Positions 1 to 64,000 of a stretch of DNA of 64,000 nucleotides are shown here, piece by piece. Source of the DNA: Bacillota bacterium (GTDB lineage: Bacteria > Planctomycetota > UBA8108 > UBA1146); assembly GCA_003973385.1 (NCBI GenBank), contig QNYK01000023.1, positions 2,951 through 66,950 on the forward strand, in the 5' to 3' direction. How positions within the stretch are numbered: the stretch's first letter is position 1; the number at the start of each line of letters is the position of its first letter. A program made the translations under genes and the position numbers. The notes below the pieces were generated by a model. That model made no database searches, was not told the DNA's origin, and saw only the letters and a program-made list of their open reading frames with translations.

Positions 1-200
1 ACGGCAAACCCTTCCAGGTATCTGGGCAAACTTCCCTGATCGGCACCGCGAAAGAACCACTTCCCCAGTTGATCGGCATCCGATGAAGGGAGTTCGATCC
101 CCCTCTCCATCGCCAGTTCTATGATCGTTGACGGACGAAGCCCTCCATCGAGGTGATCGTGGAGTTGCACCTTGGGCAGATCATTGATCGATATTGCCAT
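1..200 (-). CDS. add: Adenosine deaminase, N-terminal ~66 aa only. The gene starts at 200 and runs off the window.
   Basis: Reverse-strand translation from the ATG at 198-200 gives MAISINDLPKVQLHDHLDGGLRPSTIIELAMERG..., which matches the LPKVELHxHLDG metal-binding N-terminus of adenosine deaminases. Confidence 0.55.
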   Translation of the reverse strand, partial: MAISINDLPKVQLHDHLDGGLRPSTIIELAMERGIELPSSDADQLGKWFFRGADQGSLPRYLEGFA

Positions 201-298
201 CACCGGTTCCTTGTCTTCATCACCATTTGATCATCCTGTGTCCATGATCACACCCTGCAACCCTGAACTGCCTGCAACCCTGAACAGCCTTGACTGCA

Positions 299-2005
299 TC
301 AATCTTCGCTGGATTCACTGACTCCTGCAGCATCTCCGGAGACGATACCTGGAAAAACAACCGCCGGATCTTCTCCTTCTCTCCTCGCTTCGATCAGCAA
401 TAAACTGCGTGTCGTGATATCGATCATGTCCCGTTGGGCTGCAGAAAGAGTCTCCCAGATTCGACGCTTGACCGACAGCGGGGCGGCGGCACTCGGAGTC
501 CTCAAGGCTCTGGCGACTGCATCGTTTCGGAAATCGAGCGACTGGCTGCCAAAGAGCATCACTTCCAGTTCCTTCGCAAGCAGCAGTCCCCTCAACGACT
601 CGACCTCGGTCCCCCCACCACCGCCCGCTACCAGCGCTCGACCATGAATGCCGACCAGCAGGGATCGCTTCTCCCGATCTCCATCCTCTTCGTCCAGGGT
701 ATCGATGACCAGCGATTTCACCACATCGATCAGATCCTCGGTTTGCGGCCTCGACTCGGACCGGGCCAGCACATCTCTACGTTTCAGCAGTTGCCTCGCC
801 AGTTCCTCTTCTCCCTGCAACCAGGAGGTGACCACAGCTGCCGAAACGATCTCGAGCACGCGCGGCAGTAGTTCGGCTGCGATCCCCTGGCCATCGGTGA
901 GGAGTAACAGTGCTCTCTCATATGCCGGCAAGATACCTGGCTGCGGCAGTGTCGTGACCAACTGCTCGTCATCTCCAAGTAGCACTCGACCGTGGGCAAC
1001 CAGTTGTTGCAAACCGATCCGAACATCGATGGTCGTCAGCACATCTTCGATGTTGGCAGAATTGAGTCCTGTCGAGAGGTCCTCCGACCCGGCACGAAGA
1101 GCACCCTGTGCACCCCAGTAAACTGCGTGAGCTGCCGGGGTCCTCCAGTCGATGGGACCCAGTTCCTCTCCCAGCCTTGCCATCAGATCCGGTGACATGT
1201 TCAACTCGCCTTCGATCAGCCTGCGCCTGAGAAAATCTTCGACCGCCTGTACACCTTCTGGTTCGAGAGTCGGAAATTTCTCAGCCACCCCGGTGCTCAA
1301 GGCCATCTCGGGATCACTAGCAGCCTTCTCGAGACGACTGATCAGGTCGGAATCGGTCACGAGCCCCGCCGACAACTCCCGAACCTGATCGGGAGATCTG
1401 GCAGCGCGGTCGAGAACTTCAAAATAACGGGATGCATCTCGCCCCGGCGGATGACCGAGGATGGTCTGCCAGCGCTGGCACAGACGCCTCTGGTAGTACG
1501 GGGCAGCTTCGTCCTGAAACTCGCCGATCTTGAACCAGAACAGATATGAAAGTTGCCTGTGGATTTCCAGGCTGTGAGGATTGGCCCGCAGCCCCGGCCC
1601 GCGAAGCAAGTCGATCGCCTCACGGACCCAGGCCCAACGCTGTTCTGGATCACGACTATCGAGTGCCATCTCGAACGCCAGCAACCATGCCTGAAAGTTC
1701 CATACCCTGGGAAAATAGGGCTGAAGTTTGGTGATCCAGTGTGCCAGTTCCATCGACTCGTGTAATAACCCCTGGTCTCTGCGCTCCAGCGCACGCAACC
1801 ACAGGGCATCAATGGCCCAACCTCTGAACGCACCCAGTGTTTGTTGCATCAGCAAGACATCCGCAGGTACTCCCGTTGCACTGGAAACGGGCAAGGTGAT
1901 TCCATCATTTTCAAGCCCTCGGTCGAGCGGAATCGTGGTCATCGCTGCGGCGCCGATCAGGATCGATGCCAGTAGCAGCGGGATCGCCTCGGATCGCTGA
2001 ATCAT
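299..2005 (-). CDS. Hypothetical protein with an N-terminal TM anchor and a large soluble domain. It is the last gene of a three-gene ABC transporter operon.
   Basis: 568-aa ORF with one hydrophobic helix at residues 8-25 and no recognisable catalytic motif. Its start overlaps the stop of the upstream permease gene (2002-2005). Confidence 0.55.
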   Translation of the reverse strand: MIQRSEAIPLLLASILIGAAAMTTIPLDRGLENDGITLPVSSATGVPADVLLMQQTLGAFRGWAIDALWLRALERRDQGLLHESMELAHWITKLQPYFPRVWNFQAWLLAFEMALDSRDPEQRWAWVREAIDLLRGPGLRANPHSLEIHRQLSYLFWFKIGEFQDEAAPYYQRRLCQRWQTILGHPPGRDASRYFEVLDRAARSPDQVRELSAGLVTDSDLISRLEKAASDPEMALSTGVAEKFPTLEPEGVQAVEDFLRRRLIEGELNMSPDLMARLGEELGPIDWRTPAAHAVYWGAQGALRAGSEDLSTGLNSANIEDVLTTIDVRIGLQQLVAHGRVLLGDDEQLVTTLPQPGILPAYERALLLLTDGQGIAAELLPRVLEIVSAAVVTSWLQGEEELARQLLKRRDVLARSESRPQTEDLIDVVKSLVIDTLDEEDGDREKRSLLVGIHGRALVAGGGGGTEVESLRGLLLAKELEVMLFGSQSLDFRNDAVARALRTPSAAAPLSVKRRIWETLSAAQRDMIDITTRSLLLIEARREGEDPAVVFPGIVSGDAAGVSESSED

Positions 2006-3426
2006 CTGTCAGCCCCCAGACCATGCTCCTTGCGAGAGCTGATCCAGAGTCCAGTCAGCATCGTGACTCCTGCCCAGAGCAATCCGATCCTGGCCAGCCC
2101 CGACAGCACCTCGCTGTTGGTCACGACTTCACCTGCGGCGACCCGGTCACCGGTGACATGCTGATTCCAGGTCGCCAGTTGGCTGAAGATCCAATCGCCC
2201 CCTTCAGCCAGTGCATCGAGCACGATTCGAGAAGGAGCGTCCTGTCCATGATCGTGGTGAGCAGCATCGTTCGACTCTTCAAAGGCTCCCGAGAATCCAC
2301 CACCTGCCGCTGCGATGAGAAAACAGAACACGAACAGTGTCGCCACTGGCAGGCCGAGAAAGGTAGACACCGTCAACCCCAGCGCAGCGATGAACGCACA
2401 ACGGATCCACAGCAATAACTGGGACCGGATCAAGGTGGACAGATGAGATCCTTCCGGAACACGAAGTTGAATCGCATCGGTTCCGCTCCAGTTCACAGAT
2501 GGAATGCGAACATCCTCATCGACTGCGCCGAGAAACTCGATTCCGATGACGATCTCCCGCTCACCCTCGAGCGCCTCTGGCAAGGGAACTCGGAACCTCA
2601 ACCCGTTGCGGATCAAGATCTCCAGCGAGGATGCTCCCATGTGAACCCTCATGCGAGCGCGCTGGGACCGATGCGCTCTCCCCATGGAGGGACGAAATGC
2701 CAGTTCGGTCCCCTTGCTCAGCCCGGTCGAATAACTGAATCGGTAATCGGAACGACCACCCCTCATGACACTTCTAGATAACCTGTCGAGCCGAGAATAC
2801 GCGATACGGAGCGCTTCTTCATGATCGAGGCGACCCCAACCTGCAGGATCCTCCAGCTTCTGAAATGCCAGGTATTGCTCGATCTCTTCCGGTGTCACCT
2901 GCAGTTGCTCTGGTGGCACCAGCGAGACCGCAGGAGATTCCATCAACACCGTGTTACTGCTGGAGACCTGTCCCGAAATCAGCACCAGCATCAAGGTCGC
3001 TGGAAACAACAACGTGAAACTGGCGGCCAGCAGCCCCAGCCACTTTCCAGGTAATACCGACCACCGACTTCCAGGCTGCACGACCAGAAACCGCATCCTA
3101 CCCGTCACGATCTCATCGCAGAGACTTCCGCAAGCCATCAGCGATGTCAGCAGGATCACGACGGTGGCAATCCACAACTGGCCATAATCGAGCACGATCT
3201 GGAGACGAGCAGACGCTTCCGATGCGTCCTCCACCAGTAGCGGTAACAGTGCCAGCCCGACGAAGAGAATCGCACCTCCAACGGGCAGTACCCCACGACG
3301 CCACCCCTCAGCGAGCAGGGTGCGAGCGATGGAGAAGATCGAAGCACTCTGCAATCTGGATCTGAGTACTGCCGTGACCAGTAATGCCATCAAGAACCAG
3401 GCCAGAATTGCCATCAGCACCGGCAT
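2002..3426 (-). CDS. ABC-2 family transporter permease with a large extracytoplasmic insertion.
   Basis: 474-aa ORF with multiple hydrophobic segments at both ends and a ~200-aa hydrophilic loop. Start and stop overlap the ATPase gene (3426) and the downstream gene (2002). Confidence 0.6.
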   Translation of the reverse strand: MPVLMAILAWFLMALLVTAVLRSRLQSASIFSIARTLLAEGWRRGVLPVGGAILFVGLALLPLLVEDASEASARLQIVLDYGQLWIATVVILLTSLMACGSLCDEIVTGRMRFLVVQPGSRWSVLPGKWLGLLAASFTLLFPATLMLVLISGQVSSSNTVLMESPAVSLVPPEQLQVTPEEIEQYLAFQKLEDPAGWGRLDHEEALRIAYSRLDRLSRSVMRGGRSDYRFSYSTGLSKGTELAFRPSMGRAHRSQRARMRVHMGASSLEILIRNGLRFRVPLPEALEGEREIVIGIEFLGAVDEDVRIPSVNWSGTDAIQLRVPEGSHLSTLIRSQLLLWIRCAFIAALGLTVSTFLGLPVATLFVFCFLIAAAGGGFSGAFEESNDAAHHDHGQDAPSRIVLDALAEGGDWIFSQLATWNQHVTGDRVAAGEVVTNSEVLSGLARIGLLWAGVTMLTGLWISSRKEHGLGADR

Positions 3427-4379
3427 CAGGAGCGCCCCTCAGAACCACCGAGAAAGGCGGGAAGTTGGCCCCCCATTCCAGCGCCAGAGGTCGTCTCCCC
3501 GCTATCGCGCGCCTCTTCCACCGTCTCCAGAAACATCTCCTCCAGGCTCCGGGATCCTGGACCGACCGAGATCACTTCAACCCCTGCTTCCTCGAAGTTC
3601 TGACGAACAGTGGCCAGTACCGCCTCGTCTGGATGCGATGTGGTCCACAGGGTTCGATCATCCCTGGCCAGGATCTGCTCGATCGATCCGGAGGCCTGAA
3701 CCTTTCCGCCGTAAAGGATGGAGACACGATCACAGACCTGTTCCACATCGGCCAACAGGTGGCTACTGATGAGCACTGTTTTCCCCAGTTTCCGAAGACT
3801 GACGATCCAGTCCTTCACCTGTCTGACCCCGATGGGATCGAGTCCATTGGTTGGCTCGTCGAGAATCAGGATCTCGGGATCGTGGATCAGAGCCTGCGCG
3901 ATTCCGATCCGTCGCTGCATACCCTTGGAGTAGTCGCCGATCTCCCGGTGAGCCGCGTCTTGCAGTCCGACCATCTCGAGCAAGTCAGAGATCCTCCCCT
4001 TTCGTTCTCTTGCAGGCACGCGGCCCAGGCTCGCAGAAAGGTCCAGCATCTCGGCACCGGTGAGGAAGGGGTAGAACACCGAATCCTCGGGAAGATAGCC
4101 GATGCGGTTCTTGCTCTGAGGAGTTCCTGGGGGAGTTCCAAGCACCGAGACCGAGCCAGCGCTCGGAAACAGCAATCCAAGCAAGATCTGGATGGTCGTG
4201 GACTTGCCCGATCCGTTCGGTCCCAGCAATCCATACACCTCGCCCGATTGGATGCTGAGGTCGATACCCCGCAGTGCCTCTACTCGGGGACGGAGCCAGA
4301 AGTCCCGAAAGGTCTTGCACAATCCACGAACCTGAATCACTTCTCGCTGCTCGGGATCGAACTTCGAATCGATAGCCAC
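3426..4379 (-). CDS. ABC transporter ATP-binding protein.
   Basis: Walker A GPNGSGKST, ABC signature YSKGMQRRIGIAQ and Walker B ILILDEP are present. The preferred start is the GTG at 4379, which is preceded by GGAGAGGAG. The six-frame ORF extends to 4562 without homology. Confidence 0.85.
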   Translation of the reverse strand: MAIDSKFDPEQREVIQVRGLCKTFRDFWLRPRVEALRGIDLSIQSGEVYGLLGPNGSGKSTTIQILLGLLFPSAGSVSVLGTPPGTPQSKNRIGYLPEDSVFYPFLTGAEMLDLSASLGRVPARERKGRISDLLEMVGLQDAAHREIGDYSKGMQRRIGIAQALIHDPEILILDEPTNGLDPIGVRQVKDWIVSLRKLGKTVLISSHLLADVEQVCDRVSILYGGKVQASGSIEQILARDDRTLWTTSHPDEAVLATVRQNFEEAGVEVISVGPGSRSLEEMFLETVEEARDSGETTSGAGMGGQLPAFLGGSEGRS

Positions 4380-4565
4380 TCTGGGTACTCCTCTCCCCTG
4401 CTCACCCGGTGAGGGAGTATACTGGCAGCCGCGAATGTCGGGGAGCAGCAGCCACATAACATCCTGGCGTAAAAGAAGAGAGGAGCGACCCTGGAGACCG
4501 TGTCCGCCTGGTGGAGGATATCGAAAGCAGCGTTCAGGGAAGGGCTCCGCCCCTCCTATCATGCT

Positions 4566-5435
4566 GCAATGCTACTTCTGGGGATCGGTCTGGTGGCTGT
4601 ATCACCGCTCCTGGGTGCCTTCGCACTCGGAGACGAGCAGCTGCTGCTGGTGGATATCTCACTCAGTACAATGCTCGCCTGTGGCATGTTTCTCGGAGCA
4701 TTCACTGCAGCGTCGAGTCTCGGAGATGAGATCCGTCGACGCACAGTGATGGTCTTGCTGAGCAAACCGGTAACCAGGACAACGGTACTGCTGGGGAAAT
4801 TCGCGGGAATCGCACTCGCCTTGACGATGGCACAGTTGTCCTGGACAGCGACCTTGATGCTGGCCATCCGTCATCGAACCATCCACTCCCATCTCGTCGA
4901 TGATCATGCGCCTGTTCTGCTGATCGGTCTCGTTGCGCTGTTGATCTCCCTTCTGCAAGCAGCCTGGGCTCACAGACGCGGCAAGAGTTTTCCAGCGACC
5001 CTGTCGAGAAACTGCACCTTGTTGCTGGTCAGTGCGGCGCTCTTGGCCTGGACCTGGGCGCCAGATGGGTCGCTGAGATGGCCTGCAACCTCCTTCAACA
5101 CCGACATACTCTGGGCGATGCTGCTGGTGCACGAGGGCGTACTGATCCTTGCCGCTGTCGCGCTGGCTGCTTCGACCCGACTCCCGACCCCTGCAACCAT
5201 CGCTCTCTCCCTGGCAACACTGTTCTGCGGTGTGATCGTGGGATCCCTGATGAGGGGCTCACCGTGGGCGCGCTGGGTGCCAGATCTCCAGCGCTTGTGG
5301 ATCTCAGATGGATTGATCCGCGGTGGTGACATCTCGGTGGCCACGGTCGGCTGGGCGAGCATCTGGGCATTCCTTGTGATGTCAGCAGTCCTCGCTGTTG
5401 GAGTTGCCCTGTTCGCGAGAAGAGATGTGGGATGA
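4566..5435 (+). CDS. ABC-2 type permease-like polytopic membrane protein, divergent from the ABC operon.
   Basis: Six or more hydrophobic helices. The region LSKPVTRTTVLLGKFAGIALAL resembles ABC-2/NosY-type permeases. Start could be 4500 or 4566. Confidence 0.55.
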   Translation, partial: AMLLLGIGLVAVSPLLGAFALGDEQLLLVDISLSTMLACGMFLGAFTAASSLGDEIRRRTVMVLLSKPVTRTTVLLGKFAGIALALTMAQLSWTATLMLAIRHRTIHSHLVDDHAPVLLIGLVALLISLLQAAWAHRRGKSFPATLSRNCTLLLVSAALLAWTWAPDGSLRWPATSFNTDILWAMLLVHEGVLILAAVALAASTRLPTPATIALSLATLFCGVIVGSLMRGSPWARWVPDLQRLWISDGLIRGGDISVATVGWASIWAFLVMSAVLAVGVALFARRDVG

Positions 5436-5438
5436 AAC

Positions 5439-5993
5439 TCAGAAGGGTCGCCGACCCGACAGGGTCTTGAACGAAGCAGTGTGAAATCGCCAGCGGCCAT
5501 CTGTATCTCGCTGGGCATCGGCTTCGATACTGAGCACCCAGACAGGCTTGCTTCCCGGCTTCTTACGCCGCCTGAACTCCAAGGGGGCACTCACCGTCGC
5601 TCGAGTTGCCTCCGCTTCGATCCCATCGAAGATCACCTCGATAGCATCTTCCGAGACAGCCGCTTGCCACAGGAATGAGCGATCTGACCGATCTCTCTGA
5701 CCGAGAAAAATCCTCACCAGAGCACCTCGGAAGGAAGCGGAGTCGAGAGAATAGACCGACTCACTGAAGTCATCTGAACAGTGACGAAGAACGTCACCTG
5801 CCGATTGATGATTGAATCCATCGCGCATATCGAGGATCGACTGGACGAGGCTTGCTCTGGGACTGGAGACGCCACCGAAGAAGAGGAGCATGATCGCCAC
5901 CGCTGCGATGCCCAGGGGAACCACGCCTCGTATCAGGAGTCTGAGCACATCAGCCGCCGATCTGGTGCATCCGTCGACTGGCTGTAATCCCAT
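5439..5993 (-). CDS. Hypothetical small protein with an N-terminal TM segment.
   Basis: ORF 5439-6104; the upstream part overlaps moaA, so an internal Met start (5993 or 5891) is likely. No motif recognised. Confidence 0.35.
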   Translation of the reverse strand: MGLQPVDGCTRSAADVLRLLIRGVVPLGIAAVAIMLLFFGGVSSPRASLVQSILDMRDGFNHQSAGDVLRHCSDDFSESVYSLDSASFRGALVRIFLGQRDRSDRSFLWQAAVSEDAIEVIFDGIEAEATRATVSAPLEFRRRKKPGSKPVWVLSIEADAQRDTDGRWRFHTASFKTLSGRRPF

Positions 5994-6936
5994 CGGCGAG
6001 GGAGTGCCCCACCGGCTTGAGCAGGATGGCAGCCTCGAGGGCTTCCTGAATCTGCACGACGCCTGCACCACTTCTGATGAGAGAACGAAGATCTGCCTCG
6101 TCATCTCTGAGCAGGCAGAGGAGCAGTCTTCCCTCGGCGGAGAGTCTCACTCGGCTGCAGGAGGAACAGAATGGGTCGCTGACCGGACTGATGAATCCAA
6201 CAGTGCCCACAGCATCAGGGAGCCGGAAATTGCGACATTCATCTGAGGGATGGCTGGCAGCGACCGGTTCCAGTTCTCCGAGAGTTGCAGTGATACGCTT
6301 CATCAACTCCGCGCTGGAAACGACTCCATCTCGAGCCGTCTGGGCCTCTTCGCCATCTCCAAATGGCATCAGTTCGATGAAACGGACGCCCCACGGTCTG
6401 GTCAGCGTCTGACGAGCGAGTTCCACAACGTCGTCATCATTTTCCCCACGGACCACCACGGAGTTGATCTTGATCGGCACCAGCCCCGCTTGTTCGGCTG
6501 CTTCGATCCCGGCAAGGATCTTGTTGAGATCCGCCAGACGCATCACCTGACGGATACGAATCTCGTCAAGGGTGTCGATGTGGATGTTGACCCGATTCAG
6601 GCCAGCTTGCCGCAATGCGATCGCCATCCCTGGAAGCAAGATCCCGTTGGTCGTCATGCCGATCTCTGCGTCGGGTGACGCTGCCCGTATTCCTGCGACC
6701 ACCTCGATCAGATCTTTCCTCAGGGTGGGTTCGCCCCCGGTGATACGAAACTTGCGGAAACCGCATCTCACTGCCGCCCTGGCCACGAGAGAGATCTCCT
6801 GCGCCGTCAGCAGTTCATCCTCAGGCAAAAAGCGGAGACCCTCCATCGGCATGCAATAGGAACAGCGTAGATTACACCGGTCCATCACGGAGATACGGAG
6901 GTAATCGATGATTCGGCCATGACCATCGCGCGGCAT
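5950..6936 (-). CDS. moaA: GTP 3',8-cyclase MoaA (radical SAM, molybdenum cofactor biosynthesis).
   Basis: CNLRCSYCMP radical-SAM cysteine triad, GGEPTLRKD, and C-terminal second Fe-S cysteines (CSSCSRVRLSAEGRL); 328 aa. Confidence 0.9.
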   Translation of the reverse strand: MPRDGHGRIIDYLRISVMDRCNLRCSYCMPMEGLRFLPEDELLTAQEISLVARAAVRCGFRKFRITGGEPTLRKDLIEVVAGIRAASPDAEIGMTTNGILLPGMAIALRQAGLNRVNIHIDTLDEIRIRQVMRLADLNKILAGIEAAEQAGLVPIKINSVVVRGENDDDVVELARQTLTRPWGVRFIELMPFGDGEEAQTARDGVVSSAELMKRITATLGELEPVAASHPSDECRNFRLPDAVGTVGFISPVSDPFCSSCSRVRLSAEGRLLLCLLRDDEADLRSLIRSGAGVVQIQEALEAAILLKPVGHSLADGITASRRMHQIGG

Positions 6937-7046
6937 CGACTCTCCCTCCAGGCACGGCTGGCAACCATCGCCAGTCGCTCCAGATCAAATCACTTCGCCG
7001 AAGTGGTTGTGAGAGCCAGTCTACCGCCTTGATCAGGACCTTGAAC

Positions 7047-7631
7047 CTAGTTCTTTTCGATCCACTGATCGATCAACCGGAGAGACTGAACCAACTTTTT
7101 CTTGATCGCGTTGATCTGCAGTCGGGTCATTCCCCTCCCGGCAGCATTCCCTTGCATGTTTTTCCAGGCCCGTTTCGCCTTGGTCGATCGATTGATCCCG
7201 AACTCTCTGCGCCAGTTGGTCACACTCGGCGTGCTGACGCCAAATCTCTGGGCAGTACTCACAACTCCTTCGAGAACCGAGAACTCTGCCACTTCCCGGC
7301 GGAACTGTGCTGAATACTTGCGACCTGTACTTCTCCGCTGCTGTTTCGGAATTGGTTGTTTCGGCAAAGATATCTTCTGTCCCTTCTCTGCCTGGATCTT
7401 GGTCTTCCGCGTCACACCGTAGAGTTTCCTCCAGTTCGTCACGCTCGGTGTAGAAACCTCGAACCTGTCAGCGGCGCGAGCGATCCCGTTCTTGATCGAA
7501 TATTTGACCACCTTGTGGCGGAAACTCTCGGAATATTTGGGTCTTGCGCCTCGGCGTGGCGATACATCGGAAGTTGGTTTTCGGGCTCGGGATTTACTGA
7601 TCCCCCTGCGGGGATTTGCTCCGGGTGACAT
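7047..7631 (-). CDS. Basic protein with two tandem IS3/IS911-OrfA-type helix-turn-helix domains. There is no transposase partner.
   Basis: Two internal repeats: KYSESFRHKVVKYSIKNGIARAADRFEVSTPSVTNWRKLYG and KYSAQFRREVAEFSVLEGVVSTAQRFGVSTPSVTNWRREFG. The protein is Lys/Arg rich. No rve/DDE ORF or terminal inverted repeats nearby. Confidence 0.6.
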   Translation of the reverse strand: MSPGANPRRGISKSRARKPTSDVSPRRGARPKYSESFRHKVVKYSIKNGIARAADRFEVSTPSVTNWRKLYGVTRKTKIQAEKGQKISLPKQPIPKQQRRSTGRKYSAQFRREVAEFSVLEGVVSTAQRFGVSTPSVTNWRREFGINRSTKAKRAWKNMQGNAAGRGMTRLQINAIKKKLVQSLRLIDQWIEKN

Positions 7632-7838
7632 GGATGGCCGTCCATTTCTTCAACATTTTCCGCAACTCGTTATCGGATATTGCCCGATCACAGCAACATA
7701 TTGACCCTGTCTGCAATAATTTCAAGGCGGATCCGCTGTTGGCACGAATCTTCCCGGTCTGTTGGAAGAAATCTCAGGAAATCTGTATGATGTGCGCTCC
7801 AACCGCAGGCATCGCTGCCCTGCCGAGAAGGGCCCCCC

Positions 7839-8795
7839 TTGTCCTCACGACGACAACCTCCTCCACCTCCTGGCCCATCTCCATCTGGAGACCTCGGTGA
7901 AGGAGTACCCGAAGAGGAGCGAATCTTCCGCATCGAAAGACTCGCGAGTCATGTTCGAGACGAAGTCTCCTCGGATGGCTCCGATCTCAAAGATGCGGAA
8001 CTGCTGGCGCTGGCCAAAAGTACCATGCGGGATCGCCCACTGGCCCGATCAGAAATCAAACTGCTCTCCCTGAATCTGGAGCGGATTCGAGCCCAGATCT
8101 CGCGGTTCCTGTCGGGCGAACTGGAGCGATCGCGCTTTCACGACTGGGTCTGCGAGATGCTGAAAATCTCCATCACCATGTTCCTGGCCAGTGAAAGCCC
8201 GAGGGGTCAGACCGCTGAATCCGCGCTGGGTCTGCTGGCGTTGGTCGTAGATGATGACTTCACCTCACCCGACAGTTCTCGACGGCTATGCCAGCTGGTG
8301 CTCGATCGAATCGAATTCCGGCAAACCGTTCCCTGTCGCAGGGCGATTTCCGAGATGCTACGGGAACTGGGCGTAGTCTCGCTCTCGGTGTGCGAACGGG
8401 GGCCTTGCACCGAGGACCCCAGTTGGGTCGATATCTCGTTGCTCCCTCGCCACTTCAGACCAGATTCCCGCCCAACCGAAGGCGACACCTGGTTTCAACC
8501 ACTCTCGGTGAGCACTCGTAGCCTCTGGCAACAGATTTCACCGAACGAACCGTGGGCGAATCGCGAAAATGACCGGGTTCCAGCACTGATCTCCGAGGAT
8601 TCAACCCTTGAGAATGAACTCGAAGGTCTCCAGTTATTCCTCGATCCGGGTGGACTGACGGAGGCGGTGGTGGATTCTTCACGGCTAGGCTCCAGGGAAC
8701 TGAGACGCGCCGTATCTGGATTCCGGTTATTGCATCAGATGAGACGATGCTACCTAGATGGAATTCCCGTACACTTCCACAAGGAGGACTTATGA
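7839..8795 (+). CDS. Hypothetical protein.
   Basis: 318-aa ORF; its stop overlaps the start of the NYN gene. Pro-rich N-terminus; no recognisable motifs. True start may be internal. Confidence 0.45.
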   Translation: MSSRRQPPPPPGPSPSGDLGEGVPEEERIFRIERLASHVRDEVSSDGSDLKDAELLALAKSTMRDRPLARSEIKLLSLNLERIRAQISRFLSGELERSRFHDWVCEMLKISITMFLASESPRGQTAESALGLLALVVDDDFTSPDSSRRLCQLVLDRIEFRQTVPCRRAISEMLRELGVVSLSVCERGPCTEDPSWVDISLLPRHFRPDSRPTEGDTWFQPLSVSTRSLWQQISPNEPWANRENDRVPALISEDSTLENELEGLQLFLDPGGLTEAVVDSSRLGSRELRRAVSGFRLLHQMRRCYLDGIPVHFHKEDL

Positions 8796-9628
8796 AATTC
8801 CGATCTCCGGGAGACAGCGAAGGCAATGGCGACGAATTGAGCGACCTCCAGAATCAATTGGAACAGCTCAAATTCCAAATTGAAGAGGAACGCAAGACTC
8901 ACCAGCAAGAGATGAAGCGCGGCCTTGAGGCATTTCAACGCCTCCAAAAAAATGGCGACAACGGCAAGGAGGAACGCTTCCTTGTTTCCGTGGATGGCCA
9001 CGAACTGTCCCCTCATCAACGAGTCGGTATCTTCGTAGATGTCCAGAACATGTATTACGCTGCGAGGAACATCTTCCAATCAAAGTTAGAATTCTCGAAG
9101 TTATTGAAACACCTTCTTCGAGGTCGTGTACTCGCACGAGCCATGGCCTACATCGTCGAGCGCCCGGGTATGGAACAGGACAAGTTCATCGAGGTCTTGC
9201 GCAGGAATGGCTACGAGGTCAGAAAGCGAGTCGTCGGGGAACGAAATGATTCCACCAACCGCGGTGACTGGAACATCGGTATCACACTCGATGCAGTTTC
9301 CCTCGCCTCGAAGATTGATGTCGCCATCCTGGTCACAGGAGATGGAGATTTCGTACCCCTGGTGGAACGCCTCGCCATCGACGGCGTGAGGGTTGAGATC
9401 GCTTCATTCAGAGAAACCACCTCTTCTGAGTTGTTCCATGCTGCCGACCAGATGCACTTCCTCGACGAGAGAGTGCTGCTCTCGGGGACGCATTTCCAGC
9501 CGGCTGAAGACGAGGAGGAGGAGGTAGAGGAGGAGAAGGAACTGGTACCTTCTCGCTCCAGAAGGCCTCTTCGACGCGCCCGCGGACCTGCGGAAGAGGA
9601 CTTCGATGACGAGGATGAAGAGGACTGA
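8792..9628 (+). CDS. NYN/LabA-like domain protein (predicted PIN-like RNase fold) with an N-terminal coiled coil and an acidic C-terminal tail.
   Basis: GIFVDVQNMYYAARNIF ... DVAILVTGDGDFVPLVERL matches the NYN (PF01936) motifs. The ATG at 8792 overlaps the stop of the upstream ORF. Confidence 0.8.
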   Translation: MKFRSPGDSEGNGDELSDLQNQLEQLKFQIEEERKTHQQEMKRGLEAFQRLQKNGDNGKEERFLVSVDGHELSPHQRVGIFVDVQNMYYAARNIFQSKLEFSKLLKHLLRGRVLARAMAYIVERPGMEQDKFIEVLRRNGYEVRKRVVGERNDSTNRGDWNIGITLDAVSLASKIDVAILVTGDGDFVPLVERLAIDGVRVEIASFRETTSSELFHAADQMHFLDERVLLSGTHFQPAEDEEEEVEEEKELVPSRSRRPLRRARGPAEEDFDDEDEED

Positions 9629-10697
9629 GGGTAACTCCCCCCTCGAACATCGAGCGGGGGGAGACTTGATCTCCGATTACGATTTTGACCTCCCTTCGCG
9701 ATTGGTAGCCCAGCACCCCGCTGAAGTCCGCTCATCGTCTCGTTGCTTTTTCTGCACTCAGTCCTCCAGCATTCCGACCGAAGCACCCTTTCACTCCATC
9801 GCTGACCGGCTGGTAGGAGATGAACTTCTGGTGGTCAATGACACGCGCGTACTTCCTGCGCGAATCCGCTGCACGAGGAGCAGCGGAGGGGCGGTCGAGG
9901 CCTTCATGCTGCGGCCGCTGGGAGCAGGTCGATGGCAAGCTTGGCTCTCGCCTTCTCGGAGAATCAGGGCTGGAGAATGCCTCCAGACCAGCGGCCCACC
10001 GTTGACCGTGATCGAAAGACGAGGATCTGGCTGGGTGGTCGACCTGGGCCCGGAAGAGATACTGGAACAGATCGGCGAGGTCCCGCTTCCACCCTACATC
10101 CACAGGTCAAAGGAGGAACTTCGCCAGGATGGTCTCGACCGCGAACGCTATCAGACCATCTTCGCCCACCATGGAGGCGCAGTGGCGGCTCCGACCGCAG
10201 GGCTCCACTTCGACGAAAGCCTGATCGAAAAACTGCAATCGAAAGGAGTTCAGATCTTGCCAGTGACTCTGCATGTCGGACCTGGCACCTTTCGGCCGAT
10301 CGAGGCCGAGGTGATCCAGGATCACCGCGTCGACCCGGAGTGGTTCTCGGTCACCACTGAAACCAGGAGTTCTCTCGCCACTGCCAGGGATGAGGGACGC
10401 AAGATCATCGCAGTCGGGACAACCTGCCTGCGAGTACTCGAAAGTATCGGCCCCTTCCAGGCAGGTCCCGCCATCGAGTCCGAAACCGATCTGACCATCC
10501 TTCCAGGACATCGCTTCGAACATGTCGACGGCCTGATCACGAATTTCCATCTACCCAGATCATCTCTACTGGTGCTGGTCTGCTCCTTCCTGGGTCGAAG
10601 CAAGACGCTGAGCATCTACCAGCGTGCGATCGAGGCTGAATTTCGATTCTACTCCTACGGAGATTGCATGGCGATCCTGCCAGAAAACCATCGATGA
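9606..10697 (+). CDS. queA: S-adenosylmethionine:tRNA ribosyltransferase-isomerase.
   Basis: Matches QueA along its length: DYDFDLP, LVVNDTRVLPARI, LPPYI, YQTIFA, GAVAAPTAGLHF, GTFRPIE, VGTTCLRVLES, ITNFHLPRSSLLVLV, YRFYSYGDCM. Start may be the TTG at 9666. Confidence 0.9.
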   Translation: MTRMKRTEGNSPLEHRAGGDLISDYDFDLPSRLVAQHPAEVRSSSRCFFCTQSSSIPTEAPFHSIADRLVGDELLVVNDTRVLPARIRCTRSSGGAVEAFMLRPLGAGRWQAWLSPSRRIRAGECLQTSGPPLTVIERRGSGWVVDLGPEEILEQIGEVPLPPYIHRSKEELRQDGLDRERYQTIFAHHGGAVAAPTAGLHFDESLIEKLQSKGVQILPVTLHVGPGTFRPIEAEVIQDHRVDPEWFSVTTETRSSLATARDEGRKIIAVGTTCLRVLESIGPFQAGPAIESETDLTILPGHRFEHVDGLITNFHLPRSSLLVLVCSFLGRSKTLSIYQRAIEAEFRFYSYGDCMAILPENHR

Positions 10698-11341
10698 CGA
10701 TCCGATGCTGGGCCTGTCGGGCATCGTTCTCAGCGGATCACATTCGCCGCGATGGAATCCTGCGAGGCAGGTCGGCCCGATCGGGCGGACCTTATCGGAT
10801 CTATGGTTGTCCCTCCTGCCGTAAGGAGAACCGCATCGAGAATCTCGCGGATGGCAGTTCATATTGTTCTCCCGCCAAGGAGATCGGAATCCTCGACTGG
10901 CTCTTCGGCTGGATCGAACCTCTCGCACCTGAAGACTTCCTGGAGATTCAGCGTTGGCTTCACCTCCATGCTCGCGAGCGTGAGGCTGTCTTCGATGCCC
11001 TGGGAGATCGGCGCTACACCAGATCGTGGTGGCGCCGGATGCTGACCGTTTTCAATCCACACCGCGAGAGAAGCAGGAAGTCCGTCGATACTGGCCAGGG
11101 GCCATCCCGTGACCCTGAAGATTCGCCTACATCAACACCACTACCTCACCCCTATCGGATCCTGGGATTGCCAGCGGAAGCCACTTCAGAGCAGATCCGC
11201 AACCGTTTTCGGGAGCTGGTGAAAAAGACCCACCCCGATAAGCTCCACGCTGCCAACCCCGAGCAGATCGACACCGCCAGCCGCAGATTGCAGCAGCTGA
11301 TCCTTTCCTATGAAGAACTCAAGAAGCGTGGCCAGGTCTAG
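10694..11341 (+). CDS. J-domain (DnaJ-like) protein with an N-terminal CxxC...CxxC zinc-ribbon.
   Basis: C-terminal YRILGLPAEATSEQIRNRFRELVKKTHPDK is a J-domain with the HPD motif. N-terminus has CWAC...CPSC. The ATG at 10694 overlaps the queA stop. Confidence 0.75.
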   Translation: MTIRCWACRASFSADHIRRDGILRGRSARSGGPYRIYGCPSCRKENRIENLADGSSYCSPAKEIGILDWLFGWIEPLAPEDFLEIQRWLHLHAREREAVFDALGDRRYTRSWWRRMLTVFNPHRERSRKSVDTGQGPSRDPEDSPTSTPLPHPYRILGLPAEATSEQIRNRFRELVKKTHPDKLHAANPEQIDTASRRLQQLILSYEELKKRGQV

Positions 11342-11347
11342 CGGCAG

Positions 11348-12865
11348 TCATCCACCAGCACCTGGCATCCAGTCGAGAGCATGTGTCATGAGTGTCACCA
11401 ACAGAACAACAAGCACTCCGACCAGGTTGAGCACAAACCCACAGCGAATCATCGAGCGAATGCTGACCTTTCCGGTGCCAAACACGATGGCATTTGGCGC
11501 CGTGGCAACAGGCAACATGAAGGCGCAGGAAACCGAAAGTACAGCCGGTAGCATCATGTGGATGGGAGCGATCCCGCCCTGCTGCGCCGCTTCTCTCAGG
11601 ATCGGCATCAGCACATGCATCGAGGCCGTGTTCGAGGTGACCTCGGTCAGAAATGTGGTGGCCAACGAGATGGACAGTACGATTCCCGCGAAAGGCAGAT
11701 CAACCCAGCGGGCCATCAGTCCGCCGAAATAACTGGAGAGTTCGCTGTCCTGAAATGCCCCTCCAATGGCGAAACCGCCACCGAATAGCAGCAGCATCCC
11801 CCAGGGAACCTCTTTCGCCTGGTCCCAGTCGAGCAGGGCTGGGCCCCCCCGCCGCGACGGAATCACGAACAATGTGATGGCAGCAGCGACTGCCACGATG
11901 GAATCGTTGAGATAGAGGTGCGCGGACTCGGCCGGGATGCCGAGCCAACCCGCGAGGAGTCCACTCCAGCCCGGTAACCCTGTCCCGCCTCTGGTGATCC
12001 AGAGGAGAGCGGTGCAGATGAACACGCCCAGGACACGCGCCTCTGCCGACGACATCTTGCCCAGCGACTTGCGCTCTTCCATCAGCGAATCCATCCCCTC
12101 CCTGGAAGATCCAGCGGGAAGTGGCAGCAGAAAGCGGGTCATCAAGAATCCGATGATGGGAACGAAGATCAGCACCAGCGGCAATCCGAAAGGAAGCCAA
12201 TGCAGGAAGTCGATGAGCACCGGTGGATCCAGCTCCTCTGCATTTTTGGTAAAGATGAGGTTTGGTGGAGTACCGATGAGAGTGCCAATCCCCCCTACAT
12301 TCGCACCGTAGGCGGTGCAAAGCAGCAAGCACGTTGTAAAAACCCCTCCCGAAGCACCTGCGCTCTTCTCGGTTCGAATCGCCACCGAGATGGCGATGGG
12401 CATCAGCATCAAGGTTGTTGCGGTGTTGGAGATCCACATCGACAGCATCGCGGATGTGATGAGAAATCCGAATGCCAATCTGCGAGGAGAGGAACCGACA
12501 GTGGTCAAGGTCGCCAGTGCGATTCGACGGTGAAGCCCTGAGCATTCGACCGCTCTCGCCAGCAAGAATCCTCCCAGTAGCAACAGGATCAGGTGGTGGG
12601 AGTAGTACTTTGCAGCCACGGAAGCCTCGCAAACGCCGAGTAGCGGCAGCAGCACCGCAGGCACCAACGAAGCGGCGGGGATGGGGATCGCCTCGGTCAC
12701 CCACCAGGTCACGGTCCAGACCGTGACAAGAAGGGTACCGCGGGCGGCTTCCTCGAGCTCCGCCGGCGCCCCCCAGTATGCTAGCAGACCAAACACCGGG
12801 CCGAGCAAGATGGCTCCGAACTTGACCCCTCGTCCGGTCGATGGCTGAGAGCCGCTGCTGTTCAT
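11348..12865 (-). CDS. DASS/SLC13-type anion:Na+ symporter family permease.
   Basis: 505-aa polytopic membrane protein whose N- and C-halves are internally repeated, as is typical of DASS/ArsB-NhaD superfamily permeases. Confidence 0.75.
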   Translation of the reverse strand: MNSSGSQPSTGRGVKFGAILLGPVFGLLAYWGAPAELEEAARGTLLVTVWTVTWWVTEAIPIPAASLVPAVLLPLLGVCEASVAAKYYSHHLILLLLGGFLLARAVECSGLHRRIALATLTTVGSSPRRLAFGFLITSAMLSMWISNTATTLMLMPIAISVAIRTEKSAGASGGVFTTCLLLCTAYGANVGGIGTLIGTPPNLIFTKNAEELDPPVLIDFLHWLPFGLPLVLIFVPIIGFLMTRFLLPLPAGSSREGMDSLMEERKSLGKMSSAEARVLGVFICTALLWITRGGTGLPGWSGLLAGWLGIPAESAHLYLNDSIVAVAAAITLFVIPSRRGGPALLDWDQAKEVPWGMLLLFGGGFAIGGAFQDSELSSYFGGLMARWVDLPFAGIVLSISLATTFLTEVTSNTASMHVLMPILREAAQQGGIAPIHMMLPAVLSVSCAFMLPVATAPNAIVFGTGKVSIRSMIRCGFVLNLVGVLVVLLVTLMTHALDWMPGAGG

Positions 12866-13012
12866 CTGATCCCTCCGAGCGAAACCTCATTGCTGGTACC
12901 ACGTCTATTCTCTACCTCAAAGCACCTATCCCTGTCACCTGTGTGTCGTGGTACCATCAGTGACTCTCGATCCCAAGAGGAACTGTAGCAGATCGTATCG
13001 GGGAGCCAGCGG

Positions 13013-13513
13013 ATGTCACTTGAGTCGTACCCAGCCCAAACTTCTGCGATACCCTGCTTGAAGTCTGTTTCTCCAGGGAGCCCGATCTTGCAGCAACAAC
13101 TGCGAACCCACCTGTACATCGGGCTGCTACTGCTGTCGGTGCCTCTACTCGGGCTGATCGGTTGCACGACCACCATGCTCCGCCCTGAGGTGATCGACGT
13201 TTCTGAAATCTCCAGAGAAAAGGATGTGAAGACCTTCATGGTGTCCCTCAAGGAAGTTGTGCCCCGGCAGCAATTTCAACAGTGGACGAAGGACCATATC
13301 GAGCAGAATCGCCTCGAGATTGAGAACCCGGACCACGAGAACATTCCCATTTTCGAGCTGCATTACCACTTCGTGCACCGTAGTGGGAGATTTCGAACCC
13401 GAAGAATTGCCTATGTGATGTGGAGAAGATCGGAAGATAATCCGGCTCGATTCGAACACCAGTTCACATATCTCGGTTCGGGGATCCCGATGCAATACTG
13501 GAGATCCCGATGA
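13013..13513 (+). CDS. Small lipoprotein, hypothetical.
   Basis: Signal peptide with lipobox LLGLIGC. The stop overlaps the start of the next gene (ATGA at 13510). Confidence 0.5.
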   Translation: MSLESYPAQTSAIPCLKSVSPGSPILQQQLRTHLYIGLLLLSVPLLGLIGCTTTMLRPEVIDVSEISREKDVKTFMVSLKEVVPRQQFQQWTKDHIEQNRLEIENPDHENIPIFELHYHFVHRSGRFRTRRIAYVMWRRSEDNPARFEHQFTYLGSGIPMQYWRSR

Positions 13514-14841
13514 TTCCACGGTGCTTCTCTCGATCTTCGACCTGCAGCGGAAGATGGCTCGCAACCGGGCTGTTGGTCATGTTGCTGCCGTCGATCTGTG
13601 GCTGTGGAGTTTTCTACAAGCACCGTCTCGAAACCCCGGTCGGCCCGCTCTGGACCAACGGAGATATCGAGACGGCACGGAGATACCAGAAGGATCTCGG
13701 CTGGATGAAAGCCGGGCTTTGCGAGAGGTTACCCATCATCACAACGGGAGTAGGATCCGCTTCGATTCTGCTCAAGACTGAGGATAGGAACCGAATCATC
13801 CGTGAAGATGAGATTCGTACTGCAGGGTGGTACAACCACGCACTGTCTCTGATTCAGTTCACACCCTCCTCTCCGGCAGACCGGATACTTCTGCAACGAC
13901 AGCCAGATCCCTTCGGGCATAGAACACTTCTCCATGAACTCACTCACCACTACACGGCTGGTGACTCCAGGATCAGATCGAAGTGGTGGCTCACCGAGGC
14001 GATCTCCTGTTCGATGGAGAGTTCTTTCCTCGATCACCGCGGCCAGTTTCAGGTCCCACCCCTGCACCCGCTGCAGTATCGCAAGGCGAGAGAAGTGCTT
14101 TCTGATCTGGGACGAGCCCGTTTCACCGAGTTCGCCGAGGAGATCGTTTCGGAGTCATGGCTCGGGTTCTATCGAAATGACGGAGAGATCCCCGCTCGAT
14201 ACGCCATCTCCTGGGCGATCCTCTGGACGTTACAGGATCAGATGTCGGGAACTCACGAGACACGCCTGCTGGCAGTCATCGGACTGAAGAAAGACCAGAT
14301 CGTTGCTCGAATACCCGATGTGATCGAGGCGATCACCCCTTCACTTTCCACCCAGTACCGTCGCTACCTGGAATCTGATCGATACCGACGGTGGGCCATC
14401 GACCAGTGGCTACTCGACGATCGCATCGATGGTCGGGCGATACTGGCTGCCATCGAGGTGGAAATGGTGGATTCGCTCGCCTCAGCGTGGGCATGGTCCT
14501 GTACCACCAACTTGATCCTGAGGACGAGGTCAAGACTCAACCGCAACACCAGAAGCGAATGGCAGCAGAGAATCATTGAACAGCTCGAGAGTGGCACGAT
14601 GGAAGTCAGGCAGGCGATCTGTACCGCGATTCCAGAGTACCGCTGGGCTGATCAGTTGATCCCTGCCCTGATCGAGCTGCTCGAAACGGATCGAGCAGAA
14701 CTGCGAGCCGCTGCTGCAGCCGCACTCTCCAGAATCTCCCGGCATCCCACCATCGTCAATCCTGCCTTCTGGATCTCCGCAGCCGAGAGCGACCGATCGA
14801 GGGAGATCGGAGAATGGCGCACCTGGCTCGGTGAAAACTGA
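13510..14841 (+). CDS. Putative HExxH zinc-metallopeptidase-like lipoprotein with C-terminal HEAT-like repeats.
   Basis: Lipobox LPSICGC. Contains LLHELTHHY (HExxH) followed by TEAIS, a possible third Glu ligand. C-terminus has IPALIELLETDRAELRAAAAAALSRIS, a HEAT/PBS-lyase-like repeat. Confidence 0.5.
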   Translation: MIPRCFSRSSTCSGRWLATGLLVMLLPSICGCGVFYKHRLETPVGPLWTNGDIETARRYQKDLGWMKAGLCERLPIITTGVGSASILLKTEDRNRIIREDEIRTAGWYNHALSLIQFTPSSPADRILLQRQPDPFGHRTLLHELTHHYTAGDSRIRSKWWLTEAISCSMESSFLDHRGQFQVPPLHPLQYRKAREVLSDLGRARFTEFAEEIVSESWLGFYRNDGEIPARYAISWAILWTLQDQMSGTHETRLLAVIGLKKDQIVARIPDVIEAITPSLSTQYRRYLESDRYRRWAIDQWLLDDRIDGRAILAAIEVEMVDSLASAWAWSCTTNLILRTRSRLNRNTRSEWQQRIIEQLESGTMEVRQAICTAIPEYRWADQLIPALIELLETDRAELRAAAAAALSRISRHPTIVNPAFWISAAESDRSREIGEWRTWLGEN

Positions 14842-14932
14842 TTCCAGATGCCATCACCCGGTGACTTGACCGCATCCTCTGCGCCTCCGATGCTGTACAG
14901 TCGATGACCGCTTTCGAAGCAGGAGGAATCCG

Positions 14933-15178
14933 ATGAAGATCAAGGTGTTATTGTTTGCCTCGCTCAGGGATCTTGTTGGCAGTGAGAAGATCGAGGTGGA
15001 ACTGAAAGAGGGAGCATCGGTGAAAGATCTCATCGGAGCGATCACCGCGGAGTATCCCGCCCTCGGTGAACGGCTCGCCTCGACCCGAGTCGCTATCGAC
15101 GACCGTTTTTCAACGGAGTCAGATCCCATCGGTGCCAATTCCGAGGTCGCATTGATTCCACCGGTGAGCGGCGGCTAA
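14933..15178 (+). CDS. moaD: Molybdopterin synthase sulfur-carrier subunit.
   Basis: 81-aa ubiquitin-like protein ending in -GG, MKIKVLLFASLRDLVGS...PPVSGG. Confidence 0.85.
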   Translation: MKIKVLLFASLRDLVGSEKIEVELKEGASVKDLIGAITAEYPALGERLASTRVAIDDRFSTESDPIGANSEVALIPPVSGG

Positions 15179-15180
15179 CC

Positions 15181-15612
15181 GTGACAGACACCGATGACAA
15201 CATCCTGGCACGCCTGGTCAGGGAGCCGATTGAGATCCAGCACATCTCCAGCTGGTTGGGAGAACCGAATTGTGGAGCCGTGCTGCTCTTCTGTGGCAAT
15301 GTCAGGGAGTACAATCGTGGCAAAAGTGTCGCCCGCATCGACTATCACGCTCATGAAACGATGGCTCTATCGGAGTTGAGGAAGGTAGCCCAATTCCTTG
15401 TCCACCATGGCGCCACCAGAGCGGTGGCCATCCATCGGCTCGGGTCATTGGATGTCAGTGAGATGAGTATCCTGCTCGGAATCGCCCTCCCCCATCGCAA
15501 GACTGGATTTGGCCTTCTCGAACAGGGCATGGAGATGATCAAGTCAACCGTGCCGATCTGGAAGCATGAACACTACCAGGATGGAACGGTCGAGTGGATC
15601 GAAGGATCTTGA
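15181..15612 (+). CDS. moaE: Molybdopterin synthase catalytic subunit.
   Basis: 143 aa placed directly after moaD. Motifs GAVLLFCGNVRE and VAIHRLGSLDVSEMSILLG are typical of MoaE. Confidence 0.85.
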   Translation: MTDTDDNILARLVREPIEIQHISSWLGEPNCGAVLLFCGNVREYNRGKSVARIDYHAHETMALSELRKVAQFLVHHGATRAVAIHRLGSLDVSEMSILLGIALPHRKTGFGLLEQGMEMIKSTVPIWKHEHYQDGTVEWIEGS

Positions 15613-15634
15613 TCACGGTTGAGGACAGGTAGAC

Positions 15635-16914
15635 TCAGACCGGGTAGTCCCTCAACTTGACTCCGTTGTAGATCTGGCGCGGCCGATGAATGCGGTCGTC
15701 GGGGTCGGATCGCATCTCCAGCCAGTGTGCAATCCAACCGGGCAACCTTCCGAGCGCAAACATCACCGTGAACATGTTTATTGGAATGCCAATCGCCCGG
15801 TACATGATTCCGGAGTAGAAATCGACATTGGGATACAGGTTCCTGTCGACGAAGTAGGAGTCGTTCAGTGCCACCTCTTCGAGCCTTCTGGCGATGTCGA
15901 GAAGGGGATCCTGAACACCGAGGTGATCGAGCAGGCGATCGCAGGCTTCCTTGATGATCTTTGCGCGCGGGTCGTAGTTCTTGTATACGCGGTGGCCGAA
16001 TCCCATCAGTCGAACCGATGAGTTCTTATCCTTGACCAGTTCGATGTAGCGAGCGACATCCCAATCGCCCTCGTGAATCGTGGCGAGTTGGTCGAGAACC
16101 GCCTGGTTAGCGCCTCCATGGCGTGAACCCCACAGAGAAGTGATCCCTGCTGCGATGCACGCATAGAGGTTCGTCAACGCACTCCCTGCCATTCGAACCG
16201 TCGCCGTCGAACAGTTCTGTTCGTGATCAGCGTGGAGAATCAGCAGTAGGTTGAGGGCCCTCTCCACCTCTGGATCGACATGGTAAGGCTCCGCAGGAAC
16301 TCGAAACATCATGTGCAGGAAATTACCGCAGTAGGAGAGTGAGTTGTCGGGATAGATGAATGGCTGCCCGATGGACTTCTTGAAGGAGAATGAAGCCAGC
16401 GTTCTCACCTTCGAGAGCAACCGGCAGACAGTCAGATCGATGTCGGTGTCCTGCTCAGGGTTCTCGTTCTCCGTATAGAAGGTCGACAGCCCCAGCACCA
16501 TGGCTGACAGAATCGCCATCGGGTGTGCCGAAGATGGAAAACCATCAAAGAAGTGCCGCATGTCTTCATGAATCATCGAGTGGCGCCGTAGACTCTGTCG
16601 GAACTGTTCATACTGTTCCGGAGTCGGCAACTCACCATGGATCAGCAGGTAGGAAGTCTCGACGAAGTTCGAATTTGCGGCCAACTGCTCGATCGGGTAG
16701 CCGCGGTATCGAAGAATCCCTTCTTCTCCATCGATGAAGCAGATGGAACTCTTCGTCATTCCAGTATTCACATATCCAGGATCGAGAGTGATGTATCCGC
16801 TCTGCTTTCGCAGCGAGCTGATATCGATAGCCTTCTCACCTTCTGAACCCGTGAATATCGGGAGTTCAATCTCCTGGTCATCGAGACGAAGGATCGCCTT
16901 TTCCGTCTTTGTCT
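15635..16914 (-). CDS. gltA: Citrate synthase (type II).
   Basis: Aligns end-to-end with E. coli GltA: ILHADHEQNCSTATVR, GFGHRVYKNYDPRA, NVDFYSGI. Start assigned to MDGKTK (16914) by alignment with the GltA N-terminus; the ORF extends to 16978. Confidence 0.9.
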
Positions 16915-17197
16915 TCCCGTCCATCGAGTTCCACGTCCGTCCATCATTACACTGACTTGACTGTAATAGTGTCAGCATGAGTTTCCTGCTCCTGAGATCG
17001 ACCCGACCCAGGAGTGCAGGATGAAGTCATCCAGGGAGACCAACGGGGTACCGCGGCGAGGCGATCACAGGAAAAAATCCAGGCTAGCCAGAGCCGAGGA
17101 GCCCTGTGGGTCCAGGAACCGATCATCGATGCAAAATCATACCGAGGCAAGGGGTTCCACCGGCTGTAACGACAACCTGGCTGCCACCATCGCGTCG

Positions 17198-18865
17198 TCA
17201 AATCCTCGAGGGTTCGGTCCGATCCAACCCATCGAATTGCCAGCCATCGAGGGATCGAGCGATGGGAACCCTGCGCCCGATGCCAAACGCCTGCGGTGAG
17301 ACCCGCAGGATGGGAGCGGACTGGCGACGCTTGTGCTCGCTCGATTCGATCAACTGGACAACACGCTCGACCATCTCCGCATCCGAGCCATTGGCCAGGA
17401 TGTCCCTCGCAGACTGTCTGCCTTCGATCCAGGCCTCGAGAACCTCGTCGAGCTGGTCGTAGGGTGGAAGAGAGTCTTCATCCCGCTGATGGGGTGCCAG
17501 TTCTGCAGAAGGAGGCTTGTCGAGTGTCGCCTCCGGCACACAACCCTTGTGACGCTCCAGTTGCGCGATGGCGTAGACCTCGCGCTTTCTCACATCTCCG
17601 AGCGGAGCCAGGCCTCCGCACATATCACCATAAAGAGTGCAGTACCCGACGGACAACTCGGACTTGTTGCCGGTGGCCAGCACCAATGCTGATTCACGAT
17701 TGGAGATGGTCATCAGCACCGTACCACGGATTCGCGCCTGCAGATTCTCCTGGGCAACACCCCACTCTCCGGTGCCGAGTAGAGGTTCCATCGTCGACCG
17801 AAAGGTCCGATAAACAGGGTCGATCGAGACCTCCTCGAAATCGATGCCAAGCCGTCGGGCCAGATCTCTCGCATCCTCCAGACTGCCTTCCGAGGAGAAC
17901 GGTCCCGGCATCCCGACTCCCAGAACCTTGCTGGCTCCGAGCGCCTTCACCGCCAGCAGCGCAGTCACTGCGGAATCGATGCCGCCTGAGAGTCCGATCA
18001 CTGCCCGATCGATGCCACACTTGAGGAAGTAATCTCTGATTCCCAGGATCAGGGCATCGGAGATCTCCTCCACCTCGCCGATTTCAGCGCCGGTTGGTGG
18101 AGTTGCAGATCTCTGCTCTCCGACGATGCGAACTTCCTCGCTGAAGGCTGGCAACATCTCGACCGATCCATCAGGAGTCGCCAGCAAGCTGGCGCCATCA
18201 AAGATCAACTCGGTATTTCCACCGATCAGGTTGGCGAGAACCACATCGACACCAAAGTGAGTGGCCTGATCGATGAAGAGTTGTCGGCGTACAGCGCTTT
18301 TACCCCGATGAAATGGACTGGCGGAGGGACACAGGATGATCTCAGCACCCGCATCTACCAGTTCCTGTCCTGGATCTCGACTGTAGCCCGGCTGTCCGGG
18401 AACACTGTCGGTCCACAGATCCTCACAGATGGCAATCCCGACCTGACGGCCGCAGATCTGATGCACTTCAACCGCGCCACCGGGCTCAAACGTTCTCGCC
18501 TCGTCAAATACATCATAGGTCGGCAACAAGATCTTGTCGGAGTAACCGACGATGCGTCCCCCCTCGATGACTGCAGCGCTATTGTGAACTGGCCTGGCGG
18601 TACCATCCTGGCTACGGCGAAGAGTTCCGACCACGACCGTAGGTTTCCCTGACAGTTTCCGGGCAAGGTCAACCGTGACCCTCTCCACCGCAGCGATGAA
18701 ATCGGGCCGCGTCACCAGATCGAGGGGCGGGTAACCACAGATCGCCAGCTCGGGGAAGACCACGAGATCAGCAGAGGCGACGGAATCGACCGCATCGACG
18801 ATCCGGTCCCTGTTGCCGACCAGATCGCCAACGGTGGTGTTGATCTGTCCGATGGCGATACGCAC
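17198..18865 (-). CDS. nadE: Glutamine-dependent NAD+ synthetase.
   Basis: N-terminal CN-hydrolase domain (VVFPELAICGYPP) plus C-terminal NAD synthetase PP-loop GLSGGIDSAV; 555 aa. Confidence 0.9.
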   Translation of the reverse strand: MRIAIGQINTTVGDLVGNRDRIVDAVDSVASADLVVFPELAICGYPPLDLVTRPDFIAAVERVTVDLARKLSGKPTVVVGTLRRSQDGTARPVHNSAAVIEGGRIVGYSDKILLPTYDVFDEARTFEPGGAVEVHQICGRQVGIAICEDLWTDSVPGQPGYSRDPGQELVDAGAEIILCPSASPFHRGKSAVRRQLFIDQATHFGVDVVLANLIGGNTELIFDGASLLATPDGSVEMLPAFSEEVRIVGEQRSATPPTGAEIGEVEEISDALILGIRDYFLKCGIDRAVIGLSGGIDSAVTALLAVKALGASKVLGVGMPGPFSSEGSLEDARDLARRLGIDFEEVSIDPVYRTFRSTMEPLLGTGEWGVAQENLQARIRGTVLMTISNRESALVLATGNKSELSVGYCTLYGDMCGGLAPLGDVRKREVYAIAQLERHKGCVPEATLDKPPSAELAPHQRDEDSLPPYDQLDEVLEAWIEGRQSARDILANGSDAEMVERVVQLIESSEHKRRQSAPILRVSPQAFGIGRRVPIARSLDGWQFDGLDRTEPSRI

Positions 18866-18872
18866 GATCTCG

Positions 18873-19646
18873 TTATCCCATCATCCGGAAGCCGCCATCG
18901 ACATAGATGACTTCCCCCGTGATCCCGCTCGCAAGTGGAGAGAGCAGGAAAGTGGCAGTATTTCCGACCTCCTCGGTGGTCACACCTCGGCCCAGGGCGG
19001 ATCGCTTCTCGACCTCGCTAAAGATCTTCGAGAAACCGCTGATCCCACGCGCCGCCAGCGTCTGGATCGGACCCGCGCTGATGGCATTGACCCGGATGCC
19101 TCGCTCGCCCAGATCCATCGCCAGGTAGCGCATACTCGCCTCGAGGCTCGCCTTGGCAACTCCCATGACGTTGTAGCCACGCACAGCACGCTCCGCGCCG
19201 AGGTAACTGAGGGTGATCATCGCCGAACCCGACTCCATGCGGCTCGCCGCCGCTCGCGCAAGTCTGGTGAAGGACCAGGAACTGATATCGTGAGCCTTCA
19301 GCCATCCTTCACGGCTGGTGTCGATGTAGCAGCCCTCCAGGTCCTGCTTGTCTGCAAATCCGATCGAATGCACCAGGAAATCGAGACCACCCCACTTCTC
19401 ATCCACTGCAGCAAACAGTTCTTCGATCTGAGATTCATCACTGACATCGCAGGGGAGTAGTATTTCTCCGTCGACCTGCTCGGCGAGAGGCCGAACACGT
19501 CGCTCCAGCCGCTCTCCCTGGTAGGTAAAACCAAGCCGTGCGCCACCCTGATGGAGTACCTGCGCGATCCCCCAGGCGATGCTGCGGTCATTCGCGACTC
19601 CAAGCACAAGCCCGCGGCGTCCCGAGATGCAATCGGCGAAAGCCAT
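18873..19646 (-). CDS. fabI: Enoyl-[acyl-carrier-protein] reductase (NADH), FabI.
   Basis: GLVLGVANDRSIAWGIA, the YxxxxxxK motif in the YNVMGVAKASLE context, and VNAISAGPI. Start at the MAFADC Met (19646); the ORF extends to 19706. Confidence 0.9.
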   Translation of the reverse strand: MAFADCISGRRGLVLGVANDRSIAWGIAQVLHQGGARLGFTYQGERLERRVRPLAEQVDGEILLPCDVSDESQIEELFAAVDEKWGGLDFLVHSIGFADKQDLEGCYIDTSREGWLKAHDISSWSFTRLARAAASRMESGSAMITLSYLGAERAVRGYNVMGVAKASLEASMRYLAMDLGERGIRVNAISAGPIQTLAARGISGFSKIFSEVEKRSALGRGVTTEEVGNTATFLLSPLASGITGEVIYVDGGFRMMG

Positions 19647-19816
19647 CGGTCCCCCTTTCAGGTACCTCCTTGATCCTAACCCGATGAGCACATCGAAGGG
19701 AGCCATCCGCAGTGGATGATCCAGAGATGGTCAACGCCCCCGGAGACCTCCATCGAGGTCCCCGGGGGCGCCTGTGTTCTCGTATCGATCGGTTCAGGAG
19801 CCTGGCTCCACTCGGA

Positions 19817-21751
19817 TCACAATTGTGATCCGCGCGGCTCAGGGTCCTTCTTCTCATCCGAATCCATCGCCTCGGTGACTCGTTCCTGGAAGGTATACCC
19901 CTTGATTCCGCCCTCGACGATGGAATACCGGGAGGCCACCCAGCCGAAGTACTTGTTGAGCAATGCCGACTCCGGAATATTTTCAGGATCGAACAGGAAC
20001 AGCAGTTCCTCGTTCGACGCGATATCCGGGATCATCAGTGGCAACATCCCAACCAGCGGTCTGAACATGTCCGCCACTTGACTGAGATTCTGCCCCATGT
20101 GGGTCATGGATATCGACCAGCCCTGGGTGGACTTGATCTTGGCCATCATCGCAGCAGTGCGCTTGTCGGAGCCGAACGCTTCTCCGTCCTCGTCATCGAG
20201 CAGACGCAGAGCCGCCTTCACATCGTCGACGGAAGTGGAAAAAATCAACCAGTCACCATCCATGGTCCAGGCAGGGATCACCGATGAACCCTGACCCGCA
20301 AACTCCGGGGGCACATCCCCGAGTGGATCAAAACTCCACACGTTCCGCCCCAGAAACTCTTGCTGCTCGATGGCTGGGCCCATCATCTCGGGGCCCGCAA
20401 GGCTCTCCATCAATTTTTCCCAGGGTCCTCGATCTCGGAGTTTGGCACAGATCACCACAGGTGGAGTGGAAGGTCCACCCATCATCGCCGCCATCGGATT
20501 GAAGGCCGATGTCGACGCATCCACAGGCGGAGTATAGGAACATATCGACCCCTCGATGGAGTCCACCAGTTCCATCACATCGACACCCGTCTGCAGTTTC
20601 ACCTCCTCGAGTCCCGCCTCCATCTCGGCCGCCATCTCTTCCGGATCTTGTTCGTTGATCACAGCCCCGATGGAAACGATGATGTCGAAGAGTTTCGAGA
20701 GTTCGAGACGCATCAGGCTGAAGGACGCTATGCCCTCGGGAACAAATCCCGGGATGCTGATATCAGAGTTTGCAGCCGGAATGATGCCCAGGATTCCCTT
20801 ACGGCCCTCGATTCCCACGATGGCATCGGCGCCGATACCATCCTCGGTGTAGTAGCCCCGACTTGCCATACCACTGATGGTCTCAAGGCCGATGGCGTCG
20901 ATGATCTTCGAAGGCTTGAACGCATCAGCAAATGTGTCGCCATCTTCTCCATCGAAACCGGGTTCAGGTGGGCCGCCACCTCCCGCAAACATGTCGAGCA
21001 TGGGGATCAGGTTCCACAGTGCATCGAGATTGAAATAGAGCCGAATCGAGCCTCTACGAAGATGCGTCTGGGCCAGTTGAAAGATGCGAGTGGAATCGAA
21101 TCGATCTCCCACCGCAGTTCCACCTTCGGCGAGATACTGCTCCAGGCTCATCTTGTTGGTTCCGATGACATGATGATCCTCGAACTGACCGACGAAGATG
21201 CCGACTCCGGGCATTTGTTCGATACCGGTGAACTCGATGTCTCCGATACTGAAGGTCCGCATCGGAGTTGGCTGCCCCCTTTCCTCCAGCACTTCTTTGA
21301 GCATCGAGAGGAAATTCTTGTGGGTGGCCCCGAACTCGGCAGGACCGTGAAAGTCAATCACCAGATCCGGCATCGGCATGCCCATGCTGGGATCCATCTG
21401 GTAGCCCAATCCGAAAACAAACTCACCGGTCATCTGGTCGGACATGCTGGAGAGATGCTCCCAGAAGGACTCCAGTTTTTGCTTCGCCTCGGGGTCGTCT
21501 TCGAGGCCTACGGCAACCAGTGCCCCGATCCCCGCCGCAAGTCGCTCGCCAATCTTCTGGATCGATGGCTCCTGCAGGAATTGGGCGATGTCGCTGTCTT
21601 TGTACTGATCACGATCGGCCTGCCAGTCGTCGACCGAGTAGACCAATACAGAGTATTTTCCCAGTTTGCCTCCACCTGCCTGTGCCTGATCGGTGAAACC
21701 GATCGATGTAGACACGGCAAAAAGCGTCAGCATCAGAATTCTGGATACCAT
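19817..21751 (-). CDS. Secreted hypothetical protein (~645 aa).
   Basis: Signal peptide MVSRILMLTLFAVSTSIGFTDQAQA. No catalytic motif recognised. Start assigned to the internal Met at 21751 to avoid overlapping the upstream protease gene. Confidence 0.5.
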   Translation of the reverse strand: MVSRILMLTLFAVSTSIGFTDQAQAGGGKLGKYSVLVYSVDDWQADRDQYKDSDIAQFLQEPSIQKIGERLAAGIGALVAVGLEDDPEAKQKLESFWEHLSSMSDQMTGEFVFGLGYQMDPSMGMPMPDLVIDFHGPAEFGATHKNFLSMLKEVLEERGQPTPMRTFSIGDIEFTGIEQMPGVGIFVGQFEDHHVIGTNKMSLEQYLAEGGTAVGDRFDSTRIFQLAQTHLRRGSIRLYFNLDALWNLIPMLDMFAGGGGPPEPGFDGEDGDTFADAFKPSKIIDAIGLETISGMASRGYYTEDGIGADAIVGIEGRKGILGIIPAANSDISIPGFVPEGIASFSLMRLELSKLFDIIVSIGAVINEQDPEEMAAEMEAGLEEVKLQTGVDVMELVDSIEGSICSYTPPVDASTSAFNPMAAMMGGPSTPPVVICAKLRDRGPWEKLMESLAGPEMMGPAIEQQEFLGRNVWSFDPLGDVPPEFAGQGSSVIPAWTMDGDWLIFSTSVDDVKAALRLLDDEDGEAFGSDKRTAAMMAKIKSTQGWSISMTHMGQNLSQVADMFRPLVGMLPLMIPDIASNEELLFLFDPENIPESALLNKYFGWVASRYSIVEGGIKGYTFQERVTEAMDSDEKKDPEPRGSQL

Positions 21752-21807
21752 GCTGGTATCTCCTTCCACGGGCAAATCACGGCCCGCAATGATCAGGGAA
21801 TTGCGGG

Positions 21808-22758
21808 TCAATCCCCGGGTTGGTTCTTTCTGGGGGGTGGAATGTATCGCACTCCCGTATTTGGTTGGCTTTCGTCAAAGAGAAAGGCCTCCCTACGATC
21901 GATGAAAAACTTCACCTGATCCAGCGGAATCGCAAAATTGAGCCCCTCGGATTGAAGAATCTTCATGTTCGTGACACCGATCACCTCGCCCGCCTCGTTG
22001 AAGAGTGCGCCTCCAGAATTTCCGGGGTTGATCGGAGTTGTGGTCTGGATGTAGACCTGACCCTCGAAAGAGCGATATGGATCAGAGATGATTCCCTCGC
22101 TCACTGTTCGCTCGAAGCCTCGCGGAGTTCCGACCGCGAACACCTTTTGACTGCGATCGAGCGATCCGGCAGCCGCAAACTTGACCGATTTCAGGGGTAG
22201 TTTGCTTGCATCCGGAATTCTCAACAGAGCCAGGTCGAGAAATGGATTGAGCGCGACGATCTCGACATTCTCGATCTGCTGCTTGCGAGCCCCACCGACC
22301 GCATCGTCCAGGTATACGGTGATTTGAATGTCCCTCTCTCCCTCGACGACATGCACATTCGTGATCACCAGTCCATCATCACTGATGATGAAACCACTAC
22401 CGAGACCGCCTCCCGCCAGCACCCGGACAACAGAGCGTCGGGCACGACTCTCCGCTTCCTGTAGAGGCAGCGGAATTCCCGGTCCGATCTGGTAAATGGT
22501 CTCCACATCCGGTCGCTCCAGTTCCTCCCCCGTGGCACTGATCTGCCGCCGGCTGATCACTGAATTGAGGGGTATCTGGATGATGGTGAGGCCGATGTCG
22601 ACGAATAGTTTTTTGTCGTCCTCCTTGATCACACTTCCGGAAACTGAATTGCCTCCGACCAGTTCGATCAACTCGCGATTTGCCGTGGGAGCGGCAGCGA
22701 TCTCGTCATTCGGGGGTGCCTGGGCTCCAGAGAGGGCAGCGACCAGGATGAATGCCAT
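21808..22758 (-). CDS. Secreted trypsin-like (S1C/HtrA-type) serine protease domain protein without PDZ.
   Basis: Signal peptide MAFILVAALSGAQA. TNVHVV (His), DLALLRI (Asp) and GNSGGALFN (Ser) form the catalytic triad context. Confidence 0.8.
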   Translation of the reverse strand: MAFILVAALSGAQAPPNDEIAAAPTANRELIELVGGNSVSGSVIKEDDKKLFVDIGLTIIQIPLNSVISRRQISATGEELERPDVETIYQIGPGIPLPLQEAESRARRSVVRVLAGGGLGSGFIISDDGLVITNVHVVEGERDIQITVYLDDAVGGARKQQIENVEIVALNPFLDLALLRIPDASKLPLKSVKFAAAGSLDRSQKVFAVGTPRGFERTVSEGIISDPYRSFEGQVYIQTTTPINPGNSGGALFNEAGEVIGVTNMKILQSEGLNFAIPLDQVKFFIDRREAFLFDESQPNTGVRYIPPPRKNQPGD

Positions 22759-22930
22759 CAATCTCACACGTACTCTCCCTACTTCAGGACCCGATTCAGA
22801 CCGGCGAGCCAGACAATCCACGATCAAACATATTGCGTGTGGGAGAGTTGTTCTGCAAGGTTCTACCATCGCTTGTACGCCACTTCCCGCGGTGGCCGGT
22901 AGTCTCAAGCAGCGAAATAGGAGGAGATTC

Positions 22931-25159
22931 ATGATCCACCCTGAACTGACACCTCTGAGAGGACTCCTGCTGATGGCGCTGTTGCTGCTGCCAGCGGCAC
23001 AGATGAGTCCCCTCGGGGCCGCAGACGGCGCCTTCGGTTTCTCTGATCTGCTCGTATTCAGGCTCTCTTCAGCAGGAGGTCCCTGGCATTCGACAGACCT
23101 CGATGCAGATGGCGATCAGGATCTGGTCGTGTGGGACTCGAACAGGGGAGAACTGATCCTGCTGCTGCGCGATCCAGAGGTGGTCGGCTTCACCCATCGA
23201 GAAGGGGGCAATACCCTCGTCGATCCTGACGGCTGGAGCCGGATTTCGATACCGGTGCGCACCGATGTCGAGGCACTCGGAAGCGGAGATCTCGATGCGG
23301 ATGGATATCCGGACCTGATCCTGTGTTGCCCGGATGCGAACCGGATCGAGATCCGCTGGGGGGCAGCAGACAGCAGCCGATTCCGTACCGAACTTCGAAT
23401 TCGGTTGCGAGAGATCGCGCGTGGCGATCAGACCCTCGATATCGACACGGGAAATCCAGAGGGACCTGTGATCCGCGTGCTCTCGAAGGAGGGGATTCAC
23501 GAGATCAGAGATGTATCTCGCGACGGTGTCCCCGATATCGAAACCCTGACCGGGACCGCTGCAAATCCGATTTCCATCCATCGCGCCGACATCGATGGAG
23601 ACGGCCACGAGGATTTATTGACCTTCAGTACTGCAGCCACCGACCGCCTGCACCCGCTTCGTCTCAGACCTGGCACTGTGCTGGGGTGGGGAGCTGAAAT
23701 CCTGCTCGAGGCAGAAGATGCCCGGTTGCTGGGGGTCGCCCCCACAGCGGAAGGCACACTGTTGATGATGTCGGACCGGTCCAGACCCGTACTTCGAGGA
23801 GTTCGCCTCGAACGAGGTCGCGGTAGACAATTACTGCCGAACCCGGATGTATATCCTCTTTCGCCGGAGGGGATCGGAGCCGGTGATTTTGCTGTCGGTG
23901 ATATCGACGGCGATGGAGATCCAGACATAGTGATCTCCGATCGCAAGAGTTCACTGCTTCGACCCTTCTGGAACGAAGGCGGGAGCCTCAGAGCGGGTGT
24001 CAAATCACCTACCCTCAAGCAACCCAGATCGATATTGATCCATCGAGGCCAGGTGATCGTCACCAGCCCCGAAGAAGGTGGTGCCGGTTCTTCGGTTCCA
24101 CAGAAATCAGGATTCTCTTTTCCGGCTCTCATCGATGGAGATGAGATCGATTCGTTGATCGGCATCGCAGGCACAGATGACGACTCTCCCCTGGTCAGTT
24201 TGCATGTCGTGAAGGATCCAGATCGATCATCCCGTTCAAAGCCCACCTACCGCCTGATCGAATGGCCCATCGTCGGGGGTCACTCCATCTTGCTGAAATC
24301 GGACCGCGAACCGTCTGCGCTGCATCTCTTCCCCGATTCAGATGGAACCAGAATTGCGGTCGTCGAGATCCCCTTCGAGACGCCCAGGTTCTTCCGAATC
24401 GGCGACAAACAGATCGATCCGATCCAGATCCCCGCCACGGTGGAATCGGGCGGAAGTGTTCAGGCGGGAGCCGATGGACAGTTGCTCATCGCCCGAGAGG
24501 GTCGCTGCAGGATCATCTCGGTCGACAAATCCGAGGCACGTGTGCTGCGCCAGATCGATGCGCCTGGTGGTTCTGCTCGAGTGGTCCAGGCGATACCTGT
24601 GCATCTCGATGATGGTGGACGTGCTCAGATGGTGCTCGTCGATGCCGGCCAGCATTTACTTCACCTCTGCGACGAGACTGGAGTCTATGCCTCGGTCGAA
24701 GGGCCTTATCAAAAGGTGAAACGGGCCCGGACCATCGATCTCGACGGTGATGGATTCGACGAGATCTTGCTGCTAGGCGAGCGATCCCTGCTGGTTATCC
24801 GGCCGACCCAGCTGGAATGGACAGCGACGGAGGTCTTCACCAGGAGACACGAGGAAGAGAATGGCAGGTCGACGGCACTCGCCCTGGGAGATCTCAATGA
24901 CGACGGCATCACCGACCTGATCGTGGTCGACGGTGTCCGCAGCGAACTGGAGATTTTCGCAGGTGGCAACAACCTCTTTTCCAGTGCACTTCGCTTCCCT
25001 GTATTCGAGAAAAAGCTGTTTCGAGGCGGAGGTCGAGCGATCGAGCCTCGTCGGGTGATGGTGCGGGACTTTGACGGGGACGGGCTGCAAGACGTAGCCA
25101 TCCTCGTGCATGATCGGTTGATCATCTATCCGCAGGACTCCACCGGTGGAGTTCGCTGA
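22931..25159 (+). CDS. Secreted FG-GAP/VCBS-repeat β-propeller protein.
   Basis: Signal peptide, then repeated DxDxDG Ca-loop motifs (DLDADGDQDLVVWD, DLDADGYPDLIL, DIDGDGHEDLL, DIDGDGDPDIVI, DLDGDGFDEILL, DLNDDGITDLIV, DFDGDGLQDVAI). AGGAGG RBS before the ATG at 22931. Confidence 0.75.
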   Translation: MIHPELTPLRGLLLMALLLLPAAQMSPLGAADGAFGFSDLLVFRLSSAGGPWHSTDLDADGDQDLVVWDSNRGELILLLRDPEVVGFTHREGGNTLVDPDGWSRISIPVRTDVEALGSGDLDADGYPDLILCCPDANRIEIRWGAADSSRFRTELRIRLREIARGDQTLDIDTGNPEGPVIRVLSKEGIHEIRDVSRDGVPDIETLTGTAANPISIHRADIDGDGHEDLLTFSTAATDRLHPLRLRPGTVLGWGAEILLEAEDARLLGVAPTAEGTLLMMSDRSRPVLRGVRLERGRGRQLLPNPDVYPLSPEGIGAGDFAVGDIDGDGDPDIVISDRKSSLLRPFWNEGGSLRAGVKSPTLKQPRSILIHRGQVIVTSPEEGGAGSSVPQKSGFSFPALIDGDEIDSLIGIAGTDDDSPLVSLHVVKDPDRSSRSKPTYRLIEWPIVGGHSILLKSDREPSALHLFPDSDGTRIAVVEIPFETPRFFRIGDKQIDPIQIPATVESGGSVQAGADGQLLIAREGRCRIISVDKSEARVLRQIDAPGGSARVVQAIPVHLDDGGRAQMVLVDAGQHLLHLCDETGVYASVEGPYQKVKRARTIDLDGDGFDEILLLGERSLLVIRPTQLEWTATEVFTRRHEEENGRSTALALGDLNDDGITDLIVVDGVRSELEIFAGGNNLFSSALRFPVFEKKLFRGGGRAIEPRRVMVRDFDGDGLQDVAILVHDRLIIYPQDSTGGVR

Positions 25160-26457
25160 TGCCAGATAGCTCAACTGACAGTTCGACCTGGTTGATCGAA
25201 GGAGAACTGCTCGAATCGACCGGCAGTTGCCACTCTCGTCTGCGCATCTGTAGCGACAGCGGAACCATTCTCGAACGGGGAGATCTCGACGGAACTCCTG
25301 ATGTGGTCTGGCCCGAGGGTGTGATCGTCTGCCCCGGGTTCATCGATATCCACGTCCATTGTCGTGATGACCCGGGAGGATCGCAGCGCCACAAGGAAGA
25401 CTACCGGAGCGCCAGCGAGGCCGCGATCCACGGTGGAGTCGTCTTACTTGGCGACATGCCAAACAACCCTGATCCCCCGATCGATGCAGACTCCTACCGG
25501 AGAAAGCGCCAACTCGCCGATGAGAAATCGCTCGTCGATGTTGTGCTCTACGGCTTGCTCGCGAGTGGGGGAAGACCGTATCGCAACGATATCCCCTGGA
25601 AGTGCTACTTCGGGCCCAGCGTGGGTGACATCGACTCCTGGGGTGACTCTGCGGTCGCCGAGGTGCTGTCTCCCTTCAGCGGCAGGGTCGTGATGTTTCA
25701 TGCCGAGGATCCCGCGATCCTGGCCACCAATACTGACCGCCCGACCCATGAGCAGCGACGTCCACCCGAAGCGGAGGTCGTGGCGATCCAAACGATCCTG
25801 ACGATTTGCAAACAACTGGACATCCACCCCCACATCGCTCATCTCTCGACTGCGGATGGACTCTCCGTGATCGAGGAAGCTCGTCGGTGTGGACAGCATG
25901 TCACCACCGAAGTCGCACCTCATCACCTCTGTTTCGACATCGAGAATCGGCACCAGTTCGAATGTGGTCAGTGGCTCCAGATGAATCCTCCGCTGCGATC
26001 GGCAACAGACCGCCTTGCACTGATGCAAGGTCTCATCTCTGGCGCGATCGACTGTATCGCCACCGATCATGCTCCCCATTCCATTGCTGAGAATGATGAG
26101 GGGATCTCCGGAGTTCCACTGCTCGATACATTCGGAGGATTTCTGTGTCATCTGGCGAGGGAAGGGGTCCCATGGCCTGTGCTCATCGACCGCGCATCCA
26201 CCACACCTGCCAGGCTATTCGGGGCATTTCACGACGGAGTACTGGGAGACCTTCAGCCTGGAACTCTGGCTTCCATCACGGTGATCGACCTGCGAGAGGA
26301 ATGGCTGGTGGAGAGAAACCAGATCCGCAGCCGCGCTGGCTGGTCTCCCTTTGAAGGCGTTCGATTTCCGGGCCGGGTCGCCGAGACGGTGATACGCGGC
26401 AAGAGGAGAGATCCAGCGACCTCGAACAGGATCGTCACAGCACAGGGAACTTCCTAG
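25159..26457 (+). CDS. pyrC: Dihydroorotase-like cyclic amidohydrolase.
   Basis: FIDIHVHCRD (HxH), HAEDP, HIAHLST and ATDHAPH metal ligands typical of type-I dihydroorotase/allantoinase. Start overlaps the stop of the FG-GAP gene. Confidence 0.75.
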   Translation: MPDSSTDSSTWLIEGELLESTGSCHSRLRICSDSGTILERGDLDGTPDVVWPEGVIVCPGFIDIHVHCRDDPGGSQRHKEDYRSASEAAIHGGVVLLGDMPNNPDPPIDADSYRRKRQLADEKSLVDVVLYGLLASGGRPYRNDIPWKCYFGPSVGDIDSWGDSAVAEVLSPFSGRVVMFHAEDPAILATNTDRPTHEQRRPPEAEVVAIQTILTICKQLDIHPHIAHLSTADGLSVIEEARRCGQHVTTEVAPHHLCFDIENRHQFECGQWLQMNPPLRSATDRLALMQGLISGAIDCIATDHAPHSIAENDEGISGVPLLDTFGGFLCHLAREGVPWPVLIDRASTTPARLFGAFHDGVLGDLQPGTLASITVIDLREEWLVERNQIRSRAGWSPFEGVRFPGRVAETVIRGKRRDPATSNRIVTAQGTS

Positions 26458-28262
26458 GGGCTGGACAGTCCATTCGCATCCAGCGCAACCGAGTTCACCG
26501 TCGTAGCCATCGATGTCAGCGAATAGGGTTTCTGGATGAAGGCATCGAATGGACCGCCATCCTGGATAAGATCCTGGCTATAGCCGCTGGAGAGCACTAG
26601 CGGAAGATGACTCCACCGCTCGCGAATGATCTTCCCCACCGCGAGCCCGTTTTTTCCGGGCATCTCCATATCCACGATCACGACATGGAATTTTCCATCA
26701 AACTCCGTGAGGCACTCTATCCCCTTCTCACCACTCTCTTCAGATACAACTTCGTACCCGATTCTCTTGAGCATCCTGACCATGATCTTGCGAACCAACG
26801 GATCGTCATCGATGACCAGAACTTTGCGACCGATTCCAGAATAGGTGGGTACAGATGTGACCACGTCCCGGACGTCGGGGTCCTCGAAACAGCGCGGCAG
26901 ATACACCTGGAAATTGGTACCTTTACCGAGCTCCGTGCTCACCTTGAGCAGGCCTTGATGCGCCCGAACAATCCCGTGCACCGCTGCAAGCCCGAGTCCC
27001 CTACCCGTGAACTTGGTCGAGAAAAAGGGTTCAAAGCAACGCTCCAGAGTCTCATCAGACATGCCTGTGCCATGATCCTGGACCTCGAATACGACGTACT
27101 CTCCTGGCTCACACATCTCCGCGGTGGAGACACTATCGATCAACTCTGGGGCCTCAAATGTTCTAGAATAAGTCATCACCTCGACCGGTTGAGGATCATC
27201 CTGCGAAGCCTCCGCAGCGTTGATGACCAGGTTCATCACGACCTGCTGTACCTGTGTCTGATTGCAGCGCAGACAAGCACCGCTCGCCTTCAGGTCATAG
27301 AGAACCGGAACCGTCTTGGGCACCGACAGCCGTACCAGGGTAGCGATTTCTTCGACCATCGAATCGAACAGCACGACAACTTCGTTGAGCCGTCCCTTGC
27401 CGGCATAGGCGAGCATCTGTGATGTCAGTTCGGAAGCTTTCTGAGCTCCCCCGTCGATCTCCAGCACCTGGTCCCGGATCTTTTCAGGAAGTGTAGTATC
27501 ATGCAGCAACAGACTTGCATTGCCTGAAATTGCCTGGAGCAGATTGTTGAAATCGTGAGCGATTCCGCCGGCGAGAACACCGAGGCTCTCGAGTTTTTGA
27601 GCCTCCTGGAATCTTGACTCCATCAAACGCTTCTCATCTTCCATCGTCTGCTGACGACTCCGGAGAACTAGCAGTGTCAACGCAGTACCAGCCAGAGTGG
27701 CTGCCCAGATCAACAGGGTGAGCCGATGATTCCTCAAGTTCCGCTCGGTGGCTCGCTGCTGGTGGTCGACAACAGTGCTTTCGATCAGGCGGGTCTTCTC
27801 TAGCACACGCTTGTAGATGGAATCGAAGGTGATGTCACTTTCTGATCCTGCGCCGCTGACAGCCCGAGCAGCCAGTCTGGCATCTGCTGCTTCCTCCAGA
27901 GAAACGATCTCCTGGGCAAGGAGCTGCACATGTTCATCGATGGGTATTCCATCGACCACCTTCGAAATCACTCCACCACCCTTCTCAGGCAGAAAATCCA
28001 GGAACTCGGCTGTTGCAAGATGGGCATCTGAAAAGCGCTCCTGGACCTCGGCAATGTCCTGGGTCGTATCGCCGGTGATCAACTCTTCTGTCCAGAGGTG
28101 TGCCTCAGCAACTCCTTCTCTGACGGTAGATAACCTTGTAATGAGTTGAGAGTAGTTTGCACCTTCGACCAGCCATAGTTGATGGAGGTAGAGCAATGGG
28201 CCCAGCGATGCGATCGCCACAACCACGACCAGAAATGAAAACAGTTGCCCAGAGCGGAACAC
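26454..28262 (-). CDS. Hybrid sensor histidine kinase with N-terminal TM/sensor region, HisKA-HATPase core and C-terminal receiver domain.
   Basis: H-box GGIAHDFNNLLQAI, G-boxes (DHGTGM, GRGLGLA), receiver VLVIDDDPLVRKIM...VIVDMEMPGKNGL. Two N-terminal TM helices. Confidence 0.85.
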   Translation of the reverse strand: MFRSGQLFSFLVVVVAIASLGPLLYLHQLWLVEGANYSQLITRLSTVREGVAEAHLWTEELITGDTTQDIAEVQERFSDAHLATAEFLDFLPEKGGGVISKVVDGIPIDEHVQLLAQEIVSLEEAADARLAARAVSGAGSESDITFDSIYKRVLEKTRLIESTVVDHQQRATERNLRNHRLTLLIWAATLAGTALTLLVLRSRQQTMEDEKRLMESRFQEAQKLESLGVLAGGIAHDFNNLLQAISGNASLLLHDTTLPEKIRDQVLEIDGGAQKASELTSQMLAYAGKGRLNEVVVLFDSMVEEIATLVRLSVPKTVPVLYDLKASGACLRCNQTQVQQVVMNLVINAAEASQDDPQPVEVMTYSRTFEAPELIDSVSTAEMCEPGEYVVFEVQDHGTGMSDETLERCFEPFFSTKFTGRGLGLAAVHGIVRAHQGLLKVSTELGKGTNFQVYLPRCFEDPDVRDVVTSVPTYSGIGRKVLVIDDDPLVRKIMVRMLKRIGYEVVSEESGEKGIECLTEFDGKFHVVIVDMEMPGKNGLAVGKIIRERWSHLPLVLSSGYSQDLIQDGGPFDAFIQKPYSLTSMATTVNSVALDANGLSSP

Positions 28263-28345
28263 TCCAGTCCCCTTTCAATGCGGTTTTCCGGATCGGCACC
28301 GGGAGACAGATGAAGAGAAACTCGTTTCAGAAGAATAGCATCGAG

Positions 28346-28387
28346 GCAAGAAAAAGCGGGATCTGGCGATACCTCGCCAGATCCCGC
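28346..28387 (-). terminator. Rho-independent terminator for the 28415-30484 gene.
   Basis: Perfect 13-bp GC-rich stem GCGGGATCTGGCG/CGCCAGATCCCGC with a 6-nt loop. On the minus strand it is followed by TTTTTCTT, 28 nt after the stop. Confidence 0.6.
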
Positions 28388-28414
28388 CTGAACCTCATTG
28401 ACCGATATGATGCC

Positions 28415-30484
28415 TCAAGGGCAAGAATCGTAGTTCAGGCAGGTAATGGTGTCCGGAGTCGGATCCATACCGCAGGACTCTCCGGGCGCAGGGAGCGAGG
28501 ACGAGCCGAACAGATAGCCCAGCAGGGTCACTGGATCCGAGATGTCGATCTCTCCATCGTCATTGCAATCCACTGCCGATAGGCACGACGGATCCGGCTG
28601 GCCGCTGAACAGGAAACCCAGTGCCCTGACAGCATCGGCGATGTTCACAACGCCGTCATCATTGGGATCTCCCCTTCGAAAACTCGCCGATTCGCAACTA
28701 TCAGGAATCCCATTGGCATCTGCATCCGCTTCAGCACCACTGGCAATGTCGCAACTGTCGGGAATGCTGTTCGAATTGCAGTCTGCAGTCGTTCCCGCAT
28801 CGATCTCACAAACATCGATGGACCCGTTCCCGTTGCAATCATCGGCTATCCCCAGGTCAATCTCGCAGTTGTCGAGGAGCATGTTGCTGTTGCAATCTTC
28901 TGCGGTTCCCGCTGCGATTTCACACAGATCGGGAATGTTATCGAAGTCGCAATCGAAAACGGTTCCATTCTGGATGTCACAGGCATCGTGAACTCCGTTG
29001 CCATTGCAATCATTAGCTGCCAGCTGGCAGACGTCGGGTATCCCGTCTGCGTCGCAATCCTCGGCACCAGCTTCGATATCACAAGAATCTTCGACACCAT
29101 TTGCGTCACAGTCAGTGGTCGGGGTCTGGCAAGAATCAGGAATCAGATCGCCATCACAATCGACTTCAATTCCGGAAGCGATATCACAGGCATCCGGTTC
29201 TCCGTTATTGTTGCAATCGGTCGTGTTTCCGATGGCGCATTCACAGGAATCGACGATGAAGTTGCCGTTGAGATCGAGACTGGCGATGTCTGCAGGAACG
29301 ATCTTGAAGATCTCGCCACCAGACCAGTCGCAGATGTAGACCTCGCCGTAGGCATCCTGCCCGAATCCTGCGATACCGGTGATGCTCTGGGAGCCCGGAG
29401 GATTCAGTTCAGAACTTCTGGTCGTGAACTCGGTGACATTGGTTCCGTTGTACCGGAACGACCAGATCTGGTTGGAACACCAGTCTGCATAGAAGTAGAT
29501 GCCCTGCATATCTGGCATCGCACAGCCGCTGTAAACATTGCCGCCGGTGATCGAGCACCCGCTGCCGTGGTTGTAGACCTGTTGAGGATCGGTCAGGGCG
29601 CTGGAGTTGCAGGTACAACCGGACATGTTCGTACAGTTGTTGCCTTCCATGCAGCGCCAACCGTAATTTTCTCCACCTGGAGAACTCGCCAACTGGATGT
29701 TGATCTCTTCCCAGTTGTACTGCCCCACATCTGCGATGTAGAGGTCTCCGGTCAGTCTGTCGAAAGAGAAGCGCCACGGATTCCGCAGCCCGGTCGCCCA
29801 GATCTCATCGAGAGGTGCACCGGGACCGGCGAATGGATTATCTGCAGGGATCGAATAGGGGGTGCCACCATCGACATCAATCCGGAGCATCTTACCCAGC
29901 CGGGTATTGGGGTTCTGTCCATTGCCCTGGGGATCATTGGCGCTGCCACCATCCCCGAGCCCGATGTACAGGTAGCCATCGATGGGGCTGAATTCCAGCA
30001 TTCCACCATTGTGATTGGAATATGGCTGATTCTGAGTCAGTACGATCTGAGCACTGGATGGAATTGCCACATTTGGATTCGTAGAAGACACCGAGTAGCG
30101 AGCCACCGTCGTGTTCGAAGCATTGTTGGTGTAGTACACGTAGAAGTACCCGTTACTGGAGTAGTCCGGATGAAATGCAAGACCGAGTAATCCTCGTTCA
30201 TCGGCTCCGGAAGTGCCGCCCCCGACGATCGAGTTGATATCGAGGAATGGGGTCGAGATCAGTTGTGCGTTGGTCATGTCGTAGACGCGGATGGTCCCTT
30301 GCTGCTGAACGATGAAGAGACGTTCAAAATCCCCTGCTGGAGCCGTCACCAGTACAGGCCGGGAGACTCCACTGGCGATTCGCCGGGTCGAAAGCGGTGT
30401 CCCCCCTGCGTCGAGCGGAGGAGGTGAGACCAGCAGCAAAATCAGCAGAACGCCGATAAATCTCGTAAAAGCCATCTCGATCAC
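28415..30484 (-). CDS. Secreted PQQ/glucose-sorbosone dehydrogenase (GSDH)-type β-propeller protein with about 10 Cys/Asp-rich Ca-binding-like tandem repeats and a C-terminal dockerin-like domain.
   Basis: Signal peptide. GLLGLAFHPDYSSNGYFYVYYT and GDLYIADVGQ match GSDH propeller motifs. Residues 423-600 are ~19-aa repeats DC[ND]x[ND]GxxDxC[DE]Ixxg. Residues 605-660 are GDPNDDGVVNIADAVRALGFLF + DCNDDGEIDISDPVTLLGYLF, a duplicated dockerin-type Ca loop-helix. Confidence 0.8.
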   Translation of the reverse strand: MIEMAFTRFIGVLLILLLVSPPPLDAGGTPLSTRRIASGVSRPVLVTAPAGDFERLFIVQQQGTIRVYDMTNAQLISTPFLDINSIVGGGTSGADERGLLGLAFHPDYSSNGYFYVYYTNNASNTTVARYSVSSTNPNVAIPSSAQIVLTQNQPYSNHNGGMLEFSPIDGYLYIGLGDGGSANDPQGNGQNPNTRLGKMLRIDVDGGTPYSIPADNPFAGPGAPLDEIWATGLRNPWRFSFDRLTGDLYIADVGQYNWEEINIQLASSPGGENYGWRCMEGNNCTNMSGCTCNSSALTDPQQVYNHGSGCSITGGNVYSGCAMPDMQGIYFYADWCSNQIWSFRYNGTNVTEFTTRSSELNPPGSQSITGIAGFGQDAYGEVYICDWSGGEIFKIVPADIASLDLNGNFIVDSCECAIGNTTDCNNNGEPDACDIASGIEVDCDGDLIPDSCQTPTTDCDANGVEDSCDIEAGAEDCDADGIPDVCQLAANDCNGNGVHDACDIQNGTVFDCDFDNIPDLCEIAAGTAEDCNSNMLLDNCEIDLGIADDCNGNGSIDVCEIDAGTTADCNSNSIPDSCDIASGAEADADANGIPDSCESASFRRGDPNDDGVVNIADAVRALGFLFSGQPDPSCLSAVDCNDDGEIDISDPVTLLGYLFGSSSLPAPGESCGMDPTPDTITCLNYDSCP
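28685..29278 (-). repeat. In-frame tandem array encoding ~10 copies of a 16-19-aa Cys/Asp repeat (thrombospondin-type-3-like) within the GSDH-dockerin protein.
   Basis: Protein-level periodicity DCNNNGEPDACDIASG / DCDANGVEDSCDIEAG / DCNGNGVHDACDIQNG / DCNSNMLLDNCEIDLG / DCNGNGSIDVCEIDAG / DCNSNSIPDSCDIASG, and more. Confidence 0.7.
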
Positions 30485-30611
30485 TCTTTTCTGTCAATCC
30501 GCCACCACTACAGGGCGAGGAGACCGTCTGGAACTCCCCTGAAGTGTACCCCACTGATGCGAGAATTTCGCCGGACAATGGCAAATCTGAGGCCAATTAC
30601 GGTCGAGGAGG

Positions 30612-31472
30612 CTATTCGGAGGCCAAATCGCCCGACTTCGATATCTGGATCAGACGGGCATGAATTTGATCGATGACCTCATGTGGAGTCGATGTTCCTG
30701 CAGTGATCCCGACATGATCCGCCGACGCGAACCACTCGGGTTCCAGTTGTGCCTGACTCTCGATGTGGTGAGCCGTGATGCCGTTCTCCTGACACACCTT
30801 CAATAACTTCAGGGTGTTGGATGAGTTGGCTCCGCCGACCACGATCATGACATCCACCTGAAGCGAGAGTTCTTCGACCGCTTCTTGACGATCCTTGGTC
30901 GGTTTACAGACGGTGTCGATGAACTCGACCTCCATGGTCGGGAATCTGTGTCCGATTTGCTCCAGAATCTCCTTCGCCTGGCGGATGCGATGGGTCGTCT
31001 GACACACGATGCCGACTCTCGATCTGCCCTCGAGTTGTGTCAGATCATCGACACTGCTGATGACGGTGTACTCATCCAGATCCCCGACAATCCCCCTCAC
31101 CTCGACATGGTCAGGTTGGCCGATCACTACCGGATGCCATCCCTCCGCGACCAGTCGCCGGATCGCCTGATGAACCCTGAGCACCAGCGGACATGTGGCA
31201 TCGTAGACGATATGGCCCCGGTCACTCAGTTTCTGCTTGAGGCTCGCTGGCGCTCCGTGCGCTGTGATCATGACGTTGCGGGTCTGTATCTCATCGTCGA
31301 TGGAATCCACCATCTGGACCCCCGCCTCATGCAATTTCTGGACGGTCTGGGGATTGTGGACCAGTTGGCCGACGATGGTCAGATCGGTCGAGATCGAGGA
31401 GGAGAGTGCGGCATCGATAGCATCTCGGACTCCAAAGCATGTCCCCAGGGCACGCGCGCGGGTGATCCTCAT
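30612..31472 (-). CDS. ispH: 4-hydroxy-3-methylbut-2-enyl diphosphate reductase.
   Basis: Three conserved Cys contexts (ALGTCFGV, DATCPLV, FIDTVCKPT); HNPQTV; SSNT. Start at the MRITRARALG Met (31472). Confidence 0.9.
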   Translation of the reverse strand: MRITRARALGTCFGVRDAIDAALSSSISTDLTIVGQLVHNPQTVQKLHEAGVQMVDSIDDEIQTRNVMITAHGAPASLKQKLSDRGHIVYDATCPLVLRVHQAIRRLVAEGWHPVVIGQPDHVEVRGIVGDLDEYTVISSVDDLTQLEGRSRVGIVCQTTHRIRQAKEILEQIGHRFPTMEVEFIDTVCKPTKDRQEAVEELSLQVDVMIVVGGANSSNTLKLLKVCQENGITAHHIESQAQLEPEWFASADHVGITAGTSTPHEVIDQIHARLIQISKSGDLASE

Positions 31473-31657
31473 GACCAGACCTCTTTCATCAGCTACTGGA
31501 AGCCTCCTTTTTACCCGCAAGCATCGGCACCATCGAGGTGATCCACGGCATCTTCAACTCGCTGTTTCGGTTGCATCCTGTGGCCGGATCGGGTGCCATC
31601 GGGGCTCGACTGAAACGGGGGGTGGAAGATGGCAACCACCCTTGAGAGGCACTTTAC

Positions 31658-33346
31658 TTGTCCGTTGAACAGCCTGTTTCCCACGGCCCCAGAATTGTCC
31701 GCGCTCCCAGAGGCAGCGAGATCTCCTGCCAGTCCTGGCTCACCGAAGCGCCACTACGGATGATCATGAACAACCTCGATCCAGAGGTAGCGGAAGATCC
31801 CGACAATCTGGTCGTGTATGGCGGCTCCGGAAAGGCTGCGCGCACGTGGGAATGCTTCGACGCCATCGTTTCTACACTACGACAGATGCGCCCCGACGAG
31901 ACACTCCTGATCCAGAGCGGTAAACCCGTGGGAGTCGCCCGCACACATGCCGATGCTCCGAGAGTGCTGATCGCCAACTCGAATCTTGTTCCGCGCTGGG
32001 GAACCATCGAGGAATTCCGTCGACTGGAGGCGGAAGGCCTGACGATGTACGGCCAGATGACCGCGGGCTCATGGATATACATCGGAACCCAGGGAATCCT
32101 GCAAGGGACCTACGAGACCTTTGTCGAAGCGAGTCGGCAACATTTCGACGGAAACCTCTCTGGCCGTTGGATCCTCACCGCCGGTCTGGGTGGAATGGGT
32201 GGAGCCCAACCACTGGCCGCATCGATGGCTGGCGCAGTGTCTCTGAACATCGAGGTCGATCCTGATCGGATCCGTCGACGCATCGAGACACGTTATCTCG
32301 ATGAGGCATTCGATGATCTGGACAAGGCTCTCGAACGCGTCCATCAACTGTGCCAGGCAGGCGAGGTACGATCTGTTGGCGTCCTGGGTAACGCTGCAGA
32401 GTTGGTTCCCGAGATCCTTGCCAGAGGCATCGTCCCTGACATGGTGACCGATCAAACCAGCGCACATGACGCACTGTGTGGATATGTGCCCGATCAGGTG
32501 ACGCTGGAGGAGGCGCTGCGACTTCGAGGTCAGGATCCTGACCGTTACCTGAAACTATCGATGGACTCGATGCGACGCCATTGCGAGGCGATCGTCGGCC
32601 TGCAAGCAGCGGGTTCCATCGCATTCGATTATGGCAACAACCTCAGGGGTCAGGCGCAGGATGCAGGCCTCGAGAGCGCATTCGACTACCCCGGATTCGT
32701 GCCAGCCTATGTCCGGCCGCTCTTTTGCCGGGGTAAGGGACCATTTCGCTGGGTCGCGCTCAGCGGTGATCCTGCAGACATCTACCGCACCGACGAGGCG
32801 ATTCTCGAATTGTTTCCGGAGGATGAACATCTTTGCCACTGGATCCGTACCGCACAGGAACGAGTCCAGTTCCAGGGACTTCCGGCGAGGATCTGCTGGC
32901 TCGGTTACGGCGAACGTGCTCGCTTCGGCATCAAGATCAATGAACTGGTCGCCAGTGGAGAAATTTCTGCCCCCATCGTCATCGGCCGAGATCATCTCGA
33001 TTGCGGCTCCGTGGCCTCACCTTACAGGGAGACGGAATCGATGCTCGATGGCTCGGATGCCATCGCAGACTGGCCCCTGATCAATCTGATGTTGAACACC
33101 GCCAGCGGAGCCACCTGGGTCTCGCTCCATCATGGCGGCGGCGTTGGTATCGGTAACTCGATACACGCCGGAATGGTGGTGGTCGCCGATGGAACTCCAG
33201 AGGCCTCTGCGCGACTCGAAAGGGTCCTGACCAATGATCCCGGCACCGGGATCTGGCGCCATGTCGATGCTGGATATGAAGATGCCACTCGATTCGCCGA
33301 TGAGAACTCCCTCTGGGTGCCGATGCGTGGGGAGCGACCTCGATGA
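31658..33346 (+). CDS. hutU: Urocanate hydratase.
   Basis: [55 protein letters not shown] and downstream regions align with HutU throughout; 562 aa. Confidence 0.9.
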
Positions 33347-34608
33347 ATCAAAGCATTGACCTCCTGATCGAGAATGTTGGAAGGCTGCTTCCCGGTCATG
33401 CGAAACCCGTCGAGGGAGTTTCGGTAGCGGTCGACGCAGGAAAGATCAAAGCTCTGGGACCGGCGGGAGACCTCGCCGGTCTTTTTGATGGGCGACAGTC
33501 CTTTGATGGCAGCGGTTCACTCCTGACTCCCGGCTTCGTCGACTCACACACTCACCTCGTGTTCGGCGGCAATAGAGCTGGAGAGTTCGTACACCGTTGC
33601 CAGGGTAGAGACTACGAACAGATCGCAGCCGAAGGGGGTGGCATCAGAGCCTCCGTCAAGATGACGCGAGAGGCGAGCCTCGATCAACTGGTCGAAGATG
33701 CCAGGCCCAGACTGGCGCGAATGATCGCAGCTGGATCCACCACCATCGAGATCAAGAGCGGCTACGGTCTCGATGCTGCAACTGAACTGAAGATGCTGCG
33801 AGCCATCCGTCAACTCGCCGAAGAACACCCGATCGAGATCGTGGCCACTTTCATGGGAGCTCACGAGGTCCCCGATGAATGGCAACATGATCGAGCGGAA
33901 TATGTACGGATCATCTGCGAGGAGATGATCCCTCAGGTCGCGGAGGATGGGCTGGCCGAATTCTGCGATGTGTTCTGTGAAAGAGGGGTTTTTGACCCCG
34001 CTGAGAGCACCCGGATTCTCCAGGCAGGCCTCGAACACGGCCTCAAACCCAAGATACACGCCGACGAACTCGCTGCCTCTGGAGGCTCGCTTGTTGCGGG
34101 CGAGATCGGTGCAGTAAGCGCAGATCATCTGATGCAGATCACACCCGATGGGATCGATGCCCTCAGAAGTGCTTCGGTGGTCGCAACACTACTTCCCGGG
34201 ACCACTTTCTATCTACGTAAATCCGGTTACGCTCCGGCTCGGCCGCTGATCGATGCCGGGCTCGATCTGGCCATCGCAACGGACAGGAATCCTGGTTCCT
34301 GCACCATCGAAAGCATGCTGTTCATCGCGGGATTATCCGTGATGCATCTGGGTTTGACTCCTGGAGAAGCACTCCGTGCAGCAACGTATGGAGGGGCCAT
34401 GGCACTCGACCGTGAAAAGGTCTGCGGGTCCATCGAAGAAGGAAAAAGAGCAGATTTGATCCTGTGGAATGCTCCAGACGAGGATGTACTGATTCACGAG
34501 TTCGCCAACGAGGTGCCACGCACCGTCTTCGCCGCAGGCAGGGTCGTCTCCGATTCTCAAGGTGACAGAACTGAAAGATCCGGTGTCCATCCGGACCAGG
34601 GGGTTTGA
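33343..34608 (+). CDS. hutI: Imidazolonepropionase.
   Basis: [32 protein letters not shown] are amidohydrolase HutI motifs. Start overlaps the hutU stop. Confidence 0.9.
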
Positions 34609-36824
34609 ACAAGATGTCCAAGTTCATCGATCGACTTACCCAGGCTATGAAAGAACAAGCATGGGGTGAGTACGAAGAGGCGTGGCTCGACGCCATCGAA
34701 GGCGAGAATGTTCGCTTTTCGGAATACCTCAATGCGACCAGCAATGCGATCACCGCCGGGCACGGAGAAAGAGCAGGTCAGATGATGGAGTTGATTCTCC
34801 AATCAGGACTGACGGACGAACTGACTCCTGACAAGAAGTTAGAGTTTCATGAAGCGCTCGCTTGCAGCCTGCCGCGGAACAAGGATGCCCGCGAGACGCT
34901 GCTCGAACTGTACAGAAAACAGTTCGGGCACATCGAAGGATTTGACAATTGCGTCGAAACTTCAGGTTTGATGGATGGCACCAGACCGGCCGAAGTGATC
35001 CCGCTGTTCAAGCGTATGGTGCACTATCAGCCGGGATCGTATGTCAAACACCGCTCTGGCTGGGGCGTTGGCGTTGTGAAGGAACTGGACCCTGCCCTGG
35101 GAACCGCAACCGTTGATTTCGAGAAAAAGGATGGTCATTCCGTAAAGCTGGAAGCACTGCCGCAGATCTGTGACCCGCTCGAAGCGGATCACTACCTGGT
35201 ACTCGGCTGGCAACGCCCGGAGGAGTTACGGCGAATCGCCGAGGACGAACCGGGCGAATTGATCAAACTGGTACTGAGAACCAGTAGCCGGCCGATCCCG
35301 TTGGCGCGAATTCGGGAAGCGTTGGTCGGAGTCGCGGTTCCAGCCACATCCTGGAGCAAGTGGTGGTCCAGAGCCCGAACCGCGATCAAGAAGGATCCCC
35401 TGGTCGGTCTCTCGGGCGGAAAAAACAACGAGTTGTACCTGCTCGATGGACCCGAAGCACTCGCCACCAGCATCGAGCGGCGCTTCTCTGGTCTCAGCCC
35501 CAAGGACCGCCTCAAGACGATTCGAGAGTGCTTGAGCGAGATTCCGGATGATCAACATCCGCTCCTCGATGGCCAGTTCAAGATACTGCGCCGTGACATC
35601 GTCCGTGGAGACCTCGACCATGCGAATCGAGTCTCCGCACTCTTGCTCCTGCGCGATCACGCACCCGATGGCGAGGAAGAATCTGCCATCGGAGCACTGG
35701 TCTTGAGAGCGGGCCACTGCGCAGATCTGCTCAACTCTCTCGGCCGCGATGACGATTTGCGGGATACGCTGGCGCTGATCCGGGAATTGAACCCTGACGA
35801 CTGGGTGCAATTGCGAAGCGAACTGATCCTGCAAGCAGATGATTCTCTGCGCGAACTTGTACTCAACCTGCTTGACGATTCTGGCGAACTGGCGATTGCT
35901 GATCAGATCGCATCCAGCGTGTTACATAGACCACGCAGATCACCGCTGTTCTTCCTCTATCTGGCACGTTGCTCCGCCTCGGAAAATTCTACGAAGTTCC
36001 CATCACTGAAAGGTGCTTCGGCTCCCGATCTCTTCCGCCAGGCTGCGGCACTGTTTGATCGGCTCTCACTCGAAAATGAGGGATCAGCGAAGAACCCAGG
36101 GCTTGAAATCGCAGTGAAGCGATACAGGCAACACCTCTCGGTGAAGCCATTTGCGCTGCTGAGTAGGGTTCTCGATCGATGTGGCCTGACAGATGCTCGC
36201 GAGATCTACATGCAACTTGCAGGCTCGCGCAGCATCAGCGACTCGAACCTTGACAAGGCCAAGGCCATCATCTTGCGCAAATTCCCCAAGGTACTCGCAG
36301 GACAACCGAGCCGCGGAAGTGTTGCAGTCGCAGAAAGTGCCATCTACTCGACCGAGTTTGGGCTATCCAAAGTTCAAAGCGAACTCGAAGAGATCCGAAA
36401 TGTGAAACTTCCCGAGATATTCAAGGCGATCGGGGATGCCGCAGCACTGGGAGACCTGAGCGAAAATGCAGAGTTCACCTCTGCCATCGAGGAACGAGAA
36501 AACCTGAATCGCAAGGTGATGGAACTTCAGGGAGACCTGGATCGAGCCCGCGTCATCGACCCCGAGGAAGCGAGCATCGATCAGATTGGTCTCGGCAGCC
36601 AGATCCGTTTCCATAACCTCTCTACCGATTCAGTGGCTGAATACTGCCTGCTCGGGCCGTGGGACGGCGGGCCTGACGAGGGGGTACTCTCCTATCTCTC
36701 CCCGCTCGGGAAGGCGATGCTACAGAAAAAGGTCGGTGATCAGTTCGATGTCAAACTGCCGACCGGTGTCCATAGCATCAAGATACTGGAGATCAGTCAG
36801 GGCAAGGTTCCAGAGCAGATTTAG
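34605..36824 (+). CDS. 739-aa protein with a C-terminal GreA/GreB transcript-cleavage-factor module and a ~580-aa uncharacterised N-terminal region.
   Basis: The last ~160 aa align with GreA: coiled coil with GDLSENAEF (cf. GDLKENAEY), ARVID, and FKBP-like tail SPLGKAMLQKKVGDQFDVKLPTGVHSIKILEI. Start overlaps the hutI stop. Confidence 0.7.
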   Translation: MNKMSKFIDRLTQAMKEQAWGEYEEAWLDAIEGENVRFSEYLNATSNAITAGHGERAGQMMELILQSGLTDELTPDKKLEFHEALACSLPRNKDARETLLELYRKQFGHIEGFDNCVETSGLMDGTRPAEVIPLFKRMVHYQPGSYVKHRSGWGVGVVKELDPALGTATVDFEKKDGHSVKLEALPQICDPLEADHYLVLGWQRPEELRRIAEDEPGELIKLVLRTSSRPIPLARIREALVGVAVPATSWSKWWSRARTAIKKDPLVGLSGGKNNELYLLDGPEALATSIERRFSGLSPKDRLKTIRECLSEIPDDQHPLLDGQFKILRRDIVRGDLDHANRVSALLLLRDHAPDGEEESAIGALVLRAGHCADLLNSLGRDDDLRDTLALIRELNPDDWVQLRSELILQADDSLRELVLNLLDDSGELAIADQIASSVLHRPRRSPLFFLYLARCSASENSTKFPSLKGASAPDLFRQAAALFDRLSLENEGSAKNPGLEIAVKRYRQHLSVKPFALLSRVLDRCGLTDAREIYMQLAGSRSISDSNLDKAKAIILRKFPKVLAGQPSRGSVAVAESAIYSTEFGLSKVQSELEEIRNVKLPEIFKAIGDAAALGDLSENAEFTSAIEERENLNRKVMELQGDLDRARVIDPEEASIDQIGLGSQIRFHNLSTDSVAEYCLLGPWDGGPDEGVLSYLSPLGKAMLQKKVGDQFDVKLPTGVHSIKILEISQGKVPEQI

Positions 36825-38196
36825 GCGAATCAGTGGAACCGGTGGCTCCCATCAACTGCTCCAGGAGTATGGTAGCAAAGGCTCCTGCAGGCAGGCTGAA
36901 GTGGACCATCAAACACTGCTGATCATCTTCCCAGACAACTGATGGATCTCCGACCTGGATACGCAAGGGGCGACGCGTACCATCCAGTTTCATCCCCTTG
37001 ACATGGGAGAGCCAGGAGTCGGGCCGCAGTCCCTCGGAAATCAGCACTGCACTTTCAATCTTGCCCGCCTCCCCTTGAGGCAACTTCATCTTTCTCCCGA
37101 AAATGGGCCCGGTCGGACTGATCTGGCCCTCTCTCGCACGCTGTTGCTCTCGGCTCACATCTTCTGCATCGAGAGAGACATGGTATCTGGAGCGCTGTCC
37201 CTCCAGCTGGCAGACATCACCTCCCCACGGCATCCAGAAGCCATCGTTGCTTCTCTGGATCCGTTCCATCAGGACCCAGTTGAAGAGTTCCGCCTGATAT
37301 GCCGAGTAGTACATCTTTCGAAGTGCGTGTGGGATCCTGCGAGCTGCCGCACGGAGGTTGCCGGGGTGAGTCCGCAGCGATGTCAGGAGTGCTGCCTCGG
37401 TGGTCCTACCGGGTGGCAATAGTCTGCGAGCCTCATCGATTTCACCGGCACTGTAGGCTGTTCGATATTCCTCCTCAACTCCATCACGTGGCGCCAGTAG
37501 CAACTCGACAGCCTCGGCAATCTGCCTGCGCAGCAGTGCAGCTCCGATTCGAGCACCATCTCCATGCATTCCGAAGCGTTGCGGACCGTAGAAGTTTGGC
37601 AATCCGCTGACCGCGACCTGCTCGAGGTGTGTTTTCACATGCTCGATCGAGTTGGGCTGCACATCGCGGATCCGGATCTCGAAGCGATTTCCAGACAGGT
37701 GACCTGTTCGAATCTTGTTTCGATGCCGTGAAACCGACACTACCCGGATCCATGGTGCCTCGATCGCCTCGACACCTTTATCGCTCAGCAATTGAACCGA
37801 AAAGGTCTGGGTGGCGATGGCTCTCTTGTCCTTGAATCCTGCAAATCCGACCTGCTCACGCTTCACCGCCAGTGTTCGGGCGATGTGATCGCGCGCCTGG
37901 ATCGTCGTCCGATTGCTCTTCTCGACGGTGATATAGAGATGTTCTCCTGCCCCACAGGGGCTGTAGAGCGGTATCTCGGTGACCCTGAAATCCTCCCAGC
38001 GCTGACGGATGACTCCACCGATGGGAGGGATCTGTGGCAGGATCCTGGGCGGGTGGTATCCGGAGGCGCGATCGGTGCCGAGAACATCTGCGGGATCCAC
38101 CTCGATGATCTGTGCCACCGTCTCGGGATCTGCATCCTCGCCGGTAGCATCCAGAGGCGGGTCCATCGGGGCCTCGTCTGTCGGTTGCTGACTCAT
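36793..38196 (-). CDS. truD: tRNA pseudouridine(13) synthase TruD family.
   Basis: GFAGFKDKRAIATQ matches the TruD motif that includes the catalytic Asp, and RFGMHG is also characteristic of TruD. The ORF extends to 38364; the internal Met at 38196 is preferred. Confidence 0.75.
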   Translation of the reverse strand: MSQQPTDEAPMDPPLDATGEDADPETVAQIIEVDPADVLGTDRASGYHPPRILPQIPPIGGVIRQRWEDFRVTEIPLYSPCGAGEHLYITVEKSNRTTIQARDHIARTLAVKREQVGFAGFKDKRAIATQTFSVQLLSDKGVEAIEAPWIRVVSVSRHRNKIRTGHLSGNRFEIRIRDVQPNSIEHVKTHLEQVAVSGLPNFYGPQRFGMHGDGARIGAALLRRQIAEAVELLLAPRDGVEEEYRTAYSAGEIDEARRLLPPGRTTEAALLTSLRTHPGNLRAAARRIPHALRKMYYSAYQAELFNWVLMERIQRSNDGFWMPWGGDVCQLEGQRSRYHVSLDAEDVSREQQRAREGQISPTGPIFGRKMKLPQGEAGKIESAVLISEGLRPDSWLSHVKGMKLDGTRRPLRIQVGDPSVVWEDDQQCLMVHFSLPAGAFATILLEQLMGATGSTDSPKSALEPCPD

Positions 38197-38507
38197 CCGA
38201 AAGGTTCTCCTGACCCCGAAGGGACGCCCGGCCGCGGCTTCTCGAGCCCCATGCGACGTAATCGGGGATTTCACCCCAACGGAGGGCATCCCGGAGACGA
38301 TCGTACCAGTTTCCACATCGCAGGTGATAACGGTTCCGGGTAGAAGCTGCGACGATCTGCCCACGATGGGTCCCGCACGCCAGGTCTGGCCCTGCTGCTG
38401 ATATTTATGTGGTGTGAACCATCGTCTCCCCTCGACAGCCGGGTGACGCTAGGATATTGCACCCTTGCCGTCGGTGCGTGTTCGTCCCATCAGAGAGGAG
38501 CGAAGAG

Positions 38508-38867
38508 ATGACCACTGTTCCGAGCCGTCAACTCGAGACCTTCGAGAACCCACAGCCTCTGAGAGACTACACGATTCGATTCGACTGTCCCGAGTTCACC
38601 TGCCTGTGCCCGCTCACCGGTCAACCCGATTTTGCCCACTTCGAACTGGAATACGTCCCTGATACTCAATGCATCGAGAGCAAATCATTGAAACTCTACC
38701 TGTGGTCCTATCGAGACGAGGGTGCCTTCCACGAAGCGGTGACCAACCAGATCCTCGACGATCTGGTCGCTGCCTGCTCGCCACGCTGGATCAAGGTGAC
38801 CGGTCACTTCTTCGTCCGCGGCGGCATCACCCCGACCATCACCGTCGAACACGGCACCCGCTGCTGA
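38508..38867 (+). CDS. queF: NADPH-dependent 7-cyano-7-deazaguanine (preQ0) reductase, type I.
   Basis: [15 protein letters not shown] (catalytic Cys) and the QueF motif region [14 protein letters not shown]; 119 aa from the Met at 38508. Confidence 0.9.
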
Positions 38868-38893
38868 TCCGATGGCCACTGGCGACTTGACTC

Positions 38894-38907
38894 CGAACAT
38901 CTGTTCG
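38894..38907. promoter_or_regulatory. Candidate LexA operator (Cheo-box type, CGAAC-N4-GTTCG) upstream of the small ORF and lexA.
   Basis: Perfect palindrome CGAACATCTGTTCG, read directly. It lies 27 nt after the queF stop, 68 nt before the small-ORF ATG and ~240 nt before lexA. A near-identical site lies upstream of dinB. Confidence 0.7.
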
Positions 38908-38974
38908 CCACCATACGGCTACCACTCCATGACGGTGAATTCGTTTCGAATGGTGACTAAAGAAGGAGGAAATT

Positions 38975-39103
38975 ATGGAAGGGTTAGCCGCAGCAGCATT
39001 TGTTTTCAGTCTAGTCGGAGTTGTGGCACTTGTTCGACTGGAAAAACTTACAAAAACCTTGAAAGAGAACGGGATTCTCAAAGAGGACTACAAAGAAGAA
39101 TAA
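38975..39103 (+). CDS. Unannotated 42-aa single-helix membrane peptide in the lexA leader. Candidate SOS-induced toxin or division inhibitor (TisB/SidA-like).
   Basis: ATG at 38975 is preceded by AGAAGGAGGA (5-nt spacer) and a TAA stop at 39101. Product is MEGLAAAAFVFSLVGVVALVRLEKLTKTLKENGILKEDYKEE. The local sequence and codons are AT-rich, unlike the flanking DNA. It is too short for the ORF track. Confidence 0.5.
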   Translation: MEGLAAAAFVFSLVGVVALVRLEKLTKTLKENGILKEDYKEE

Positions 39104-39148
39104 TGCACCGAGCAATAACACTCAGAAACCTCGGAGGTACTCCTGATC

Positions 39149-39823
39149 ATGAAATCCTCAGTCCACCAGAATCCGGGTACCGAGCGGTCCCTGACAGGGA
39201 CTCGTGCTCGGGTTCTCGATGTCATCCAGGCTGGAGTGCAGCAAGGTCGTCGCGCCACGGTTCGGGAAATCGCGGCTCAACTGGGTCTTTCTTCCCCCGC
39301 TTCGGTACACAGACACCTGCGCCGTCTCGAACGAGACGGTTTCATCCGCCGAGATCCGCTCGGTGGTTCCCGCAGTTGGATGCCAACTGCACCGGGTTCG
39401 ATTCCGATCGTTGGCCTCATCGCCGCAGGACAACCGATCGAAAGTTGTACCGATGACGGAAGTCAGCCACTCGAATGGCTCGACATTGCCCCACAAACCT
39501 TTGCCAGTTCCGGTGACATTGTGGCACTCAAGATCAAGGGTAGAAGTATGCAGGATGCGGGAATCCTGTCAGGAGACCTGGCCATCGTCCGGCGACAACC
39601 GATGGTCGAGAATGGTGAAGTCGCTGCCGTCACCGTCGATGGAAAGGGCACGCTCAAGAGCTGGCGAATCGAAACCCCTGGCACAGGCCAGCGATCTCGT
39701 CGACGGGTTCGGCTCAAGGCAGCCCATCCCGAGTTCGAGGATATCGAAGTTGATCCCGAGCATCATTCGATCGAGGTGTTCGGAAAACTGGTCGGGATCA
39801 TTCGTCACTTTGATCGACCCTGA
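39149..39823 (+). CDS. lexA: LexA repressor (S24 peptidase).
   Basis: N-terminal winged HTH (TVREIAAQLGLSSPASVHRHLRRLERDGFI), Ala-Gly cleavage region (LIAAGQPI), and catalytic Ser in KGRSMQDAGI with downstream Lys (KGTLKSW). Confidence 0.92.
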   Translation: MKSSVHQNPGTERSLTGTRARVLDVIQAGVQQGRRATVREIAAQLGLSSPASVHRHLRRLERDGFIRRDPLGGSRSWMPTAPGSIPIVGLIAAGQPIESCTDDGSQPLEWLDIAPQTFASSGDIVALKIKGRSMQDAGILSGDLAIVRRQPMVENGEVAAVTVDGKGTLKSWRIETPGTGQRSRRRVRLKAAHPEFEDIEVDPEHHSIEVFGKLVGIIRHFDRP

Positions 39824-39835
39824 CCGGGAGAACTG

Positions 39836-40099
39836 ATGGCCGAAATCCGCGAAGAAGAGATCCATGAGGCCCTCGACGAGGTGGTCGCCTGCTTTCGTGG
39901 CGGAAAGGTCGAAATCCGTTCTCTGCGCTGGCGTGGTCGTCACCATGTCGTCACGCAGATGCACGCCAGCTGGATCGATCGTTCCGTGCATCCACCGGTA
40001 CATGGCTTCACCGTCACGCTGGAAAGCGACGATCTGATGGAACTGGCGTACCAGGCGGGTGATCTGGTCTGGCGACTGGAACGTCTCTTTCTGGAGTAA
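39836..40099 (+). CDS. Hypothetical 87-aa protein translationally coupled to lexA.
   Basis: GGGAGA RBS and an ATG 13 nt after the lexA stop. No recognisable domain. The last codons lie inside the first unit of the downstream tandem repeat. Confidence 0.5.
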   Translation: MAEIREEEIHEALDEVVACFRGGKVEIRSLRWRGRHHVVTQMHASWIDRSVHPPVHGFTVTLESDDLMELAYQAGDLVWRLERLFLE

Positions 40100-40229
40100 T
40101 CACAGTGTTTCTGGAGTCATCACAGTGTTGTTTCTGGAGTCATCACAGTGTTTCTGGAGTCACCACAGTGTTTCTGGAGTCACCACAGTGTTTCTGGAGT
40201 CACCACAGTGTTTCTGGAGTCATCACAGT
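40088..40229. repeat. Seven tandem copies of the 20-bp unit GTTTCTGGAGTCA(T/C)CACAGT (first copy degenerate), noncoding.
   Basis: Read directly from the sequence. Unit boundaries are 40107, 40130, 40150, 40170, 40190 and 40210, with a 3-bp insertion at 40127-40129. It sits between the convergent 87-aa ORF and the HEAT-vWA gene. Confidence 0.9.
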
Positions 40230-40264
40230 GCCAGGCTGACCGACGCTGTGTTCGGGTTGTGCGG

Positions 40265-42127
40265 TCAGGTCCCTGCATCCTGTTTGCCGAAGGAAGCTTC
40301 CACATCATGGAAGACGCCTCCGGCATCGGCTGCAACTCCCTCGAGAAATGCCCGGTTGGCGCCGCGGATCCGACCCACCGAGAGCACATGAATCCTCGCC
40401 TGCCCCCAGCGATTCCAGCGCCGGATATGCCACCGAAGTCGATCACCGCTCTGAATCTTGCCCTCGGTCGGGGCCCCCTCCGTCAGCAGCATGACGGTGT
40501 CGGTACCGGGCTCGAGAACGGCCCTTCGCAGCGGACCGTGGAGATTCCCCCTCGCGGCTCCACGACCTGTGGGCACCTGCTGGGCGCGAATCTGCTTTTC
40601 GAGTTCTTTGCGGGAGACTCCCAGCGGCTGCACTCGCGGCAGCGCCGGCAGGCTTCGACTGGCAAAGTGCACCACCTGGACCATCGCATCGCGGGGAAGT
40701 TGCCCCAGCACTCTCAGGAGTTCTGCTCGGGCAACGTCGATGCGCCTCGCTCCATCGACATCGAAATTGCCATCGACATCGCGAGACATCCCTCCCGAGA
40801 CATCGGAGAGAAACACGATCCGCTTCGAATCGAGCGGAACACCATGGTATCGAACCACACTCGTTCCTCGGGGGTCGTCATCTGCGCTCGCTTCGCCCGC
40901 TGTGTCCGGGTCGACTTCAGGAACAGGAGCAGCAGCAGTGGATTCCTCCAGCCAGGACTGCTTTCGGCTTTTCCACCATGAATCCCAGGAGCTGGCGGTG
41001 GAGGAGATCCCATCCTGCTCGGTGAGTGCCGCCAGCGTCGACCAGAGTTGCGCCTGCGTGGCTCCCTCCATCGTCGACGCACTCTCGATCAGGCCGCCGA
41101 TGAATTCTCCGCGTCGAGCTCGCGGCAACGAGGCCCCCGGGCCAGCGAGGACCTGAAGTGCAGCACGGCGAATTCTTCCACCCCAGATGCCCTGGCGATC
41201 CTTCCACGGCCGGGTCACCGCCTCGAACGCGGCTTCACCCCCTCGGTCGAGATCCGCCACTGCGAGTGCCTGGAGTGCTGCAATCCGCAACGCAGGAAGC
41301 TTTTTTTCCCGCAGCGCTCGCTCGAGAATCGGCAGCGCCCCGGCAGCGTCATGGATCGCCAGTGCCCGCATCGCCTCGCCTCGCACATACCAGGGCAAGC
41401 CTCGCTTCGCCTGATTCAGCAGCACCTGCAACGACCTCTTGTCGTGACTCCCCTGCGGCAGTGCAGCGAGAGCTCCCAGCGCCATCTCTCGAGCATCTGC
41501 CGAGGGTGACCCGAGCGCCACCGCCAGCAGTTCGAGCAGTAACGATGGGTCGGGACAGCGCAGGTAGATCTCGGCGAGGATCTCCTCGATCCCTTCGGGT
41601 GCTGGATCACGCGCTCCCCTGCGCGGAAAACCGACCCTCAATTTGCTTCGATCCTCGTCGCTCCACTTCTGGATGATGTGTTCGAATACCTCGTCGCGAA
41701 CCGTTCCCGAGGAATCCCCCAGTAGTTCGATCACCTGCTGGATGTCGCCTGGACCCTGCCGCACACGATCGCGGGCCTGGCGCGCCGCCTGAGTCTGTTT
41801 CTCGACGGAACGCTGCTCATCGACGCGCTCCTGCGGAGGTTTCGGTAGCTGGGCCTGGAGCGAAGCCGAGGGGATCGACCACAGAACGATCAGCAGCAGC
41901 GAACTCACGAATCGACACGATGTCGTCGATGTCTCCTGCAGCAGCGGCTGGGGCCTGCCGCCTCCGTGCCGGTCACCGGGGCCAGCGGGATCGGGCCTGT
42001 GCGGGAAAGGGAGCAACGGCCGATCGTTGCAGAGCCCTGGAATCGTCGACTGCTGCCGACACTTCGATGCGAGAATCGGCGCTGGATCGCCCGGGTCATG
42101 CAGTTTCTGGGTCATCGTGGATACCAT
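40265..42127 (-). CDS. Secreted or membrane-anchored HEAT-repeat protein with a C-terminal von Willebrand factor A (vWA) domain.
   Basis: Hydrophobic segment SSLLLIVLWSIPSASLQA. HEAT/PBS-lyase-like repeats (ALGALAALP, AMRALAIHD, RIAALQALAV). vWA MIDAS motif RIVFLSDVSGGMS and VMLLTEGAPTEG. N-terminal Pro-rich 70 aa; start uncertain. Confidence 0.65.
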   Translation of the reverse strand: MVSTMTQKLHDPGDPAPILASKCRQQSTIPGLCNDRPLLPFPHRPDPAGPGDRHGGGRPQPLLQETSTTSCRFVSSLLLIVLWSIPSASLQAQLPKPPQERVDEQRSVEKQTQAARQARDRVRQGPGDIQQVIELLGDSSGTVRDEVFEHIIQKWSDEDRSKLRVGFPRRGARDPAPEGIEEILAEIYLRCPDPSLLLELLAVALGSPSADAREMALGALAALPQGSHDKRSLQVLLNQAKRGLPWYVRGEAMRALAIHDAAGALPILERALREKKLPALRIAALQALAVADLDRGGEAAFEAVTRPWKDRQGIWGGRIRRAALQVLAGPGASLPRARRGEFIGGLIESASTMEGATQAQLWSTLAALTEQDGISSTASSWDSWWKSRKQSWLEESTAAAPVPEVDPDTAGEASADDDPRGTSVVRYHGVPLDSKRIVFLSDVSGGMSRDVDGNFDVDGARRIDVARAELLRVLGQLPRDAMVQVVHFASRSLPALPRVQPLGVSRKELEKQIRAQQVPTGRGAARGNLHGPLRRAVLEPGTDTVMLLTEGAPTEGKIQSGDRLRWHIRRWNRWGQARIHVLSVGRIRGANRAFLEGVAADAGGVFHDVEASFGKQDAGT

Positions 42128-42229
42128 TTCCGGCCAGGATTGCTGTTTCCACCCAGGATCTTAAAAAAAAACAGCAAGAATCGCCACCCCTGATGCATCC
42201 GGAAGCGGACACCTTCATGCTATCTACCG

Positions 42230-42931
42230 ATGGGAGTGGTGATGGCTCAAGGATTCAGGTGGGTTGCGATCTGCGCGGCTGTGCTGCTTTCGGGCTGCTC
42301 CGCCATCGATCTCCGCAGCCGTGGGACTGACCTTGGCGACGCCTTTCGCCTTCGTCTCGGTGCCGGGATCGGGCTCTATGGCGAGGTCGAGGCGACCTCC
42401 TGGATCCACCCGGCGATCGGATTCGCCGATGCCAGCCTGACACCTCGCTACACCCTCGGCTGGGATCCACGCCCCGGGCAGCCGGCGGGGATGTTGAGAA
42501 CCGCTGCTTTTCCGACGCTGTTGGTCGCCTCCAGTTTCTACACGGAACCGTGGGGGCCATCTCGAAGCAGCGACATATCCGCTCCTCTGAGAGGATTTCT
42601 CGGTGCCTGCATCCTGATGGGAAATCACTATGTCGAGGGAGAATCCTGCTCGCTGCTGCGTCTGCACGAACAGATCCCGAACCCTGTCCTGTCTCTGGCT
42701 CCCTCGCTGACGAAGTTGACCGCCAGCGAGCGAAGCAGCAGAAACTCCTGGTTGGCAATTTCGGGTACAATCGGCGTCGTCACCATCGATGTGGGGATCA
42801 ACCCGCTGGAACTGCTCGACGCGGTGCTCGGGTGCTTTTCGATCGATCTGCTCGAAGATGATGAATCCACGGGAGTCCATCTCCCCGACGATGGACCTCG
42901 AGAAACAGCGGAGAGGAATCTTGATGGTTGA
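42230..42931 (+). CDS. Hypothetical lipoprotein.
   Basis: Signal peptide with lipobox VLLSGCSA. The competing antisense ORF (42224-43060) is low-complexity and Arg-rich. Confidence 0.45.
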   Translation: MGVVMAQGFRWVAICAAVLLSGCSAIDLRSRGTDLGDAFRLRLGAGIGLYGEVEATSWIHPAIGFADASLTPRYTLGWDPRPGQPAGMLRTAAFPTLLVASSFYTEPWGPSRSSDISAPLRGFLGACILMGNHYVEGESCSLLRLHEQIPNPVLSLAPSLTKLTASERSSRNSWLAISGTIGVVTIDVGINPLELLDAVLGCFSIDLLEDDESTGVHLPDDGPRETAERNLDG

Positions 42932-45416
42932 AACTTTTCTTCTCTCCCTGGCTCCCTGGCTGCTGCTGGCCGCTGGCGCTCTGGTGTTGATGAAATCGGG
43001 ACGGGTTCGCATCGCATCGACGATGGTGGGAGCGGTCCTCTGTGGCTGGCCACTGGTCACGGGCCAGCCGCCGACCGTGGTCGATCAGTTGATCCGGATC
43101 CTCTTCGGAGCTTTTCTGATCATGGCGTATTTCGCGCCGATTCGCAGATTGCTGATCACTCGCATCCTGATGGCCAAGGTCACGAAAATCCTACCATCCA
43201 TCAGTGATACTGAACGAGAGGCACTGGAGGGCGGCACCGTCTGGTGGGATGCAGAGATCTTCTCTGGATCTCCAGACTGGGACAGCTGGTTCTCGCAGGG
43301 GACATCGGAACTGTCCGTCGAGGAAAAAGAGTTCCTCGATGGGCCCGTCGCCGAACTGGTCCACCTCGTGGACAACTGGAAGGACCGACAGAACGGAACC
43401 ATCTCCGACGAGGTGTTCGAGTTTCTGGCCAAGCACGGTTTCTTTGGCATGATCATCCCGAAACGCTACGGTGGACTCGGTTTTTCCGCAGCCGCCATGT
43501 CTGCAGTGATCTCTCACACCGCGACGATCAGCAATGCGCTCTCGATCACGATCATGGTTCCCAACTCCCTGGGTCCCGGGGAACTGCTGCTTCACTTCGG
43601 CACCGAGGAGCAAAAAGCCACACTGCTGCCTCGACTGGCCAGCGGCGAAGAGATCCCGTGTTTTGCACTGACCGAACCGGAAGCGGGATCCGATGCCGCC
43701 GGTTCGATGAAGAGCCACGGCGTCATCGTCGAACAGCAGGTCGACGGCAAGACTGTGCTGGGAATCCGCCTCAACTGGGAAAAGCGTTACATCACGCTGG
43801 CGCCGAGAGCGACGCTCATCGGCGTCGCATTCCGACTCTTCGACCCTGACCATCTGCTCGGAGAGCAGGATGCTCTGGGGATCACCTGCGCGCTGATCCC
43901 GGCCCATCTCGAAGGGGTCGAGACGGGCCAACGTCACGACCCACTCGGGGTACCCTTTCTCAACGGACCGACCAGCGGCAGAGATGTGTTCGTCCCCATC
44001 GATGCGGTGATCGGCGGAGAGCAAGGCTGCGGTAAGGGCTGGCGGATGCTGATGAAATCGCTGTCGGCTGGGCGAGGCATCTCACTGCCGTCCAGTTCTG
44101 CCGGCGGAGCACAGTTGTGTCTCAGGGTCGCCGGAGCACACGCCTCGGTGAGAGAACAGTTCGGCCTTCCGATCGGGAGATTTGAAGGGGTCCAGGAGCC
44201 GCTGGTTCGATCAGCAGCCAGCAGTTACTCCCTCGATGCATTGCGCCTGGCGACCACCCTCGCAGTAGATAGTGGCGAGAAGCCTGCGGTCATCAGCGCG
44301 GTGGCGAAAGCATTCGCCACCGAACGACTGCGCGACGTCGTCAATGACTGCATGGACATCGTCGCGGGGAATGCCATCTGTCGCGGACCTCGCAATGTAC
44401 TGGCCAATGCCTACTCGGCCGTACCGGTCGGAATCACCGTCGAGGGGGCCAACATACTGACCCGGACGATGATCATCTTCGGTCAGGGCGCGATCCGCTG
44501 TCACCCCCATGTCACCTCTGAACTGGAAGCGATCGAGAAGGGCGATTCGGTCGCTTTCGATCGGGCATTCTGGGGCCATGTGGGCTTCGTCTTCGCCAAT
44601 AGCGCCCGTTCGCTGGTGCACAGGATCTCCGCATATCGATTCTGCGAGAGTAACTTCGACGGCCCGATCGGCCGCTGTCAGCAACGCATCGGAGGACTCT
44701 CGGCACATTTTGCTCTCGCCACCGATTTCGCCATGGCCACCCTGGGCGGCTCGCTCAAGAGAAAGGAACACCTGACCGGACGGCTCGCCGACGCGCTGAC
44801 ATGGATGACGGTCGCCTCCGTGGTGCTCAAGAAGTTCCACGACGAGGATAGACCCGATGGAGATGCAGACCTGGTGAGATATCAGCTGGAAACCTGCGTG
44901 GTCCGCAGCGAGGAGGCACTCGCAGGATTCGTGCAGAATTTACCACTTCGTCCCGCCTCCTGGTTGCTCAGGCTGCTGGGGGTGCCCGCTCGAACCATCA
45001 CCTCCGGACCTTCAGACCAGCTCGCGGACCGGATTGCCGCCGAACTCCTCGACGGATCTCCCCTCTGGCAACGATTGACAGCGGATGTCGTGCCACCGCC
45101 TGCCGGCTCGCCAGGACTCGCCACTCTCGAGTTCGCACTGAAAAAGGTCGTCGCTTCGCGCCCCGACTCCGAGACACTCAAGAGTGCGATCCGGTCGGGA
45201 AAACTCGCCAAGCGCCCTACCTCGACGCTGATCGAACGCGGCCTTGCTGCTGGGGTCATCGACGAGCAAGGCCAGAAGCGACTCGAGGAGGCGGATGAAG
45301 CCCGCAGGGCAGCCATCGAGGTCGATGTGTTTGCGGCAGGAGTTTCCCCCGCGGCAGAGCCCTACTCCATCGACACGCCGGCAGATCCCATCGCCAAGGA
45401 GGGTGCCGGCGAGTAG
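42924..45416 (+). CDS. fadE: FadE-type large acyl-CoA dehydrogenase with N-terminal membrane helices.
   Basis: ~830 aa; N-terminal TM helices as in E. coli FadE. ACAD motifs (GMIIPKRYGGLGFS, FALTEPEAGSDAAG). ATG at 42924 after GAGAGGA. Confidence 0.85.
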   Translation: MVETFLLSLAPWLLLAAGALVLMKSGRVRIASTMVGAVLCGWPLVTGQPPTVVDQLIRILFGAFLIMAYFAPIRRLLITRILMAKVTKILPSISDTEREALEGGTVWWDAEIFSGSPDWDSWFSQGTSELSVEEKEFLDGPVAELVHLVDNWKDRQNGTISDEVFEFLAKHGFFGMIIPKRYGGLGFSAAAMSAVISHTATISNALSITIMVPNSLGPGELLLHFGTEEQKATLLPRLASGEEIPCFALTEPEAGSDAAGSMKSHGVIVEQQVDGKTVLGIRLNWEKRYITLAPRATLIGVAFRLFDPDHLLGEQDALGITCALIPAHLEGVETGQRHDPLGVPFLNGPTSGRDVFVPIDAVIGGEQGCGKGWRMLMKSLSAGRGISLPSSSAGGAQLCLRVAGAHASVREQFGLPIGRFEGVQEPLVRSAASSYSLDALRLATTLAVDSGEKPAVISAVAKAFATERLRDVVNDCMDIVAGNAICRGPRNVLANAYSAVPVGITVEGANILTRTMIIFGQGAIRCHPHVTSELEAIEKGDSVAFDRAFWGHVGFVFANSARSLVHRISAYRFCESNFDGPIGRCQQRIGGLSAHFALATDFAMATLGGSLKRKEHLTGRLADALTWMTVASVVLKKFHDEDRPDGDADLVRYQLETCVVRSEEALAGFVQNLPLRPASWLLRLLGVPARTITSGPSDQLADRIAAELLDGSPLWQRLTADVVPPPAGSPGLATLEFALKKVVASRPDSETLKSAIRSGKLAKRPTSTLIERGLAAGVIDEQGQKRLEEADEARRAAIEVDVFAAGVSPAAEPYSIDTPADPIAKEGAGE

Positions 45417-45493
45417 TGCGGAGATCTTTACCCGGCGTGTGCACAGTACACGACAGGTGGCGCTCGCCACGCTCATGCATCGTCAGCAAACTG

Positions 45494-47842
45494 CTACCTG
45501 TCTGCGGACCCATCCGGGTTGCCGTCTTCATCGATCAGAAAATCACCGCCACCAGGAATGGTCCTCTGCAGGGCAGGTAACAGCACCAGGGCGCCGATCA
45601 TGTTGCCAGCAAACATGAAGCAGAGCAGCACTCCCATGTCAGCCTGCAACTTCAGATCAGAGAAGATCCAGGTCGCCACGCCCAGTGCCAGCGTCAATCC
45701 TGTCACCAGCACCGCGTTCCCGGTTCGCTGCAGTGAAATCAGAAAGGCCCTCTCCAGGTTCGCCCCGGATCGTCTGGCTCGAAGCAGGTGTGAAGTGATG
45801 TAGATGCCATAATCGACACCGATCCCGACCCCGAGTGCGGCCACCGGCAAGGTCGAGACCTTGAGACCGATACCGAAGACGACCATCAACGCGTAGCAGA
45901 GGACGCTGACCAGCACCAGCGGCAAGATCACGCAGAGGGTCGCCCGGATGCTACGGAAGGCGAGTAACCCGAGCACGATCACCACCAGATAGATGGTGAT
46001 GAGCATCTCCAGCTGGGCTGCAGATACGACCTGATTGGTCGCTGCCATGACGCCGACATTTCCGGACGCCAGACGAAACTTTGCATCTTCAGAGCCAAGC
46101 TCTGCAGCGTATTTCTCGACAGCATCGGTGACCCTGACGATCGTCTCGGCCTTGTGGTCCTCGGTGAAGATCAAGACTGGCAAGACACTTGCGTCCGAGT
46201 TGAGCAGTCCGGTGGATGTCTCGATGCTGCTGAGTGATTGTGCCAGCATCTCGCTGTGTCTCGGCAGTTCTCGCCACTTCGGTGAGCCCTCACTCCAGGC
46301 TGCTGCGAGAATCCGAGCCACCTGGGGCAGCGAGATGGTCGAGCGAACCCCTTCGATGTTGGAGATCCTCCACTGGAACTCATCGATACGATCCATCACA
46401 TCATGGTCGATACTCGCATTGGGCTTCGTCTCCACGATCACCGTGATCAGATCGACTCCGATGGAGAAGGAACGGGCGATACTCCGAGTGTCGATGTTAT
46501 AGCGAGATTCCTTGCGCAGTTCCGGAAGCCCCTCATTGGCATCTCCGATGATGACTTCATCGACTCTCTGCCAGCCCCAGAACAACCCGACGATGGCAAT
46601 CAACACCAGCGAGATGGCCACCGGAAAACGCGTACATCGGGAGACGATGCTCCAGAGTTTATCTCGAACGGGTGTCGGTCGGGCGAGTTGCTGAGTGAAC
46701 GAATCCGCGACACGCATTCCACCCAGCAGCAGCGGCAGCAATACGAAACCGGTCGCAAAGATCAGTACCACGCCGACTGCAGACATCACGGCGAGGTGCT
46801 GGATCACACCGATCTCGATGAAGAGCAAGGTCAGGAAACCGACTGAATCGCTGCACAATGCCACAAAACCTGGCAGGAGTAGTTTTCTGAAGGCGTTCCG
46901 GGCTGCTGTGGCAGGATTAGCTCCCGCCACCAACTCGCCGGCAAATGCCCCGGTCATCTGGACCCCGTGCGACATGCCGATGGCAAAGATCAGAAACGGC
47001 ACCAGGATCGACATCGGGTCGAGTCCGTAACCGAGCGTCGTGATCGTTCCCAGCGTCCAGATCACCGCCAGCATCGAGCACGCCATCGGCAGCAATGTCA
47101 GTCGCCAGGAGCCGGAAAAGACACGAACCAGGAATGCGGTCACGAGCAGGGCAACACCGAAAAAGAGAACCACCAGCGTGGCACCGCCTGCGATGTCTGA
47201 AATTGCTTTTGAGAACCCGATGATATGGATATCGATCTCGTCATCGACGAATCGTGAGCGAATCATCTCCTCGAGTCGATTCCCTACCTCGATCGGATTG
47301 GGTCTCTCTTTCGTGTAGGGGTCCTTCTCGACCAGTGTCGCATAGACCATCGCCGCTGAAAAATCGTTGGCGATCAGCCGCCCCACCTGCCCCGAGTAGA
47401 GGACATTTTCGCGCACCTGTCTGGCCATCTCCTCCGTCGGAGCCCATTCGGCGGGGACCACGTTGCCGCCCTCGAAGCCACCCTCGACGATCCTCACGAA
47501 TCGAACATTTGGAGTGAAGATGGATTTCACGGAGGTGCGATCGATCCCGGGCACCTCAGCGAGTGCCGCAGTCACCTGTCGCACCTTCTCGAGGGATGAG
47601 GGGTCGAACAGATCTCCATCGATGGCACGCACCGAGATCAACAGTCGGTTCGCCCCTCCGAACTGCTCCCTGTGCTCGACGAAGGTCTCCATGTAGGGAT
47701 GCTTCAGCGGCAACTGCTTCTCGAAGCCTGCATCGATGGCCAGACGGGCAGCCTGAACTGTCAACAGCACCGAGACGAGAGCCAGCAACCACAACATCAG
47801 GCGACGATTCTCGAAGATGAGTTTTTCGAGCAGGGTCGTCAT
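45494..47842 (-). CDS. RND-superfamily exporter (COG1033/MMPL-like), 12 TM helices with two periplasmic loops.
   Basis: 782 aa, two six-helix bundles each preceded by a large loop. Start overlaps the stop of the upstream BNR gene. Confidence 0.8.
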   Translation of the reverse strand: MTTLLEKLIFENRRLMLWLLALVSVLLTVQAARLAIDAGFEKQLPLKHPYMETFVEHREQFGGANRLLISVRAIDGDLFDPSSLEKVRQVTAALAEVPGIDRTSVKSIFTPNVRFVRIVEGGFEGGNVVPAEWAPTEEMARQVRENVLYSGQVGRLIANDFSAAMVYATLVEKDPYTKERPNPIEVGNRLEEMIRSRFVDDEIDIHIIGFSKAISDIAGGATLVVLFFGVALLVTAFLVRVFSGSWRLTLLPMACSMLAVIWTLGTITTLGYGLDPMSILVPFLIFAIGMSHGVQMTGAFAGELVAGANPATAARNAFRKLLLPGFVALCSDSVGFLTLLFIEIGVIQHLAVMSAVGVVLIFATGFVLLPLLLGGMRVADSFTQQLARPTPVRDKLWSIVSRCTRFPVAISLVLIAIVGLFWGWQRVDEVIIGDANEGLPELRKESRYNIDTRSIARSFSIGVDLITVIVETKPNASIDHDVMDRIDEFQWRISNIEGVRSTISLPQVARILAAAWSEGSPKWRELPRHSEMLAQSLSSIETSTGLLNSDASVLPVLIFTEDHKAETIVRVTDAVEKYAAELGSEDAKFRLASGNVGVMAATNQVVSAAQLEMLITIYLVVIVLGLLAFRSIRATLCVILPLVLVSVLCYALMVVFGIGLKVSTLPVAALGVGIGVDYGIYITSHLLRARRSGANLERAFLISLQRTGNAVLVTGLTLALGVATWIFSDLKLQADMGVLLCFMFAGNMIGALVLLPALQRTIPGGGDFLIDEDGNPDGSADR

Positions 47843-48870
47843 CTTCGACCCTCCTGGCTGGATCCTTCAGCCCCATCGTCTCGTGGCTGTGGGCGCACAA
47901 ATCCCTTCTCACCGACGATCAGCAGTTCTCCACCCGGTAGTTCCACGACGGAACTGAGGATCCTGCGCTCTCCAGGAGAGATGTCCTGCCATCGCCCCTC
48001 AGGCGATCGTCGCAGTGCCAGGCCCTCATCTCCGACCACGACGATGCCTGAATCAGAGAGTCGGCAGCCGCCGAAGAGCGACGCCTCCGACGAAGTCTCG
48101 ATTCGCTTCCAGTTTCCTGGCTCGCCCTCCCACAGGTTGCCACGAAGGCCCATCACGAGCAGCGTCGAGGGTTCCAGCGCCATGATGTGGAAAAATGACC
48201 CGTCGTAGGGACTCTCGAGCAACTGCCAGGTATCTCCCCCGTTTGTGCTTTCAAAGATGGACCCGAACTCACCTGTTGCGATCAGACGAGACGTTGTGTT
48301 CTGAAGCGAGAAGATGTGAGGTCCATCCTCGGAGATCAACTGCTGGCGCCAGTTGTCGCCTCCATCGTCACTGATCATGACCGTGCCGAATGAGCCTGCC
48401 GCAACTATCCTTTTTCCATCGATCGATTGAATCGTGAAGAGCGCGAGATTTGCCTCCGGATCACAATGCACCGACTGCCAGGTCAATCCCCTGTCGAGAG
48501 ATCGCAGCACCGTGGTGTCGTGGCCGGCAGCGAAAGCGATGCCATTTTCGCCGAGAACGATGGAGGTGAGCATCCTCCGCGTTGGTGTTACGATCTGGCG
48601 AAATGATTTTCCACCATCTGTGGACCGAAGTATCAGCCCATGGTCCCCCGCCACGAGCACCACTTCACCTTCGCGGACGACACTGATCAGCAGCGCAGAT
48701 TCTGCCTTGGCAGCGAGATGCGACCGATCCTCGATGGTCGTATCGCGTTGAAGGAGTGCCTCGACCGGAACCTGCCCGGGTTGCAGTACCACCAGCCCCA
48801 GCAGTGCAAGCAGCGGCAACGCCAGCCAGCGACAGCGAGTCACCATTTGCGCCGATACGGCTCGAGTCAT
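47839..48870 (-). CDS. Secreted BNR/Ycf48-like β-propeller protein (photosystem II stability/assembly factor-like).
   Basis: Signal peptide and repeated SxDGGxSW/TW BNR motifs (STDGGKSF, SLDRGLTW, SDDGGDNW, STNGGDTW). Confidence 0.75.
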   Translation of the reverse strand: MTRAVSAQMVTRCRWLALPLLALLGLVVLQPGQVPVEALLQRDTTIEDRSHLAAKAESALLISVVREGEVVLVAGDHGLILRSTDGGKSFRQIVTPTRRMLTSIVLGENGIAFAAGHDTTVLRSLDRGLTWQSVHCDPEANLALFTIQSIDGKRIVAAGSFGTVMISDDGGDNWRQQLISEDGPHIFSLQNTTSRLIATGEFGSIFESTNGGDTWQLLESPYDGSFFHIMALEPSTLLVMGLRGNLWEGEPGNWKRIETSSEASLFGGCRLSDSGIVVVGDEGLALRRSPEGRWQDISPGERRILSSVVELPGGELLIVGEKGFVRPQPRDDGAEGSSQEGRR

Positions 48871-48965
48871 GCTACACCTTCCCGGATGAAAAGAAGCCGG
48901 GCGGGCAGGGTCTGGTCCCCGCCCGCCCGGCCGCTGGTCATGCGCCTGGGGGCATCCCGGCGCGG

Positions 48966-50321
48966 TTATCTTCTGCCGCGCCTCGACAGCGCTGCCGGAG
49001 AGAAGTCCTTGTCCCGGAGAGTGACATCGAACCGCTCCACCTTGCCGGGCGCATTGAATCCGATGGCGAGGTAGCGTCCATTCTGAAGATCGTAGTGAGC
49101 CAGCAGTGTGTCGTAGAGGATCGGAATGTCGTAGTAGACGATGGGATAGGCCTCGGAGACCCTCCAGATCTTGCCGGAGTTGTCGTACTGGTCGATCACC
49201 AGAGGCTGCCAGGAATCCTCATCAAAGTGCATGACACGCTTCGCATAGAGGTGGCTGGTGCCATCCTTGACGGTGGCCTCGACCTTCCAGACCCGGTGAT
49301 GTTCGTAGCGAAGCAGATCCGGATTCAGATGTCCGGCGCGAATCATGCTGTCTGGATCGACCTCTGCGTTGTGGGCCTTGTAACAGTTGTAAGGAACGAT
49401 CATCTCCATGCGGCCGATCAGTTTCCAGTTGTAGCGCTCTGGACTGCCATTGAACATGTCGAACTGATCATTGGTACGCTGTCCGTCACTGGCTGTTCCA
49501 GGGTTGTCGAAGGCGACCTGGGGCGCACGACGAACACGACGAAGTCCAGCACTGTAGACCCACGCCTGACGCGGATCCTTCGCCTGATCGAGTGTCTCAT
49601 GCACATGCAACTTGGTACCCGCCAACCGCGGCGGCGAGATCACTCCCTGGTAAAACTTGGCCAGCACATTGTCAGATGTCTCAGAGGTCATACCTTCGCG
49701 GTTGTAACGCCACAGCACCTGCTCCTCGATACGAACCATCACGAAACTACCATTAGGAGCCGGCGCCACCTGGCCTACGGTCCGGGCCATCACTTCACCG
49801 CGGTATCGCAACATGTGGTTCCAGACCACTTGCAGTCCGTTCTCCGGGATGGGGAACGGAGATGTACGACGACAATTCTTGACGCCATTTCCGTCTGCAG
49901 TCAGTTCTGCGGACACGGCATTTTCCATCGCTGCGGCGTAGATGTCCTCGGGGTAACAGGCGGTTCTTTTCGATTCGTACACATTCATGTACCAGCTCTC
50001 CGGGTACCTCTCGAACATGGCGATCTGCCCGGCCGAGAGGAACTCGGAGTATTTCTGGAAGTTGCTGCTATCGATCTTGTACATCGGCTTATCGTCCGGG
50101 AACGGATCGACATAGTGGTCGCCCGACTTCCAGCCAGAGGGACCCGATGTAAGTCCACCTTGCCACGGTGGAATCGTCTTGCTCTCGTTTCCATCGCGAA
50201 TCGCACCCATGGCGGTCAGTTCCTTGCCAAGTTCAGGACCATCGGAACTGATCGGGGCAGCCGCCAGCAGGCACCAACTGGCCGCCAACAATCCACCGAG
50301 GATGATATTTCGATTCAACAT
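48966..50321 (-). CDS. DUF1329-family (LolA-like) secreted protein.
   Basis: Signal peptide; ~450 aa. Called from remembered resemblance to DUF1329 proteins and from the conserved four-gene context with DUF1302, BNR and RND genes. Confidence 0.65.
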   Translation of the reverse strand: MLNRNIILGGLLAASWCLLAAAPISSDGPELGKELTAMGAIRDGNESKTIPPWQGGLTSGPSGWKSGDHYVDPFPDDKPMYKIDSSNFQKYSEFLSAGQIAMFERYPESWYMNVYESKRTACYPEDIYAAAMENAVSAELTADGNGVKNCRRTSPFPIPENGLQVVWNHMLRYRGEVMARTVGQVAPAPNGSFVMVRIEEQVLWRYNREGMTSETSDNVLAKFYQGVISPPRLAGTKLHVHETLDQAKDPRQAWVYSAGLRRVRRAPQVAFDNPGTASDGQRTNDQFDMFNGSPERYNWKLIGRMEMIVPYNCYKAHNAEVDPDSMIRAGHLNPDLLRYEHHRVWKVEATVKDGTSHLYAKRVMHFDEDSWQPLVIDQYDNSGKIWRVSEAYPIVYYDIPILYDTLLAHYDLQNGRYLAIGFNAPGKVERFDVTLRDKDFSPAALSRRGRR

Positions 50322-50332
50322 TGAGTCTCCTC

Positions 50333-52180
50333 CTAGAATGAGTAACTGGCGGTGAGGGACATGAAGTCACGGTCGTTCCGCAGATTGTAGCGGCTCGCAC
50401 CAAACGAGTTCGTGTACCCGAGTTTCACATCCCACAGTCCAAGCGCACCGACAGTCACCGAAGCACTGACCGTCTTCCTTCCTGCTATGAAGTTCGCCAG
50501 CGGCACCGGGGATGTGCCCTCGATATCGTGAGAGAAGGCGACGATGGGTGCGAGGGACAGCGAGCCGATGGCATTGTAGTACGTCGCCTTGGCCAGCACC
50601 TTGTACCCCATCGACAACTGGTCAGGGAACGCCGAGAGCGGTTCAGCTGCGGGCTGCACCGGCACACCGGGTGAGTTGAAGAAGTCATTTCCACTGGTGT
50701 AGGTGCCCGTTGCCTCGTAGCGGAAGTTGGCCACATCCTCCATGTCGTTGACGAACATGGCTGCGAACTCGCCCACCATCGCCACCTGGTCTGCACCGAG
50801 AATCCCCGCCATCACCTTGGTGAGGCTGAACTGTGCCGTGGCGACATCCTTGCGGACAAAACCATGGATCGTCTCACCGTAATCGAAGGACCCGAGGGCG
50901 CCCTGGCCAAATACGCTGTTGAGAGGTGAGAGCGCCGCGAACAGGATCTCCACATCATCGACCTGCAGAGGCTGGTCGAGGTGCAGCGACGTCTCCCCTT
51001 GCACTGCTATGCCGGTATCGAAGAGGTCGGTATTGAAACTGACCCCGAAGGTGGTGATATCTTCCGGGTACTCGAGGTAGTACTCGGCGCTAGCGCCGTA
51101 ATCCCCCGCAGCAACTCCTGCAGCGGTTCCGGTGACCGCAGTGATGATCGGCAGGCGGCTGTGCAGATTGGTGTAAAAGAACCCGAACTCTGTGCCACCC
51201 AGTTCTTCAGCAAACCATCTGGCCGAGATTCCGTACTGCCCCAGGTCACTGGGAGTCCGATCACCGGTGCGCTGTACAGCCACTCCGATCGGGGAGTTGT
51301 AGCCGGGCACCGATGCGCCGGGAGGGTTATCGATGATATAGACATCATCTGCGGTTCCGGGGATCCCATCCGGGCCATCCGATTGCCCGAAACCGAGCAG
51401 CACGAAGTTCCCCCCTGGGCTGGCGATATCGGTGACGGAGAAGAAGGTCCCGATCGGTTCGAGACGAGTCGGACGCCAGCCGAGCTGGTAAAAGCCCTGC
51501 AACGAGACGGTGTCGGAAAGATCGTAATCGAACTTGGCCGCCGGAATCGGCACCAGCGCTTCCTTGATCTCGGAGCCGGCTGCACGAAGCTTCGACAGGT
51601 CGACCGGATTGACGCCATTCAATCCATTCTGGATGAAGGTGCTTTCACCCCAGTTGATCACCTGACTTCCTACGGTCAGGGTCAACGGGTTGTCACGGCC
51701 ACCGAAATCACGACGAATGTACGCATCGAGTAGTACAGCGTTGAGTCCGGCGAAGCGTTCTGCTGTGCCGCTGAGCGCGGGGCGACCCGCTTTCAGAACA
51801 TCGCCCTCGCGGATGGCAAAGTCGGAGAAGTAGAAGCCCCTGATAAACACGAAGTAATCGTCGTAGTCGAACGAGATCTCGTGCAGCACCTTGAGGTTCT
51901 CGGAGAAGATGTCCCCTGCATCGTAGTTGAGGTTTCCATCGTCACCGTTGAGAGAATTCCCGGTTCCACCGTTGGCGGTTCCGATGAGGCTGAGGTCAGG
52001 ATCAGCGACGCGCCATGAAACTCCTACTGATATGGTTGTGTCGAAGTGGCCCGAAACCTTGCCATTGAGAAGATCGAACTCGATCGCCCCCAGAAACGCT
52101 GGAGTCAGGGTAAAGACGGCCATGAGCAAGGCAGCTTGCAGCCGCACTCTCCTGGCCAGCGGGGAAACGCATCCTCGCAT
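50333..52180 (-). CDS. DUF1302-family outer-membrane β-barrel protein.
   Basis: Signal peptide from the MRGCVS start (AAGGAGG RBS before the ATG at 52180). Alternating amphipathic β-strand pattern. C-terminal ...LTASYSF ends in Phe, as in OMPs. Confidence 0.65.
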   Translation of the reverse strand: MRGCVSPLARRVRLQAALLMAVFTLTPAFLGAIEFDLLNGKVSGHFDTTISVGVSWRVADPDLSLIGTANGGTGNSLNGDDGNLNYDAGDIFSENLKVLHEISFDYDDYFVFIRGFYFSDFAIREGDVLKAGRPALSGTAERFAGLNAVLLDAYIRRDFGGRDNPLTLTVGSQVINWGESTFIQNGLNGVNPVDLSKLRAAGSEIKEALVPIPAAKFDYDLSDTVSLQGFYQLGWRPTRLEPIGTFFSVTDIASPGGNFVLLGFGQSDGPDGIPGTADDVYIIDNPPGASVPGYNSPIGVAVQRTGDRTPSDLGQYGISARWFAEELGGTEFGFFYTNLHSRLPIITAVTGTAAGVAAGDYGASAEYYLEYPEDITTFGVSFNTDLFDTGIAVQGETSLHLDQPLQVDDVEILFAALSPLNSVFGQGALGSFDYGETIHGFVRKDVATAQFSLTKVMAGILGADQVAMVGEFAAMFVNDMEDVANFRYEATGTYTSGNDFFNSPGVPVQPAAEPLSAFPDQLSMGYKVLAKATYYNAIGSLSLAPIVAFSHDIEGTSPVPLANFIAGRKTVSASVTVGALGLWDVKLGYTNSFGASRYNLRNDRDFMSLTASYSF

Positions 52181-52501
52181 CCGGTACACCTCCTTGCTGA
52201 GTGGTACGCACCTCAAGACCTCCAGGAGTAGTGCCAGACTTCCAGCGAGCTCTCCGAAAGATCGTCCGGCCTGAAGAGTAGATGGGATGATCCCGGCACG
52301 TTGGCAGAGAAGGACCCACCTCCTCGCCACACCGATATCGCACCCCTCCTCACCCGGACTGAAGCGTCTACGAGAAGGGAAGATACGGGATCGAGAGGGT
52401 GACAGACAAGAGAGATCTGCTCTGGCATTACCAAGTCGGCTGGCCCAGAGTGTCTGCAGTGGTAGCCAGTCGCGAGGGAATCGTCACCGGAGGAGACCTG
52501 G

Positions 52502-52936
52502 ATGTGCTCAAAAATGGCCGATGAGGCGGATCACTGGCCACTGGCGATCCCGATACCCGTCGCGTGGGGCGATATGGACGCCCTCGGTCATGTCAACAAC
52601 ACCCGGTTCCTGCGCTGGTTCGAGGATGCCCGAATCGAGGCTTTCCGGCGCATCGGATCGGTCGATCTGGGACCCAGCAGCAGCAGCGGGCCGATCCTGG
52701 CCAGGCTCGAGTGTGTATTCAGGCGCCCGGTCGTGTACCCCGATACCGTCACCTCGATGATCCGCGCCAGCGAGATCGGCACCGATCGGTATACCCTGGA
52801 GCATCAACTGGTGTCTGCCGACCAGCAACAGGTGGTCGCGTTCGGAACTTCTCGAATGGTGCAAGTGGACTACCGAAGCGGCGAAAAAGTACCGCTCTCT
52901 GCCGGGATCATCGAAGAACTGGAAAAGCTTCGCTGA
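52502..52936 (+). CDS. Acyl-CoA thioesterase, hotdog fold (YbgC/4HBT family).
   Basis: VAWGDMDALGHVNNTRFLRWFEDAR contains the 4HBT catalytic Asp/His context; 144 aa. Confidence 0.8.
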   Translation: MCSKMADEADHWPLAIPIPVAWGDMDALGHVNNTRFLRWFEDARIEAFRRIGSVDLGPSSSSGPILARLECVFRRPVVYPDTVTSMIRASEIGTDRYTLEHQLVSADQQQVVAFGTSRMVQVDYRSGEKVPLSAGIIEELEKLR

Positions 52937-53785
52937 TCAACTCTCAGGGTAGAGTGACCCGGGGCCATCTACGAACAGATCTGGTAGTGGTGGAATTCCC
53001 GCCTCCGAATTATAAGAATCGGGATCGAGTCCCTGCTCACGGATCACTTCCTCATCGATGAAAAAGTTACCGGTGCAATCGGCAGGGTCGCGACTGACGA
53101 TGGCGCCAAAGGCATCGGCAACGATCTCGGGTCTTCGGGTGGCACGGCGATCCATCCCCGGGATCATCCGAAGTGCTTCGGTATCGATGACGGTTCGAGG
53201 CCATAACCCGTTGACAGCAATCTTGAGCGGTTTCAGTTCCTCGCTCATTCCGAGCACACACAGGCTCATTCCATACTTCGAAATTGTATAGGCGGTGTGT
53301 CGGGCGAACCAGACAGGTCGCATCGATGGCGGCGGGGAGAGGTTCACCACATGGGCACCTTCACCGTGGCTCATCGCGTCGATGGCGGCTCGGGTCAAGG
53401 TATAGGTACCCCTGACATTGACATCGAAGAGCAGATCGACACGCTTCATCGGCGTCTGGGTGACCGGTGTCAGGGAGATGGCACTGGCGTTATTGACGAG
53501 GATGTCGATGCGGCCAAACTCGGCCACTGCAGCAGCCACAGCAGCCTCCACCTGAGCGTCATCCCGGATGTCCATCTTGACGGCAAGCGCTTCAGAGCCC
53601 GCCTCGCGCACCAGATCAGCGGTCTCGTGAATCGTTCCTGGAAGTTGCGGATGAGGGGTATCGGTCTTGGCAGCGATCACCACCTTGGCCCCATCGCGTG
53701 CAGCCCTCAGCGCAATGGCACAACCGATGCCCCGGCTTCCACCGGAGATCATCACGACCTTTCCTGCGAGTGGGAATTCACTCAA
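52937..53785 (-). CDS. SDR-family oxidoreductase.
   Basis: GKVVMISGGSRGIG Rossmann motif, NNAS, and the catalytic YxxxK context (YTISKYGMSL). Confidence 0.85.
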   Translation of the reverse strand: MSEFPLAGKVVMISGGSRGIGCAIALRAARDGAKVVIAAKTDTPHPQLPGTIHETADLVREAGSEALAVKMDIRDDAQVEAAVAAAVAEFGRIDILVNNASAISLTPVTQTPMKRVDLLFDVNVRGTYTLTRAAIDAMSHGEGAHVVNLSPPPSMRPVWFARHTAYTISKYGMSLCVLGMSEELKPLKIAVNGLWPRTVIDTEALRMIPGMDRRATRRPEIVADAFGAIVSRDPADCTGNFFIDEEVIREQGLDPDSYNSEAGIPPLPDLFVDGPGSLYPES

Positions 53786-54600
53786 GACGCACCTCCTGTC
53801 ACGGATCTGTAGTCGGGGGGGCGCTTCTCGATGAAGGCCCGCACACCCTCGGGGAATTCTTCTCCCGCAGCACAGTACCCAAAGCAGATCGCCTCTGCTT
53901 CCAGCACATCTTCAAGATCCCGGGGAGCTGAACGAAGTAGTTTCCGGGTCGCCGCCAGCGCCTGCAACGGACCATCTGCAAGTTGCTGACAGATGCGCAG
54001 CGTTTCCGGCTCGAGTTGCTCTCGTTCTACGGCGCGCGCAAAGAGTCCCCAGGCCTGTGCGGTTTCGCCGTCAATCCTCTCGTTGAGGAGCGCCAGTACC
54101 GAGGCGCGTTGACGACCGATCAAGCGATTCAACTGGTAGGTCGATCCTCCATCCGGGGTCGTTCCGATGCCGGTGTAGGCGAGCGTGATCTTGGCGTCAC
54201 GGGCGCAGATCACCAGGTCGCATGCGAGAGCCAGGCTCAGACCGAATCCGGCACAGGCTCCGTGGACCTGGGCGACGACCGGAACCTGCAACTGATCGAT
54301 GGCCGTGATGGTGCGGTGAACGGTACGGATCTCATCGGTCACTGCCTGACGACGCTGCTCGGGATCGGGGCAGTCGGCAAACATCCCGGCGAACCAGCGC
54401 AGGTCCCCACCCGCCATGAAGCCACGACCCGCACCGACGACCCGGAGCACCCGAACATCGGCATGGGCTGCCACCTCCGTGAGTGCCTGGTCCAGTTCTG
54501 CCACCATCGTCCCATCGAGGGAGTTGAGCTGGCCCGGACGATTCAGCATCAATGTCATGAGGCCAGAATCATCGGGATCTGTCAGTTCCAGCGTTTCCAT
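53782..54600 (-). CDS. Enoyl-CoA hydratase/isomerase (crotonase) family protein.
   Basis: AGGDL oxyanion-hole motif (FMAGGDLRWF), VHGACAGFGLSLALACD. Start at the METLEL Met (54600). Confidence 0.85.
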   Translation of the reverse strand: METLELTDPDDSGLMTLMLNRPGQLNSLDGTMVAELDQALTEVAAHADVRVLRVVGAGRGFMAGGDLRWFAGMFADCPDPEQRRQAVTDEIRTVHRTITAIDQLQVPVVAQVHGACAGFGLSLALACDLVICARDAKITLAYTGIGTTPDGGSTYQLNRLIGRQRASVLALLNERIDGETAQAWGLFARAVEREQLEPETLRICQQLADGPLQALAATRKLLRSAPRDLEDVLEAEAICFGYCAAGEEFPEGVRAFIEKRPPDYRSVTGGAS

Positions 54601-54668
54601 CGGCCGCTCCTCTCGCGGGCGCGCATGGTGCTGTGCCGGGGCCCCCGGCACAAGCGAAGGGTAGATGG

Positions 54669-54682
54669 CGAACATATGTTCG
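54669..54682. promoter_or_regulatory. Candidate LexA operator (Cheo box) in the dinB promoter.
   Basis: Perfect palindrome CGAACATATGTTCG, 41 nt upstream of the dinB ATG and 27 nt before the AAAGGAG RBS. Confidence 0.75.
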
Positions 54683-54722
54683 CTATCCTATCACCCCTCG
54701 CCCCATCGAAAGGAGCCGATCG

Positions 54723-55982
54723 ATGCGCCCGCTGGTCCTGCATCTGGACATCGATGCCTTCTTCGCCTCGGTCGAGCAACTGCGCAACCCTCGGCTGGCG
54801 GGGCGTCCGGTGGCGGTCGGCAGCGGGGTCATCGCATCGTGTTCCTACGAGGCGAGGGAACATGGCCTGCAGGCGGGTATGCCGCTGGGCAAGGCGCTGC
54901 GCCAGTGCCCACCGCTGGTGATCGTGCGCGGACACGAATCGATCTACCGCTGCTACGCCGCCCGTCTGTTCGAGATCTGCCACAACTGGTCTCCGGTGGT
55001 GGAAGAACATCTCGACGAGGCGTATTGCGACCTGGCCGGAACCGAACGGATCTACCCCGATCCACGACAAGAGGTGGCACGACTGCGCGATGAGATCCAT
55101 TCGAGCACCGGATTGACCGTCACGGCGGGACTCGGCCGCAATCGGATGTTCGCCCGACTCATCGGCAAACTGCACAAACCCGATGGACTCGGATACATCG
55201 AACCGGAGCAGGAGGAATCGTTGCTGTTGCAACTACCGATCGAGAGCATCCCCGGAGTCGGCCCCCGCACCGCTACGGTGCTGTCGAACCTCGGCATCGA
55301 GAAGGTGGAACAACTGCGCGAACTGTCGCGCTCGGCGCTATCTGGACTGCTGGGACGAAACGGCGAGATCCTCTACGAACGCTGCCGAGGCGAGGATCAC
55401 CGTCTCATCGGCGGCCGTGAGATCCCCCGTAGCATCCAGCGGGGAACCTCCTTTGACGAGGACATCTCCTGTCCGCGCACTCTCGACGCGATGATCGAGT
55501 ACCTCGCTGAACGCATCGCCAGCAACCTGCGCCAGAGAGGTCTGGAAGCGGGAGGATTGGCACTTCAACTGGTTCACGGCGATCACCGACGCGATCGTCG
55601 ACGCGTCGCGCTGGCCCCACCCACCGCACTCGATCCTCCCATCATCAAGACCGCTCTCGAACTGCGTCGCGCGATGGAGGGACGCCGAACTGCGATCCGC
55701 TTCGTCGGCATCCACCTCGATCGCATCCGGCTCGCTGCCACGGTCGAGCAGGGAGATCTGTTCACGGCCACAACCGAAGACCCTGCTGACACCGATCTGC
55801 AGCAGCAGCAACGCTGGAAGCGACTTCTCGGCCAGGTTGACCGCATCCGGATGCGCCATGGCCACGGCGCACTGCTGCGCGGTAGCGCCCTGGCACTGCA
55901 AGATGGTCGGGATCGGGGTGGAACGGCTCTGGAGCGCGATCGACACGGACTCATCCTCCGCACCTCGTGCCTGACCCGTTGA
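54723..55982 (+). CDS. dinB: Y-family DNA polymerase IV-like (DinB).
   Basis: LHLDIDAFFASVEQ (catalytic Asp), SCSYEAREHG, DEAYCDL. Start assigned to the Met at 54723, just after the RBS and Cheo box. Confidence 0.85.
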   Translation: MRPLVLHLDIDAFFASVEQLRNPRLAGRPVAVGSGVIASCSYEAREHGLQAGMPLGKALRQCPPLVIVRGHESIYRCYAARLFEICHNWSPVVEEHLDEAYCDLAGTERIYPDPRQEVARLRDEIHSSTGLTVTAGLGRNRMFARLIGKLHKPDGLGYIEPEQEESLLLQLPIESIPGVGPRTATVLSNLGIEKVEQLRELSRSALSGLLGRNGEILYERCRGEDHRLIGGREIPRSIQRGTSFDEDISCPRTLDAMIEYLAERIASNLRQRGLEAGGLALQLVHGDHRRDRRRVALAPPTALDPPIIKTALELRRAMEGRRTAIRFVGIHLDRIRLAATVEQGDLFTATTEDPADTDLQQQQRWKRLLGQVDRIRMRHGHGALLRGSALALQDGRDRGGTALERDRHGLILRTSCLTR

Positions 55983-56064
55983 CAGCGGTTATCATGCACG
56001 CCGGCGCCACAGTCCACACCGACGCCACAGTCTACAGCGCGCGAAGAAATACCGGAGGAAGTCG

Positions 56065-57054
56065 ATGACCTACTACGCTGCTTGCTGCCAGACCGATCAG
56101 CCGAATCCGCGCGACCGTGACCAGATGAATGACAACACGACGCGCATCATCGAACAACTCGAACAGGCGGTGATCGGATATCGTCCCTTCCATGATGTGA
56201 AGCTGGTGGTCTTTCCCGAGTTCGCCCACGCAGCACCGATCTACGACAACACCGAGGAACTGACCGAGAAACTCGCCGTCGAGATCCCTAACCGACATAC
56301 CGAAAGGCTCGCCGAGGCGGCGAGCAAGCACGGCGTGTGGATTCAGAGCGGCTCCTTCATCGAGTGCGATTCGCGCTGGTCAGACGCGCTCTTCAACACC
56401 ACCGTACTGATCGGACCGGACGGCAACATCGCAAGCAAATACCGCAAGGTGAACCCGTGGATCCCGTGGGAGATCCACACCAGTCCGCACGACCTCGAAG
56501 GCTACGACGAGCCGCTCTTTCCCGTCACCGAGACCGACATCGGCAAACTGGGGGTCGCCACCTGTTACGACTGGTTGTTCCCGGAGACCTGCCGCGAACT
56601 GACCCTCGGAGGTGCCGAGGTACTGATCCGGATCAGTGCATACATGGATCCGTGGGGTGCCTCCGAACCGATGGACTGGTGGACGGTGATCAATCGATGC
56701 CGCGCCATCGAAAACCTGGCGGCCGTGGTCGCCTGTAACCAGGGTGCCTCCGCAAACCACTACCCGCCCTTTTCTTGGCCCGGCGGCAGCATGATCATCG
56801 ACGCCGATGGTCGCGTCCTGGCCCAGGCCACTGCGGGTCCAGGACAGGCGACGGTCGTTGCCCCGATATCGATCGACAGCATCCGTCAGGAGAGGCGGCG
56901 TCGGTCAGGCCATGCGATGCCAGCGCACCTGAGATCATCGGCTTACCCGAGGCAGCGACAGGAACTCTACCGCACTGATCGCAGCAGTGGATCGCCCTCG
57001 GTCGAGGCCCTCGAGCAGAGCATCGAGCAGGCCAAGGGTCGGATCGGCTGGTAG
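56065..57054 (+). CDS. Carbon-nitrogen hydrolase family protein (aliphatic amidase/formamidase-like).
   Basis: CN-hydrolase triad context: VVFPEFA (Glu), YRKVNPW (Lys), GVATCYDWLFPE (Cys); 329 aa. Confidence 0.8.
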   Translation: MTYYAACCQTDQPNPRDRDQMNDNTTRIIEQLEQAVIGYRPFHDVKLVVFPEFAHAAPIYDNTEELTEKLAVEIPNRHTERLAEAASKHGVWIQSGSFIECDSRWSDALFNTTVLIGPDGNIASKYRKVNPWIPWEIHTSPHDLEGYDEPLFPVTETDIGKLGVATCYDWLFPETCRELTLGGAEVLIRISAYMDPWGASEPMDWWTVINRCRAIENLAAVVACNQGASANHYPPFSWPGGSMIIDADGRVLAQATAGPGQATVVAPISIDSIRQERRRRSGHAMPAHLRSSAYPRQRQELYRTDRSSGSPSVEALEQSIEQAKGRIGW

Positions 57055-57125
57055 AAGCACTGGAATGTGCGACCGCATCTGGCATCCTGATCCTCCATCT
57101 CCTGAACCGATAGAATTTCGAGGCG

Positions 57126-58349
57126 GTGATGCAAGATTCTGACACCACACCCCCCCAGGGGAGTCGTCCGGCTTCGGGCGACCTGGAGCCGCGGCACGAT
57201 CTCGCGCGCCTGAGAATCGATCGCACGCCCCGCACCACTTCACAGCGGTGGCCATTGCTGCTGCTGTTCGGGTGCCTGGCCGCCTACATCGCCTGGAAGG
57301 AACTGCCCCCGCTGGTCTCCTCTCACGATCCAGAAGTGATCACCGCCAGGGTCCAGACCCGTGGCGGTGCCAGCAGCCGCAGCGGCGTGGCCTCCAACGG
57401 CTACATCGTGCCTCGTCGTCGTGCCGCGCTGTCGACCGATATTCCCGGCCGTCTCATCGAGCTCAATGTCGAGGAAGGCTCACGCGTTCAACGAGGAGAT
57501 GTGGTCGCAAGACTCGATAGCCGCGAGTTGCAGGCAGTTCTGGCCCGCTTGCAGGCTGATCGGGTCGCCAGGGAGGCGGAGCAGGAACGATCCCGTCTGG
57601 CACTGGAGCGGCAACAGACACTGTCCCGTACCGATGACGCATCACGAAGCGATCTCGACACGGCGCGGGCCAATGCCAAGGCCGCGGTAGCTCAGGTCGC
57701 CTCGGTCGATGCCTCGATCCAGGAGATCGAGGCCCGCATCGACAAGACCACCGTCTACGCGCCCTTCTCCGGCGTGGTGACCGAGAAAAATGCAGAGGTG
57801 GGGGAGATTGTCTCTTCCATAGCGACTGGAGCCAACGCACGCGGTTCCGTCGTGACGCTGGTCGACTTCGAGTCGCTCGAGGTTCAGATCGAACTGGCAC
57901 AGACCACCCTCGATGTGGCGCGCGCCGGTGCGCCGGTACTGATCTACCTCGATGCCTATCCCGATGAAGGCTATCGGGGCCGGATCCGTCAGGTCTGGCC
58001 CACTGCCAATCGAGCCAAGGCGACGGTCGAGGTTCGTGCCGAGTTCATCGACAGAGATGAGAGACTGCTCCCTGAACTGGGAGTGCGTGTCGTGTTCGTC
58101 CCTGAATCGGAAGCGAACCCGACTCCACCAGCGGTGTTACTGCCGCGGCGAGCACTGCTGGCGCGGGAACAACCGACCGTCATGGTCGTTCGGGATGGTG
58201 TCATAGAGATTCGCACGGTGACCCTTCGAGACGCAGTCGGGGACGACCTGATCGAGATTGGATCGGGGCTGATCGGAGGAGAGACGGTGGTACTCGATGC
58301 AGATCCAACCCTCGCTGATGGCGACCGCGTCAGGTTGAGAAGACCCTGA
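57126..58349 (+). CDS. HlyD/MacA-family periplasmic adaptor (membrane fusion protein).
   Basis: N-terminal TM anchor, coiled-coil segment (ELQAVLARLQADRVAREAEQERSRLALERQ), and β-barrel/lipoyl motifs. Confidence 0.8.
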   Translation: MMQDSDTTPPQGSRPASGDLEPRHDLARLRIDRTPRTTSQRWPLLLLFGCLAAYIAWKELPPLVSSHDPEVITARVQTRGGASSRSGVASNGYIVPRRRAALSTDIPGRLIELNVEEGSRVQRGDVVARLDSRELQAVLARLQADRVAREAEQERSRLALERQQTLSRTDDASRSDLDTARANAKAAVAQVASVDASIQEIEARIDKTTVYAPFSGVVTEKNAEVGEIVSSIATGANARGSVVTLVDFESLEVQIELAQTTLDVARAGAPVLIYLDAYPDEGYRGRIRQVWPTANRAKATVEVRAEFIDRDERLLPELGVRVVFVPESEANPTPPAVLLPRRALLAREQPTVMVVRDGVIEIRTVTLRDAVGDDLIEIGSGLIGGETVVLDADPTLADGDRVRLRRP

Positions 58350-59044
58350 TGACCAGGCAATTCATCACACTCGATCAGGTTTCCAAGAGTTACACCCGTG
58401 GTGGCGAGAAGCTGCAGGTGCTCGATCAGCTCGACTTGACGATTCCAGAGGGTGACTTCGTCGCACTGATGGGACCCAGTGGCTCGGGAAAAACCACCAT
58501 CCTGAACCTCGTCGGCGGTCTCGACTCCTGCGACTCGGGAACCGTGTCGGTCGCAGGCGCAGAGGTGAGTGCGATGTCGAGGAGAGAGTTGCCCGCATGG
58601 CGATCGCGCCATGTCGGCTTCGTGTTCCAGTCCTACAATCTACTACCTGTGCTGACCGCCCACGAAAATGTCATGCTGCCACTTCAACTGACTCCCCTCT
58701 CCGCAGCCGAGCGTCGCAAGCAAGCGGACTTTGCTCTCAGCGTCGTCGATCTGTCCGATCGCGCCTCGCATCGGCCATCGCAACTCTCTGGTGGCCAGGA
58801 GCAACGAGTCGCCATCGCCAGAGCCATCGCTTCCGACCCGGATGTGATCATCGCCGACGAACCCACCGGTGACCTCGATCGACAGAGTGCCGATGATGTG
58901 CTGGAGATCCTTTCTCGCCTCAATGCCGAGCTCGGCAAGACGATCCTGATGGTGACTCATGATCTGATCGCTGCTAAAAAGGCGCGCCGGATCCTGGAAC
59001 TCGACAAGGGTCTACTCGTCGAGGATCCGCAGCAGGAGGCCTGA
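58349..59044 (+). CDS. MacB/LolD-type ABC ATP-binding protein.
   Basis: GPSGSGKTT Walker A, LSGGQEQRVAIARA signature, IIADEPTGDLD Walker B. Start overlaps the adaptor stop. Confidence 0.9.
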   Translation: MTRQFITLDQVSKSYTRGGEKLQVLDQLDLTIPEGDFVALMGPSGSGKTTILNLVGGLDSCDSGTVSVAGAEVSAMSRRELPAWRSRHVGFVFQSYNLLPVLTAHENVMLPLQLTPLSAAERRKQADFALSVVDLSDRASHRPSQLSGGQEQRVAIARAIASDPDVIIADEPTGDLDRQSADDVLEILSRLNAELGKTILMVTHDLIAAKKARRILELDKGLLVEDPQQEA

Positions 59045-59045
59045 C

Positions 59046-60263
59046 GTGCACTTCCCACTTCGACTGGCGCTTCGTCACCTGATGGCCAGGAAAACCCGTA
59101 ACGGGCTGACGATCGTGGCCATCTCCATCGCAGCGTTTCTGCTCTGCTTCCTGATCGCCATCGTTCAGGGCCTGGAAGCGAGCGTTCAAAGTGCCTCGAC
59201 CACCCGCCTGGTGACTCAATCTGCAGTGAGCCTGTTCGTAGATCTGCCGACTTCATACCAGCACAAGATCGACGCCGTCGAGGGGGTGCATCTGACGACC
59301 AAGTTCCGCTGGTTCGGGGCTTACTATCAGGCGAGAAAGAACTTCTTTGCCCAGTTCGCGGTGGACCAGGACCGCTTCCTCGACATGTATACCAGCGACA
59401 TCGAGATCGTCGAGGGACCTGGTGGAGTGACGGGCCCTGAGGCCCGGATCGCGGTCCAGAAAGCGTTCGAGAGCGATCGAAGAGCCGCCATCATCGGAAC
59501 AGGATTGCGTGACAACGAACGCTTCGGATTTCAGATCGGGGATCAGGTTCCGCTGATTCCGATGATCTATCCTCGTACCGATGGAAGCGCCTGGGAATTC
59601 GTCATCGTCGGCTGTTACAGACCATTGAAGGCGCGGATTCCTGATACCACGATGTACTTTCGAGCCGACTACCTCAACGAGGCCATCGTCAGTGGTGAGG
59701 CGTTCGGGGACCACGGTGCGGGAGTCTACTATGTCAACACCGAGGAAGGGGTGCCGGTCGAGCAGATTGCAGAAGAGATCGATGAACTGTTTGTCAACGG
59801 TCCACAACGGACCCAGACCATCACGGAAGCGGCATTTGCATCCTTCTTCGTCTCCGCCATCGGCAACCTGCCGCTGTTTCTCGGCACCATCGGCGGCGCG
59901 GTGTTGTTCTCGATCTTCTTCTCCGTCGTCAACACGATGATGATCACCGGACGACAGCGCCTGCAGGAGGCGGGAATTCTTCAGGCGCTCGGGTTCCGGC
60001 CCCTCGTCAGCACAAACCTGCTGGTATTTGAAGGCCTGGTCATCTCATTGATCGGTGGTGGTGGCGGCATCCTGATCGCCTACCTCAGCGAGGGTGTCCT
60101 CGCTCAACTACTGGGCCAGAGCATCCAGAACTACCAGATCACACCTGACCTGGTGTTGATGGCGATCGGCACCTCCTCGGTCCTCGGCATCGTCGCGGGG
60201 TTGGCTGCGGGGTTGCCCTTCCTCAGGTCCAACCCCACGGAAGCACTCAGGAGCAGCGGATAA
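59046..60263 (+). CDS. FtsX-like (MacB/LolC/DevC-type) ABC permease, first copy.
   Basis: N-terminal TM, large periplasmic domain, then three C-terminal TM helices; 405 aa. Confidence 0.8.
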   Translation: MHFPLRLALRHLMARKTRNGLTIVAISIAAFLLCFLIAIVQGLEASVQSASTTRLVTQSAVSLFVDLPTSYQHKIDAVEGVHLTTKFRWFGAYYQARKNFFAQFAVDQDRFLDMYTSDIEIVEGPGGVTGPEARIAVQKAFESDRRAAIIGTGLRDNERFGFQIGDQVPLIPMIYPRTDGSAWEFVIVGCYRPLKARIPDTTMYFRADYLNEAIVSGEAFGDHGAGVYYVNTEEGVPVEQIAEEIDELFVNGPQRTQTITEAAFASFFVSAIGNLPLFLGTIGGAVLFSIFFSVVNTMMITGRQRLQEAGILQALGFRPLVSTNLLVFEGLVISLIGGGGGILIAYLSEGVLAQLLGQSIQNYQITPDLVLMAIGTSSVLGIVAGLAAGLPFLRSNPTEALRSSG

Positions 60264-60264
60264 G

Positions 60265-61428
60265 ATGGCCCTTCCCACCGGTTACACGACCCGAAACCTG
60301 CTGAGGCGCCGTTCACAGGTGCTCTTCACCGCGCTCGGCATCGGCTTCACGACTGCGGTCCTGTGCGGCGTGCTGTCGCTTCGCAACGGATTCGAACAGT
60401 TGTTCCGACCACTGGGTGCCGATGAAGTGGCGGTCTACCTGCGCATCGGAGCCACTTCCGAGGGAGATTCTGGAATCCCACGCGAGTCCGCTCGCATCAT
60501 CATCAAGGAACGACCAGAGATTCTCAGAGACGCTGCGGGCAGGCCGCTCGCCGCTGCGGAGTGTTTCCTGGCGATGTACATGGAGAAGATCAACGGCGGA
60601 CTGGTGAATGCGCCGCTTCGCGGTATCGAGGCAGCATCCTTGACGCTACATCCGACGCCTCCGCAGCTGATCGAAGGCCGCTGGCCAGACTGGGGCAGCG
60701 ACGAGGTGGTGGTCGGCCGCCCCCTGGTCAACCGGATGAAGAACTGTGCCCTCGGAGACACACTGACGCTCAACACCACTCCATTCGATGTGGTCGGGGT
60801 CTATGAGTTTGACAGTTCGCAAGGCAGCGAAATCTGGGGACCGGTCGATCGGATGCTGGAAGCGCTCGATAGACCTGTCTACAGCCGGGTGATTGCGCGA
60901 GTGCCGCTGGAGCTCGATTACGAGCAGGCGACCCTCGAACTGGAGCAGGATCCTCGTCTCAACATTTCCATCACCAGGCAGAGTGAATACCTGGCCACCC
61001 AGACGACAGGACTCAGCACCTCGTTACTGGTGCTGTCGGTATTCCTCACCCTCATCATGGGCTCCGCTGCAGTGATCGGCACCATGAATACGATGCTCGC
61101 CACCGTCGCCACCCGTACACACGAGATCGGTATCCTGCTCGCCATCGGCTACAGCCGGATCGAGGTGTTCCTCGCCTTCCTGCTCGAATCGGCCCAGGTC
61201 GGATTGATCGGTGGAGCGATGGGACTGCTGATGGTGATCCCGCTGCACGGTGTCGAGACGGGAGCGTCCAACTTCAACACCTTCACCGACATCAGTTTCT
61301 CATTCCGGTTATCCCCCACCATCGCCATCACTGCTGTTGGACTCTCATTCCTGCTCGGGATCATCGGCGGCGCGATCCCGGCGTGGATAGCGGCCAACAG
61401 GCAGGTCGTGGACGCCATCCGACGCTAA
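60265..61428 (+). CDS. FtsX-like ABC permease, second copy.
   Basis: Same topology as the preceding gene; 387 aa. Confidence 0.8.
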   Translation: MALPTGYTTRNLLRRRSQVLFTALGIGFTTAVLCGVLSLRNGFEQLFRPLGADEVAVYLRIGATSEGDSGIPRESARIIIKERPEILRDAAGRPLAAAECFLAMYMEKINGGLVNAPLRGIEAASLTLHPTPPQLIEGRWPDWGSDEVVVGRPLVNRMKNCALGDTLTLNTTPFDVVGVYEFDSSQGSEIWGPVDRMLEALDRPVYSRVIARVPLELDYEQATLELEQDPRLNISITRQSEYLATQTTGLSTSLLVLSVFLTLIMGSAAVIGTMNTMLATVATRTHEIGILLAIGYSRIEVFLAFLLESAQVGLIGGAMGLLMVIPLHGVETGASNFNTFTDISFSFRLSPTIAITAVGLSFLLGIIGGAIPAWIAANRQVVDAIRR

Positions 61429-62294
61429 TTCCTGACAGTTCGCTCTGCTGGTTAGATTGCAGTAGATCCGGTTCCTTCTACAATCTTCATCGCGTCAAAA
61501 CCGCAGACCGATATGTCATCGTCTCAACAGGTCGGAGCCTCTTGAACAGCGCCAACCAGGGAAACCACAACCAGAGCACTCAGCAGCTGGAGATCTCCGT
61601 GGTGATTCCTGCCTTCAACGAGGAGGAGGCGATCCTGCCGCTGCTCGACGAGGTGTTCCAGACGCTGCATGAGATGGGCTGCAGTCACGAGGTGATCGTC
61701 GTCAATGATGGTTCCGACGATGCGACAGAATCCATCCTTCACCGGCGCCGGGAAACATCTCCCCGCCTACGGGTGTTGACCCTGGTGCCGCGCAGCGGCC
61801 AGAGCGCTGCTTTCGAGGCGGGCTTCCGAGCCGCACGAGGAGACCTGATCATCACGATGGACGGCGATGGCCAGAACGATCCCGCAGATATCCCTCGGCT
61901 GGTCGAGGCGATCCCCGGCCACGATGCGGTGCTCGGCGTCAGAGCCCATCGAAAGGATCCATGGATCCGAAAGTTCGCCCAGCGCATCGCAAATGGCGTC
62001 CGCAACACACTGCTGGGGACCCGATTCCAGGATGTGGGTTGCTCGCTCAAGGTGTTTCGACGCCAGATCATCCAGGATCTGACCCTCTACAACGGACTGC
62101 ACCGCTTCTTCCCCTACCTCGTCGAGATGCGAGGCGGCCGCACGCTGGAGGTCGATGTCGGACATCGAGCGCGTCAGCTGGGGACCAGCAAGTACTCTCC
62201 CCTCGGCCGTGGCATTCCGGCCTTTCTCGACCTGTTGATGGTACGTCGGATGAAGAAGAGGGCCCTGCGCTACAACGTCGAGGAGAAACCGTGA
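61383..62294 (+). CDS. GT2 polyprenyl-phosphate glycosyltransferase (DPM1/ArnC-like).
   Basis: ISVVIPAFNEE, VVNDGSDD (DxD), TMDGDGQND. Start uncertain: the ORF's ATG at 61383 overlaps the previous gene, and an in-frame TTG at 61542 is possible. Confidence 0.75.
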   Translation: MDSGQQAGRGRHPTLIPDSSLCWLDCSRSGSFYNLHRVKTADRYVIVSTGRSLLNSANQGNHNQSTQQLEISVVIPAFNEEEAILPLLDEVFQTLHEMGCSHEVIVVNDGSDDATESILHRRRETSPRLRVLTLVPRSGQSAAFEAGFRAARGDLIITMDGDGQNDPADIPRLVEAIPGHDAVLGVRAHRKDPWIRKFAQRIANGVRNTLLGTRFQDVGCSLKVFRRQIIQDLTLYNGLHRFFPYLVEMRGGRTLEVDVGHRARQLGTSKYSPLGRGIPAFLDLLMVRRMKKRALRYNVEEKP

Positions 62295-62692
62295 TGGAAA
62301 CGCTGCTGCTTCCCTGCTGCCTCTCACAGGTGGGTCACTGGTTCGTCAGCCACATCCAGCTGCTGGCACTCCACGACGAGTTCACCGGCACCTTTCTCGA
62401 TATCTTCTGGCAGAAAATCACGGTAGATCACTGGGCCATGATCGGCTTCGGCGGTCAGGCGATCTTCTTCTCGCGCTGGATCGTGCAGTGGATCATCAGC
62501 GAGAAGGCCGGGAAATCGCAGATTCCCATCGCCTTCTGGTGGATCAGCATCACCGGCGGCTGCATCACCTTCATCTACGCCGTCGCCGTGGTGGAACCGG
62601 TGCTGTTGCTGGGTCAATTGCTGGCACTGGTGATGTACACGCGCAACCTGGTCCTCGTCTTCAAGGAGCGTGCGGAGAAACCCATTTCCTGA
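62294..62692 (+). CDS. Small membrane protein with a lipid-A-biosynthesis N-terminal (LAB_N)-like domain.
   Basis: 133 aa with three or four TM helices. The ATG at 62294 overlaps the GT2 stop. LAB_N genes are typically paired with GT2 genes. Confidence 0.6.
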   Translation: METLLLPCCLSQVGHWFVSHIQLLALHDEFTGTFLDIFWQKITVDHWAMIGFGGQAIFFSRWIVQWIISEKAGKSQIPIAFWWISITGGCITFIYAVAVVEPVLLLGQLLALVMYTRNLVLVFKERAEKPIS

Positions 62693-63620
62693 TGAGGGCC
62701 TCAAGGGCAAGCTGCACGAATGAACCCTGCTGCATCAAGAGGGCGACTCCCAGGATGGCCAGCAGCATTCCGAACATCGCCGGGACCGAGATCTTCTTGC
62801 GCAGGAAAATGGCGACCAGAAGCACCATGAATACGGGTGTCATCGACATCTGGGTCGTTGCGATGGCAAGGCCCACCGCCTTGGCCGAGACATGGCTGAG
62901 CCAGATTCCGATGTAGGTGCCGATGAAACTGGCGACGAAGATGCGTCCTGGCACGCCTTTTTTCAGCAGTTGCTGCTTCCACTCCGGTAACGAGCCGGCC
63001 AGCAGTGCGACAAGCCCCCCTCCGATCATCGCCACGGAGATCCGCGCCGCCGACACCTCCAGCGGTGGCAGAGATGAGATCATCACCACTTTCGAGATGG
63101 CGATTCCGGTCGACTGGCAAAAAGCGGCAAAGATGCCGAGCCAGATTCCATCGCGTATCCGACCCTCATGGAGGCCCGACCGATCGCTGGCCAGGGTTCG
63201 ATCGCGGATCACCATGCTGATCCCTGCCAGCGTCAGTGCCATCGCCAGCAGGTGCACCAATTGCAGCGCCTCTGCCAGCAGGAACCAGCCAAAGATGGCG
63301 GAGAAGGGAGGAGTGAGCGTGGTCAGCACCAGCGCCTTGCGCGGTCCCAGGATCTGGATGCTTCGGAAATAGGCGGAGTCGCCGATCTGGATCCCGACCA
63401 CCCCACTGAGCACCAGCAACGAGATGTCTGTCCACGGCGCCTGCTGCCACACCAGCATTCCTGAGCCGAAGAACGGCAAACTCAGACACAGCAGCACCCC
63501 GGCGACGGCGTTTTTCCCCAGGTTCAATGCTGCGGCCGAGGCGTCGAGACGGCTGTAGATGAAACTACCGCTGGCCCAGCACACCGCCGCGGCCAACCCG
63601 GCCACCTCTTGCCATTGCAT
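62661..63620 (-). CDS. EamA/DMT-family transporter.
   Basis: 319 aa and ~10 TM helices forming two EamA-like halves. Confidence 0.8.
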   Translation of the reverse strand: MQWQEVAGLAAAVCWASGSFIYSRLDASAAALNLGKNAVAGVLLCLSLPFFGSGMLVWQQAPWTDISLLVLSGVVGIQIGDSAYFRSIQILGPRKALVLTTLTPPFSAIFGWFLLAEALQLVHLLAMALTLAGISMVIRDRTLASDRSGLHEGRIRDGIWLGIFAAFCQSTGIAISKVVMISSLPPLEVSAARISVAMIGGGLVALLAGSLPEWKQQLLKKGVPGRIFVASFIGTYIGIWLSHVSAKAVGLAIATTQMSMTPVFMVLLVAIFLRKKISVPAMFGMLLAILGVALLMQQGSFVQLALEALIRKWVSPHAP

Positions 63621-63789
63621 CCAGACGCCTCCGATTCCGGGGCAAGGCTACCTGTAGCGAGGCAGGGGGGCGAGCGGGAGTGGCAGATCCGACTGAAAAG
63701 AGCAGCAGCGGATGAACTGCTCGCCTCGCCCAACAGTGGACACCCGGACCTGCACATGCCATCTTCTGACGGCGGAATCAGGAACACGG

Positions 63790-64000
63790 ATGGGAAACCG
63801 GGGGACTCCGTTGCGCTCTATCTTGCTTTTCATGGCCTTGTTCGGTTTCTGGCTGCTCCTCTCCGGACGGTTTGAATCCCGGTTTCTGATCGTCTCGGGC
63901 GTCCTTGCGAGCGCGCTGACGGTGTGGATCTGCCAGCGCCTCGATCTGATCGGCGCCCAGTACCAGCCAGTGAAATCGCTGCCTCGATTCCTGCTCTACC
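63790..64000 (+). CDS. Partial membrane protein, N-terminal 70 aa only; possibly MrpE/MnhE-like.
   Basis: MGNRGTPLRSILLFMALFGFWLLLSGRFESRFLIVSGVLASALTVWI... resembles the start of Na+/H+ antiporter subunit E. Truncated by the window end. Confidence 0.3.
   Translation, partial: MGNRGTPLRSILLFMALFGFWLLLSGRFESRFLIVSGVLASALTVWICQRLDLIGAQYQPVKSLPRFLLY

What the first reader, a model, noticed from the sequence alone, without database searches (positions are those of the whole stretch)
28415..30484. Secreted GSDH-type β-propeller fused to ~10 Cys/Asp Ca-binding-like repeats and a dockerin-like tail
Three modules are read directly from the translation. The first is a PQQ/glucose-sorbosone-dehydrogenase-like propeller (residues ~40-400). 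The second is a run of ~10 repeats of consensus DC[ND]x[ND]GxxDxC[DE]Ixxg (residues 423-600); each has a Cys pair bracketing an Asp/Asn-rich loop, reminiscent of thrombospondin type-3 Ca-binding repeats. The third is a C-terminal pair of dockerin-type loop-helix segments (GDPNDDGVVNIADAVRALGFLF and DCNDDGEIDISDPVTLLGYLF). This looks like a cell-surface-tethered oxidoreductase or lectin-like module with a flexible Ca-dependent stalk. The repeat array is also a likely site of length polymorphism.
Basis: partly seen in the sequence, partly recalled or inferred. Interest (0 to 1): 0.6.

Follow-up and report, generated by a model that had tools for sequence, protein, structure and literature searches.

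The report
Secreted propeller on calcium-loop stalk, dockerin tail
This gene from a marine Planctomycetota bacterium encodes a secreted sugar-dehydrogenase-like propeller joined, through a stalk of ten tiny cysteine-clamped acidic repeats that probably bind calcium, to a dockerin-type anchoring tail; the enzyme and tail are ordinary, but the stalk repeat is a very abundant motif that the main domain databases do not model.

Summary
The ORF at 28415-30484 (minus strand, 689 aa) has the three modules described, plus a signal peptide and a Cys-rich C-terminal extension.

- **Propeller:** it passes Pfam GSDH easily (140.8 bits). It belongs to the branch closest to Hedgehog-interacting protein. It keeps the catalytic His and the PQQ Arg-Asn pair but lacks the C-terminal Arg pair of classical PQQ enzymes.
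- **Repeats:** ten D-C-x8-C units plus a degenerate unit 0. No Pfam, NCBIfam or PDB sequence matches them, and TSP_3 fails. A profile-profile comparison links them to the second loop of bacterial TSP3 repeats. With a deep alignment AlphaFold gives pLDDT 94.6 (loop, 7-residue helix, linker), and Foldseek finds no PDB analogue. The repeat occurs in 9,666 protein clusters, always with extracellular domains.
- **Tail:** it is dockerin-like (27.2 bits when isolated; dockerins top the PDB hits) and obligately C-terminal.
- **Not supported:** the "length polymorphism" idea. Thirteen species keep 10 units, there is no DNA repeat, and omega is about 0.03-0.14.

Calcium binding, enzymatic activity and a cohesin partner remain inferred. 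Verdict: a correct reading of a modular surface protein, with moderate interest because of the uncatalogued repeat.

The parts
28415..30484 (-). Whole ORF, 689 aa from GTG (probably 686 aa from the ATG at 30475), including the stop codon at 28415-28417
   Evidence: ORF listing. Full-length homologues at 97-45% identity in Planctomycetota MAGs. N-terminus comparison with P0001.
30407..30484 (-). Sec-type signal peptide, residues 1-26 (MIEMAFTR / FIGVLLILLLVS / PPPLDA, then GG)
   Evidence: Read from the sequence. Orthologues vary freely here (22-44% identity) but all converge on [LV]DA followed by GGTPLSTRR. AF2 models a helix at residues 3-18. No dedicated signal-peptide predictor was available.
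29291..30403 (-). Six-bladed GSDH/HHIP-type beta-propeller, residues 28-398. It carries H158, R234-N235 and E259-E260, and a Cys-rich loop at 278-292.
   Evidence: Pfam PF07995 at 140.8 bits. PDB sequence search: HHIP at E = 1.7e-37, Asd/sGDH at 1e-10 to 1e-17. AF2 pLDDT about 90. Foldseek: HHIP at 1e-27, Asd/sGDH at 1e-21 to 1e-18. Alignment to E. coli YliI.
28691..29275 (-). Repeat stalk, residues 404-598: degenerate unit 0 (DLNGNFIVDSCEC) plus 10 units of consensus D-C-[ND]-x-[ND]-G-x-P-D-x-C-[DE]-I-A-x-G. It holds 49 acidic residues, no Lys or Arg, and 21 Cys.
   Evidence: Unit positions. Composition. No Pfam, NCBIfam or PDB sequence match. AF2 of residues 492-567 with a 149-sequence alignment gives pLDDT 94.6. 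9,666 cluster representatives carry the repeat. hhalign to TSP3 units.
28505..28681 (-). Dockerin-type module, residues 602-660: two 12-residue D/N loops (DPNDDGVVNIAD and DCNDDGEIDISD), each followed by a helix
   Evidence: Dockerin_1 at 21.7 bits in the full protein and 27.2 bits isolated. Family profile against the PDB: type I dockerin 2y3n_B at E = 1.5e-6, plus about a dozen more dockerins. AF2 helices at 615-626 and 649-659.
28418..28504 (-). C-terminal Cys-rich extension, residues 661-689 (…LPAPGxxCGxDPTxDxLxCxxYxxCP). C671, C682 and C688 are invariant, as is C634 inside the dockerin.
   Evidence: Alignment A2 of 20 tails. The module ends within 4 residues of the protein C-terminus in 140 of 153 carriers. 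AF2 pLDDT is below 50 here.
28354..28389 (-). Intrinsic-terminator-like hairpin (16-bp stem, 10 G-C pairs, T-rich tail), 26 nt after the stop codon
   Evidence: Consensus scan. This is a pattern match only, not shown to function.

Best explanation
The gene encodes a Sec-exported envelope or surface protein of an uncultured marine Planctomycetota bacterium, built from four modules.

1. **Propeller.** The N-terminal six-bladed propeller belongs to the glucose/sorbosone-dehydrogenase (GSDH) family, in the branch nearest to Hedgehog-interacting protein. It keeps the catalytic His and the cofactor-binding Arg-Asn pair. It most likely oxidises, or at least binds, a sugar or glycan outside the cytoplasm.

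2. **Stalk.** The propeller is held away from its anchor by eleven short units. Each unit is an EF-hand/TSP3-type acidic loop, with D/N at positions 1, 3, 5 and 9 and D/E at position 12, and Gly at position 6. Cysteines sit at positions 2 and 11, and a 7-residue helix follows the loop. I infer that each loop binds one Ca2+, which is plentiful in seawater, and that the two Cys form a disulfide clamp. The array would then be a stiff, protease-resistant rod rather than a floppy linker.

3. **Dockerin.** The C-terminal duplicated Ca-loop/helix module tethers the protein to a partner on the cell surface.

4. **Cys extension.** The terminal four-Cys extension stabilises the dockerin module.

The architecture, family placements, conservation and predicted fold are shown. 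Ca2+ binding, disulfide topology, PQQ dependence, substrate and docking partner are inferred.
For: - **Architecture and family:** Pfam GSDH at 140.8 bits. HHIP and Asd/sGDH are the best sequence and fold matches.
- **Active-site residues:** H158, R234-N235 and E259-E260 are invariant in 24 orthologues and align to the NHFGG, IRNP and DEIN motifs of E. coli Asd.
- **Ca-loop register of the repeat:** consensus from 4,192 units is D91, C100, N65/D24, x, N78/D11, G64, [VI], P62, D90, x, C100, [DE]84.
- **Charge:** 49 acidic and 0 basic residues in 195 aa.
- **Ordered fold:** pLDDT 94.6 and pTM 0.76, with the helix starting at loop position 9 as in EF-hand and dockerin exiting helices.
- **Relation to TSP3:** hhalign probability 93%, P = 2.6e-7; 55%, P = 1.2e-4 after removing circular windows; controls 0.1-0.5%. 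12 of 19 canonical TSP3 units in these proteins have a D-C-x8-C second loop.
- **Extracellular context:** the repeat co-occurs only with extracellular domains such as FG-GAP, beta-helix, HYR, PA14, lectin and peptidases.
- **Dockerin:**
- **Purifying selection on every module:** omega 0.03-0.14, with the array's dN about equal to the propeller's. Units keep positional identity.
Against: - No metal or cofactor binding was tested or can be computed with these tools.
- The Arg pair that binds the PQQ carboxylates in sGDH and Asd (RxR before the last blade) is replaced by S-I-T in the whole clade, as in non-enzymatic HHIP.
- No PQQ-synthesis, cytochrome or cohesin gene lies in the window.
- The TSP_3 and EF-hand HMMs do not reach threshold on the repeats.
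- hhalign of the unit against the dockerin loops is weak (probability 4.8%).
- The Cys count is odd in the array (21) and in the tail (5), and unit 0 and unit 10 each lack one Cys. A simple intra-unit scheme therefore cannot be the whole story.
Confidence: 0.6

Rival explanations
1. The propeller is a non-catalytic binding (lectin- or receptor-like) module, as in Hedgehog-interacting protein. The protein would be a surface adhesin or ligand trap rather than an oxidoreductase.
For: HHIP is by far the best solved-structure match by sequence (E = 1.7e-37 against 1e-10 to 1e-17 for enzymes) and by fold. The PQQ-carboxylate Arg pair is replaced by the HHIP-like S-I-T/GFGxD signature. No PQQ-synthesis or electron-acceptor gene is nearby. 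The physiological electron acceptor for a surface-tethered dehydrogenase is unclear.
Against: The catalytic His, the Arg-Asn pair (lost in HHIP, which has H-D) and the acidic EE pair are invariant across 24 orthologues. CcSDH also lacks the canonical PQQ residues yet is PQQ-dependent (PMC4133262). An invariant R356 lies near the missing pair and could substitute for it.
Confidence: 0.3
2. The C-terminal dockerin-like module with its Cys extension is not a cohesin-binding dockerin. It would be a lineage-specific C-terminal secretion, sorting or cell-wall-anchoring domain that happens to be built from two EF-type loops.
For: It lies at the extreme C-terminus in 140 of 153 carriers. It occurs on hundreds of unrelated secreted proteins (455 hits). 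It carries a conserved four-Cys extension that is absent from cellulosomal dockerins. EF-hand pairs score almost as well as dockerins (SCaMC-1 at E = 3.4e-5). No cohesin was found in the window.
Against: No known sorting-domain model matches (NCBIfam: none at E <= 10). There is no hydrophobic or charged terminal segment. Dockerin_1 passes its cutoff on the isolated tail, and the top PDB hit is a dockerin. Cohesin/dockerin pairs have been reported in Planctomycetes ('planctosome'; PMC6461901). Paralogues carry a weakly cohesin-like insert (21.1 bits).
Confidence: 0.3
3. The repeats are only a disulfide-rich acidic spacer with no specific metal sites.
For: No Ca-binding HMM reaches threshold on them. 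Some units depart from the loop consensus, for example DCNSNMLLDNC and DCDFDNIPDLC, which lack Gly at position 6.
Against: There is 84-91% conservation of D/N/E at exactly positions 1, 3, 5, 9 and 12 over 4,192 units. There are no basic residues among 49 acidic ones. There is a profile-level link to the Ca-binding TSP3 repeats.
Confidence: 0.12
4. The array is a rapidly evolving, slippage-prone contingency region.
For: Unit number differs among distant homologues, from 0 to 17, and up to 74 in giant proteins.
Against: No DNA tandem repeat is detected. There are 10 units in every orthologue of 75% identity or more, across about 13 species-level MAGs. Positional identity of units is kept: 12.8 of 16 residues match on the diagonal against 7.7 of 16 off it. 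Omega is 0.136.
Confidence: 0.04

Closest known systems
Soluble PQQ-dependent aldose/glucose dehydrogenases (E. coli Asd/YliI 2G8S, A. calcoaceticus sGDH 1C9U, P. aerophilum 3A9G); Pfam PF07995 GSDH
   Same: Six-bladed propeller, secreted. It keeps the catalytic His (NHxGG), the Arg-Asn (RNP) that binds the PQQ quinone oxygens, and the acidic (D/E)EI motif.
   Different: Only 19-24% identity. The RxR pair for the PQQ carboxylates is absent. There is an extra four-Cys loop at residues 278-292. The NCBIfam sGDH subfamily model is far below its cutoff (51.5 against 434.6 bits). The protein is fused to a stalk and a dockerin.
Hedgehog-interacting protein (HHIP) beta-propeller (2WFX, 3HO5, 7PGM)
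   Same: It is the best solved match by sequence (E = 1.7e-37, residues 34-388) and by fold (Foldseek E = 2.5e-27, 27-29% identity). It shares the DERGLL and GFGED...GE.YI signatures.
   Different: HHIP has lost the Arg-Asn pair (it has H-D), is a metazoan ligand-sequestering protein, and is followed by EGF domains rather than Ca-loop repeats and a dockerin.
Thrombospondin type 3 repeats (Pfam TSP_3 PF02412; bacterial TSP3 PF18884)
   Same: Acidic DxDxDGxxDxxD-type Ca loops, with an NG[IV]PD core and Cys residues tying the loops. The profile-profile match is in register. The two repeat types sit next to each other in the same proteins, for example P0138, P0135 and P0144. The second loop of many bacterial TSP3 units is itself D-C-x8-C.
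   Different: The period is 19 residues with one loop, not about 36 residues with two. The DNCP...NPxQ connector is replaced by a 7-residue helix. Asn is preferred over Asp at positions 3 and 5. The TSP_3 HMM gives no hit. No thrombospondin or COMP chain is found by profile search or Foldseek.
Type I dockerin (Pfam PF00404) of cellulosomal enzymes; non-cellulosomal dockerins, including the proposed planctomycetal 'planctosome' (PMC6461901)
   Same: Two 12-residue Ca loops, each followed by a helix, about 33 residues apart, at the C-terminus of a secreted enzyme.
   Different: The HMM score is borderline in the full-length protein. There is a conserved extra Cys (C634) and a 29-residue extension with three invariant Cys. 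The host is not cellulolytic, and no cohesin partner has been identified.
Pfam DUF7151 (PF23657)
   Same: Positions 25-41 of this 46-residue model align to exactly one D-C-x8-C unit in relatives, for example P0012 'DCNANGVLDACDISA'. Two of 40 repeat-bearing proteins match at E = 1e-9.
   Different: There is no hit on the query array at E <= 10, and hits on most arrays are sub-threshold. The model is not a model of the repeat as such.

Membership tests
GSDH / six-bladed quinoprotein sugar dehydrogenase (PF07995) | Profile HMM score above the curated cutoff | tested here: met
   140.8 bits against a cutoff of 25, residues 51-352.
GSDH / six-bladed quinoprotein sugar dehydrogenase (PF07995) | Six-bladed beta-propeller fold | tested here: met
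   AF2 pLDDT about 90 over residues 30-398. Foldseek to HHIP, Asd and sGDH gives E = 1e-27 to 1e-18, with TM up to 0.83 on the target.
GSDH / six-bladed quinoprotein sugar dehydrogenase (PF07995) | Catalytic His (sGDH His144) and the Arg-Asn that binds PQQ O5/O4 (sGDH Arg228/Asn229) | tested here: met
   H158 and R234-N235 are invariant in 24 orthologues and align to the NHFGG and IRNP motifs of YliI. Residue roles are taken from PMC6881789.
GSDH / six-bladed quinoprotein sugar dehydrogenase (PF07995) | C-terminal Arg pair binding the PQQ carboxylates (sGDH Arg406/Arg408; YliI R-I-R) | tested here: not met
   It is replaced by S-I-T (residues 367-369) in the query and by non-basic residues in all orthologues. 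The alignment in the last blade is anchored by the following G.DG/GE.Y.. motif.
GSDH / six-bladed quinoprotein sugar dehydrogenase (PF07995) | PQQ binding and sugar oxidation | not testable with these tools
   This needs biochemistry.
sGDH subfamily (NCBIfam TIGR03606 non_repeat_PQQ) | Score above the curated cutoff | tested here: not met
   51.5 bits against a cutoff of 434.55.
Dockerin type I (PF00404) | Profile HMM score above the curated cutoff (22.9 bits) | tested here: inconclusive
   21.7 bits in the full-length protein and 27.2 bits when residues 601-689 are scanned alone. About a quarter of the tail homologues carry a precomputed PF00404 hit.
Dockerin type I (PF00404) | Duplicated 12-residue Ca loop (D/N at positions 1, 3, 5, 9, 12), each followed by a helix | tested here: met
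   DPNDDGVVNIAD with helix 615-626, and DCNDDGEIDISD with helix 649-659. The family profile's top PDB hit is dockerin 2y3n_B at E = 1.5e-6.
Dockerin type I (PF00404) | Ca-dependent binding to a cohesin module | not testable with these tools
   No cohesin was found among 30 window ORFs scanned or by motif. The rest of the genome is not available. A cohesin-like insert in paralogues is sub-threshold (21.1 against 24.1 bits).
Thrombospondin type 3 repeat (PF02412) | Profile HMM score above the curated cutoff (25 bits) | tested here: not met
   There is no TSP_3 hit at E <= 10 on the protein or on the isolated array. In relatives the model hits only the neighbouring canonical units.
Thrombospondin type 3 repeat (PF02412) | Two-loop unit of about 36 residues with a DNCP...NPxQ connector | tested here: not met
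   The unit is a single loop with a modal period of 19, and there is no DNCP motif.
Thrombospondin type 3 repeat (PF02412) | Homology detectable at profile-profile level | tested here: inconclusive
   hhalign probability is 93.4% with P = 2.6e-7. After excluding TSP3 windows whose second loop is D-C-x8-C, it is 55% with P = 1.2e-4. Controls give 0.1-0.5%. The TSP3 set was small (19 and 7 windows).
EF-hand (PF00036, PF13499 and related) | Helix-loop-helix with a 12-residue loop, and score above cutoff | tested here: not met
   Only sub-threshold hits were found (16.8 bits or less). The units have no entering helix.
Known C-terminal sorting domains (NCBIfam models such as PEP-CTERM, T9SS CTD, LPXTG) | Match to any curated sorting-signal model | tested here: not met
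   NCBIfam gives 0 families at E <= 10 for residues 601-689.

The most novel reading that the evidence does not exclude
The D-C-x8-C unit may define a distinct structural repeat class that is not yet catalogued: a disulfide-stapled, single-loop, Ca2+-binding 'half-TSP3' solenoid. No solved analogue was found by Foldseek or by profile search. On this reading, Planctomycetota and some other marine bacteria use it on the order of ten thousand times as a rigid stalk in surface proteins, often together with a lineage-specific dockerin-plus-Cys-knot tail. That tail would be the docking handle of a phylum-wide surface-display system, the hypothesised 'planctosome'.
Probability: 0.3. Interest if true: 0.65.

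Novelty: new variant of a known kind. Interest (0 to 1): 0.42.

Why it matters
The protein itself is one more secreted GSDH-family propeller with a dockerin. PGAP already names its orthologues 'PQQ-dependent sugar dehydrogenase'. The useful outcome concerns the stalk.

The stalk is a 19-residue repeat present in about 9,700 protein clusters at 50% identity, with up to 74 copies per protein. Pfam, NCBIfam and the PDB do not model it. It nevertheless folds with very high predicted confidence and has the hallmarks of a Ca2+ site clamped by a disulfide.

A family model for this repeat would annotate large unassigned stretches of planctomycetal giant surface proteins. If Ca binding is confirmed, the repeat would be a compact, seawater-tuned rigid spacer of interest for protein engineering.

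The dockerin subtype with its conserved Cys extension, found on hundreds of proteins, gives a concrete handle for testing whether planctomycetes assemble cohesin-dockerin-type surface complexes.

Tried and rejected
- **TSP_3, TSP3_bac and EF-hand HMMs on the array:** no hits, or only sub-threshold ones.
- **NCBIfam on the array and on the tail:** nothing at E <= 10.
- **Array profile against PDB sequences:** 0 hits at E <= 10.
- **Foldseek of the confident repeat model against the PDB:** 0 hits at E <= 10.
- **hhalign of the unit profile against the dockerin tail:** the loops are in register, but probability is only 4.8%. I do not use this as evidence of homology.
- **Literature search for the motif strings** (DCNGNG, NGIPDEC and others): 0 papers.
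- **Peer et al. on non-cellulosomal dockerins:** not held in the library.
- **DNA tandem repeats in the array:** none.
- **Synteny as a functional clue:** the block TruD-GreA-HutI-HutU-IspH-GSDH-HK-amidohydrolase-FG-GAP-trypsin is conserved in 13 related MAGs and lost at 60% identity. It consists of unrelated housekeeping genes, so I read it as lineage collinearity.
- **Cohesin-like insert in paralogues P0024, P0032 and P0048:** Pfam Cohesin at 19.7-21.1 bits against a cutoff of 24.1, in one of three. The top PDB hit is a cohesin, but at E = 0.22. It remains a lead.
- **Model coordinates:** not exposed to scripts, so Cys-Cys distances and ligand geometry could not be measured.
- **Preprint on lanthanide-binding six-bladed PQQ enzymes:** it concerns the AA12-like clade, not this one.
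Full report
**1. Observation**

The ORF listing shows a 689-aa ORF at 28415..30484 on the minus strand, starting at a GTG. The 97%-identical protein P0001 starts at the ATG three codons downstream (MAFTRF…), so the real start is probably at 30475. The window has 55-64% G+C with nothing unusual at this locus.

The translation contains ten D-[CA]-x8-C units, starting at residues 423, 442, 458, 476, 492, 511, 530, 549, 568 and 587. Their periods are 19, 16, 18, 16 and then 19 five times. A degenerate unit 0 precedes them (DLNGNFIVDSCEC, residues 404-416), and two dockerin-like loop-helix segments follow. The region holds 10 C-x8-C pairs, against a mean of 2.0 and a maximum of 9 in 20,000 composition-preserving shuffles.

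**2. The propeller**

Pfam GSDH (PF07995) matches residues 51-352 at 140.8 bits against a cutoff of 25. The NCBIfam sGDH subfamily model is far below its cutoff (51.5 against 434.6 bits).

Against solved structures, the best match is not a bacterial enzyme. It is human Hedgehog-interacting protein, at E = 1.7e-37 over residues 34-388. Asd, sGDH and their relatives follow at 1e-10 to 1e-17. The AlphaFold model is confident over the propeller (pLDDT about 90), and Foldseek gives the same ranking: HHIP at 1e-27, then Asd/sGDH at 1e-21 to 1e-18.

I aligned the protein to E. coli Asd/YliI, taken from NC_000913, with diverse homologues. The results are mixed:
- The catalytic His (NHNGG, H158), the Arg-Asn pair that binds the PQQ quinone oxygens (GLRNPW, R234/N235) and the acidic EE pair (E259/E260) are present, and invariant in 24 orthologues.
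- The R-x-R pair that binds the PQQ carboxylates (YliI RIRDV, sGDH R406/R408) is replaced by S-I-T, followed by the HHIP-like GFGxD…GE.YI motif.

Residue roles come from PMC6881789. PMC4133262 notes that HHIP and the fungal enzyme CcSDH both lack several canonical PQQ residues, yet CcSDH is PQQ-dependent. The missing pair therefore lowers the case for cofactor binding but does not exclude it. HHIP has lost the Arg-Asn pair and this protein has not. For that reason I favour an enzyme over a pure binding module, at about 2:1.

**3. The repeats**

The isolated 197-aa array matches no Pfam or NCBIfam family at E <= 10. A profile of eight orthologous arrays (A3) matches no PDB sequence at E <= 10.

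The repeat is nonetheless abundant. The A3 profile finds 9,666 representatives of 50%-identity clusters at E <= 1e-3, and 1,572 at E <= 1e-30, among 1.84 billion proteins. These include giant proteins of up to 5,582 aa, and up to 74 units per protein.

Over 4,192 units the consensus is D91, C100, N65/D24, x, N78/D11, G64, [VI], P62, D90, x, C100, [DE]84, [IL], A, x, G, with a modal period of 19. Oxygen-bearing side chains therefore sit at positions 1, 3, 5, 9 and 12, with Gly at 6. This is the register of EF-hand, dockerin and TSP3 Ca2+ loops, and the two Cys sit at positions 2 and 11. The query array has 49 acidic residues and no basic ones in 195 aa.

Proteins carrying the repeat combine it with FG-GAP, beta-helix, Laminin_G, HYR, PA14, C-type lectin, M14 and S8 peptidases, phosphatases, TSP_3 and dockerin domains. 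All of these are extracellular. Named sources are mostly Planctomycetota and Phycisphaerae, with a few from Verrucomicrobia, Gemmatimonadota and Proteobacteria.

*Relation to TSP3.* In P0138, P0135 and P0144 the TSP_3 HMM hits canonical DxDxDGxxDxxDNCP units that lie next to the D-C-x8-C units, not on them. I harvested 19 canonical bacterial TSP3 units from the retrieved proteins. Twelve of them have a second loop written D-C-[ND]-x-[ND]-G-x-G-D-x-C.

hhalign of a 300-sequence profile of three-unit windows against these TSP3 units gives probability 93.4% and P = 2.6e-7, with the loops in register. A reversed control gives 0.1%. After removing the windows with a D-C…C second loop, the match drops to 55% and P = 1.2e-4, against 0.5% for a column-shuffled control.

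I conclude that the repeat is probably a TSP3 derivative. It keeps one loop per unit and replaces the DNCP…NPxQ connector with a short helix. The evidence is moderate because the TSP3 set was small. Pfam DUF7151 contains one such unit at its positions 25-41, but it does not hit the query.

*Structure.* In the full-length model, built from 24 sequences, the array reached only pLDDT 43-68. I then modelled residues 492-567 with a deep, in-register alignment of 149 diverse four-unit windows (A6). AlphaFold gave mean pLDDT 94.6 and pTM 0.76. Each unit is a loop (positions 1-8), a helix (9-15) and a 4-residue linker. The helix begins where the exiting helix of an EF-hand or dockerin begins; in the same protein the dockerin helices start at loop positions 10 and 11.

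**4. Evolution of the array**

No DNA tandem repeat is detectable in the array. All orthologues of 75% identity or more keep 10 units. More distant ones have 10-14, and the wider propeller family has 0-17.

Orthologues occur in about 13 species-level Planctomycetota MAGs, mostly from marine or stratified waters. At 76-84% overall identity the array is 77-83% identical and the propeller 80-89%. Each unit matches its positional counterpart: 12.8 of 16 identical residues on the diagonal against 7.7 off it, for the query against P0006.

Against the closest orthologue (L002), dN/dS is 0.029 for the propeller, 0.136 for the array, 0.085 for the dockerin and 0.095 for the tail. At larger distances the array's dN equals the propeller's. 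The array is a conserved structural element, not a polymorphism hotspot.

**5. The tail**

Dockerin_1 scores 21.7 bits in the full-length protein, just under the 22.9 cutoff, and 27.2 bits when residues 601-689 are scanned alone. A 20-sequence profile of the tail (A2) has a type I dockerin as its top PDB hit (2y3n_B, E = 1.5e-6). About a dozen other cellulosomal dockerins follow, interleaved with EF-hand pairs.

The tail has four invariant Cys: C634, C671, C682 and C688. It also has a conserved terminal motif, CGxDPTxDxLxCxxYxxCP. The same profile finds 455 proteins, nearly all from Planctomycetota or metagenomes. In 140 of 153 full-length occurrences the module ends within four residues of the C-terminus. 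No NCBIfam sorting-signal model matches it.

A cohesin/dockerin 'planctosome' has been proposed for freshwater Planctomycetes (PMC6461901). Here no cohesin was found in the window. Paralogues P0024, P0032 and P0048 carry a 150-aa insert between the repeats and the dockerin, with a sub-threshold Cohesin match (19.7-21.1 bits against 24.1) and a top PDB hit to a ScaB cohesin at E = 0.22. This is a lead, not a result.

**6. Genomic context**

The gene lies between ispH upstream and a hybrid histidine kinase downstream, all on the minus strand. Hut genes, amidohydrolases, an FG-GAP protein and a trypsin-like protease are nearby. A strong terminator-like hairpin follows the stop codon by 26 nt.

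The gene order is collinear in 13 related MAGs and lost at 60% identity. I read this as shared ancestry, not an operon. The rest of the window is housekeeping.

**7. Verdict**

The corrections are as follows:
- The propeller is of the HHIP-like branch, with an incomplete PQQ site.
- The repeats fail the TSP_3 model but are probably TSP3-derived half-repeats with an ordered fold.
- The dockerin is a distinct, obligately C-terminal subtype with a Cys extension.
- The array is conserved, not polymorphic.

Overall this is a new variant of known kinds of module. Interest is moderate, and it rests on the abundant, unmodelled repeat.

Noticed in passing
Proteins P0024, P0032, P0048 (paralogues; insert of about 150 aa between the repeats and the dockerin): GSDH-propeller paralogues carry an extra domain with a sub-threshold Pfam Cohesin match (19.7-21.1 bits against a cutoff of 24.1). 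Their top PDB hit is a ScaB cohesin, but at a non-significant E of 0.22. If the match is real, cohesin and dockerin coexist in one protein family of these bacteria.
   Followed up: partly
window 29236-29275 (residues 404-416, unit 0) compared with orthologues in alignment A1: There is a clade-specific Cys rearrangement in unit 0: DLNGNFIVDSCEC in the query clade (no Cys at position 2, new Cys at position 13), DCDGNFIDDACEI in others, and DCNDNFIVDSIEF in a third group. The last unit always lacks Cys at position 2. The array (21 Cys) and the tail (5 Cys) each have an odd count, so at least one disulfide must link modules, or a Cys is free.
   Followed up: partly
Proteins P0361-P0510 (for example P0361 at 3,867 aa, P0421 at 5,582 aa): Giant proteins carry up to 74 D-C-x8-C units. 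In most of them the repeat region has no Pfam annotation.
   Followed up: partly
Proteins P0135, P0138, P0209, P0430 and others: 12 of 19 canonical bacterial TSP3 units have a second loop of the form D-C-[ND]-x-[ND]-G-x-G-D-x-C. These are hybrids between TSP3 units and the single-loop repeat, which suggests how the 19-residue unit arose.
   Followed up: yes
window 30475-30484: The longest ORF starts at a GTG (30484), but the orthologue P0001 starts at the ATG three codons downstream. An AAAGAG motif lies 8-9 nt upstream of that ATG.
   Followed up: partly
window 34605-36824 (+): This 739-aa ORF has GreA/GreB N- and C-terminal domains only in its last 160 residues (581-731). The 580-residue N-terminal part has no Pfam hit. 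Either the TTG start is over-called or this is an unusually extended GreA-like protein. The full length is conserved at 57-90% identity in the syntenic MAGs.
   Followed up: no
window 299-2005 (-), 2002-3426 (-), 19817-21811 (-): Three long ORFs (568, 474 and 664 aa) have no Pfam family at E <= 1e-5.
   Followed up: no
window 45494-47842 (-) and 50333-52330 (-): An MMPL-family transporter and a DUF1302 protein (510 bits) lie close together.
   Followed up: no
Proteins P0022-P0049 (Chloroflexi / Anaerolineales, 767-903 aa): Close propeller homologues (about 48-51% identity over the first half) appear to contain two tandem GSDH propellers and no repeats or dockerin.
   Followed up: no
Loci L028-L031 (Gemmatimonadota chromosome CP070758.1; an uncultured proteobacterium MAG): The dockerin-type tail and the D-C-x8-C array (56% identity over residues 423-597 in L031) also occur outside Planctomycetota.
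   Followed up: no

What the first reader, a model, noticed from the sequence alone, without database searches (positions are those of the whole stretch)
34605..36824. Giant GreA-family protein (739 aa) translationally coupled to hutU-hutI
The C-terminal ~160 residues are a complete GreA/GreB module with the acidic tip residues conserved (GDLSENAEF). They are preceded by ~580 residues with no recognisable domain. The ATG overlaps the hutI stop (ATGA), and hutH and hutG are absent. Canonical Gre factors are ~160 aa. An N-terminal extension this large suggests a secondary-channel factor tethered to another function, or a regulator of RNAP.
Basis: partly seen in the sequence, partly recalled or inferred. 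Interest (0 to 1): 0.6.

Follow-up and report, generated by a model that had tools for sequence, protein, structure and literature searches.

The report
Long-form GreA with Tudor domain
This is a real 736-residue transcript-cleavage factor (GreA) of a marine planctomycete and an ordinary member of an already catalogued family of "long GreA" proteins; its untested N-terminal extension contains a small domain of the type that repair helicases use to bind RNA polymerase.

Summary
The ORF is real, unbroken and native. Its last ~160 residues are a complete GreA module with the acidic tip GDLSENAEF.

Two details of the finding are wrong:
- The start is ATG 34614 (736 aa), 5 nt after the hutI stop, behind a conserved GGGGG/GGAGG Shine-Dalgarno-like site. 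The ATGA overlap is at hutU/hutI.
- The N-terminal ~575 residues do match known families. They align end to end with NCBIfam's long-GreA models ("transcript cleavage factor/unknown domain fusion protein"), and a 98% identical protein carries Pfam PF27167 HTH_GRAD.

An N-terminus-only profile finds 2,226 cluster representatives, in Planctomycetota, Verrucomicrobiota and Acidobacteriota. C. trachomatis has a 715-aa GreA.

AlphaFold2 gives this layout: helical N-domain, Tudor barrel, winged HTH, alpha-solenoid, disordered linker, GreA.

The Tudor barrel is as conserved as the Gre coiled coil. It is related to the PcrA/UvrD RNA polymerase-binding Tudor domain (hhalign 93% and 88%), and the two residues PcrA needs to bind polymerase are kept.

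Best reading: a housekeeping Gre factor with a second anchor on the polymerase. That step is inferred, not shown.

The hut linkage is gene order specific to this clade. This is a new member of a known kind, of modest interest.

The parts
34614..36824 (+). Long-form greA gene (736 aa plus stop). The true start is ATG 34614, not TTG 34605.
   Evidence: ORF. Clade homologues of 734-739 aa (P0014: 764 aa with an extra N-terminal leader) all begin MS[KQDH][FL] at this position. Junction alignment.
34599..34603 (+). Shine-Dalgarno-like GGGGG inside the hutI 3' end, 10 nt before the ATG.
   Evidence: Conserved as GGGGG, GGAGG or AGGAG in 10 related loci, weaker (TAGGA) in L001. That it serves as a ribosome-binding site is inferred.
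34614..35018 (+). N-terminal all-helical (TPR-like) domain, residues 1-135. It is absent from the ~610-630-aa Verrucomicrobiota forms and expanded with TPRs in the 820-910-aa forms.
   Evidence: AF2 helices 3-135, pLDDT 79-91. Alignment A1. Length classes. TPR hits in longer members.
35019..35189 (+). Tudor-like five-strand beta-barrel, residues 136-192, with motif PGSYVKH146RSGW150GVGVV...VDF169.
   Evidence: Cropped AF2 model, pLDDT 95. Foldseek: UvrD1 Tudor 9dqs TMt 0.73; UvrD CTD bound to the RNAP lobe 7egs_B TMt 0.75, rmsd 2.1 A. Profile against PDB sequences: UvrD1 E 0.011. Pfam per member. hhalign 93% and 88%. G151, G153 and F169 invariant; H146 nearly invariant.
35190..35459 (+). Winged helix-turn-helix, residues 193-282. 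Its third helix carries W247, W250 and W251 (WSKWW), which are invariant or nearly so. This is probably the core of Pfam HTH_GRAD.
   Evidence: AF2 helices 194-259 plus a two-strand wing. Weak profile match to SelB winged helices, E 0.11. Foldseek 1ku9. PF27167 on homologues. Where PF27167 begins and ends in this protein was not available.
35460..36296 (+). Alpha-helical solenoid, residues 283-561. It is the least conserved folded part.
   Evidence: AF2 helices, pLDDT about 76-94. Only generic TPR/HAT/ARM matches with rmsd above 20 A. Within-clade identity 0.54.
36297..36341 (+). Flexible linker, residues 562-576.
   Evidence: pLDDT below 50 at 564-574. Within-clade identity 0.39.
36342..36554 (+). 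Gre N-terminal antiparallel coiled coil, residues 577-647, with the acidic tip GDLSENAEF at nt 36450-36476.
   Evidence: PF03449, E 8.5e-18. Alignment to E. coli GreA 1grj. Tip motif kept in 154 of 161 family members.
36555..36821 (+). Gre C-terminal globular domain, residues 648-736. In canonical Gre factors this domain binds the rim of the secondary channel.
   Evidence: PF01272, E 3.8e-20. The whole module superposes on GreA, GreB and RNAP-bound Gfh1 with TMt 0.81-0.87.
31658..34608 (+). hutU (31658-33346, start codon not verified) and hutI (33343-34608), overlapping by ATGA. They lie upstream on the same strand as greA and probably form an operon with it.
   Evidence: TIGR01228 936 bits and TIGR01224 438.7 bits, both above cutoff. 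Junction sequence. No sigma-70-like promoter match between hutU and greA, and no terminator-like site at the hutI-greA junction; the only +-strand terminator-like match lies inside hutU (32794-32807) and the count is below chance. Order conserved in the clade.

Best explanation
The gene encodes the long form of the transcript-cleavage factor GreA.

Shown or strongly supported:
- Residues 577-736 are a complete, catalytically competent-looking Gre module. By established Gre biology, its coiled coil enters the RNA polymerase secondary channel, and the two acidic tip residues promote cleavage of backtracked RNA and restart of elongation.
- Residues 1-576 are a conserved, folded extension that belongs to the same protein. 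The order is helical domain, Tudor barrel, winged HTH, alpha-solenoid, flexible linker.
- The whole architecture is an old, widespread, already catalogued family.

Inferred:
- The Tudor barrel is related to the PcrA/UvrD C-terminal Tudor domain and belongs to the wider Mfd-RID/CarD class. All of these dock on the RNA polymerase beta subunit.
- I propose it gives this GreA a second anchor on the polymerase. The solenoid and linker would act as a spacer, so the Gre finger stays tethered near the secondary channel.
- The tethering would raise occupancy relative to competing channel binders. It could also compete with UvrD/PcrA-type factors for their site on beta.
- The tryptophan-rich helix of the winged HTH may contact nucleic acid or another partner.

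The position behind hutU-hutI is operon-style gene order specific to this planctomycete clade, not a functional link to histidine catabolism.

My probabilities: about 0.9 for a bona fide long-form GreA, and about 0.45 for the Tudor barrel acting as a polymerase anchor.
For: Gre module:
- Pfam and NCBIfam matches.
- Alignment to 1grj with the tip conserved.
- Structural superposition TMt 0.81-0.87 on GreA, GreB and RNAP-bound Gfh1.

Fusion is real and ancient:
- Continuous ORF.
- Full-length alignment to NF004969 (query 10-714 on profile 9-703 of 718, E 3e-67) and NF011309.
- 2,226 representatives found with an N-terminus-only profile.
- 161 of 181 members carry the Gre module, and 154 of those 161 keep the tip motif.
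- C. trachomatis has a 715-aa GreA and no greB (PMC10995303).

Fold: AF2 pLDDT 86 for the full protein and 95 for the crop.

Tudor kinship:
- Foldseek hits to UvrD1 and UvrD CTD Tudor domains.
- UvrD1, UvrD and PcrA CTDs are the top sequence-profile hits in the PDB.
- PcrA_UvrD_tudor, CarD_TRCF_RID and DUF3553 hits in 6, 8 and 13 of 34 members.
- hhalign 93% and 88%.
- H146 and W150 align with PcrA H681 and W684. These were among the four residues (H681, W684, K712, L714) chosen for mutation, and point mutations in this domain greatly reduced RNAP binding (PMC5397179).
- The Tudor barrel (0.76) is about as conserved as the Gre coiled coil (0.79) within the clade.

Precedent: HelD combines a Gre-like arm with a second RNAP-binding arm (PMC7749165 abstract).

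Synteny is limited to the clade.
Against: - No experiment or co-fold links this Tudor domain to RNA polymerase. Tudor barrels also bind histone tails, UvrB, ribosomal protein S10 and other partners.
- The Foldseek E-values for the barrel are weak (0.05-0.24). Eukaryotic PHF1 and SGF29 Tudor domains score about the same.
- The window protein itself does not reach significance against any Tudor Pfam model.
- The equivalents of PcrA K712 and L714 are not clearly conserved (my reading).
- I could not compute whether one molecule can reach both the beta site and the secondary channel.
- The full-model pTM of 0.50 means the relative placement of the domains is not predicted.
- I could not check whether the genome also has a short greA.
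Confidence: 0.6

Rival explanations
1. The extension does not bind polymerase. It is a recruitment or sensing platform. The Tudor-wHTH-solenoid would bind DNA, RNA or another protein such as UvrB, a sigma factor or a ribosomal protein. That would couple Gre activity to repair, translation or a signal, much as the N-terminal domain I of eukaryotic TFIIS binds other factors.
For: The PcrA Tudor domain also binds UvrB and other proteins through the same motif (PMC8318588). The winged HTH has three Trp residues that are invariant or nearly so on its third helix, and it weakly resembles the RNA-binding SelB winged helices. Solenoids and TPRs are typical protein-binding scaffolds.
Against: No partner is suggested by conserved gene neighbourhood; the neighbours differ between phyla. 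The closest relatives of the barrel are all polymerase binders.
Confidence: 0.25
2. The C-terminal module is a non-cleaving secondary-channel regulator of the Gfh1, Rnk or DksA type, so the protein inhibits or modulates polymerase rather than rescuing it.
For: Gfh1 and Rnk structures are also matched. A review suggests the chlamydial long GreA may not be functionally comparable to E. coli GreA (PMC10995303).
Against: GreA models score far higher than the Rnk models (139.5 and 124 bits against 50 and 34 bits). The D-x-x-E acidic tip is kept in 154 of 161 members. The model matches the active GreA/GreB geometry, whereas free Gfh1 superposes at rmsd about 13 A. In C. trachomatis it is the only Gre factor listed.
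Confidence: 0.08
3. The giant ORF is an artefact: two genes fused by a frameshift or assembly error. Alternatively, its tight linkage to hutU-hutI reflects a dedicated role in regulating histidine utilisation.
For: The arrangement hutU, hutI, then greA with 0-38 nt between hutI and greA is conserved down to 41% identity.
Against: The same fused architecture occurs in hundreds of independent assemblies and several phyla. Composition is native. Distant members lie next to a Mur ligase or enolase with no hut genes.
Confidence: 0.03

Closest known systems
Long-form GreA of Chlamydiae and Spirochaetes. NCBIfam NF004969/PRK06330 'transcript cleavage factor/unknown domain fusion protein' and NF011309/PRK14720. 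Pfam architecture HTH_GRAD (PF27167) + GreA_GreB_N + GreA_GreB.
   Same: Same end-to-end architecture. The query aligns over residues 10-714 with 9-703 of the 718-position profile. The 98% identical P0001 carries PF27167. Size matches C. trachomatis CTL0004 at 715 aa.
   Different: Scores are far below the equivalog cutoffs (228 against 697 bits, 249 against 714 bits), so this is a distant planctomycete branch and not an orthologue by NCBI's rule. That those two models derive from Chlamydia and Borrelia is my own recollection, not a tool result.
Canonical GreA and GreB (about 158 aa; PDB 1grj, 2p4v, 6rin)
   Same: Coiled coil plus globular domain, an acidic tip, and 26-34% identity over the module.
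   Different: Preceded by a folded 576-residue extension. Activity is untested.
PcrA/UvrD C-terminal Tudor RNAP-interaction domain (PF21196; PDB 5dma, 9dqs, 7egs/7egt), and more distantly the Mfd-RID/CarD domain (PF02559)
   Same: Five-strand barrel with motif G-x-x-V-x-H-x-x-W-G-x-G-x-V...[ILV]-D-F. hhalign 88-93%. The PcrA residues H681 and W684 are matched.
   Different: It sits inside a Gre factor, not at a helicase C-terminus, and is packed against a winged HTH. PcrA K712 and L714 are not clearly matched. Binding target unknown.
HelD (Bacillus and Mycobacterium RNAP-recycling NTPase)
   Same: It works in a comparable way: a Gre-like coiled coil in the secondary channel, joined in one polypeptide to a second element that grips polymerase elsewhere (PMC7749165 abstract).
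   Different: HelD has an SF1 NTPase core and no acidic cleavage tip (from my own knowledge). There is no sequence relation to the extension here.
TPR-GreA/B-C-PIN conflict systems (Kaur et al. 2021, PMC8195603)
   Same: Helical repeats fused to a Gre C-terminal domain.
   Different: Those have no Gre coiled coil; they carry a PIN nuclease and variable effectors. This protein has a full Gre module, no PIN domain and no PADLOC hit.

Membership tests
GreA/GreB transcript cleavage factors | N-terminal antiparallel coiled-coil domain (PF03449) | tested here: met
   Residues 578-647, E 8.5e-18, 64.8 bits against a cutoff of 24.5. AF2 helices 581-611 and 619-643.
GreA/GreB transcript cleavage factors | C-terminal globular domain (PF01272) | tested here: met
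   Residues 656-728, E 3.8e-20. TMt 0.81-0.87 to GreA, GreB and RNAP-bound Gfh1.
GreA/GreB transcript cleavage factors | Two acidic residues at the coiled-coil tip (E. coli GreA D41 and E44) | tested here: met
   GDLSENAEF aligns with GDLKENAEY of 1grj. The motif is kept in 154 of 161 family members.
GreA/GreB transcript cleavage factors | Stimulates endonucleolytic cleavage of backtracked RNA and binds the secondary channel | not testable with these tools
   Needs biochemistry with the cognate RNA polymerase.
Long-form GreA (NF004969, NF011309; Pfam HTH_GRAD + Gre) | Homology of the N-terminal extension over its full length | tested here: met
   NF004969: query 10-714 against profile 9-703 of 718, E 3.2e-67. 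NF011309: query 87-730, E 7.5e-74. An N-terminus-only profile recovers 2,226 representatives, nearly all with a Gre module.
Long-form GreA (NF004969, NF011309; Pfam HTH_GRAD + Gre) | Score above the NCBIfam equivalog cutoff | tested here: not met
   227.7 against 697 bits and 249.3 against 714 bits. It is homologous, but outside the narrow clades those models were calibrated on.
Long-form GreA (NF004969, NF011309; Pfam HTH_GRAD + Gre) | Pfam PF27167 HTH_GRAD present | tested here: inconclusive
   PF27167 is precomputed on P0001 (98% identical) and on all close homologues. The model is missing from the local Pfam copy, so the window protein could not be scored directly.
PcrA/UvrD-type Tudor RNAP-interaction domain | Five-strand Tudor barrel fold | tested here: met
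   AF2 strands at 143-189, pLDDT 95 in the crop. TMt 0.71-0.75 and rmsd 2.1-2.6 A to 9dqs and 7egs_B.
PcrA/UvrD-type Tudor RNAP-interaction domain | Sequence homology, including the H and W residues needed for RNAP binding (PcrA H681, W684) | tested here: met
   hhalign 93% to UvrD1 and 88% to the PcrA CTD, with H146 and W150 aligned to those residues. Mutagenesis in PMC5397179.
PcrA/UvrD-type Tudor RNAP-interaction domain | Significant match of this protein to PF21196 | tested here: not met
   The window crop hits only DUF3553, at E 0.16. 6 of 34 family members hit PF21196, best E 1.6e-4.
PcrA/UvrD-type Tudor RNAP-interaction domain | Binds the RNAP beta subunit (lobe/SI1 TGE hairpin) | not testable with these tools
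CarD/CdnL/TRCF RID (PF02559) | Match to the RID profile | tested here: inconclusive
   8 of 34 members match weakly, best E 0.0089. The window protein does not. No CarD or Mfd chain is in the top 50 Foldseek hits.
Gfh1/Rnk non-cleaving Gre-like regulators | Loss of the acidic tip or a truncated coiled coil, with a better match to the Rnk models | tested here: not met
   The tip and a full coiled coil are present. Rnk models score 49.9 and 34.1 bits against 139.5 for greA.
TPR-GreA/B-C-PIN defence system | C-terminal PIN nuclease and a variable N-terminal effector | tested here: not met
   The protein ends with the Gre C-domain, with no PIN domain. No PADLOC hit.

The most novel reading that the evidence does not exclude
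The extension makes long GreA a two-site, resident polymerase factor. Its PcrA/UvrD-type Tudor domain would occupy the same beta-subunit site that the pro-backtracking helicase UvrD/PcrA uses. The anti-backtracking Gre factor would then physically exclude the helicase, or hand over to it. This would be a built-in switch between transcript rescue and transcription-coupled repair in Planctomycetota, Verrucomicrobiota, Chlamydiae and Spirochaetes. The Trp-rich winged HTH would sense DNA or RNA at the stalled complex.
Probability: 0.15. Interest if true: 0.7.

Novelty: new member of a known kind. Interest (0 to 1): 0.33.

Why it matters
As an annotation it is routine: a long-form GreA, a family that Pfam and NCBIfam already model.

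The wider point is that this architecture appears to be the Gre factor of whole phyla, including the pathogens Chlamydia and, by my recollection, Borrelia and Treponema. I found no functional study of the roughly 575-residue extension in the searchable literature.

Recognising a PcrA/UvrD-type Tudor domain in the extension, with the polymerase-binding His and Trp kept, gives a concrete hypothesis that can be tested cheaply. Point mutants and a pull-down would show why these lineages use a Gre factor four to five times the usual size.

Tried and rejected
Dead ends:
- Literature searches for GreA with word-start matching returned 'great' and 'greater' noise.
- Whole-word and locus-tag searches found only remarks that the chlamydial GreA is unusually large.
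- Nothing was found for HTH_GRAD or for a planctomycete GreA extension.
- Foldseek with the full model gave only Gre hits plus meaningless solenoid matches at rmsd above 20 A, so I cropped the model.
The single-protein scan returned only the close clade.

Rejected readings:
- Frameshift or fusion artefact.
- hut-specific regulator.
- Defence system (PADLOC empty).
- Foreign DNA (composition flat).

Not supported:
- The hairpin at 34579-34595 before the Shine-Dalgarno-like site looked conserved. Its covariation is not above the controls: 66 of 500 shuffles reach the observed score.
- Sigma-70 promoter and terminator scans were uninformative.

Not possible:
- Checking for a separate short greA in the same genome.
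Full report
**Observation**

The window holds one uninterrupted ORF at 34605..36824 on the + strand, 739 aa when read from the first possible start. Its C-terminal ~160 residues are a complete Gre module:
- Pfam GreA_GreB_N at residues 578-647 (E 8.5e-18) and GreA_GreB at 656-728 (E 3.8e-20).
- TIGR01462 greA at 139.5 bits against a cutoff of 139.
- An alignment to E. coli GreA 1grj in which GDLSENAEF (nt 36450-36476) matches GDLKENAEY, the tip that holds D41 and E44.

Two details of the finding do not hold.
- The codon at 34605 is TTG, and it overlaps the hutI stop as TTGA. Clade homologues begin MS[KQDH][FL] at the position of ATG 34614, which gives 736 aa.
- That ATG lies 5 nt after the hutI TGA. 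It sits behind a GGGGG/GGAGG Shine-Dalgarno-like element that is conserved in related loci.

hutU and hutI are genuine; both pass their NCBIfam equivalog cutoffs. No HutH or HutG domain turned up in the 35 window ORFs I scanned. No second Gre gene is in the window. Base composition across the gene matches its surroundings.

**The extension is recognisable**

NCBIfam has two models for long GreA proteins.
- NF004969 is described as 'transcript cleavage factor/unknown domain fusion protein' and has 718 positions. It aligns with query residues 10-714 (E 3e-67).
- NF011309 has 906 positions and aligns with residues 87-730 (E 7.5e-74).
- Both scores are well below the equivalog cutoffs, so this is a distant branch of the same family.

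Close homologues, including one 98% identical, carry a precomputed Pfam domain PF27167 named HTH_GRAD, together with both Gre domains. That model is not in the local Pfam copy, which explains its absence.

A profile built only from the N-terminal region found 2,226 representatives of 50%-identity clusters at E<=0.001, and 945 at E<=1e-30.
- Of the 181 sequences fetched, 161 carry a Gre module. The other 20 include 18 shorter than 590 aa (probably fragments), P0166 with a truncated Gre N-domain, and P0047 (708 aa) with no Pfam hit.
- 154 of those 161 keep the G-D-x-x-E-N-x-x-[FYW] tip.
- Named members come from Planctomycetota, Verrucomicrobiota (Luteolibacter, Chthoniobacterales, Pedosphaera) and Thermoanaerobaculia.
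- A review records that the C. trachomatis GreA (CTL0004) is 715 aa and 'unusually large', and that greB is absent there (PMC10995303).

I found no paper that studies the extension. The fusion is therefore real, ancient and already catalogued, but functionally unexplored.

**Anatomy**

AlphaFold2 on a 22-sequence alignment gave mean pLDDT 86 and pTM 0.50. The low pTM means the domains are confident but their mutual arrangement is not. The layout is:

| Residues | Element |
|---|---|
| 1-135 | helical domain |
| 143-189 | five-strand barrel |
| 194-276 | helix-turn-helix with a two-strand wing |
| 283-561 | helical solenoid |
| 564-574 | disordered linker |
| 577-729 | Gre module |

The Gre module superposes on GreA, GreB and RNAP-bound Gfh1 at TMt 0.81-0.87. 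The flipped free-Gfh1 conformation fits poorly, at rmsd about 13 A.

The ~610-630-aa Verrucomicrobiota forms lack the first helical domain. The 820-910-aa forms add TPR repeats there.

**The barrel**

A cropped model of residues 128-286, built on 134 sequences, reached pLDDT 95 and pTM 0.86. The barrel and winged HTH therefore behave as one rigid unit. Several lines tie the barrel to bacterial polymerase-binding Tudor domains.
- Foldseek against the PDB places it among Tudor domains. The bacterial hits are M. smegmatis UvrD1 Tudor (9dqs, TMt 0.73) and the E. coli UvrD C-terminal domain bound to the RNAP lobe (7egs_B, TMt 0.75, rmsd 2.1 A). Eukaryotic PHF1 and SGF29 Tudor domains and the NusG KOW domain score alongside them, and E-values are weak at 0.05-0.24.
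- A sequence profile of the unit, searched against all PDB sequences, ranks UvrD1 Tudor first (E 0.011). The E. coli UvrD CTD (E 0.14) and the PcrA CTD (E 0.97) follow.
- Scanned one by one, 13 of 34 family members hit DUF3553, 8 hit CarD_TRCF_RID and 6 hit PcrA_UvrD_tudor, best E 1.6e-4.
- hhalign gives 93% probability to UvrD1 Tudor and 88% to the PcrA CTD.
- In those alignments H146 and W150 of the motif PGSYVKH-RSG-WGVGVV match PcrA H681 and W684. These were among the four residues (H681, W684, K712, L714) selected for mutation, and point mutations in this domain greatly reduced RNAP binding (PMC5397179).
- The equivalents of K712 and L714 are not clearly kept.
- Within the planctomycete clade, the Tudor barrel (identity 0.76) is about as conserved as the Gre coiled coil (0.79). 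Both are far more conserved than the solenoid (0.54) or the linker (0.39).

**Mechanism**

Established Gre biology explains the C-terminal module. It inserts into the secondary channel and rescues backtracked complexes.

For the extension, the best-supported inference is a second anchor on RNA polymerase through the Tudor barrel. This is how PcrA/UvrD (beta lobe/SI1), Mfd and CarD (beta1) attach (PMC8318588 and PMC5397179). The solenoid and linker would serve as a spacer. HelD is a precedent for one polypeptide that joins a Gre-like arm to a second polymerase-gripping arm (PMC7749165).

The anchoring step is inferred, not shown. I put it at about 0.45. The main rival is that the extension recruits another partner or a nucleic acid. 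The winged HTH has three tryptophans that are invariant or nearly so on its third helix, and it weakly resembles SelB winged helices.

Other readings are disfavoured:
- A non-cleaving Gfh1/Rnk-like role is unlikely because the tip is conserved and the greA models score much higher.
- A defence-system reading (TPR-GreA/B-C-PIN, PMC8195603) fails because there is no PIN domain and no PADLOC hit.

**Context**

The gene order ispH(-), then hutU-hutI-greA, then truD(-), then queF and lexA is conserved across this marine Planctomycetota clade, down to 41% GreA identity. The hutI-greA gap is 0-38 nt. More distant members lie after a Mur ligase, or before enolase in Luteolibacter, with no hut genes nearby.

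Co-transcription and coupled translation with hutI are plausible. A functional tie to histidine catabolism is not supported.

**Verdict**

This is a correctly spotted but ordinary member of the known long-GreA family, so I class it as a new member of a known kind. The residual interest is the untested role of the extension. The Tudor assignment made here offers a specific and cheap experiment to address it.

Noticed in passing
window 34579-34595 (+), inside the hutI 3' end: An inverted repeat TCCGG(N7)CCGGA lies just upstream of the Shine-Dalgarno-like site of greA. It is present in most clade relatives, with one G-C to A-U exchange. The covariation is not above the shuffle controls (66 of 500), so RNA structure is not supported.
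   Followed up: yes
window 36793-36824: greA (+) and truD (-) converge, and their 3' ends overlap by 32 nt. The same overlap appears in relatives L004, L007 and L012, but most other clade loci show no overlap. It leaves no room for terminators between the two genes.
   Followed up: partly
window 33343-33346: hutU and hutI overlap as ATGA.
   Followed up: yes
P0055 (1032 aa), P0109 (950 aa), P0047 (708 aa): Unusual family members. P0055 has an N-terminal histone-deacetylase domain fused upstream. P0109 has a sigma-70 region 3 fragment. P0047 is full length with no detectable Gre module. These could be real fusions or gene-calling artefacts.
   Followed up: no
window 9606-10697, 36793-38364, 38457-38867; also 39149-39823 and 54633-55982: The window holds several tRNA-modification genes: queA, truD and queF. 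It also holds lexA and a Y-family polymerase (IMS/DinB-like). Nothing links them to greA beyond proximity.
   Followed up: no
window 28415-30484 (-): A glucose/sorbosone dehydrogenase-domain protein has a long C-terminal tail. The tail carries many repeats of a CD-x-NG-x-PD-x-CDI-like motif and ends in a dockerin-like segment.
   Followed up: no
window 299-3426 (-), 7839-8795 (+), 19817-21811 (-): Four sizeable ORFs of 568, 474, 318 and 664 aa have no Pfam match at E<=1e-5.
   Followed up: no

Follow-up and report, generated by a model that had tools for sequence, protein, structure and literature searches.

The lexA operons of Firmicutes, Actinobacteria, and Chloroflexi that carry a Cheo box or DinR box are the closest described relatives of the locus analyzed here. 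In these operons CGAAC-N4-GTTCG lies over the lexA promoter, the same motif precedes a translesion polymerase gene, and LexA has the canonical combination of a winged helix-turn-helix and an S24 peptidase domain. The GAAC-N4-GTTC class of operator motif has been described, and at the time of that description the SOS response was undocumented in the PVC superphylum (PMC4951493). The Opitutus lexA-imuA-imuB-dnaE2 operon is a lexA-linked translesion-synthesis cassette (PMC4951493), and in lexA-imuA-imuB-dnaE2/umuDC cassettes a small accessory gene follows lexA. Two Escherichia coli loci, tisB/istR-1 and dinQ/agrB, have the gene for a short, hydrophobic, single-helix peptide behind a LexA operator.

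The stretch analyzed here (the window) comprises 64,000 nucleotides of a metagenome-assembled genome (MAG) from Planctomycetota. It shares the operator motif, the repetition of that motif before a polymerase gene, and the canonical LexA with the Cheo-box operons. It differs from them in its host and in having a foreign peptide gene between the operator and lexA. A first-pass annotation had suggested that the operator, a 42-codon ORF, lexA, and an 87-aa ORF could be a self-contained damage-response cassette of four parts. Our results support the individual parts and give them different histories.

The operator and the lexA promoter

The upstream neighbor of the locus is queF (preQ0 reductase; 38508–38867, forward strand; Pfam QueF, E = 1.3e-33). 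The perfect palindrome reported just after it, CGAACATCTGTTCG, is present at 38894–38907 on the forward strand, 27 nt from the queF stop codon, and belongs to the GAAC-N4-GTTC class. It follows a −35-like hexamer, TTGACT (38887–38892, forward strand), which by sequence reading would be part of the lexA promoter, and this places the palindrome in the promoter spacer. Exactly one GAAC-N4-GTTC was found per queF-lexA gap in 19 related loci. The sequence TTGAC is kept at an equal distance from the box in the sister loci L007, L008, and L014, and TTGCA is found in L011. The −10 hexamer of the window is not clear-cut after the insertion, with ACCATA or CACCAT as candidates, compared with CATCCT or TAATCT in the sister lineages. 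No further operator with one mismatch or fewer was found 5′ of or within lexA.

The longer motif, CGAAC-N4-GTTCG, occurs twice in the window, with 0.06 copies expected, and none of 100 shuffled sequences contained two or more. Both perfect copies are intergenic, and each is 5′ of an SOS gene. One is the box before lexA; the other, CGAACATATGTTCG (54669–54682, forward strand), was found by motif match about 40–41 nt from the start of a dinB-type Y-family DNA polymerase gene (54723–55982, forward strand; Pfam IMS, E = 4.1e-37, and IMS_C, E = 4.3e-15). Four boxes with one mismatch are also present in the window; all are within ORFs, and they were dismissed as operators because they are intragenic. 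Since recA, uvrA, and similar genes lie outside the window, dinB was the one further SOS gene at which the motif could be checked.

The motif thus stands at the lexA promoter, is kept in orthologous promoters, and recurs above chance 5′ of another core SOS gene, and the palindrome is very probably a real LexA operator of the Cheo-box type, as had been predicted. It is unlike the Verrucomicrobia operator, which has the inverted arrangement TGTTC-N4-GAACA.

lexA and its transcript

The gene that follows the 42-codon ORF is lexA, as annotated (39149–39823, forward strand; 224 aa). Its product has an N-terminal winged-helix LexA_DNA_bind domain (PF01726, E = 1.3e-13) and a C-terminal Peptidase_S24 domain (PF00717, E = 1.8e-18), and scored 122.8 bits against the NCBIfam equivalog TIGR00498, for which the cut-off is 110.95. 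Inspection of the translation showed an Ala-Gly cleavage site at Ala93-Gly94 in VGLIAAGQP and a Ser/Lys dyad formed by Ser133 in GRSM and the Lys of GTLKSW, which is at the expected catalytic position. The lexA Shine-Dalgarno sequence, GGAGG (39133–39137, forward strand), is native sequence at the right junction of the inserted DNA; the motif TCGGAGG is common to the lexA leader of the window and the locus L014, which has no peptide gene.

Terminator prediction from the box to the end of lexA found none besides a weak intragenic match. A search of Rfam with positions 38700–40400 on both strands at E ≤ 10 returned only noise (RybB at E = 2.4 and a lncRNA match on a tandem repeat) and no known riboswitch, leader, or sRNA. 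Because neither a terminator nor a second operator was found between the box and lexA, the simplest reading is that one transcript under LexA repression runs through the peptide gene, and this is the likely arrangement. LexA binding, induction by damage, and co-transcription are what the positions of these elements would predict.

A peptide gene inserted in the lexA leader

The 42-codon, AT-rich ORF with a near-consensus Shine-Dalgarno sequence was confirmed: AAGGAGG (38963–38969, forward strand, by sequence reading) precedes a 42-aa small membrane protein gene, MEGLAAAAFVFSLVGVVALVRLEKLTKTLKENGILKEDYKEE (38975–39103, forward strand). Homologues of its product form more than 310 clusters, nearly all of them 42 aa long, and the gene is present in 122 species genomes, with carriers that include SAR86, Porticoccaceae, SAR202, Gemmatimonadota, and Planctomycetota. 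The family has a dN/dS of approximately 0.10, most members have a purine-rich Shine-Dalgarno sequence at the equal position, and no member of the window lineage has a disrupted copy of the gene. AlphaFold2 (AF2) predicted a single helix from residue 2 to residue 31 with a pLDDT of 89. Comparison of the peptide with Pfam and NCBIfam gave no family, and at E ≤ 10 gave only noise. Nothing was found in phage and plasmid collections by tblastn or in IMG/VR by a scan, and full-text literature searches with the peptide sequence and on small proteins encoded after glmS returned nothing relevant.

Sister lineages (loci L007–L015) have the order truD, queF, lexA, 87-aa gene, and HEAT/VWA gene, with no peptide gene and a queF-lexA gap of only about 70–80 nt. 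These lineages therefore retain the other three elements (operator, lexA, and 87-aa gene) in the absence of the peptide gene. The window has at this place an inserted low-GC unit of about 195–205 bp (38921–39125, forward strand), which is absent from the sister lineages and is homologous at the DNA level to units of other phyla from about 38923 to 39129. Its GC content is 42%, compared with 59% for the locus, and that of the peptide region is 40–44%, compared with 58–65% in queF and lexA. By these comparisons, the 42-aa gene is a recent insertion into an ancestral association of the operator with lexA and the 87-aa gene.

The cassette proposal was therefore not upheld as an ancestral four-part unit, because its peptide gene is missing at this site in sister lineages, has a foreign composition, and is linked to glmS elsewhere. 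The synteny comparison called for in the first-pass annotation gave a divided answer: lexA and the 87-aa gene were always paired, and the peptide gene was missing from the sister lineages. Likewise, a peptide gene does lie between the operator and lexA, and the arrangement is nonstandard, but it arose by insertion in the lexA leader and does not appear to be an SOS component by design. A role for the ORF as a leader or attenuator peptide of lexA was rejected, since the same gene is found beside other neighbors in more than 100 genomes. Judged by its conservation and its distribution, the 42-aa ORF is a real, strongly constrained gene and not an ancestral component of the SOS response.

The inserted unit and glmS

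At 31 of 80 genome loci the peptide gene is 30 nt behind the housekeeping gene glmS, which leaves no space for a promoter or operator, and across many marine phyla the unit typically begins directly after the glmS stop codon. Other copies of the gene are in unrelated contexts. In the window the unit consists, in order, of a trailer remnant, ACCACTCC; a vestige of a glmS tail, ATGACGGTGAA; a leader arm; the Shine-Dalgarno sequence; the 42-aa ORF; a trailer arm; and ACACTCAG. Units found behind genuine glmS genes can be aligned with both the vestige and the leader.

Between a Chloroflexota MAG and a Myxococcales MAG, which differ strongly at the 3′ end of glmS, identity of the unit is 94.5%, and between other pairs of phyla, which differ in their flanking glmS ends and in GC content, it is 89–90%; these phylum assignments are the labels of MAG bins, which may be contaminated. 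Near-identical copies with unrelated flanks are what a mobile element would leave. The arms that flank the ORF form a terminal inverted repeat, in which 78.6% of positions are paired, compared with 31–42% in controls made by sliding. Covariation was also present: both sides had changed in 10 of 19 pairs, and none of 500 shuffles reached the observed score. The arms are degenerate in the window copy, and folding of single sequences gave no such stem for the window (z = +0.48) or for locus L081, so that a long-range stem between the 5′ and 3′ arms is backed by covariation but not by folding and is at most a candidate RNA structure.

The glmS-tail repeats were considered as a target-site duplication and rejected, because the right copy had 5.18 mismatches to its own left copy and 4.80 to those of other loci (permutation p = 0.96). 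The unit of approximately 195 bp has no transposase, integrase, or Tn7 ends and no room for a recombinase gene. Like Tn7 at attTn7 and miniature inverted-repeat elements, it starts at the 3′ end of glmS, has inverted arms together with direct repeats of the glmS tail, and is near-identical across phyla with unrelated flanks; its resemblance to the targeting of the glmS 3′ end by Tn7 we take as a lead only. Unlike these elements, it encodes a conserved 42-aa protein in place of non-coding DNA, lacks recombination functions, has a direct repeat that does not duplicate a host target, and gave no match when phage and plasmid collections and IMG/VR were searched.

Exchange of the allele between lineages

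Segment and sliding-window comparisons with lineage B (UBA1146-like) revealed a tract from 38640 to 39835 that includes the operator, the peptide gene, and lexA and is 95–100% identical, with flanking genes at about 66–73%. Gene by gene, identity to lineage B was 95–96% for lexA, 93% for queF, 70% for truD, and 66–73% for the HEAT/VWA gene. Within queF, identity climbs from 82–86% to 95–100% at about 38640, and the 3′ half of the gene is within the exchanged tract. Lineage C, which has no peptide gene, is 67% identical in lexA and 74% in truD. Because the tract is 95–100% identical and its flanks only approximately 70%, the allele moved as a block by recombination, and this pattern of identity indicates an exchange between diverged planctomycete lineages after the insertion. 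The cassette idea is correct to this extent: although the block of operator, peptide gene, and lexA is not ancestral, it did move as one.

The 87-aa gene and DUF6504

The ATG of the 87-aa ORF (39836–40099, forward strand) is 13 nt past the last base of the lexA stop codon, as reported. The gene is kept 3′ of lexA in all related loci, and the coupling noted between the two is a conserved and tightly spaced pairing. The ORF itself had no match in Pfam at E ≤ 0.01 and did not reach the threshold of PF20114 (DUF6504). A profile of the window clade retrieved 178 representatives at E ≤ 1e-3, almost all of 80–90 aa, and 60 of these were aligned with the window ORF; 44 of the 61 aligned members matched PF20114 (best E = 8.7e-9). 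The aligned members are alike in size and architecture and share the pattern F..G...P..F.W..R.Y.V...W...FSV...D..EL...W.L.RV. By this homology at the profile level, the 87-aa ORF is a divergent member of the uncharacterized DUF6504 family. Its product is predicted to be a soluble, all-beta protein.

Among loci L106–L110 are DUF6504 genes that overlap the start of an IMS polymerase gene by 4 nt. An independent DUF6504 subfamily, found in a metagenome scan, has the order lexA, S24/UmuD-like gene, DUF6504 gene, and IMS polymerase gene, with lexA upstream in nine loci and the polymerase gene downstream in all four loci that were sufficiently long. The relatives in L108 and L111 do not adjoin SOS genes. 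A full-text literature search for "DUF6504" returned nothing relevant. The first-pass annotation had taken the extra ORF to be a nonstandard neighbor of lexA; this description does not hold, because DUF6504 recurs beside lexA and beside Y-family polymerases.

The order in the independent subfamily resembles that of the lexA-linked translesion cassettes. The window differs from those cassettes in that the accessory gene encodes a DUF6504 protein (approximately 85 aa, predicted all-beta) and not ImuA or UmuD, and in that its polymerase gene has a separate operator and is 15 kb distant; dnaE2 was not observed in any of the loci examined. Because DUF6504 genes elsewhere are between lexA and Y-family polymerase genes, coupled to the latter, or both, the family appears to be a recurrent partner in SOS and translesion functions. 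For this protein, as for the 42-aa peptide, we infer function; from its placement by lexA, umuD-like, and Y-family polymerase genes, DUF6504 most likely assists or regulates translesion synthesis in the SOS response.

Alternative explanations

One alternative is that the peptide is an SOS effector, a LexA-controlled membrane toxin or persistence factor like TisB or DinQ, and that the cassette was selected as such. A gene position behind the operator and ahead of lexA, a strong Shine-Dalgarno sequence, a product consisting of a single hydrophobic helix and a charged tail, and an intact reading frame with few non-synonymous changes in the lineage are consistent with this, and the spread of the operator-peptide-lexA arrangement across diverged lineages would fit a selective advantage. 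The family elsewhere argues against it. No association with SOS boxes was found across the family, and a scan for GAAC-N4-GTTC, the only motif class scanned, found it near the peptide gene in the planctomycete lineage only; the gene is instead found behind glmS or in unrelated contexts. The peptide matched no type I toxin family, and the best antisense match in Rfam (RybB, E = 2.4) was below the gathering threshold. Its broad conservation across phyla, combined with a strong Shine-Dalgarno sequence, is unlike known type I toxins, and sister lineages live without the gene. The peptide also has no sequence relationship to TisB or DinQ, and, unlike them, belongs to a cross-phylum family that is mostly post-glmS and without SOS boxes. 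We therefore consider a selected effector quite unlikely; on the distribution of the family, the linkage of the peptide to LexA is a lineage-specific accident of insertion.

The insertion might instead have uncoupled lexA from its operator, with the main lexA promoter now inside the insert and the operator left in control of the peptide gene alone or chiefly of it. AT-rich DNA gained by horizontal transfer frequently contains promoters by chance, and a promoter-like sequence, TTCTCA-18-AATAAT (39075–39104, forward strand), ends at the peptide stop codon and is a possible LexA-independent start for lexA. The distance from the operator to lexA has also increased, from about 50–70 nt in sister lineages to 242 nt in the window. 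The promoter match is weak, however (9 of 12 consensus positions, with two sites of this grade found and 0.7 expected in a 2-kb scan), and read-through from the upstream promoter would persist because no terminator separates the peptide gene from lexA. Loss of lexA autoregulation is usually deleterious, and this allele has been successful in several lineages. On balance, uncoupling is an unlikely outcome. The 87-aa protein, for its part, could be an SOS inhibitor of cell division like SulA, YneA, DivS, or ChiZ and not a translesion factor. Its gene directly follows lexA throughout the clade, and division inhibitors adjoin lexA in several phyla: yneA in Bacillus, sulA after lexA in Pseudomonas, and Rv2719c in Mycobacterium. 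Its relatives, by contrast, overlap Y-family polymerase genes by 4 nt or are located between umuD-like and IMS polymerase genes, and the predicted soluble, all-beta protein matches neither LysM nor SulA and lacks a transmembrane segment. We regard a division inhibitor as very unlikely.

Proposed history of the locus

The observed anatomy, homologies, insertion, horizontal spread, and synteny are probably best explained by an autoregulated lexA operon of marine Planctomycetota into which a glmS-type peptide unit was inserted and whose allele later spread. The ancestral operon would have had a sigma-70-type promoter with the operator in its spacer, followed by lexA and, 13 nt behind it, the DUF6504 gene; dinB, 15 kb away, would be controlled by its own identical operator. 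In the ancestor of one sub-lineage, a unit of approximately 195–205 bp would have entered about 14 nt past the operator, near the presumed transcription start, leaving promoter and operator intact. This unit would have brought a leader, its own Shine-Dalgarno sequence, the gene for the single-helix membrane protein, and a trailer. With the unit at the start of the lexA leader, the first part of the lexA mRNA would now contain the peptide gene, which is likely to be LexA-repressed and damage-induced together with lexA and the DUF6504 gene. Homologous recombination would later have carried this allele, with operator, peptide gene, and lexA together, from one diverged planctomycete lineage to another.

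A further-reaching account can be offered only tentatively, and taken whole it is somewhat doubtful. The unit would be an undescribed mobile mini-cassette of approximately 195 bp that resides at the glmS stop codon and jumps between marine phyla; its landing at the start of the lexA mRNA would have placed it under SOS control, and the resulting allele would have been favored and spread. DUF6504 would be a regulator or accessory subunit, so far unrecognized, of the Y-family polymerases under SOS control.

For marine Planctomycetota, the results offer an SOS operator that can be tested, CGAAC-N4-GTTCG, together with a minimal regulon of lexA, the DUF6504 gene, and dinB, and thus bear on the SOS response in a poorly studied phylum. 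DUF6504 gains a recurrent genomic context that makes it a candidate for a new player in translesion synthesis, and the 42-aa protein represents an unannotated, highly conserved family of small membrane proteins on a tiny cross-phylum unit. The locus would be a natural example of regulatory capture, in which a foreign gene is wired into a stress regulon through insertion in a leader alone. If the further-reaching account is true, a conserved membrane peptide was brought under SOS control by a mobile mini-cassette landing at lexA.

Organization of the queF–lexA Locus

All of the elements described in the first-pass annotation were borne out. On the + strand, queF (38508–38867; Pfam QueF) is followed by the palindrome CGAACATCTGTTCG (CGAAC-N4-GTTCG; 38894–38907), an AT-rich 42-codon open reading frame (ORF; 38975–39103) with AAGGAGG just upstream, lexA (39149–39823), and an 87-codon ORF (39836–40099) that starts 13 nt past the lexA stop. 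The lexA product has LexA_DNA_bind and Peptidase_S24 domains, scores above the TIGR00498 equivalog cut-off, and contains both Ala93-Gly94 and Ser133. The GC-content of the peptide region is 40–44% vs. 58–65% in its surroundings.

The order truD-(hexapeptide gene)-queF-lexA-87aa-HEAT/VWA was kept in every recovered locus, and we conclude that the pairing of lexA with the 87-aa ORF is ancestral. In sister lineages, whose 87-aa proteins are 63–80% identical, the queF–lexA gap is ~70–80 nt and holds no peptide gene; the gene is found there only in the window's own sub-lineage, which includes Planctomycetes bacterium UBA1146 and NAT2. In the synteny comparison suggested earlier, lexA and the 87-aa ORF thus co-occurred in all loci, and the peptide gene joined them in one sub-lineage only. 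The earlier interpretation was therefore supported in part. A self-contained damage-response cassette that includes the peptide was not supported, because the peptide gene is an acquired passenger missing from this site in sister lineages, not a conserved SOS component. The locus is indeed nonstandard in having an embedded peptide gene, but the operator, lexA, and DUF6504 gene at its core make up an SOS operon that is typical of the lineage and belongs to a known kind.

Other features of the region were also noted. The truD–queF gap contains a hexapeptide-repeat (LbH) gene of 223–245 aa in all related loci (L016–L027, L007–L014), and in the window (38130–38507) it is only ~380 nt long and lacks this gene. 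A 20-bp tandem repeat of seven copies (TTTCTGGAGTCATCACAGTG; 40088–40230) begins within the final codons of the 87-aa ORF and occupies the intergenic gap that follows, between convergent genes. It is absent from all relatives; two sister-lineage loci (L007 and L008) have another short repeat in its place. It loosely resembles a glmS-tail-plus-leader motif (TGGAGTAAT..ACAGTG), possibly by chance. Further upstream (34605–36824) is the gene for a 739-aa protein in which GreA/GreB N- and C-terminal domains are confined to the C-terminus, behind a ~580-aa extension; relatives of this protein are annotated as PF27167 HTH_GRAD.

The Probable LexA Operator

Perfect CGAAC-N4-GTTCG boxes occur only twice in the 64 kb (0.06 expected; two were reached in no shuffle), and every box with one mismatch in the window is intragenic. 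The box upstream of lexA is directly preceded by TTGACT (38887–38892), and therefore lies within a −35/−10 spacer. The queF–lexA junction keeps TTGAC and the box in three peptide-less loci (L007, L008, and L014), and reads TTGCA in L011. GAAC-N4-GTTC was present exactly once per locus, at this junction, in 19 of 19 related loci. The motif is of the Firmicutes/Actinobacteria SOS type described in PMC4951493, as of which an SOS response in the PVC superphylum was undocumented. From its sequence and position, the box at 38894–38907 is very probably the LexA operator of the host, to which LexA would bind. The earlier expectation of a single upstream box for lexA agreed with this putative assignment; no second operator was found downstream of the box.

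The second perfect box, CGAACATATGTTCG (54669–54682), is followed by TATCCT, and a dinB-type Y-family polymerase gene (54723–55982, + strand; IMS/IMS_C) begins 41 nt downstream. Y-family polymerases are classic SOS genes, and the box predicts that this one, too, is under SOS control, as the window's second such gene. In two DUF6504 loci, a palindrome, ACCACACAnnTGTGTGGT, lies between TTGACT and TATACT (L106, 3810–3840; L109, 3300–3330), 150–700 nt 5′ of a DUF6504-dinB pair; these lineages may use it as an SOS-type operator of another kind.

A Mobile 42-aa Gene Unit

At this locus the peptide gene reflects the insertion, in one lineage, of a unit that is widespread among marine bacteria. The peptide family contains >310 clusters, almost all exactly 42 aa long and 74–98% identical, and was present in 122 species genomes. 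Carriers include SAR86, Porticoccaceae, Halieaceae, SAR92, SAR202 and other Chloroflexota, Gemmatimonadota, Alphaproteobacteria, Myxococcales, Acidobacteriota, and Flavobacteriales. The family dN/dS of ~0.10, with dS saturated, argues that the peptide gene is real. Its model is one helix (residues 2–31) followed by an acidic tail. No match was found in Pfam, NCBIfam, or the phage, plasmid, and IMG/VR collections, and a literature search turned up no paper with the peptide sequence.

Of 80 genome loci, 31 have the start of the peptide gene 30 nt past the glmS stop (...PRNLAKSVTVE*); in loci carrying the unit (L026–L105, e.g., L045, L063, L081, and L082) the unit usually starts directly after that stop. 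Loci without an upstream glmS, including the window, keep the last glmS codons (ACnGTnGARTAR) at −42, ahead of a conserved leader. The trailer consists of an arm complementary to the leader, then ACACTC, then a second glmS-tail-like copy (GTnACnGTnGARTAR), exactly 25 nt past the peptide stop and in frame with it. Among 82 loci examined, tail copies were found on the left in 36, on the right in 24, and on both sides in 22. Comparison of the tail copies ruled out the right tail as a duplication of the host's own glmS tail. The two arms covary: 78.6% of cells were paired vs. 31–42% in slid controls, 10 of 19 arm pairs had changed on both sides, and the observed score was matched by none of 500 shuffles. 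Single-sequence folding of the window and L081 copies did not recover the long-range stem. The unit has a period of 195 nt and occasionally forms tandem arrays, such as the three copies in L082. Its sequence, noncoding parts included, shows 94.5% identity between a Chloroflexota MAG and a Myxococcales MAG and ~90% identity for other phylum pairs. Because it is nearly identical across phyla whose glmS ends and GC-contents differ, we conclude that this undescribed unit, a main by-product of the analysis, moves horizontally.

Insertion and Exchange at the lexA Operon

DNA homology of the window to foreign units extends from ~38923 to 39129. The left end, ACCACTCC-ATGACGGTGAA, combines a trailer end with a degenerate glmS tail. 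The right end, ACACTCAG, directly precedes the native lexA Shine-Dalgarno sequence, TCGGAGG, which peptide-less L014 shares. These ends therefore define an insert of approximately one unit period, which is flanked by an imperfect 8-bp direct repeat. The insert starts ~14 nt past the operator, close to where transcription would be expected to begin, and leaves promoter and operator unaltered; the peptide gene has probably come under SOS control. A search for terminators ahead of lexA gave none that was convincing, and the simplest prediction is that the peptide gene, lexA, and the DUF6504 gene would be on one LexA-repressed transcript. The main caveat to a single transcript is a weak promoter-like site within the insert (39075–39104).

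The window and UBA1146-like loci are 93% identical in queF, 91–94% in the unit, and 95–96% in lexA, and only 70% in truD and 66–73% in the HEAT/VWA gene. Relative to one peptide-less lineage (lineage C), lexA is 67% and truD 74% identical. Sliding identity was 95–100% over ~38640–39835 and 81–87% to either side. Because identity is high in the operator-peptide-lexA tract and low in its flanks, we conclude that the tract recombined between diverged lineages. An advantage of the arrangement would fit this exchange but is not proven by it.

DUF6504 and Its Possible Link to Translesion Synthesis

The close homologues of the 87-aa protein (n = 9) were all from Planctomycetota MAGs or metagenomes. 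An exhaustive profile search with the family gave 178 representatives, nearly all 80–90 aa long. Pfam DUF6504 matched 44 of the 61 members of an alignment of 60 representatives plus the window ORF. The window protein itself fell below the Pfam threshold; by family profile it is a DUF6504 relative. One 130-aa protein from the search (P0132) has an ArsR-type HTH N-terminus and, fused behind it, the C-terminal half of a protein closely related to the 87-aa one; the fusion may be genuine or an artefact of a frameshift. The AF2 model of the 87-aa protein is all-beta (pLDDT 80.7), and a structural-neighbor search with it gave none that was convincing.

Planctomycetota-type loci of one group have a 394-aa IMS polymerase gene, the first 4 nt of which are shared with the DUF6504 gene. 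An independent metagenome subfamily has the order lexA, S24/UmuD-like gene, DUF6504, sometimes an ~118-aa ORF, and IMS polymerase gene, with lexA upstream in nine loci and IMS downstream in all four loci long enough to show it. The second S24-peptidase gene of these loci (L113, L115, L116, L118, and L127) is shorter (148–169 aa), and in several of them an unannotated ORF of ~118–121 aa overlaps the DUF6504 gene end ahead of the polymerase gene. Two DUF6504 relatives were found in other contexts, not with SOS genes. The association of DUF6504 with lexA and polymerase genes is the other main by-product of this analysis and, as an association, suggests that the 87-aa/DUF6504 protein acts in SOS translesion synthesis as an accessory or regulatory factor.
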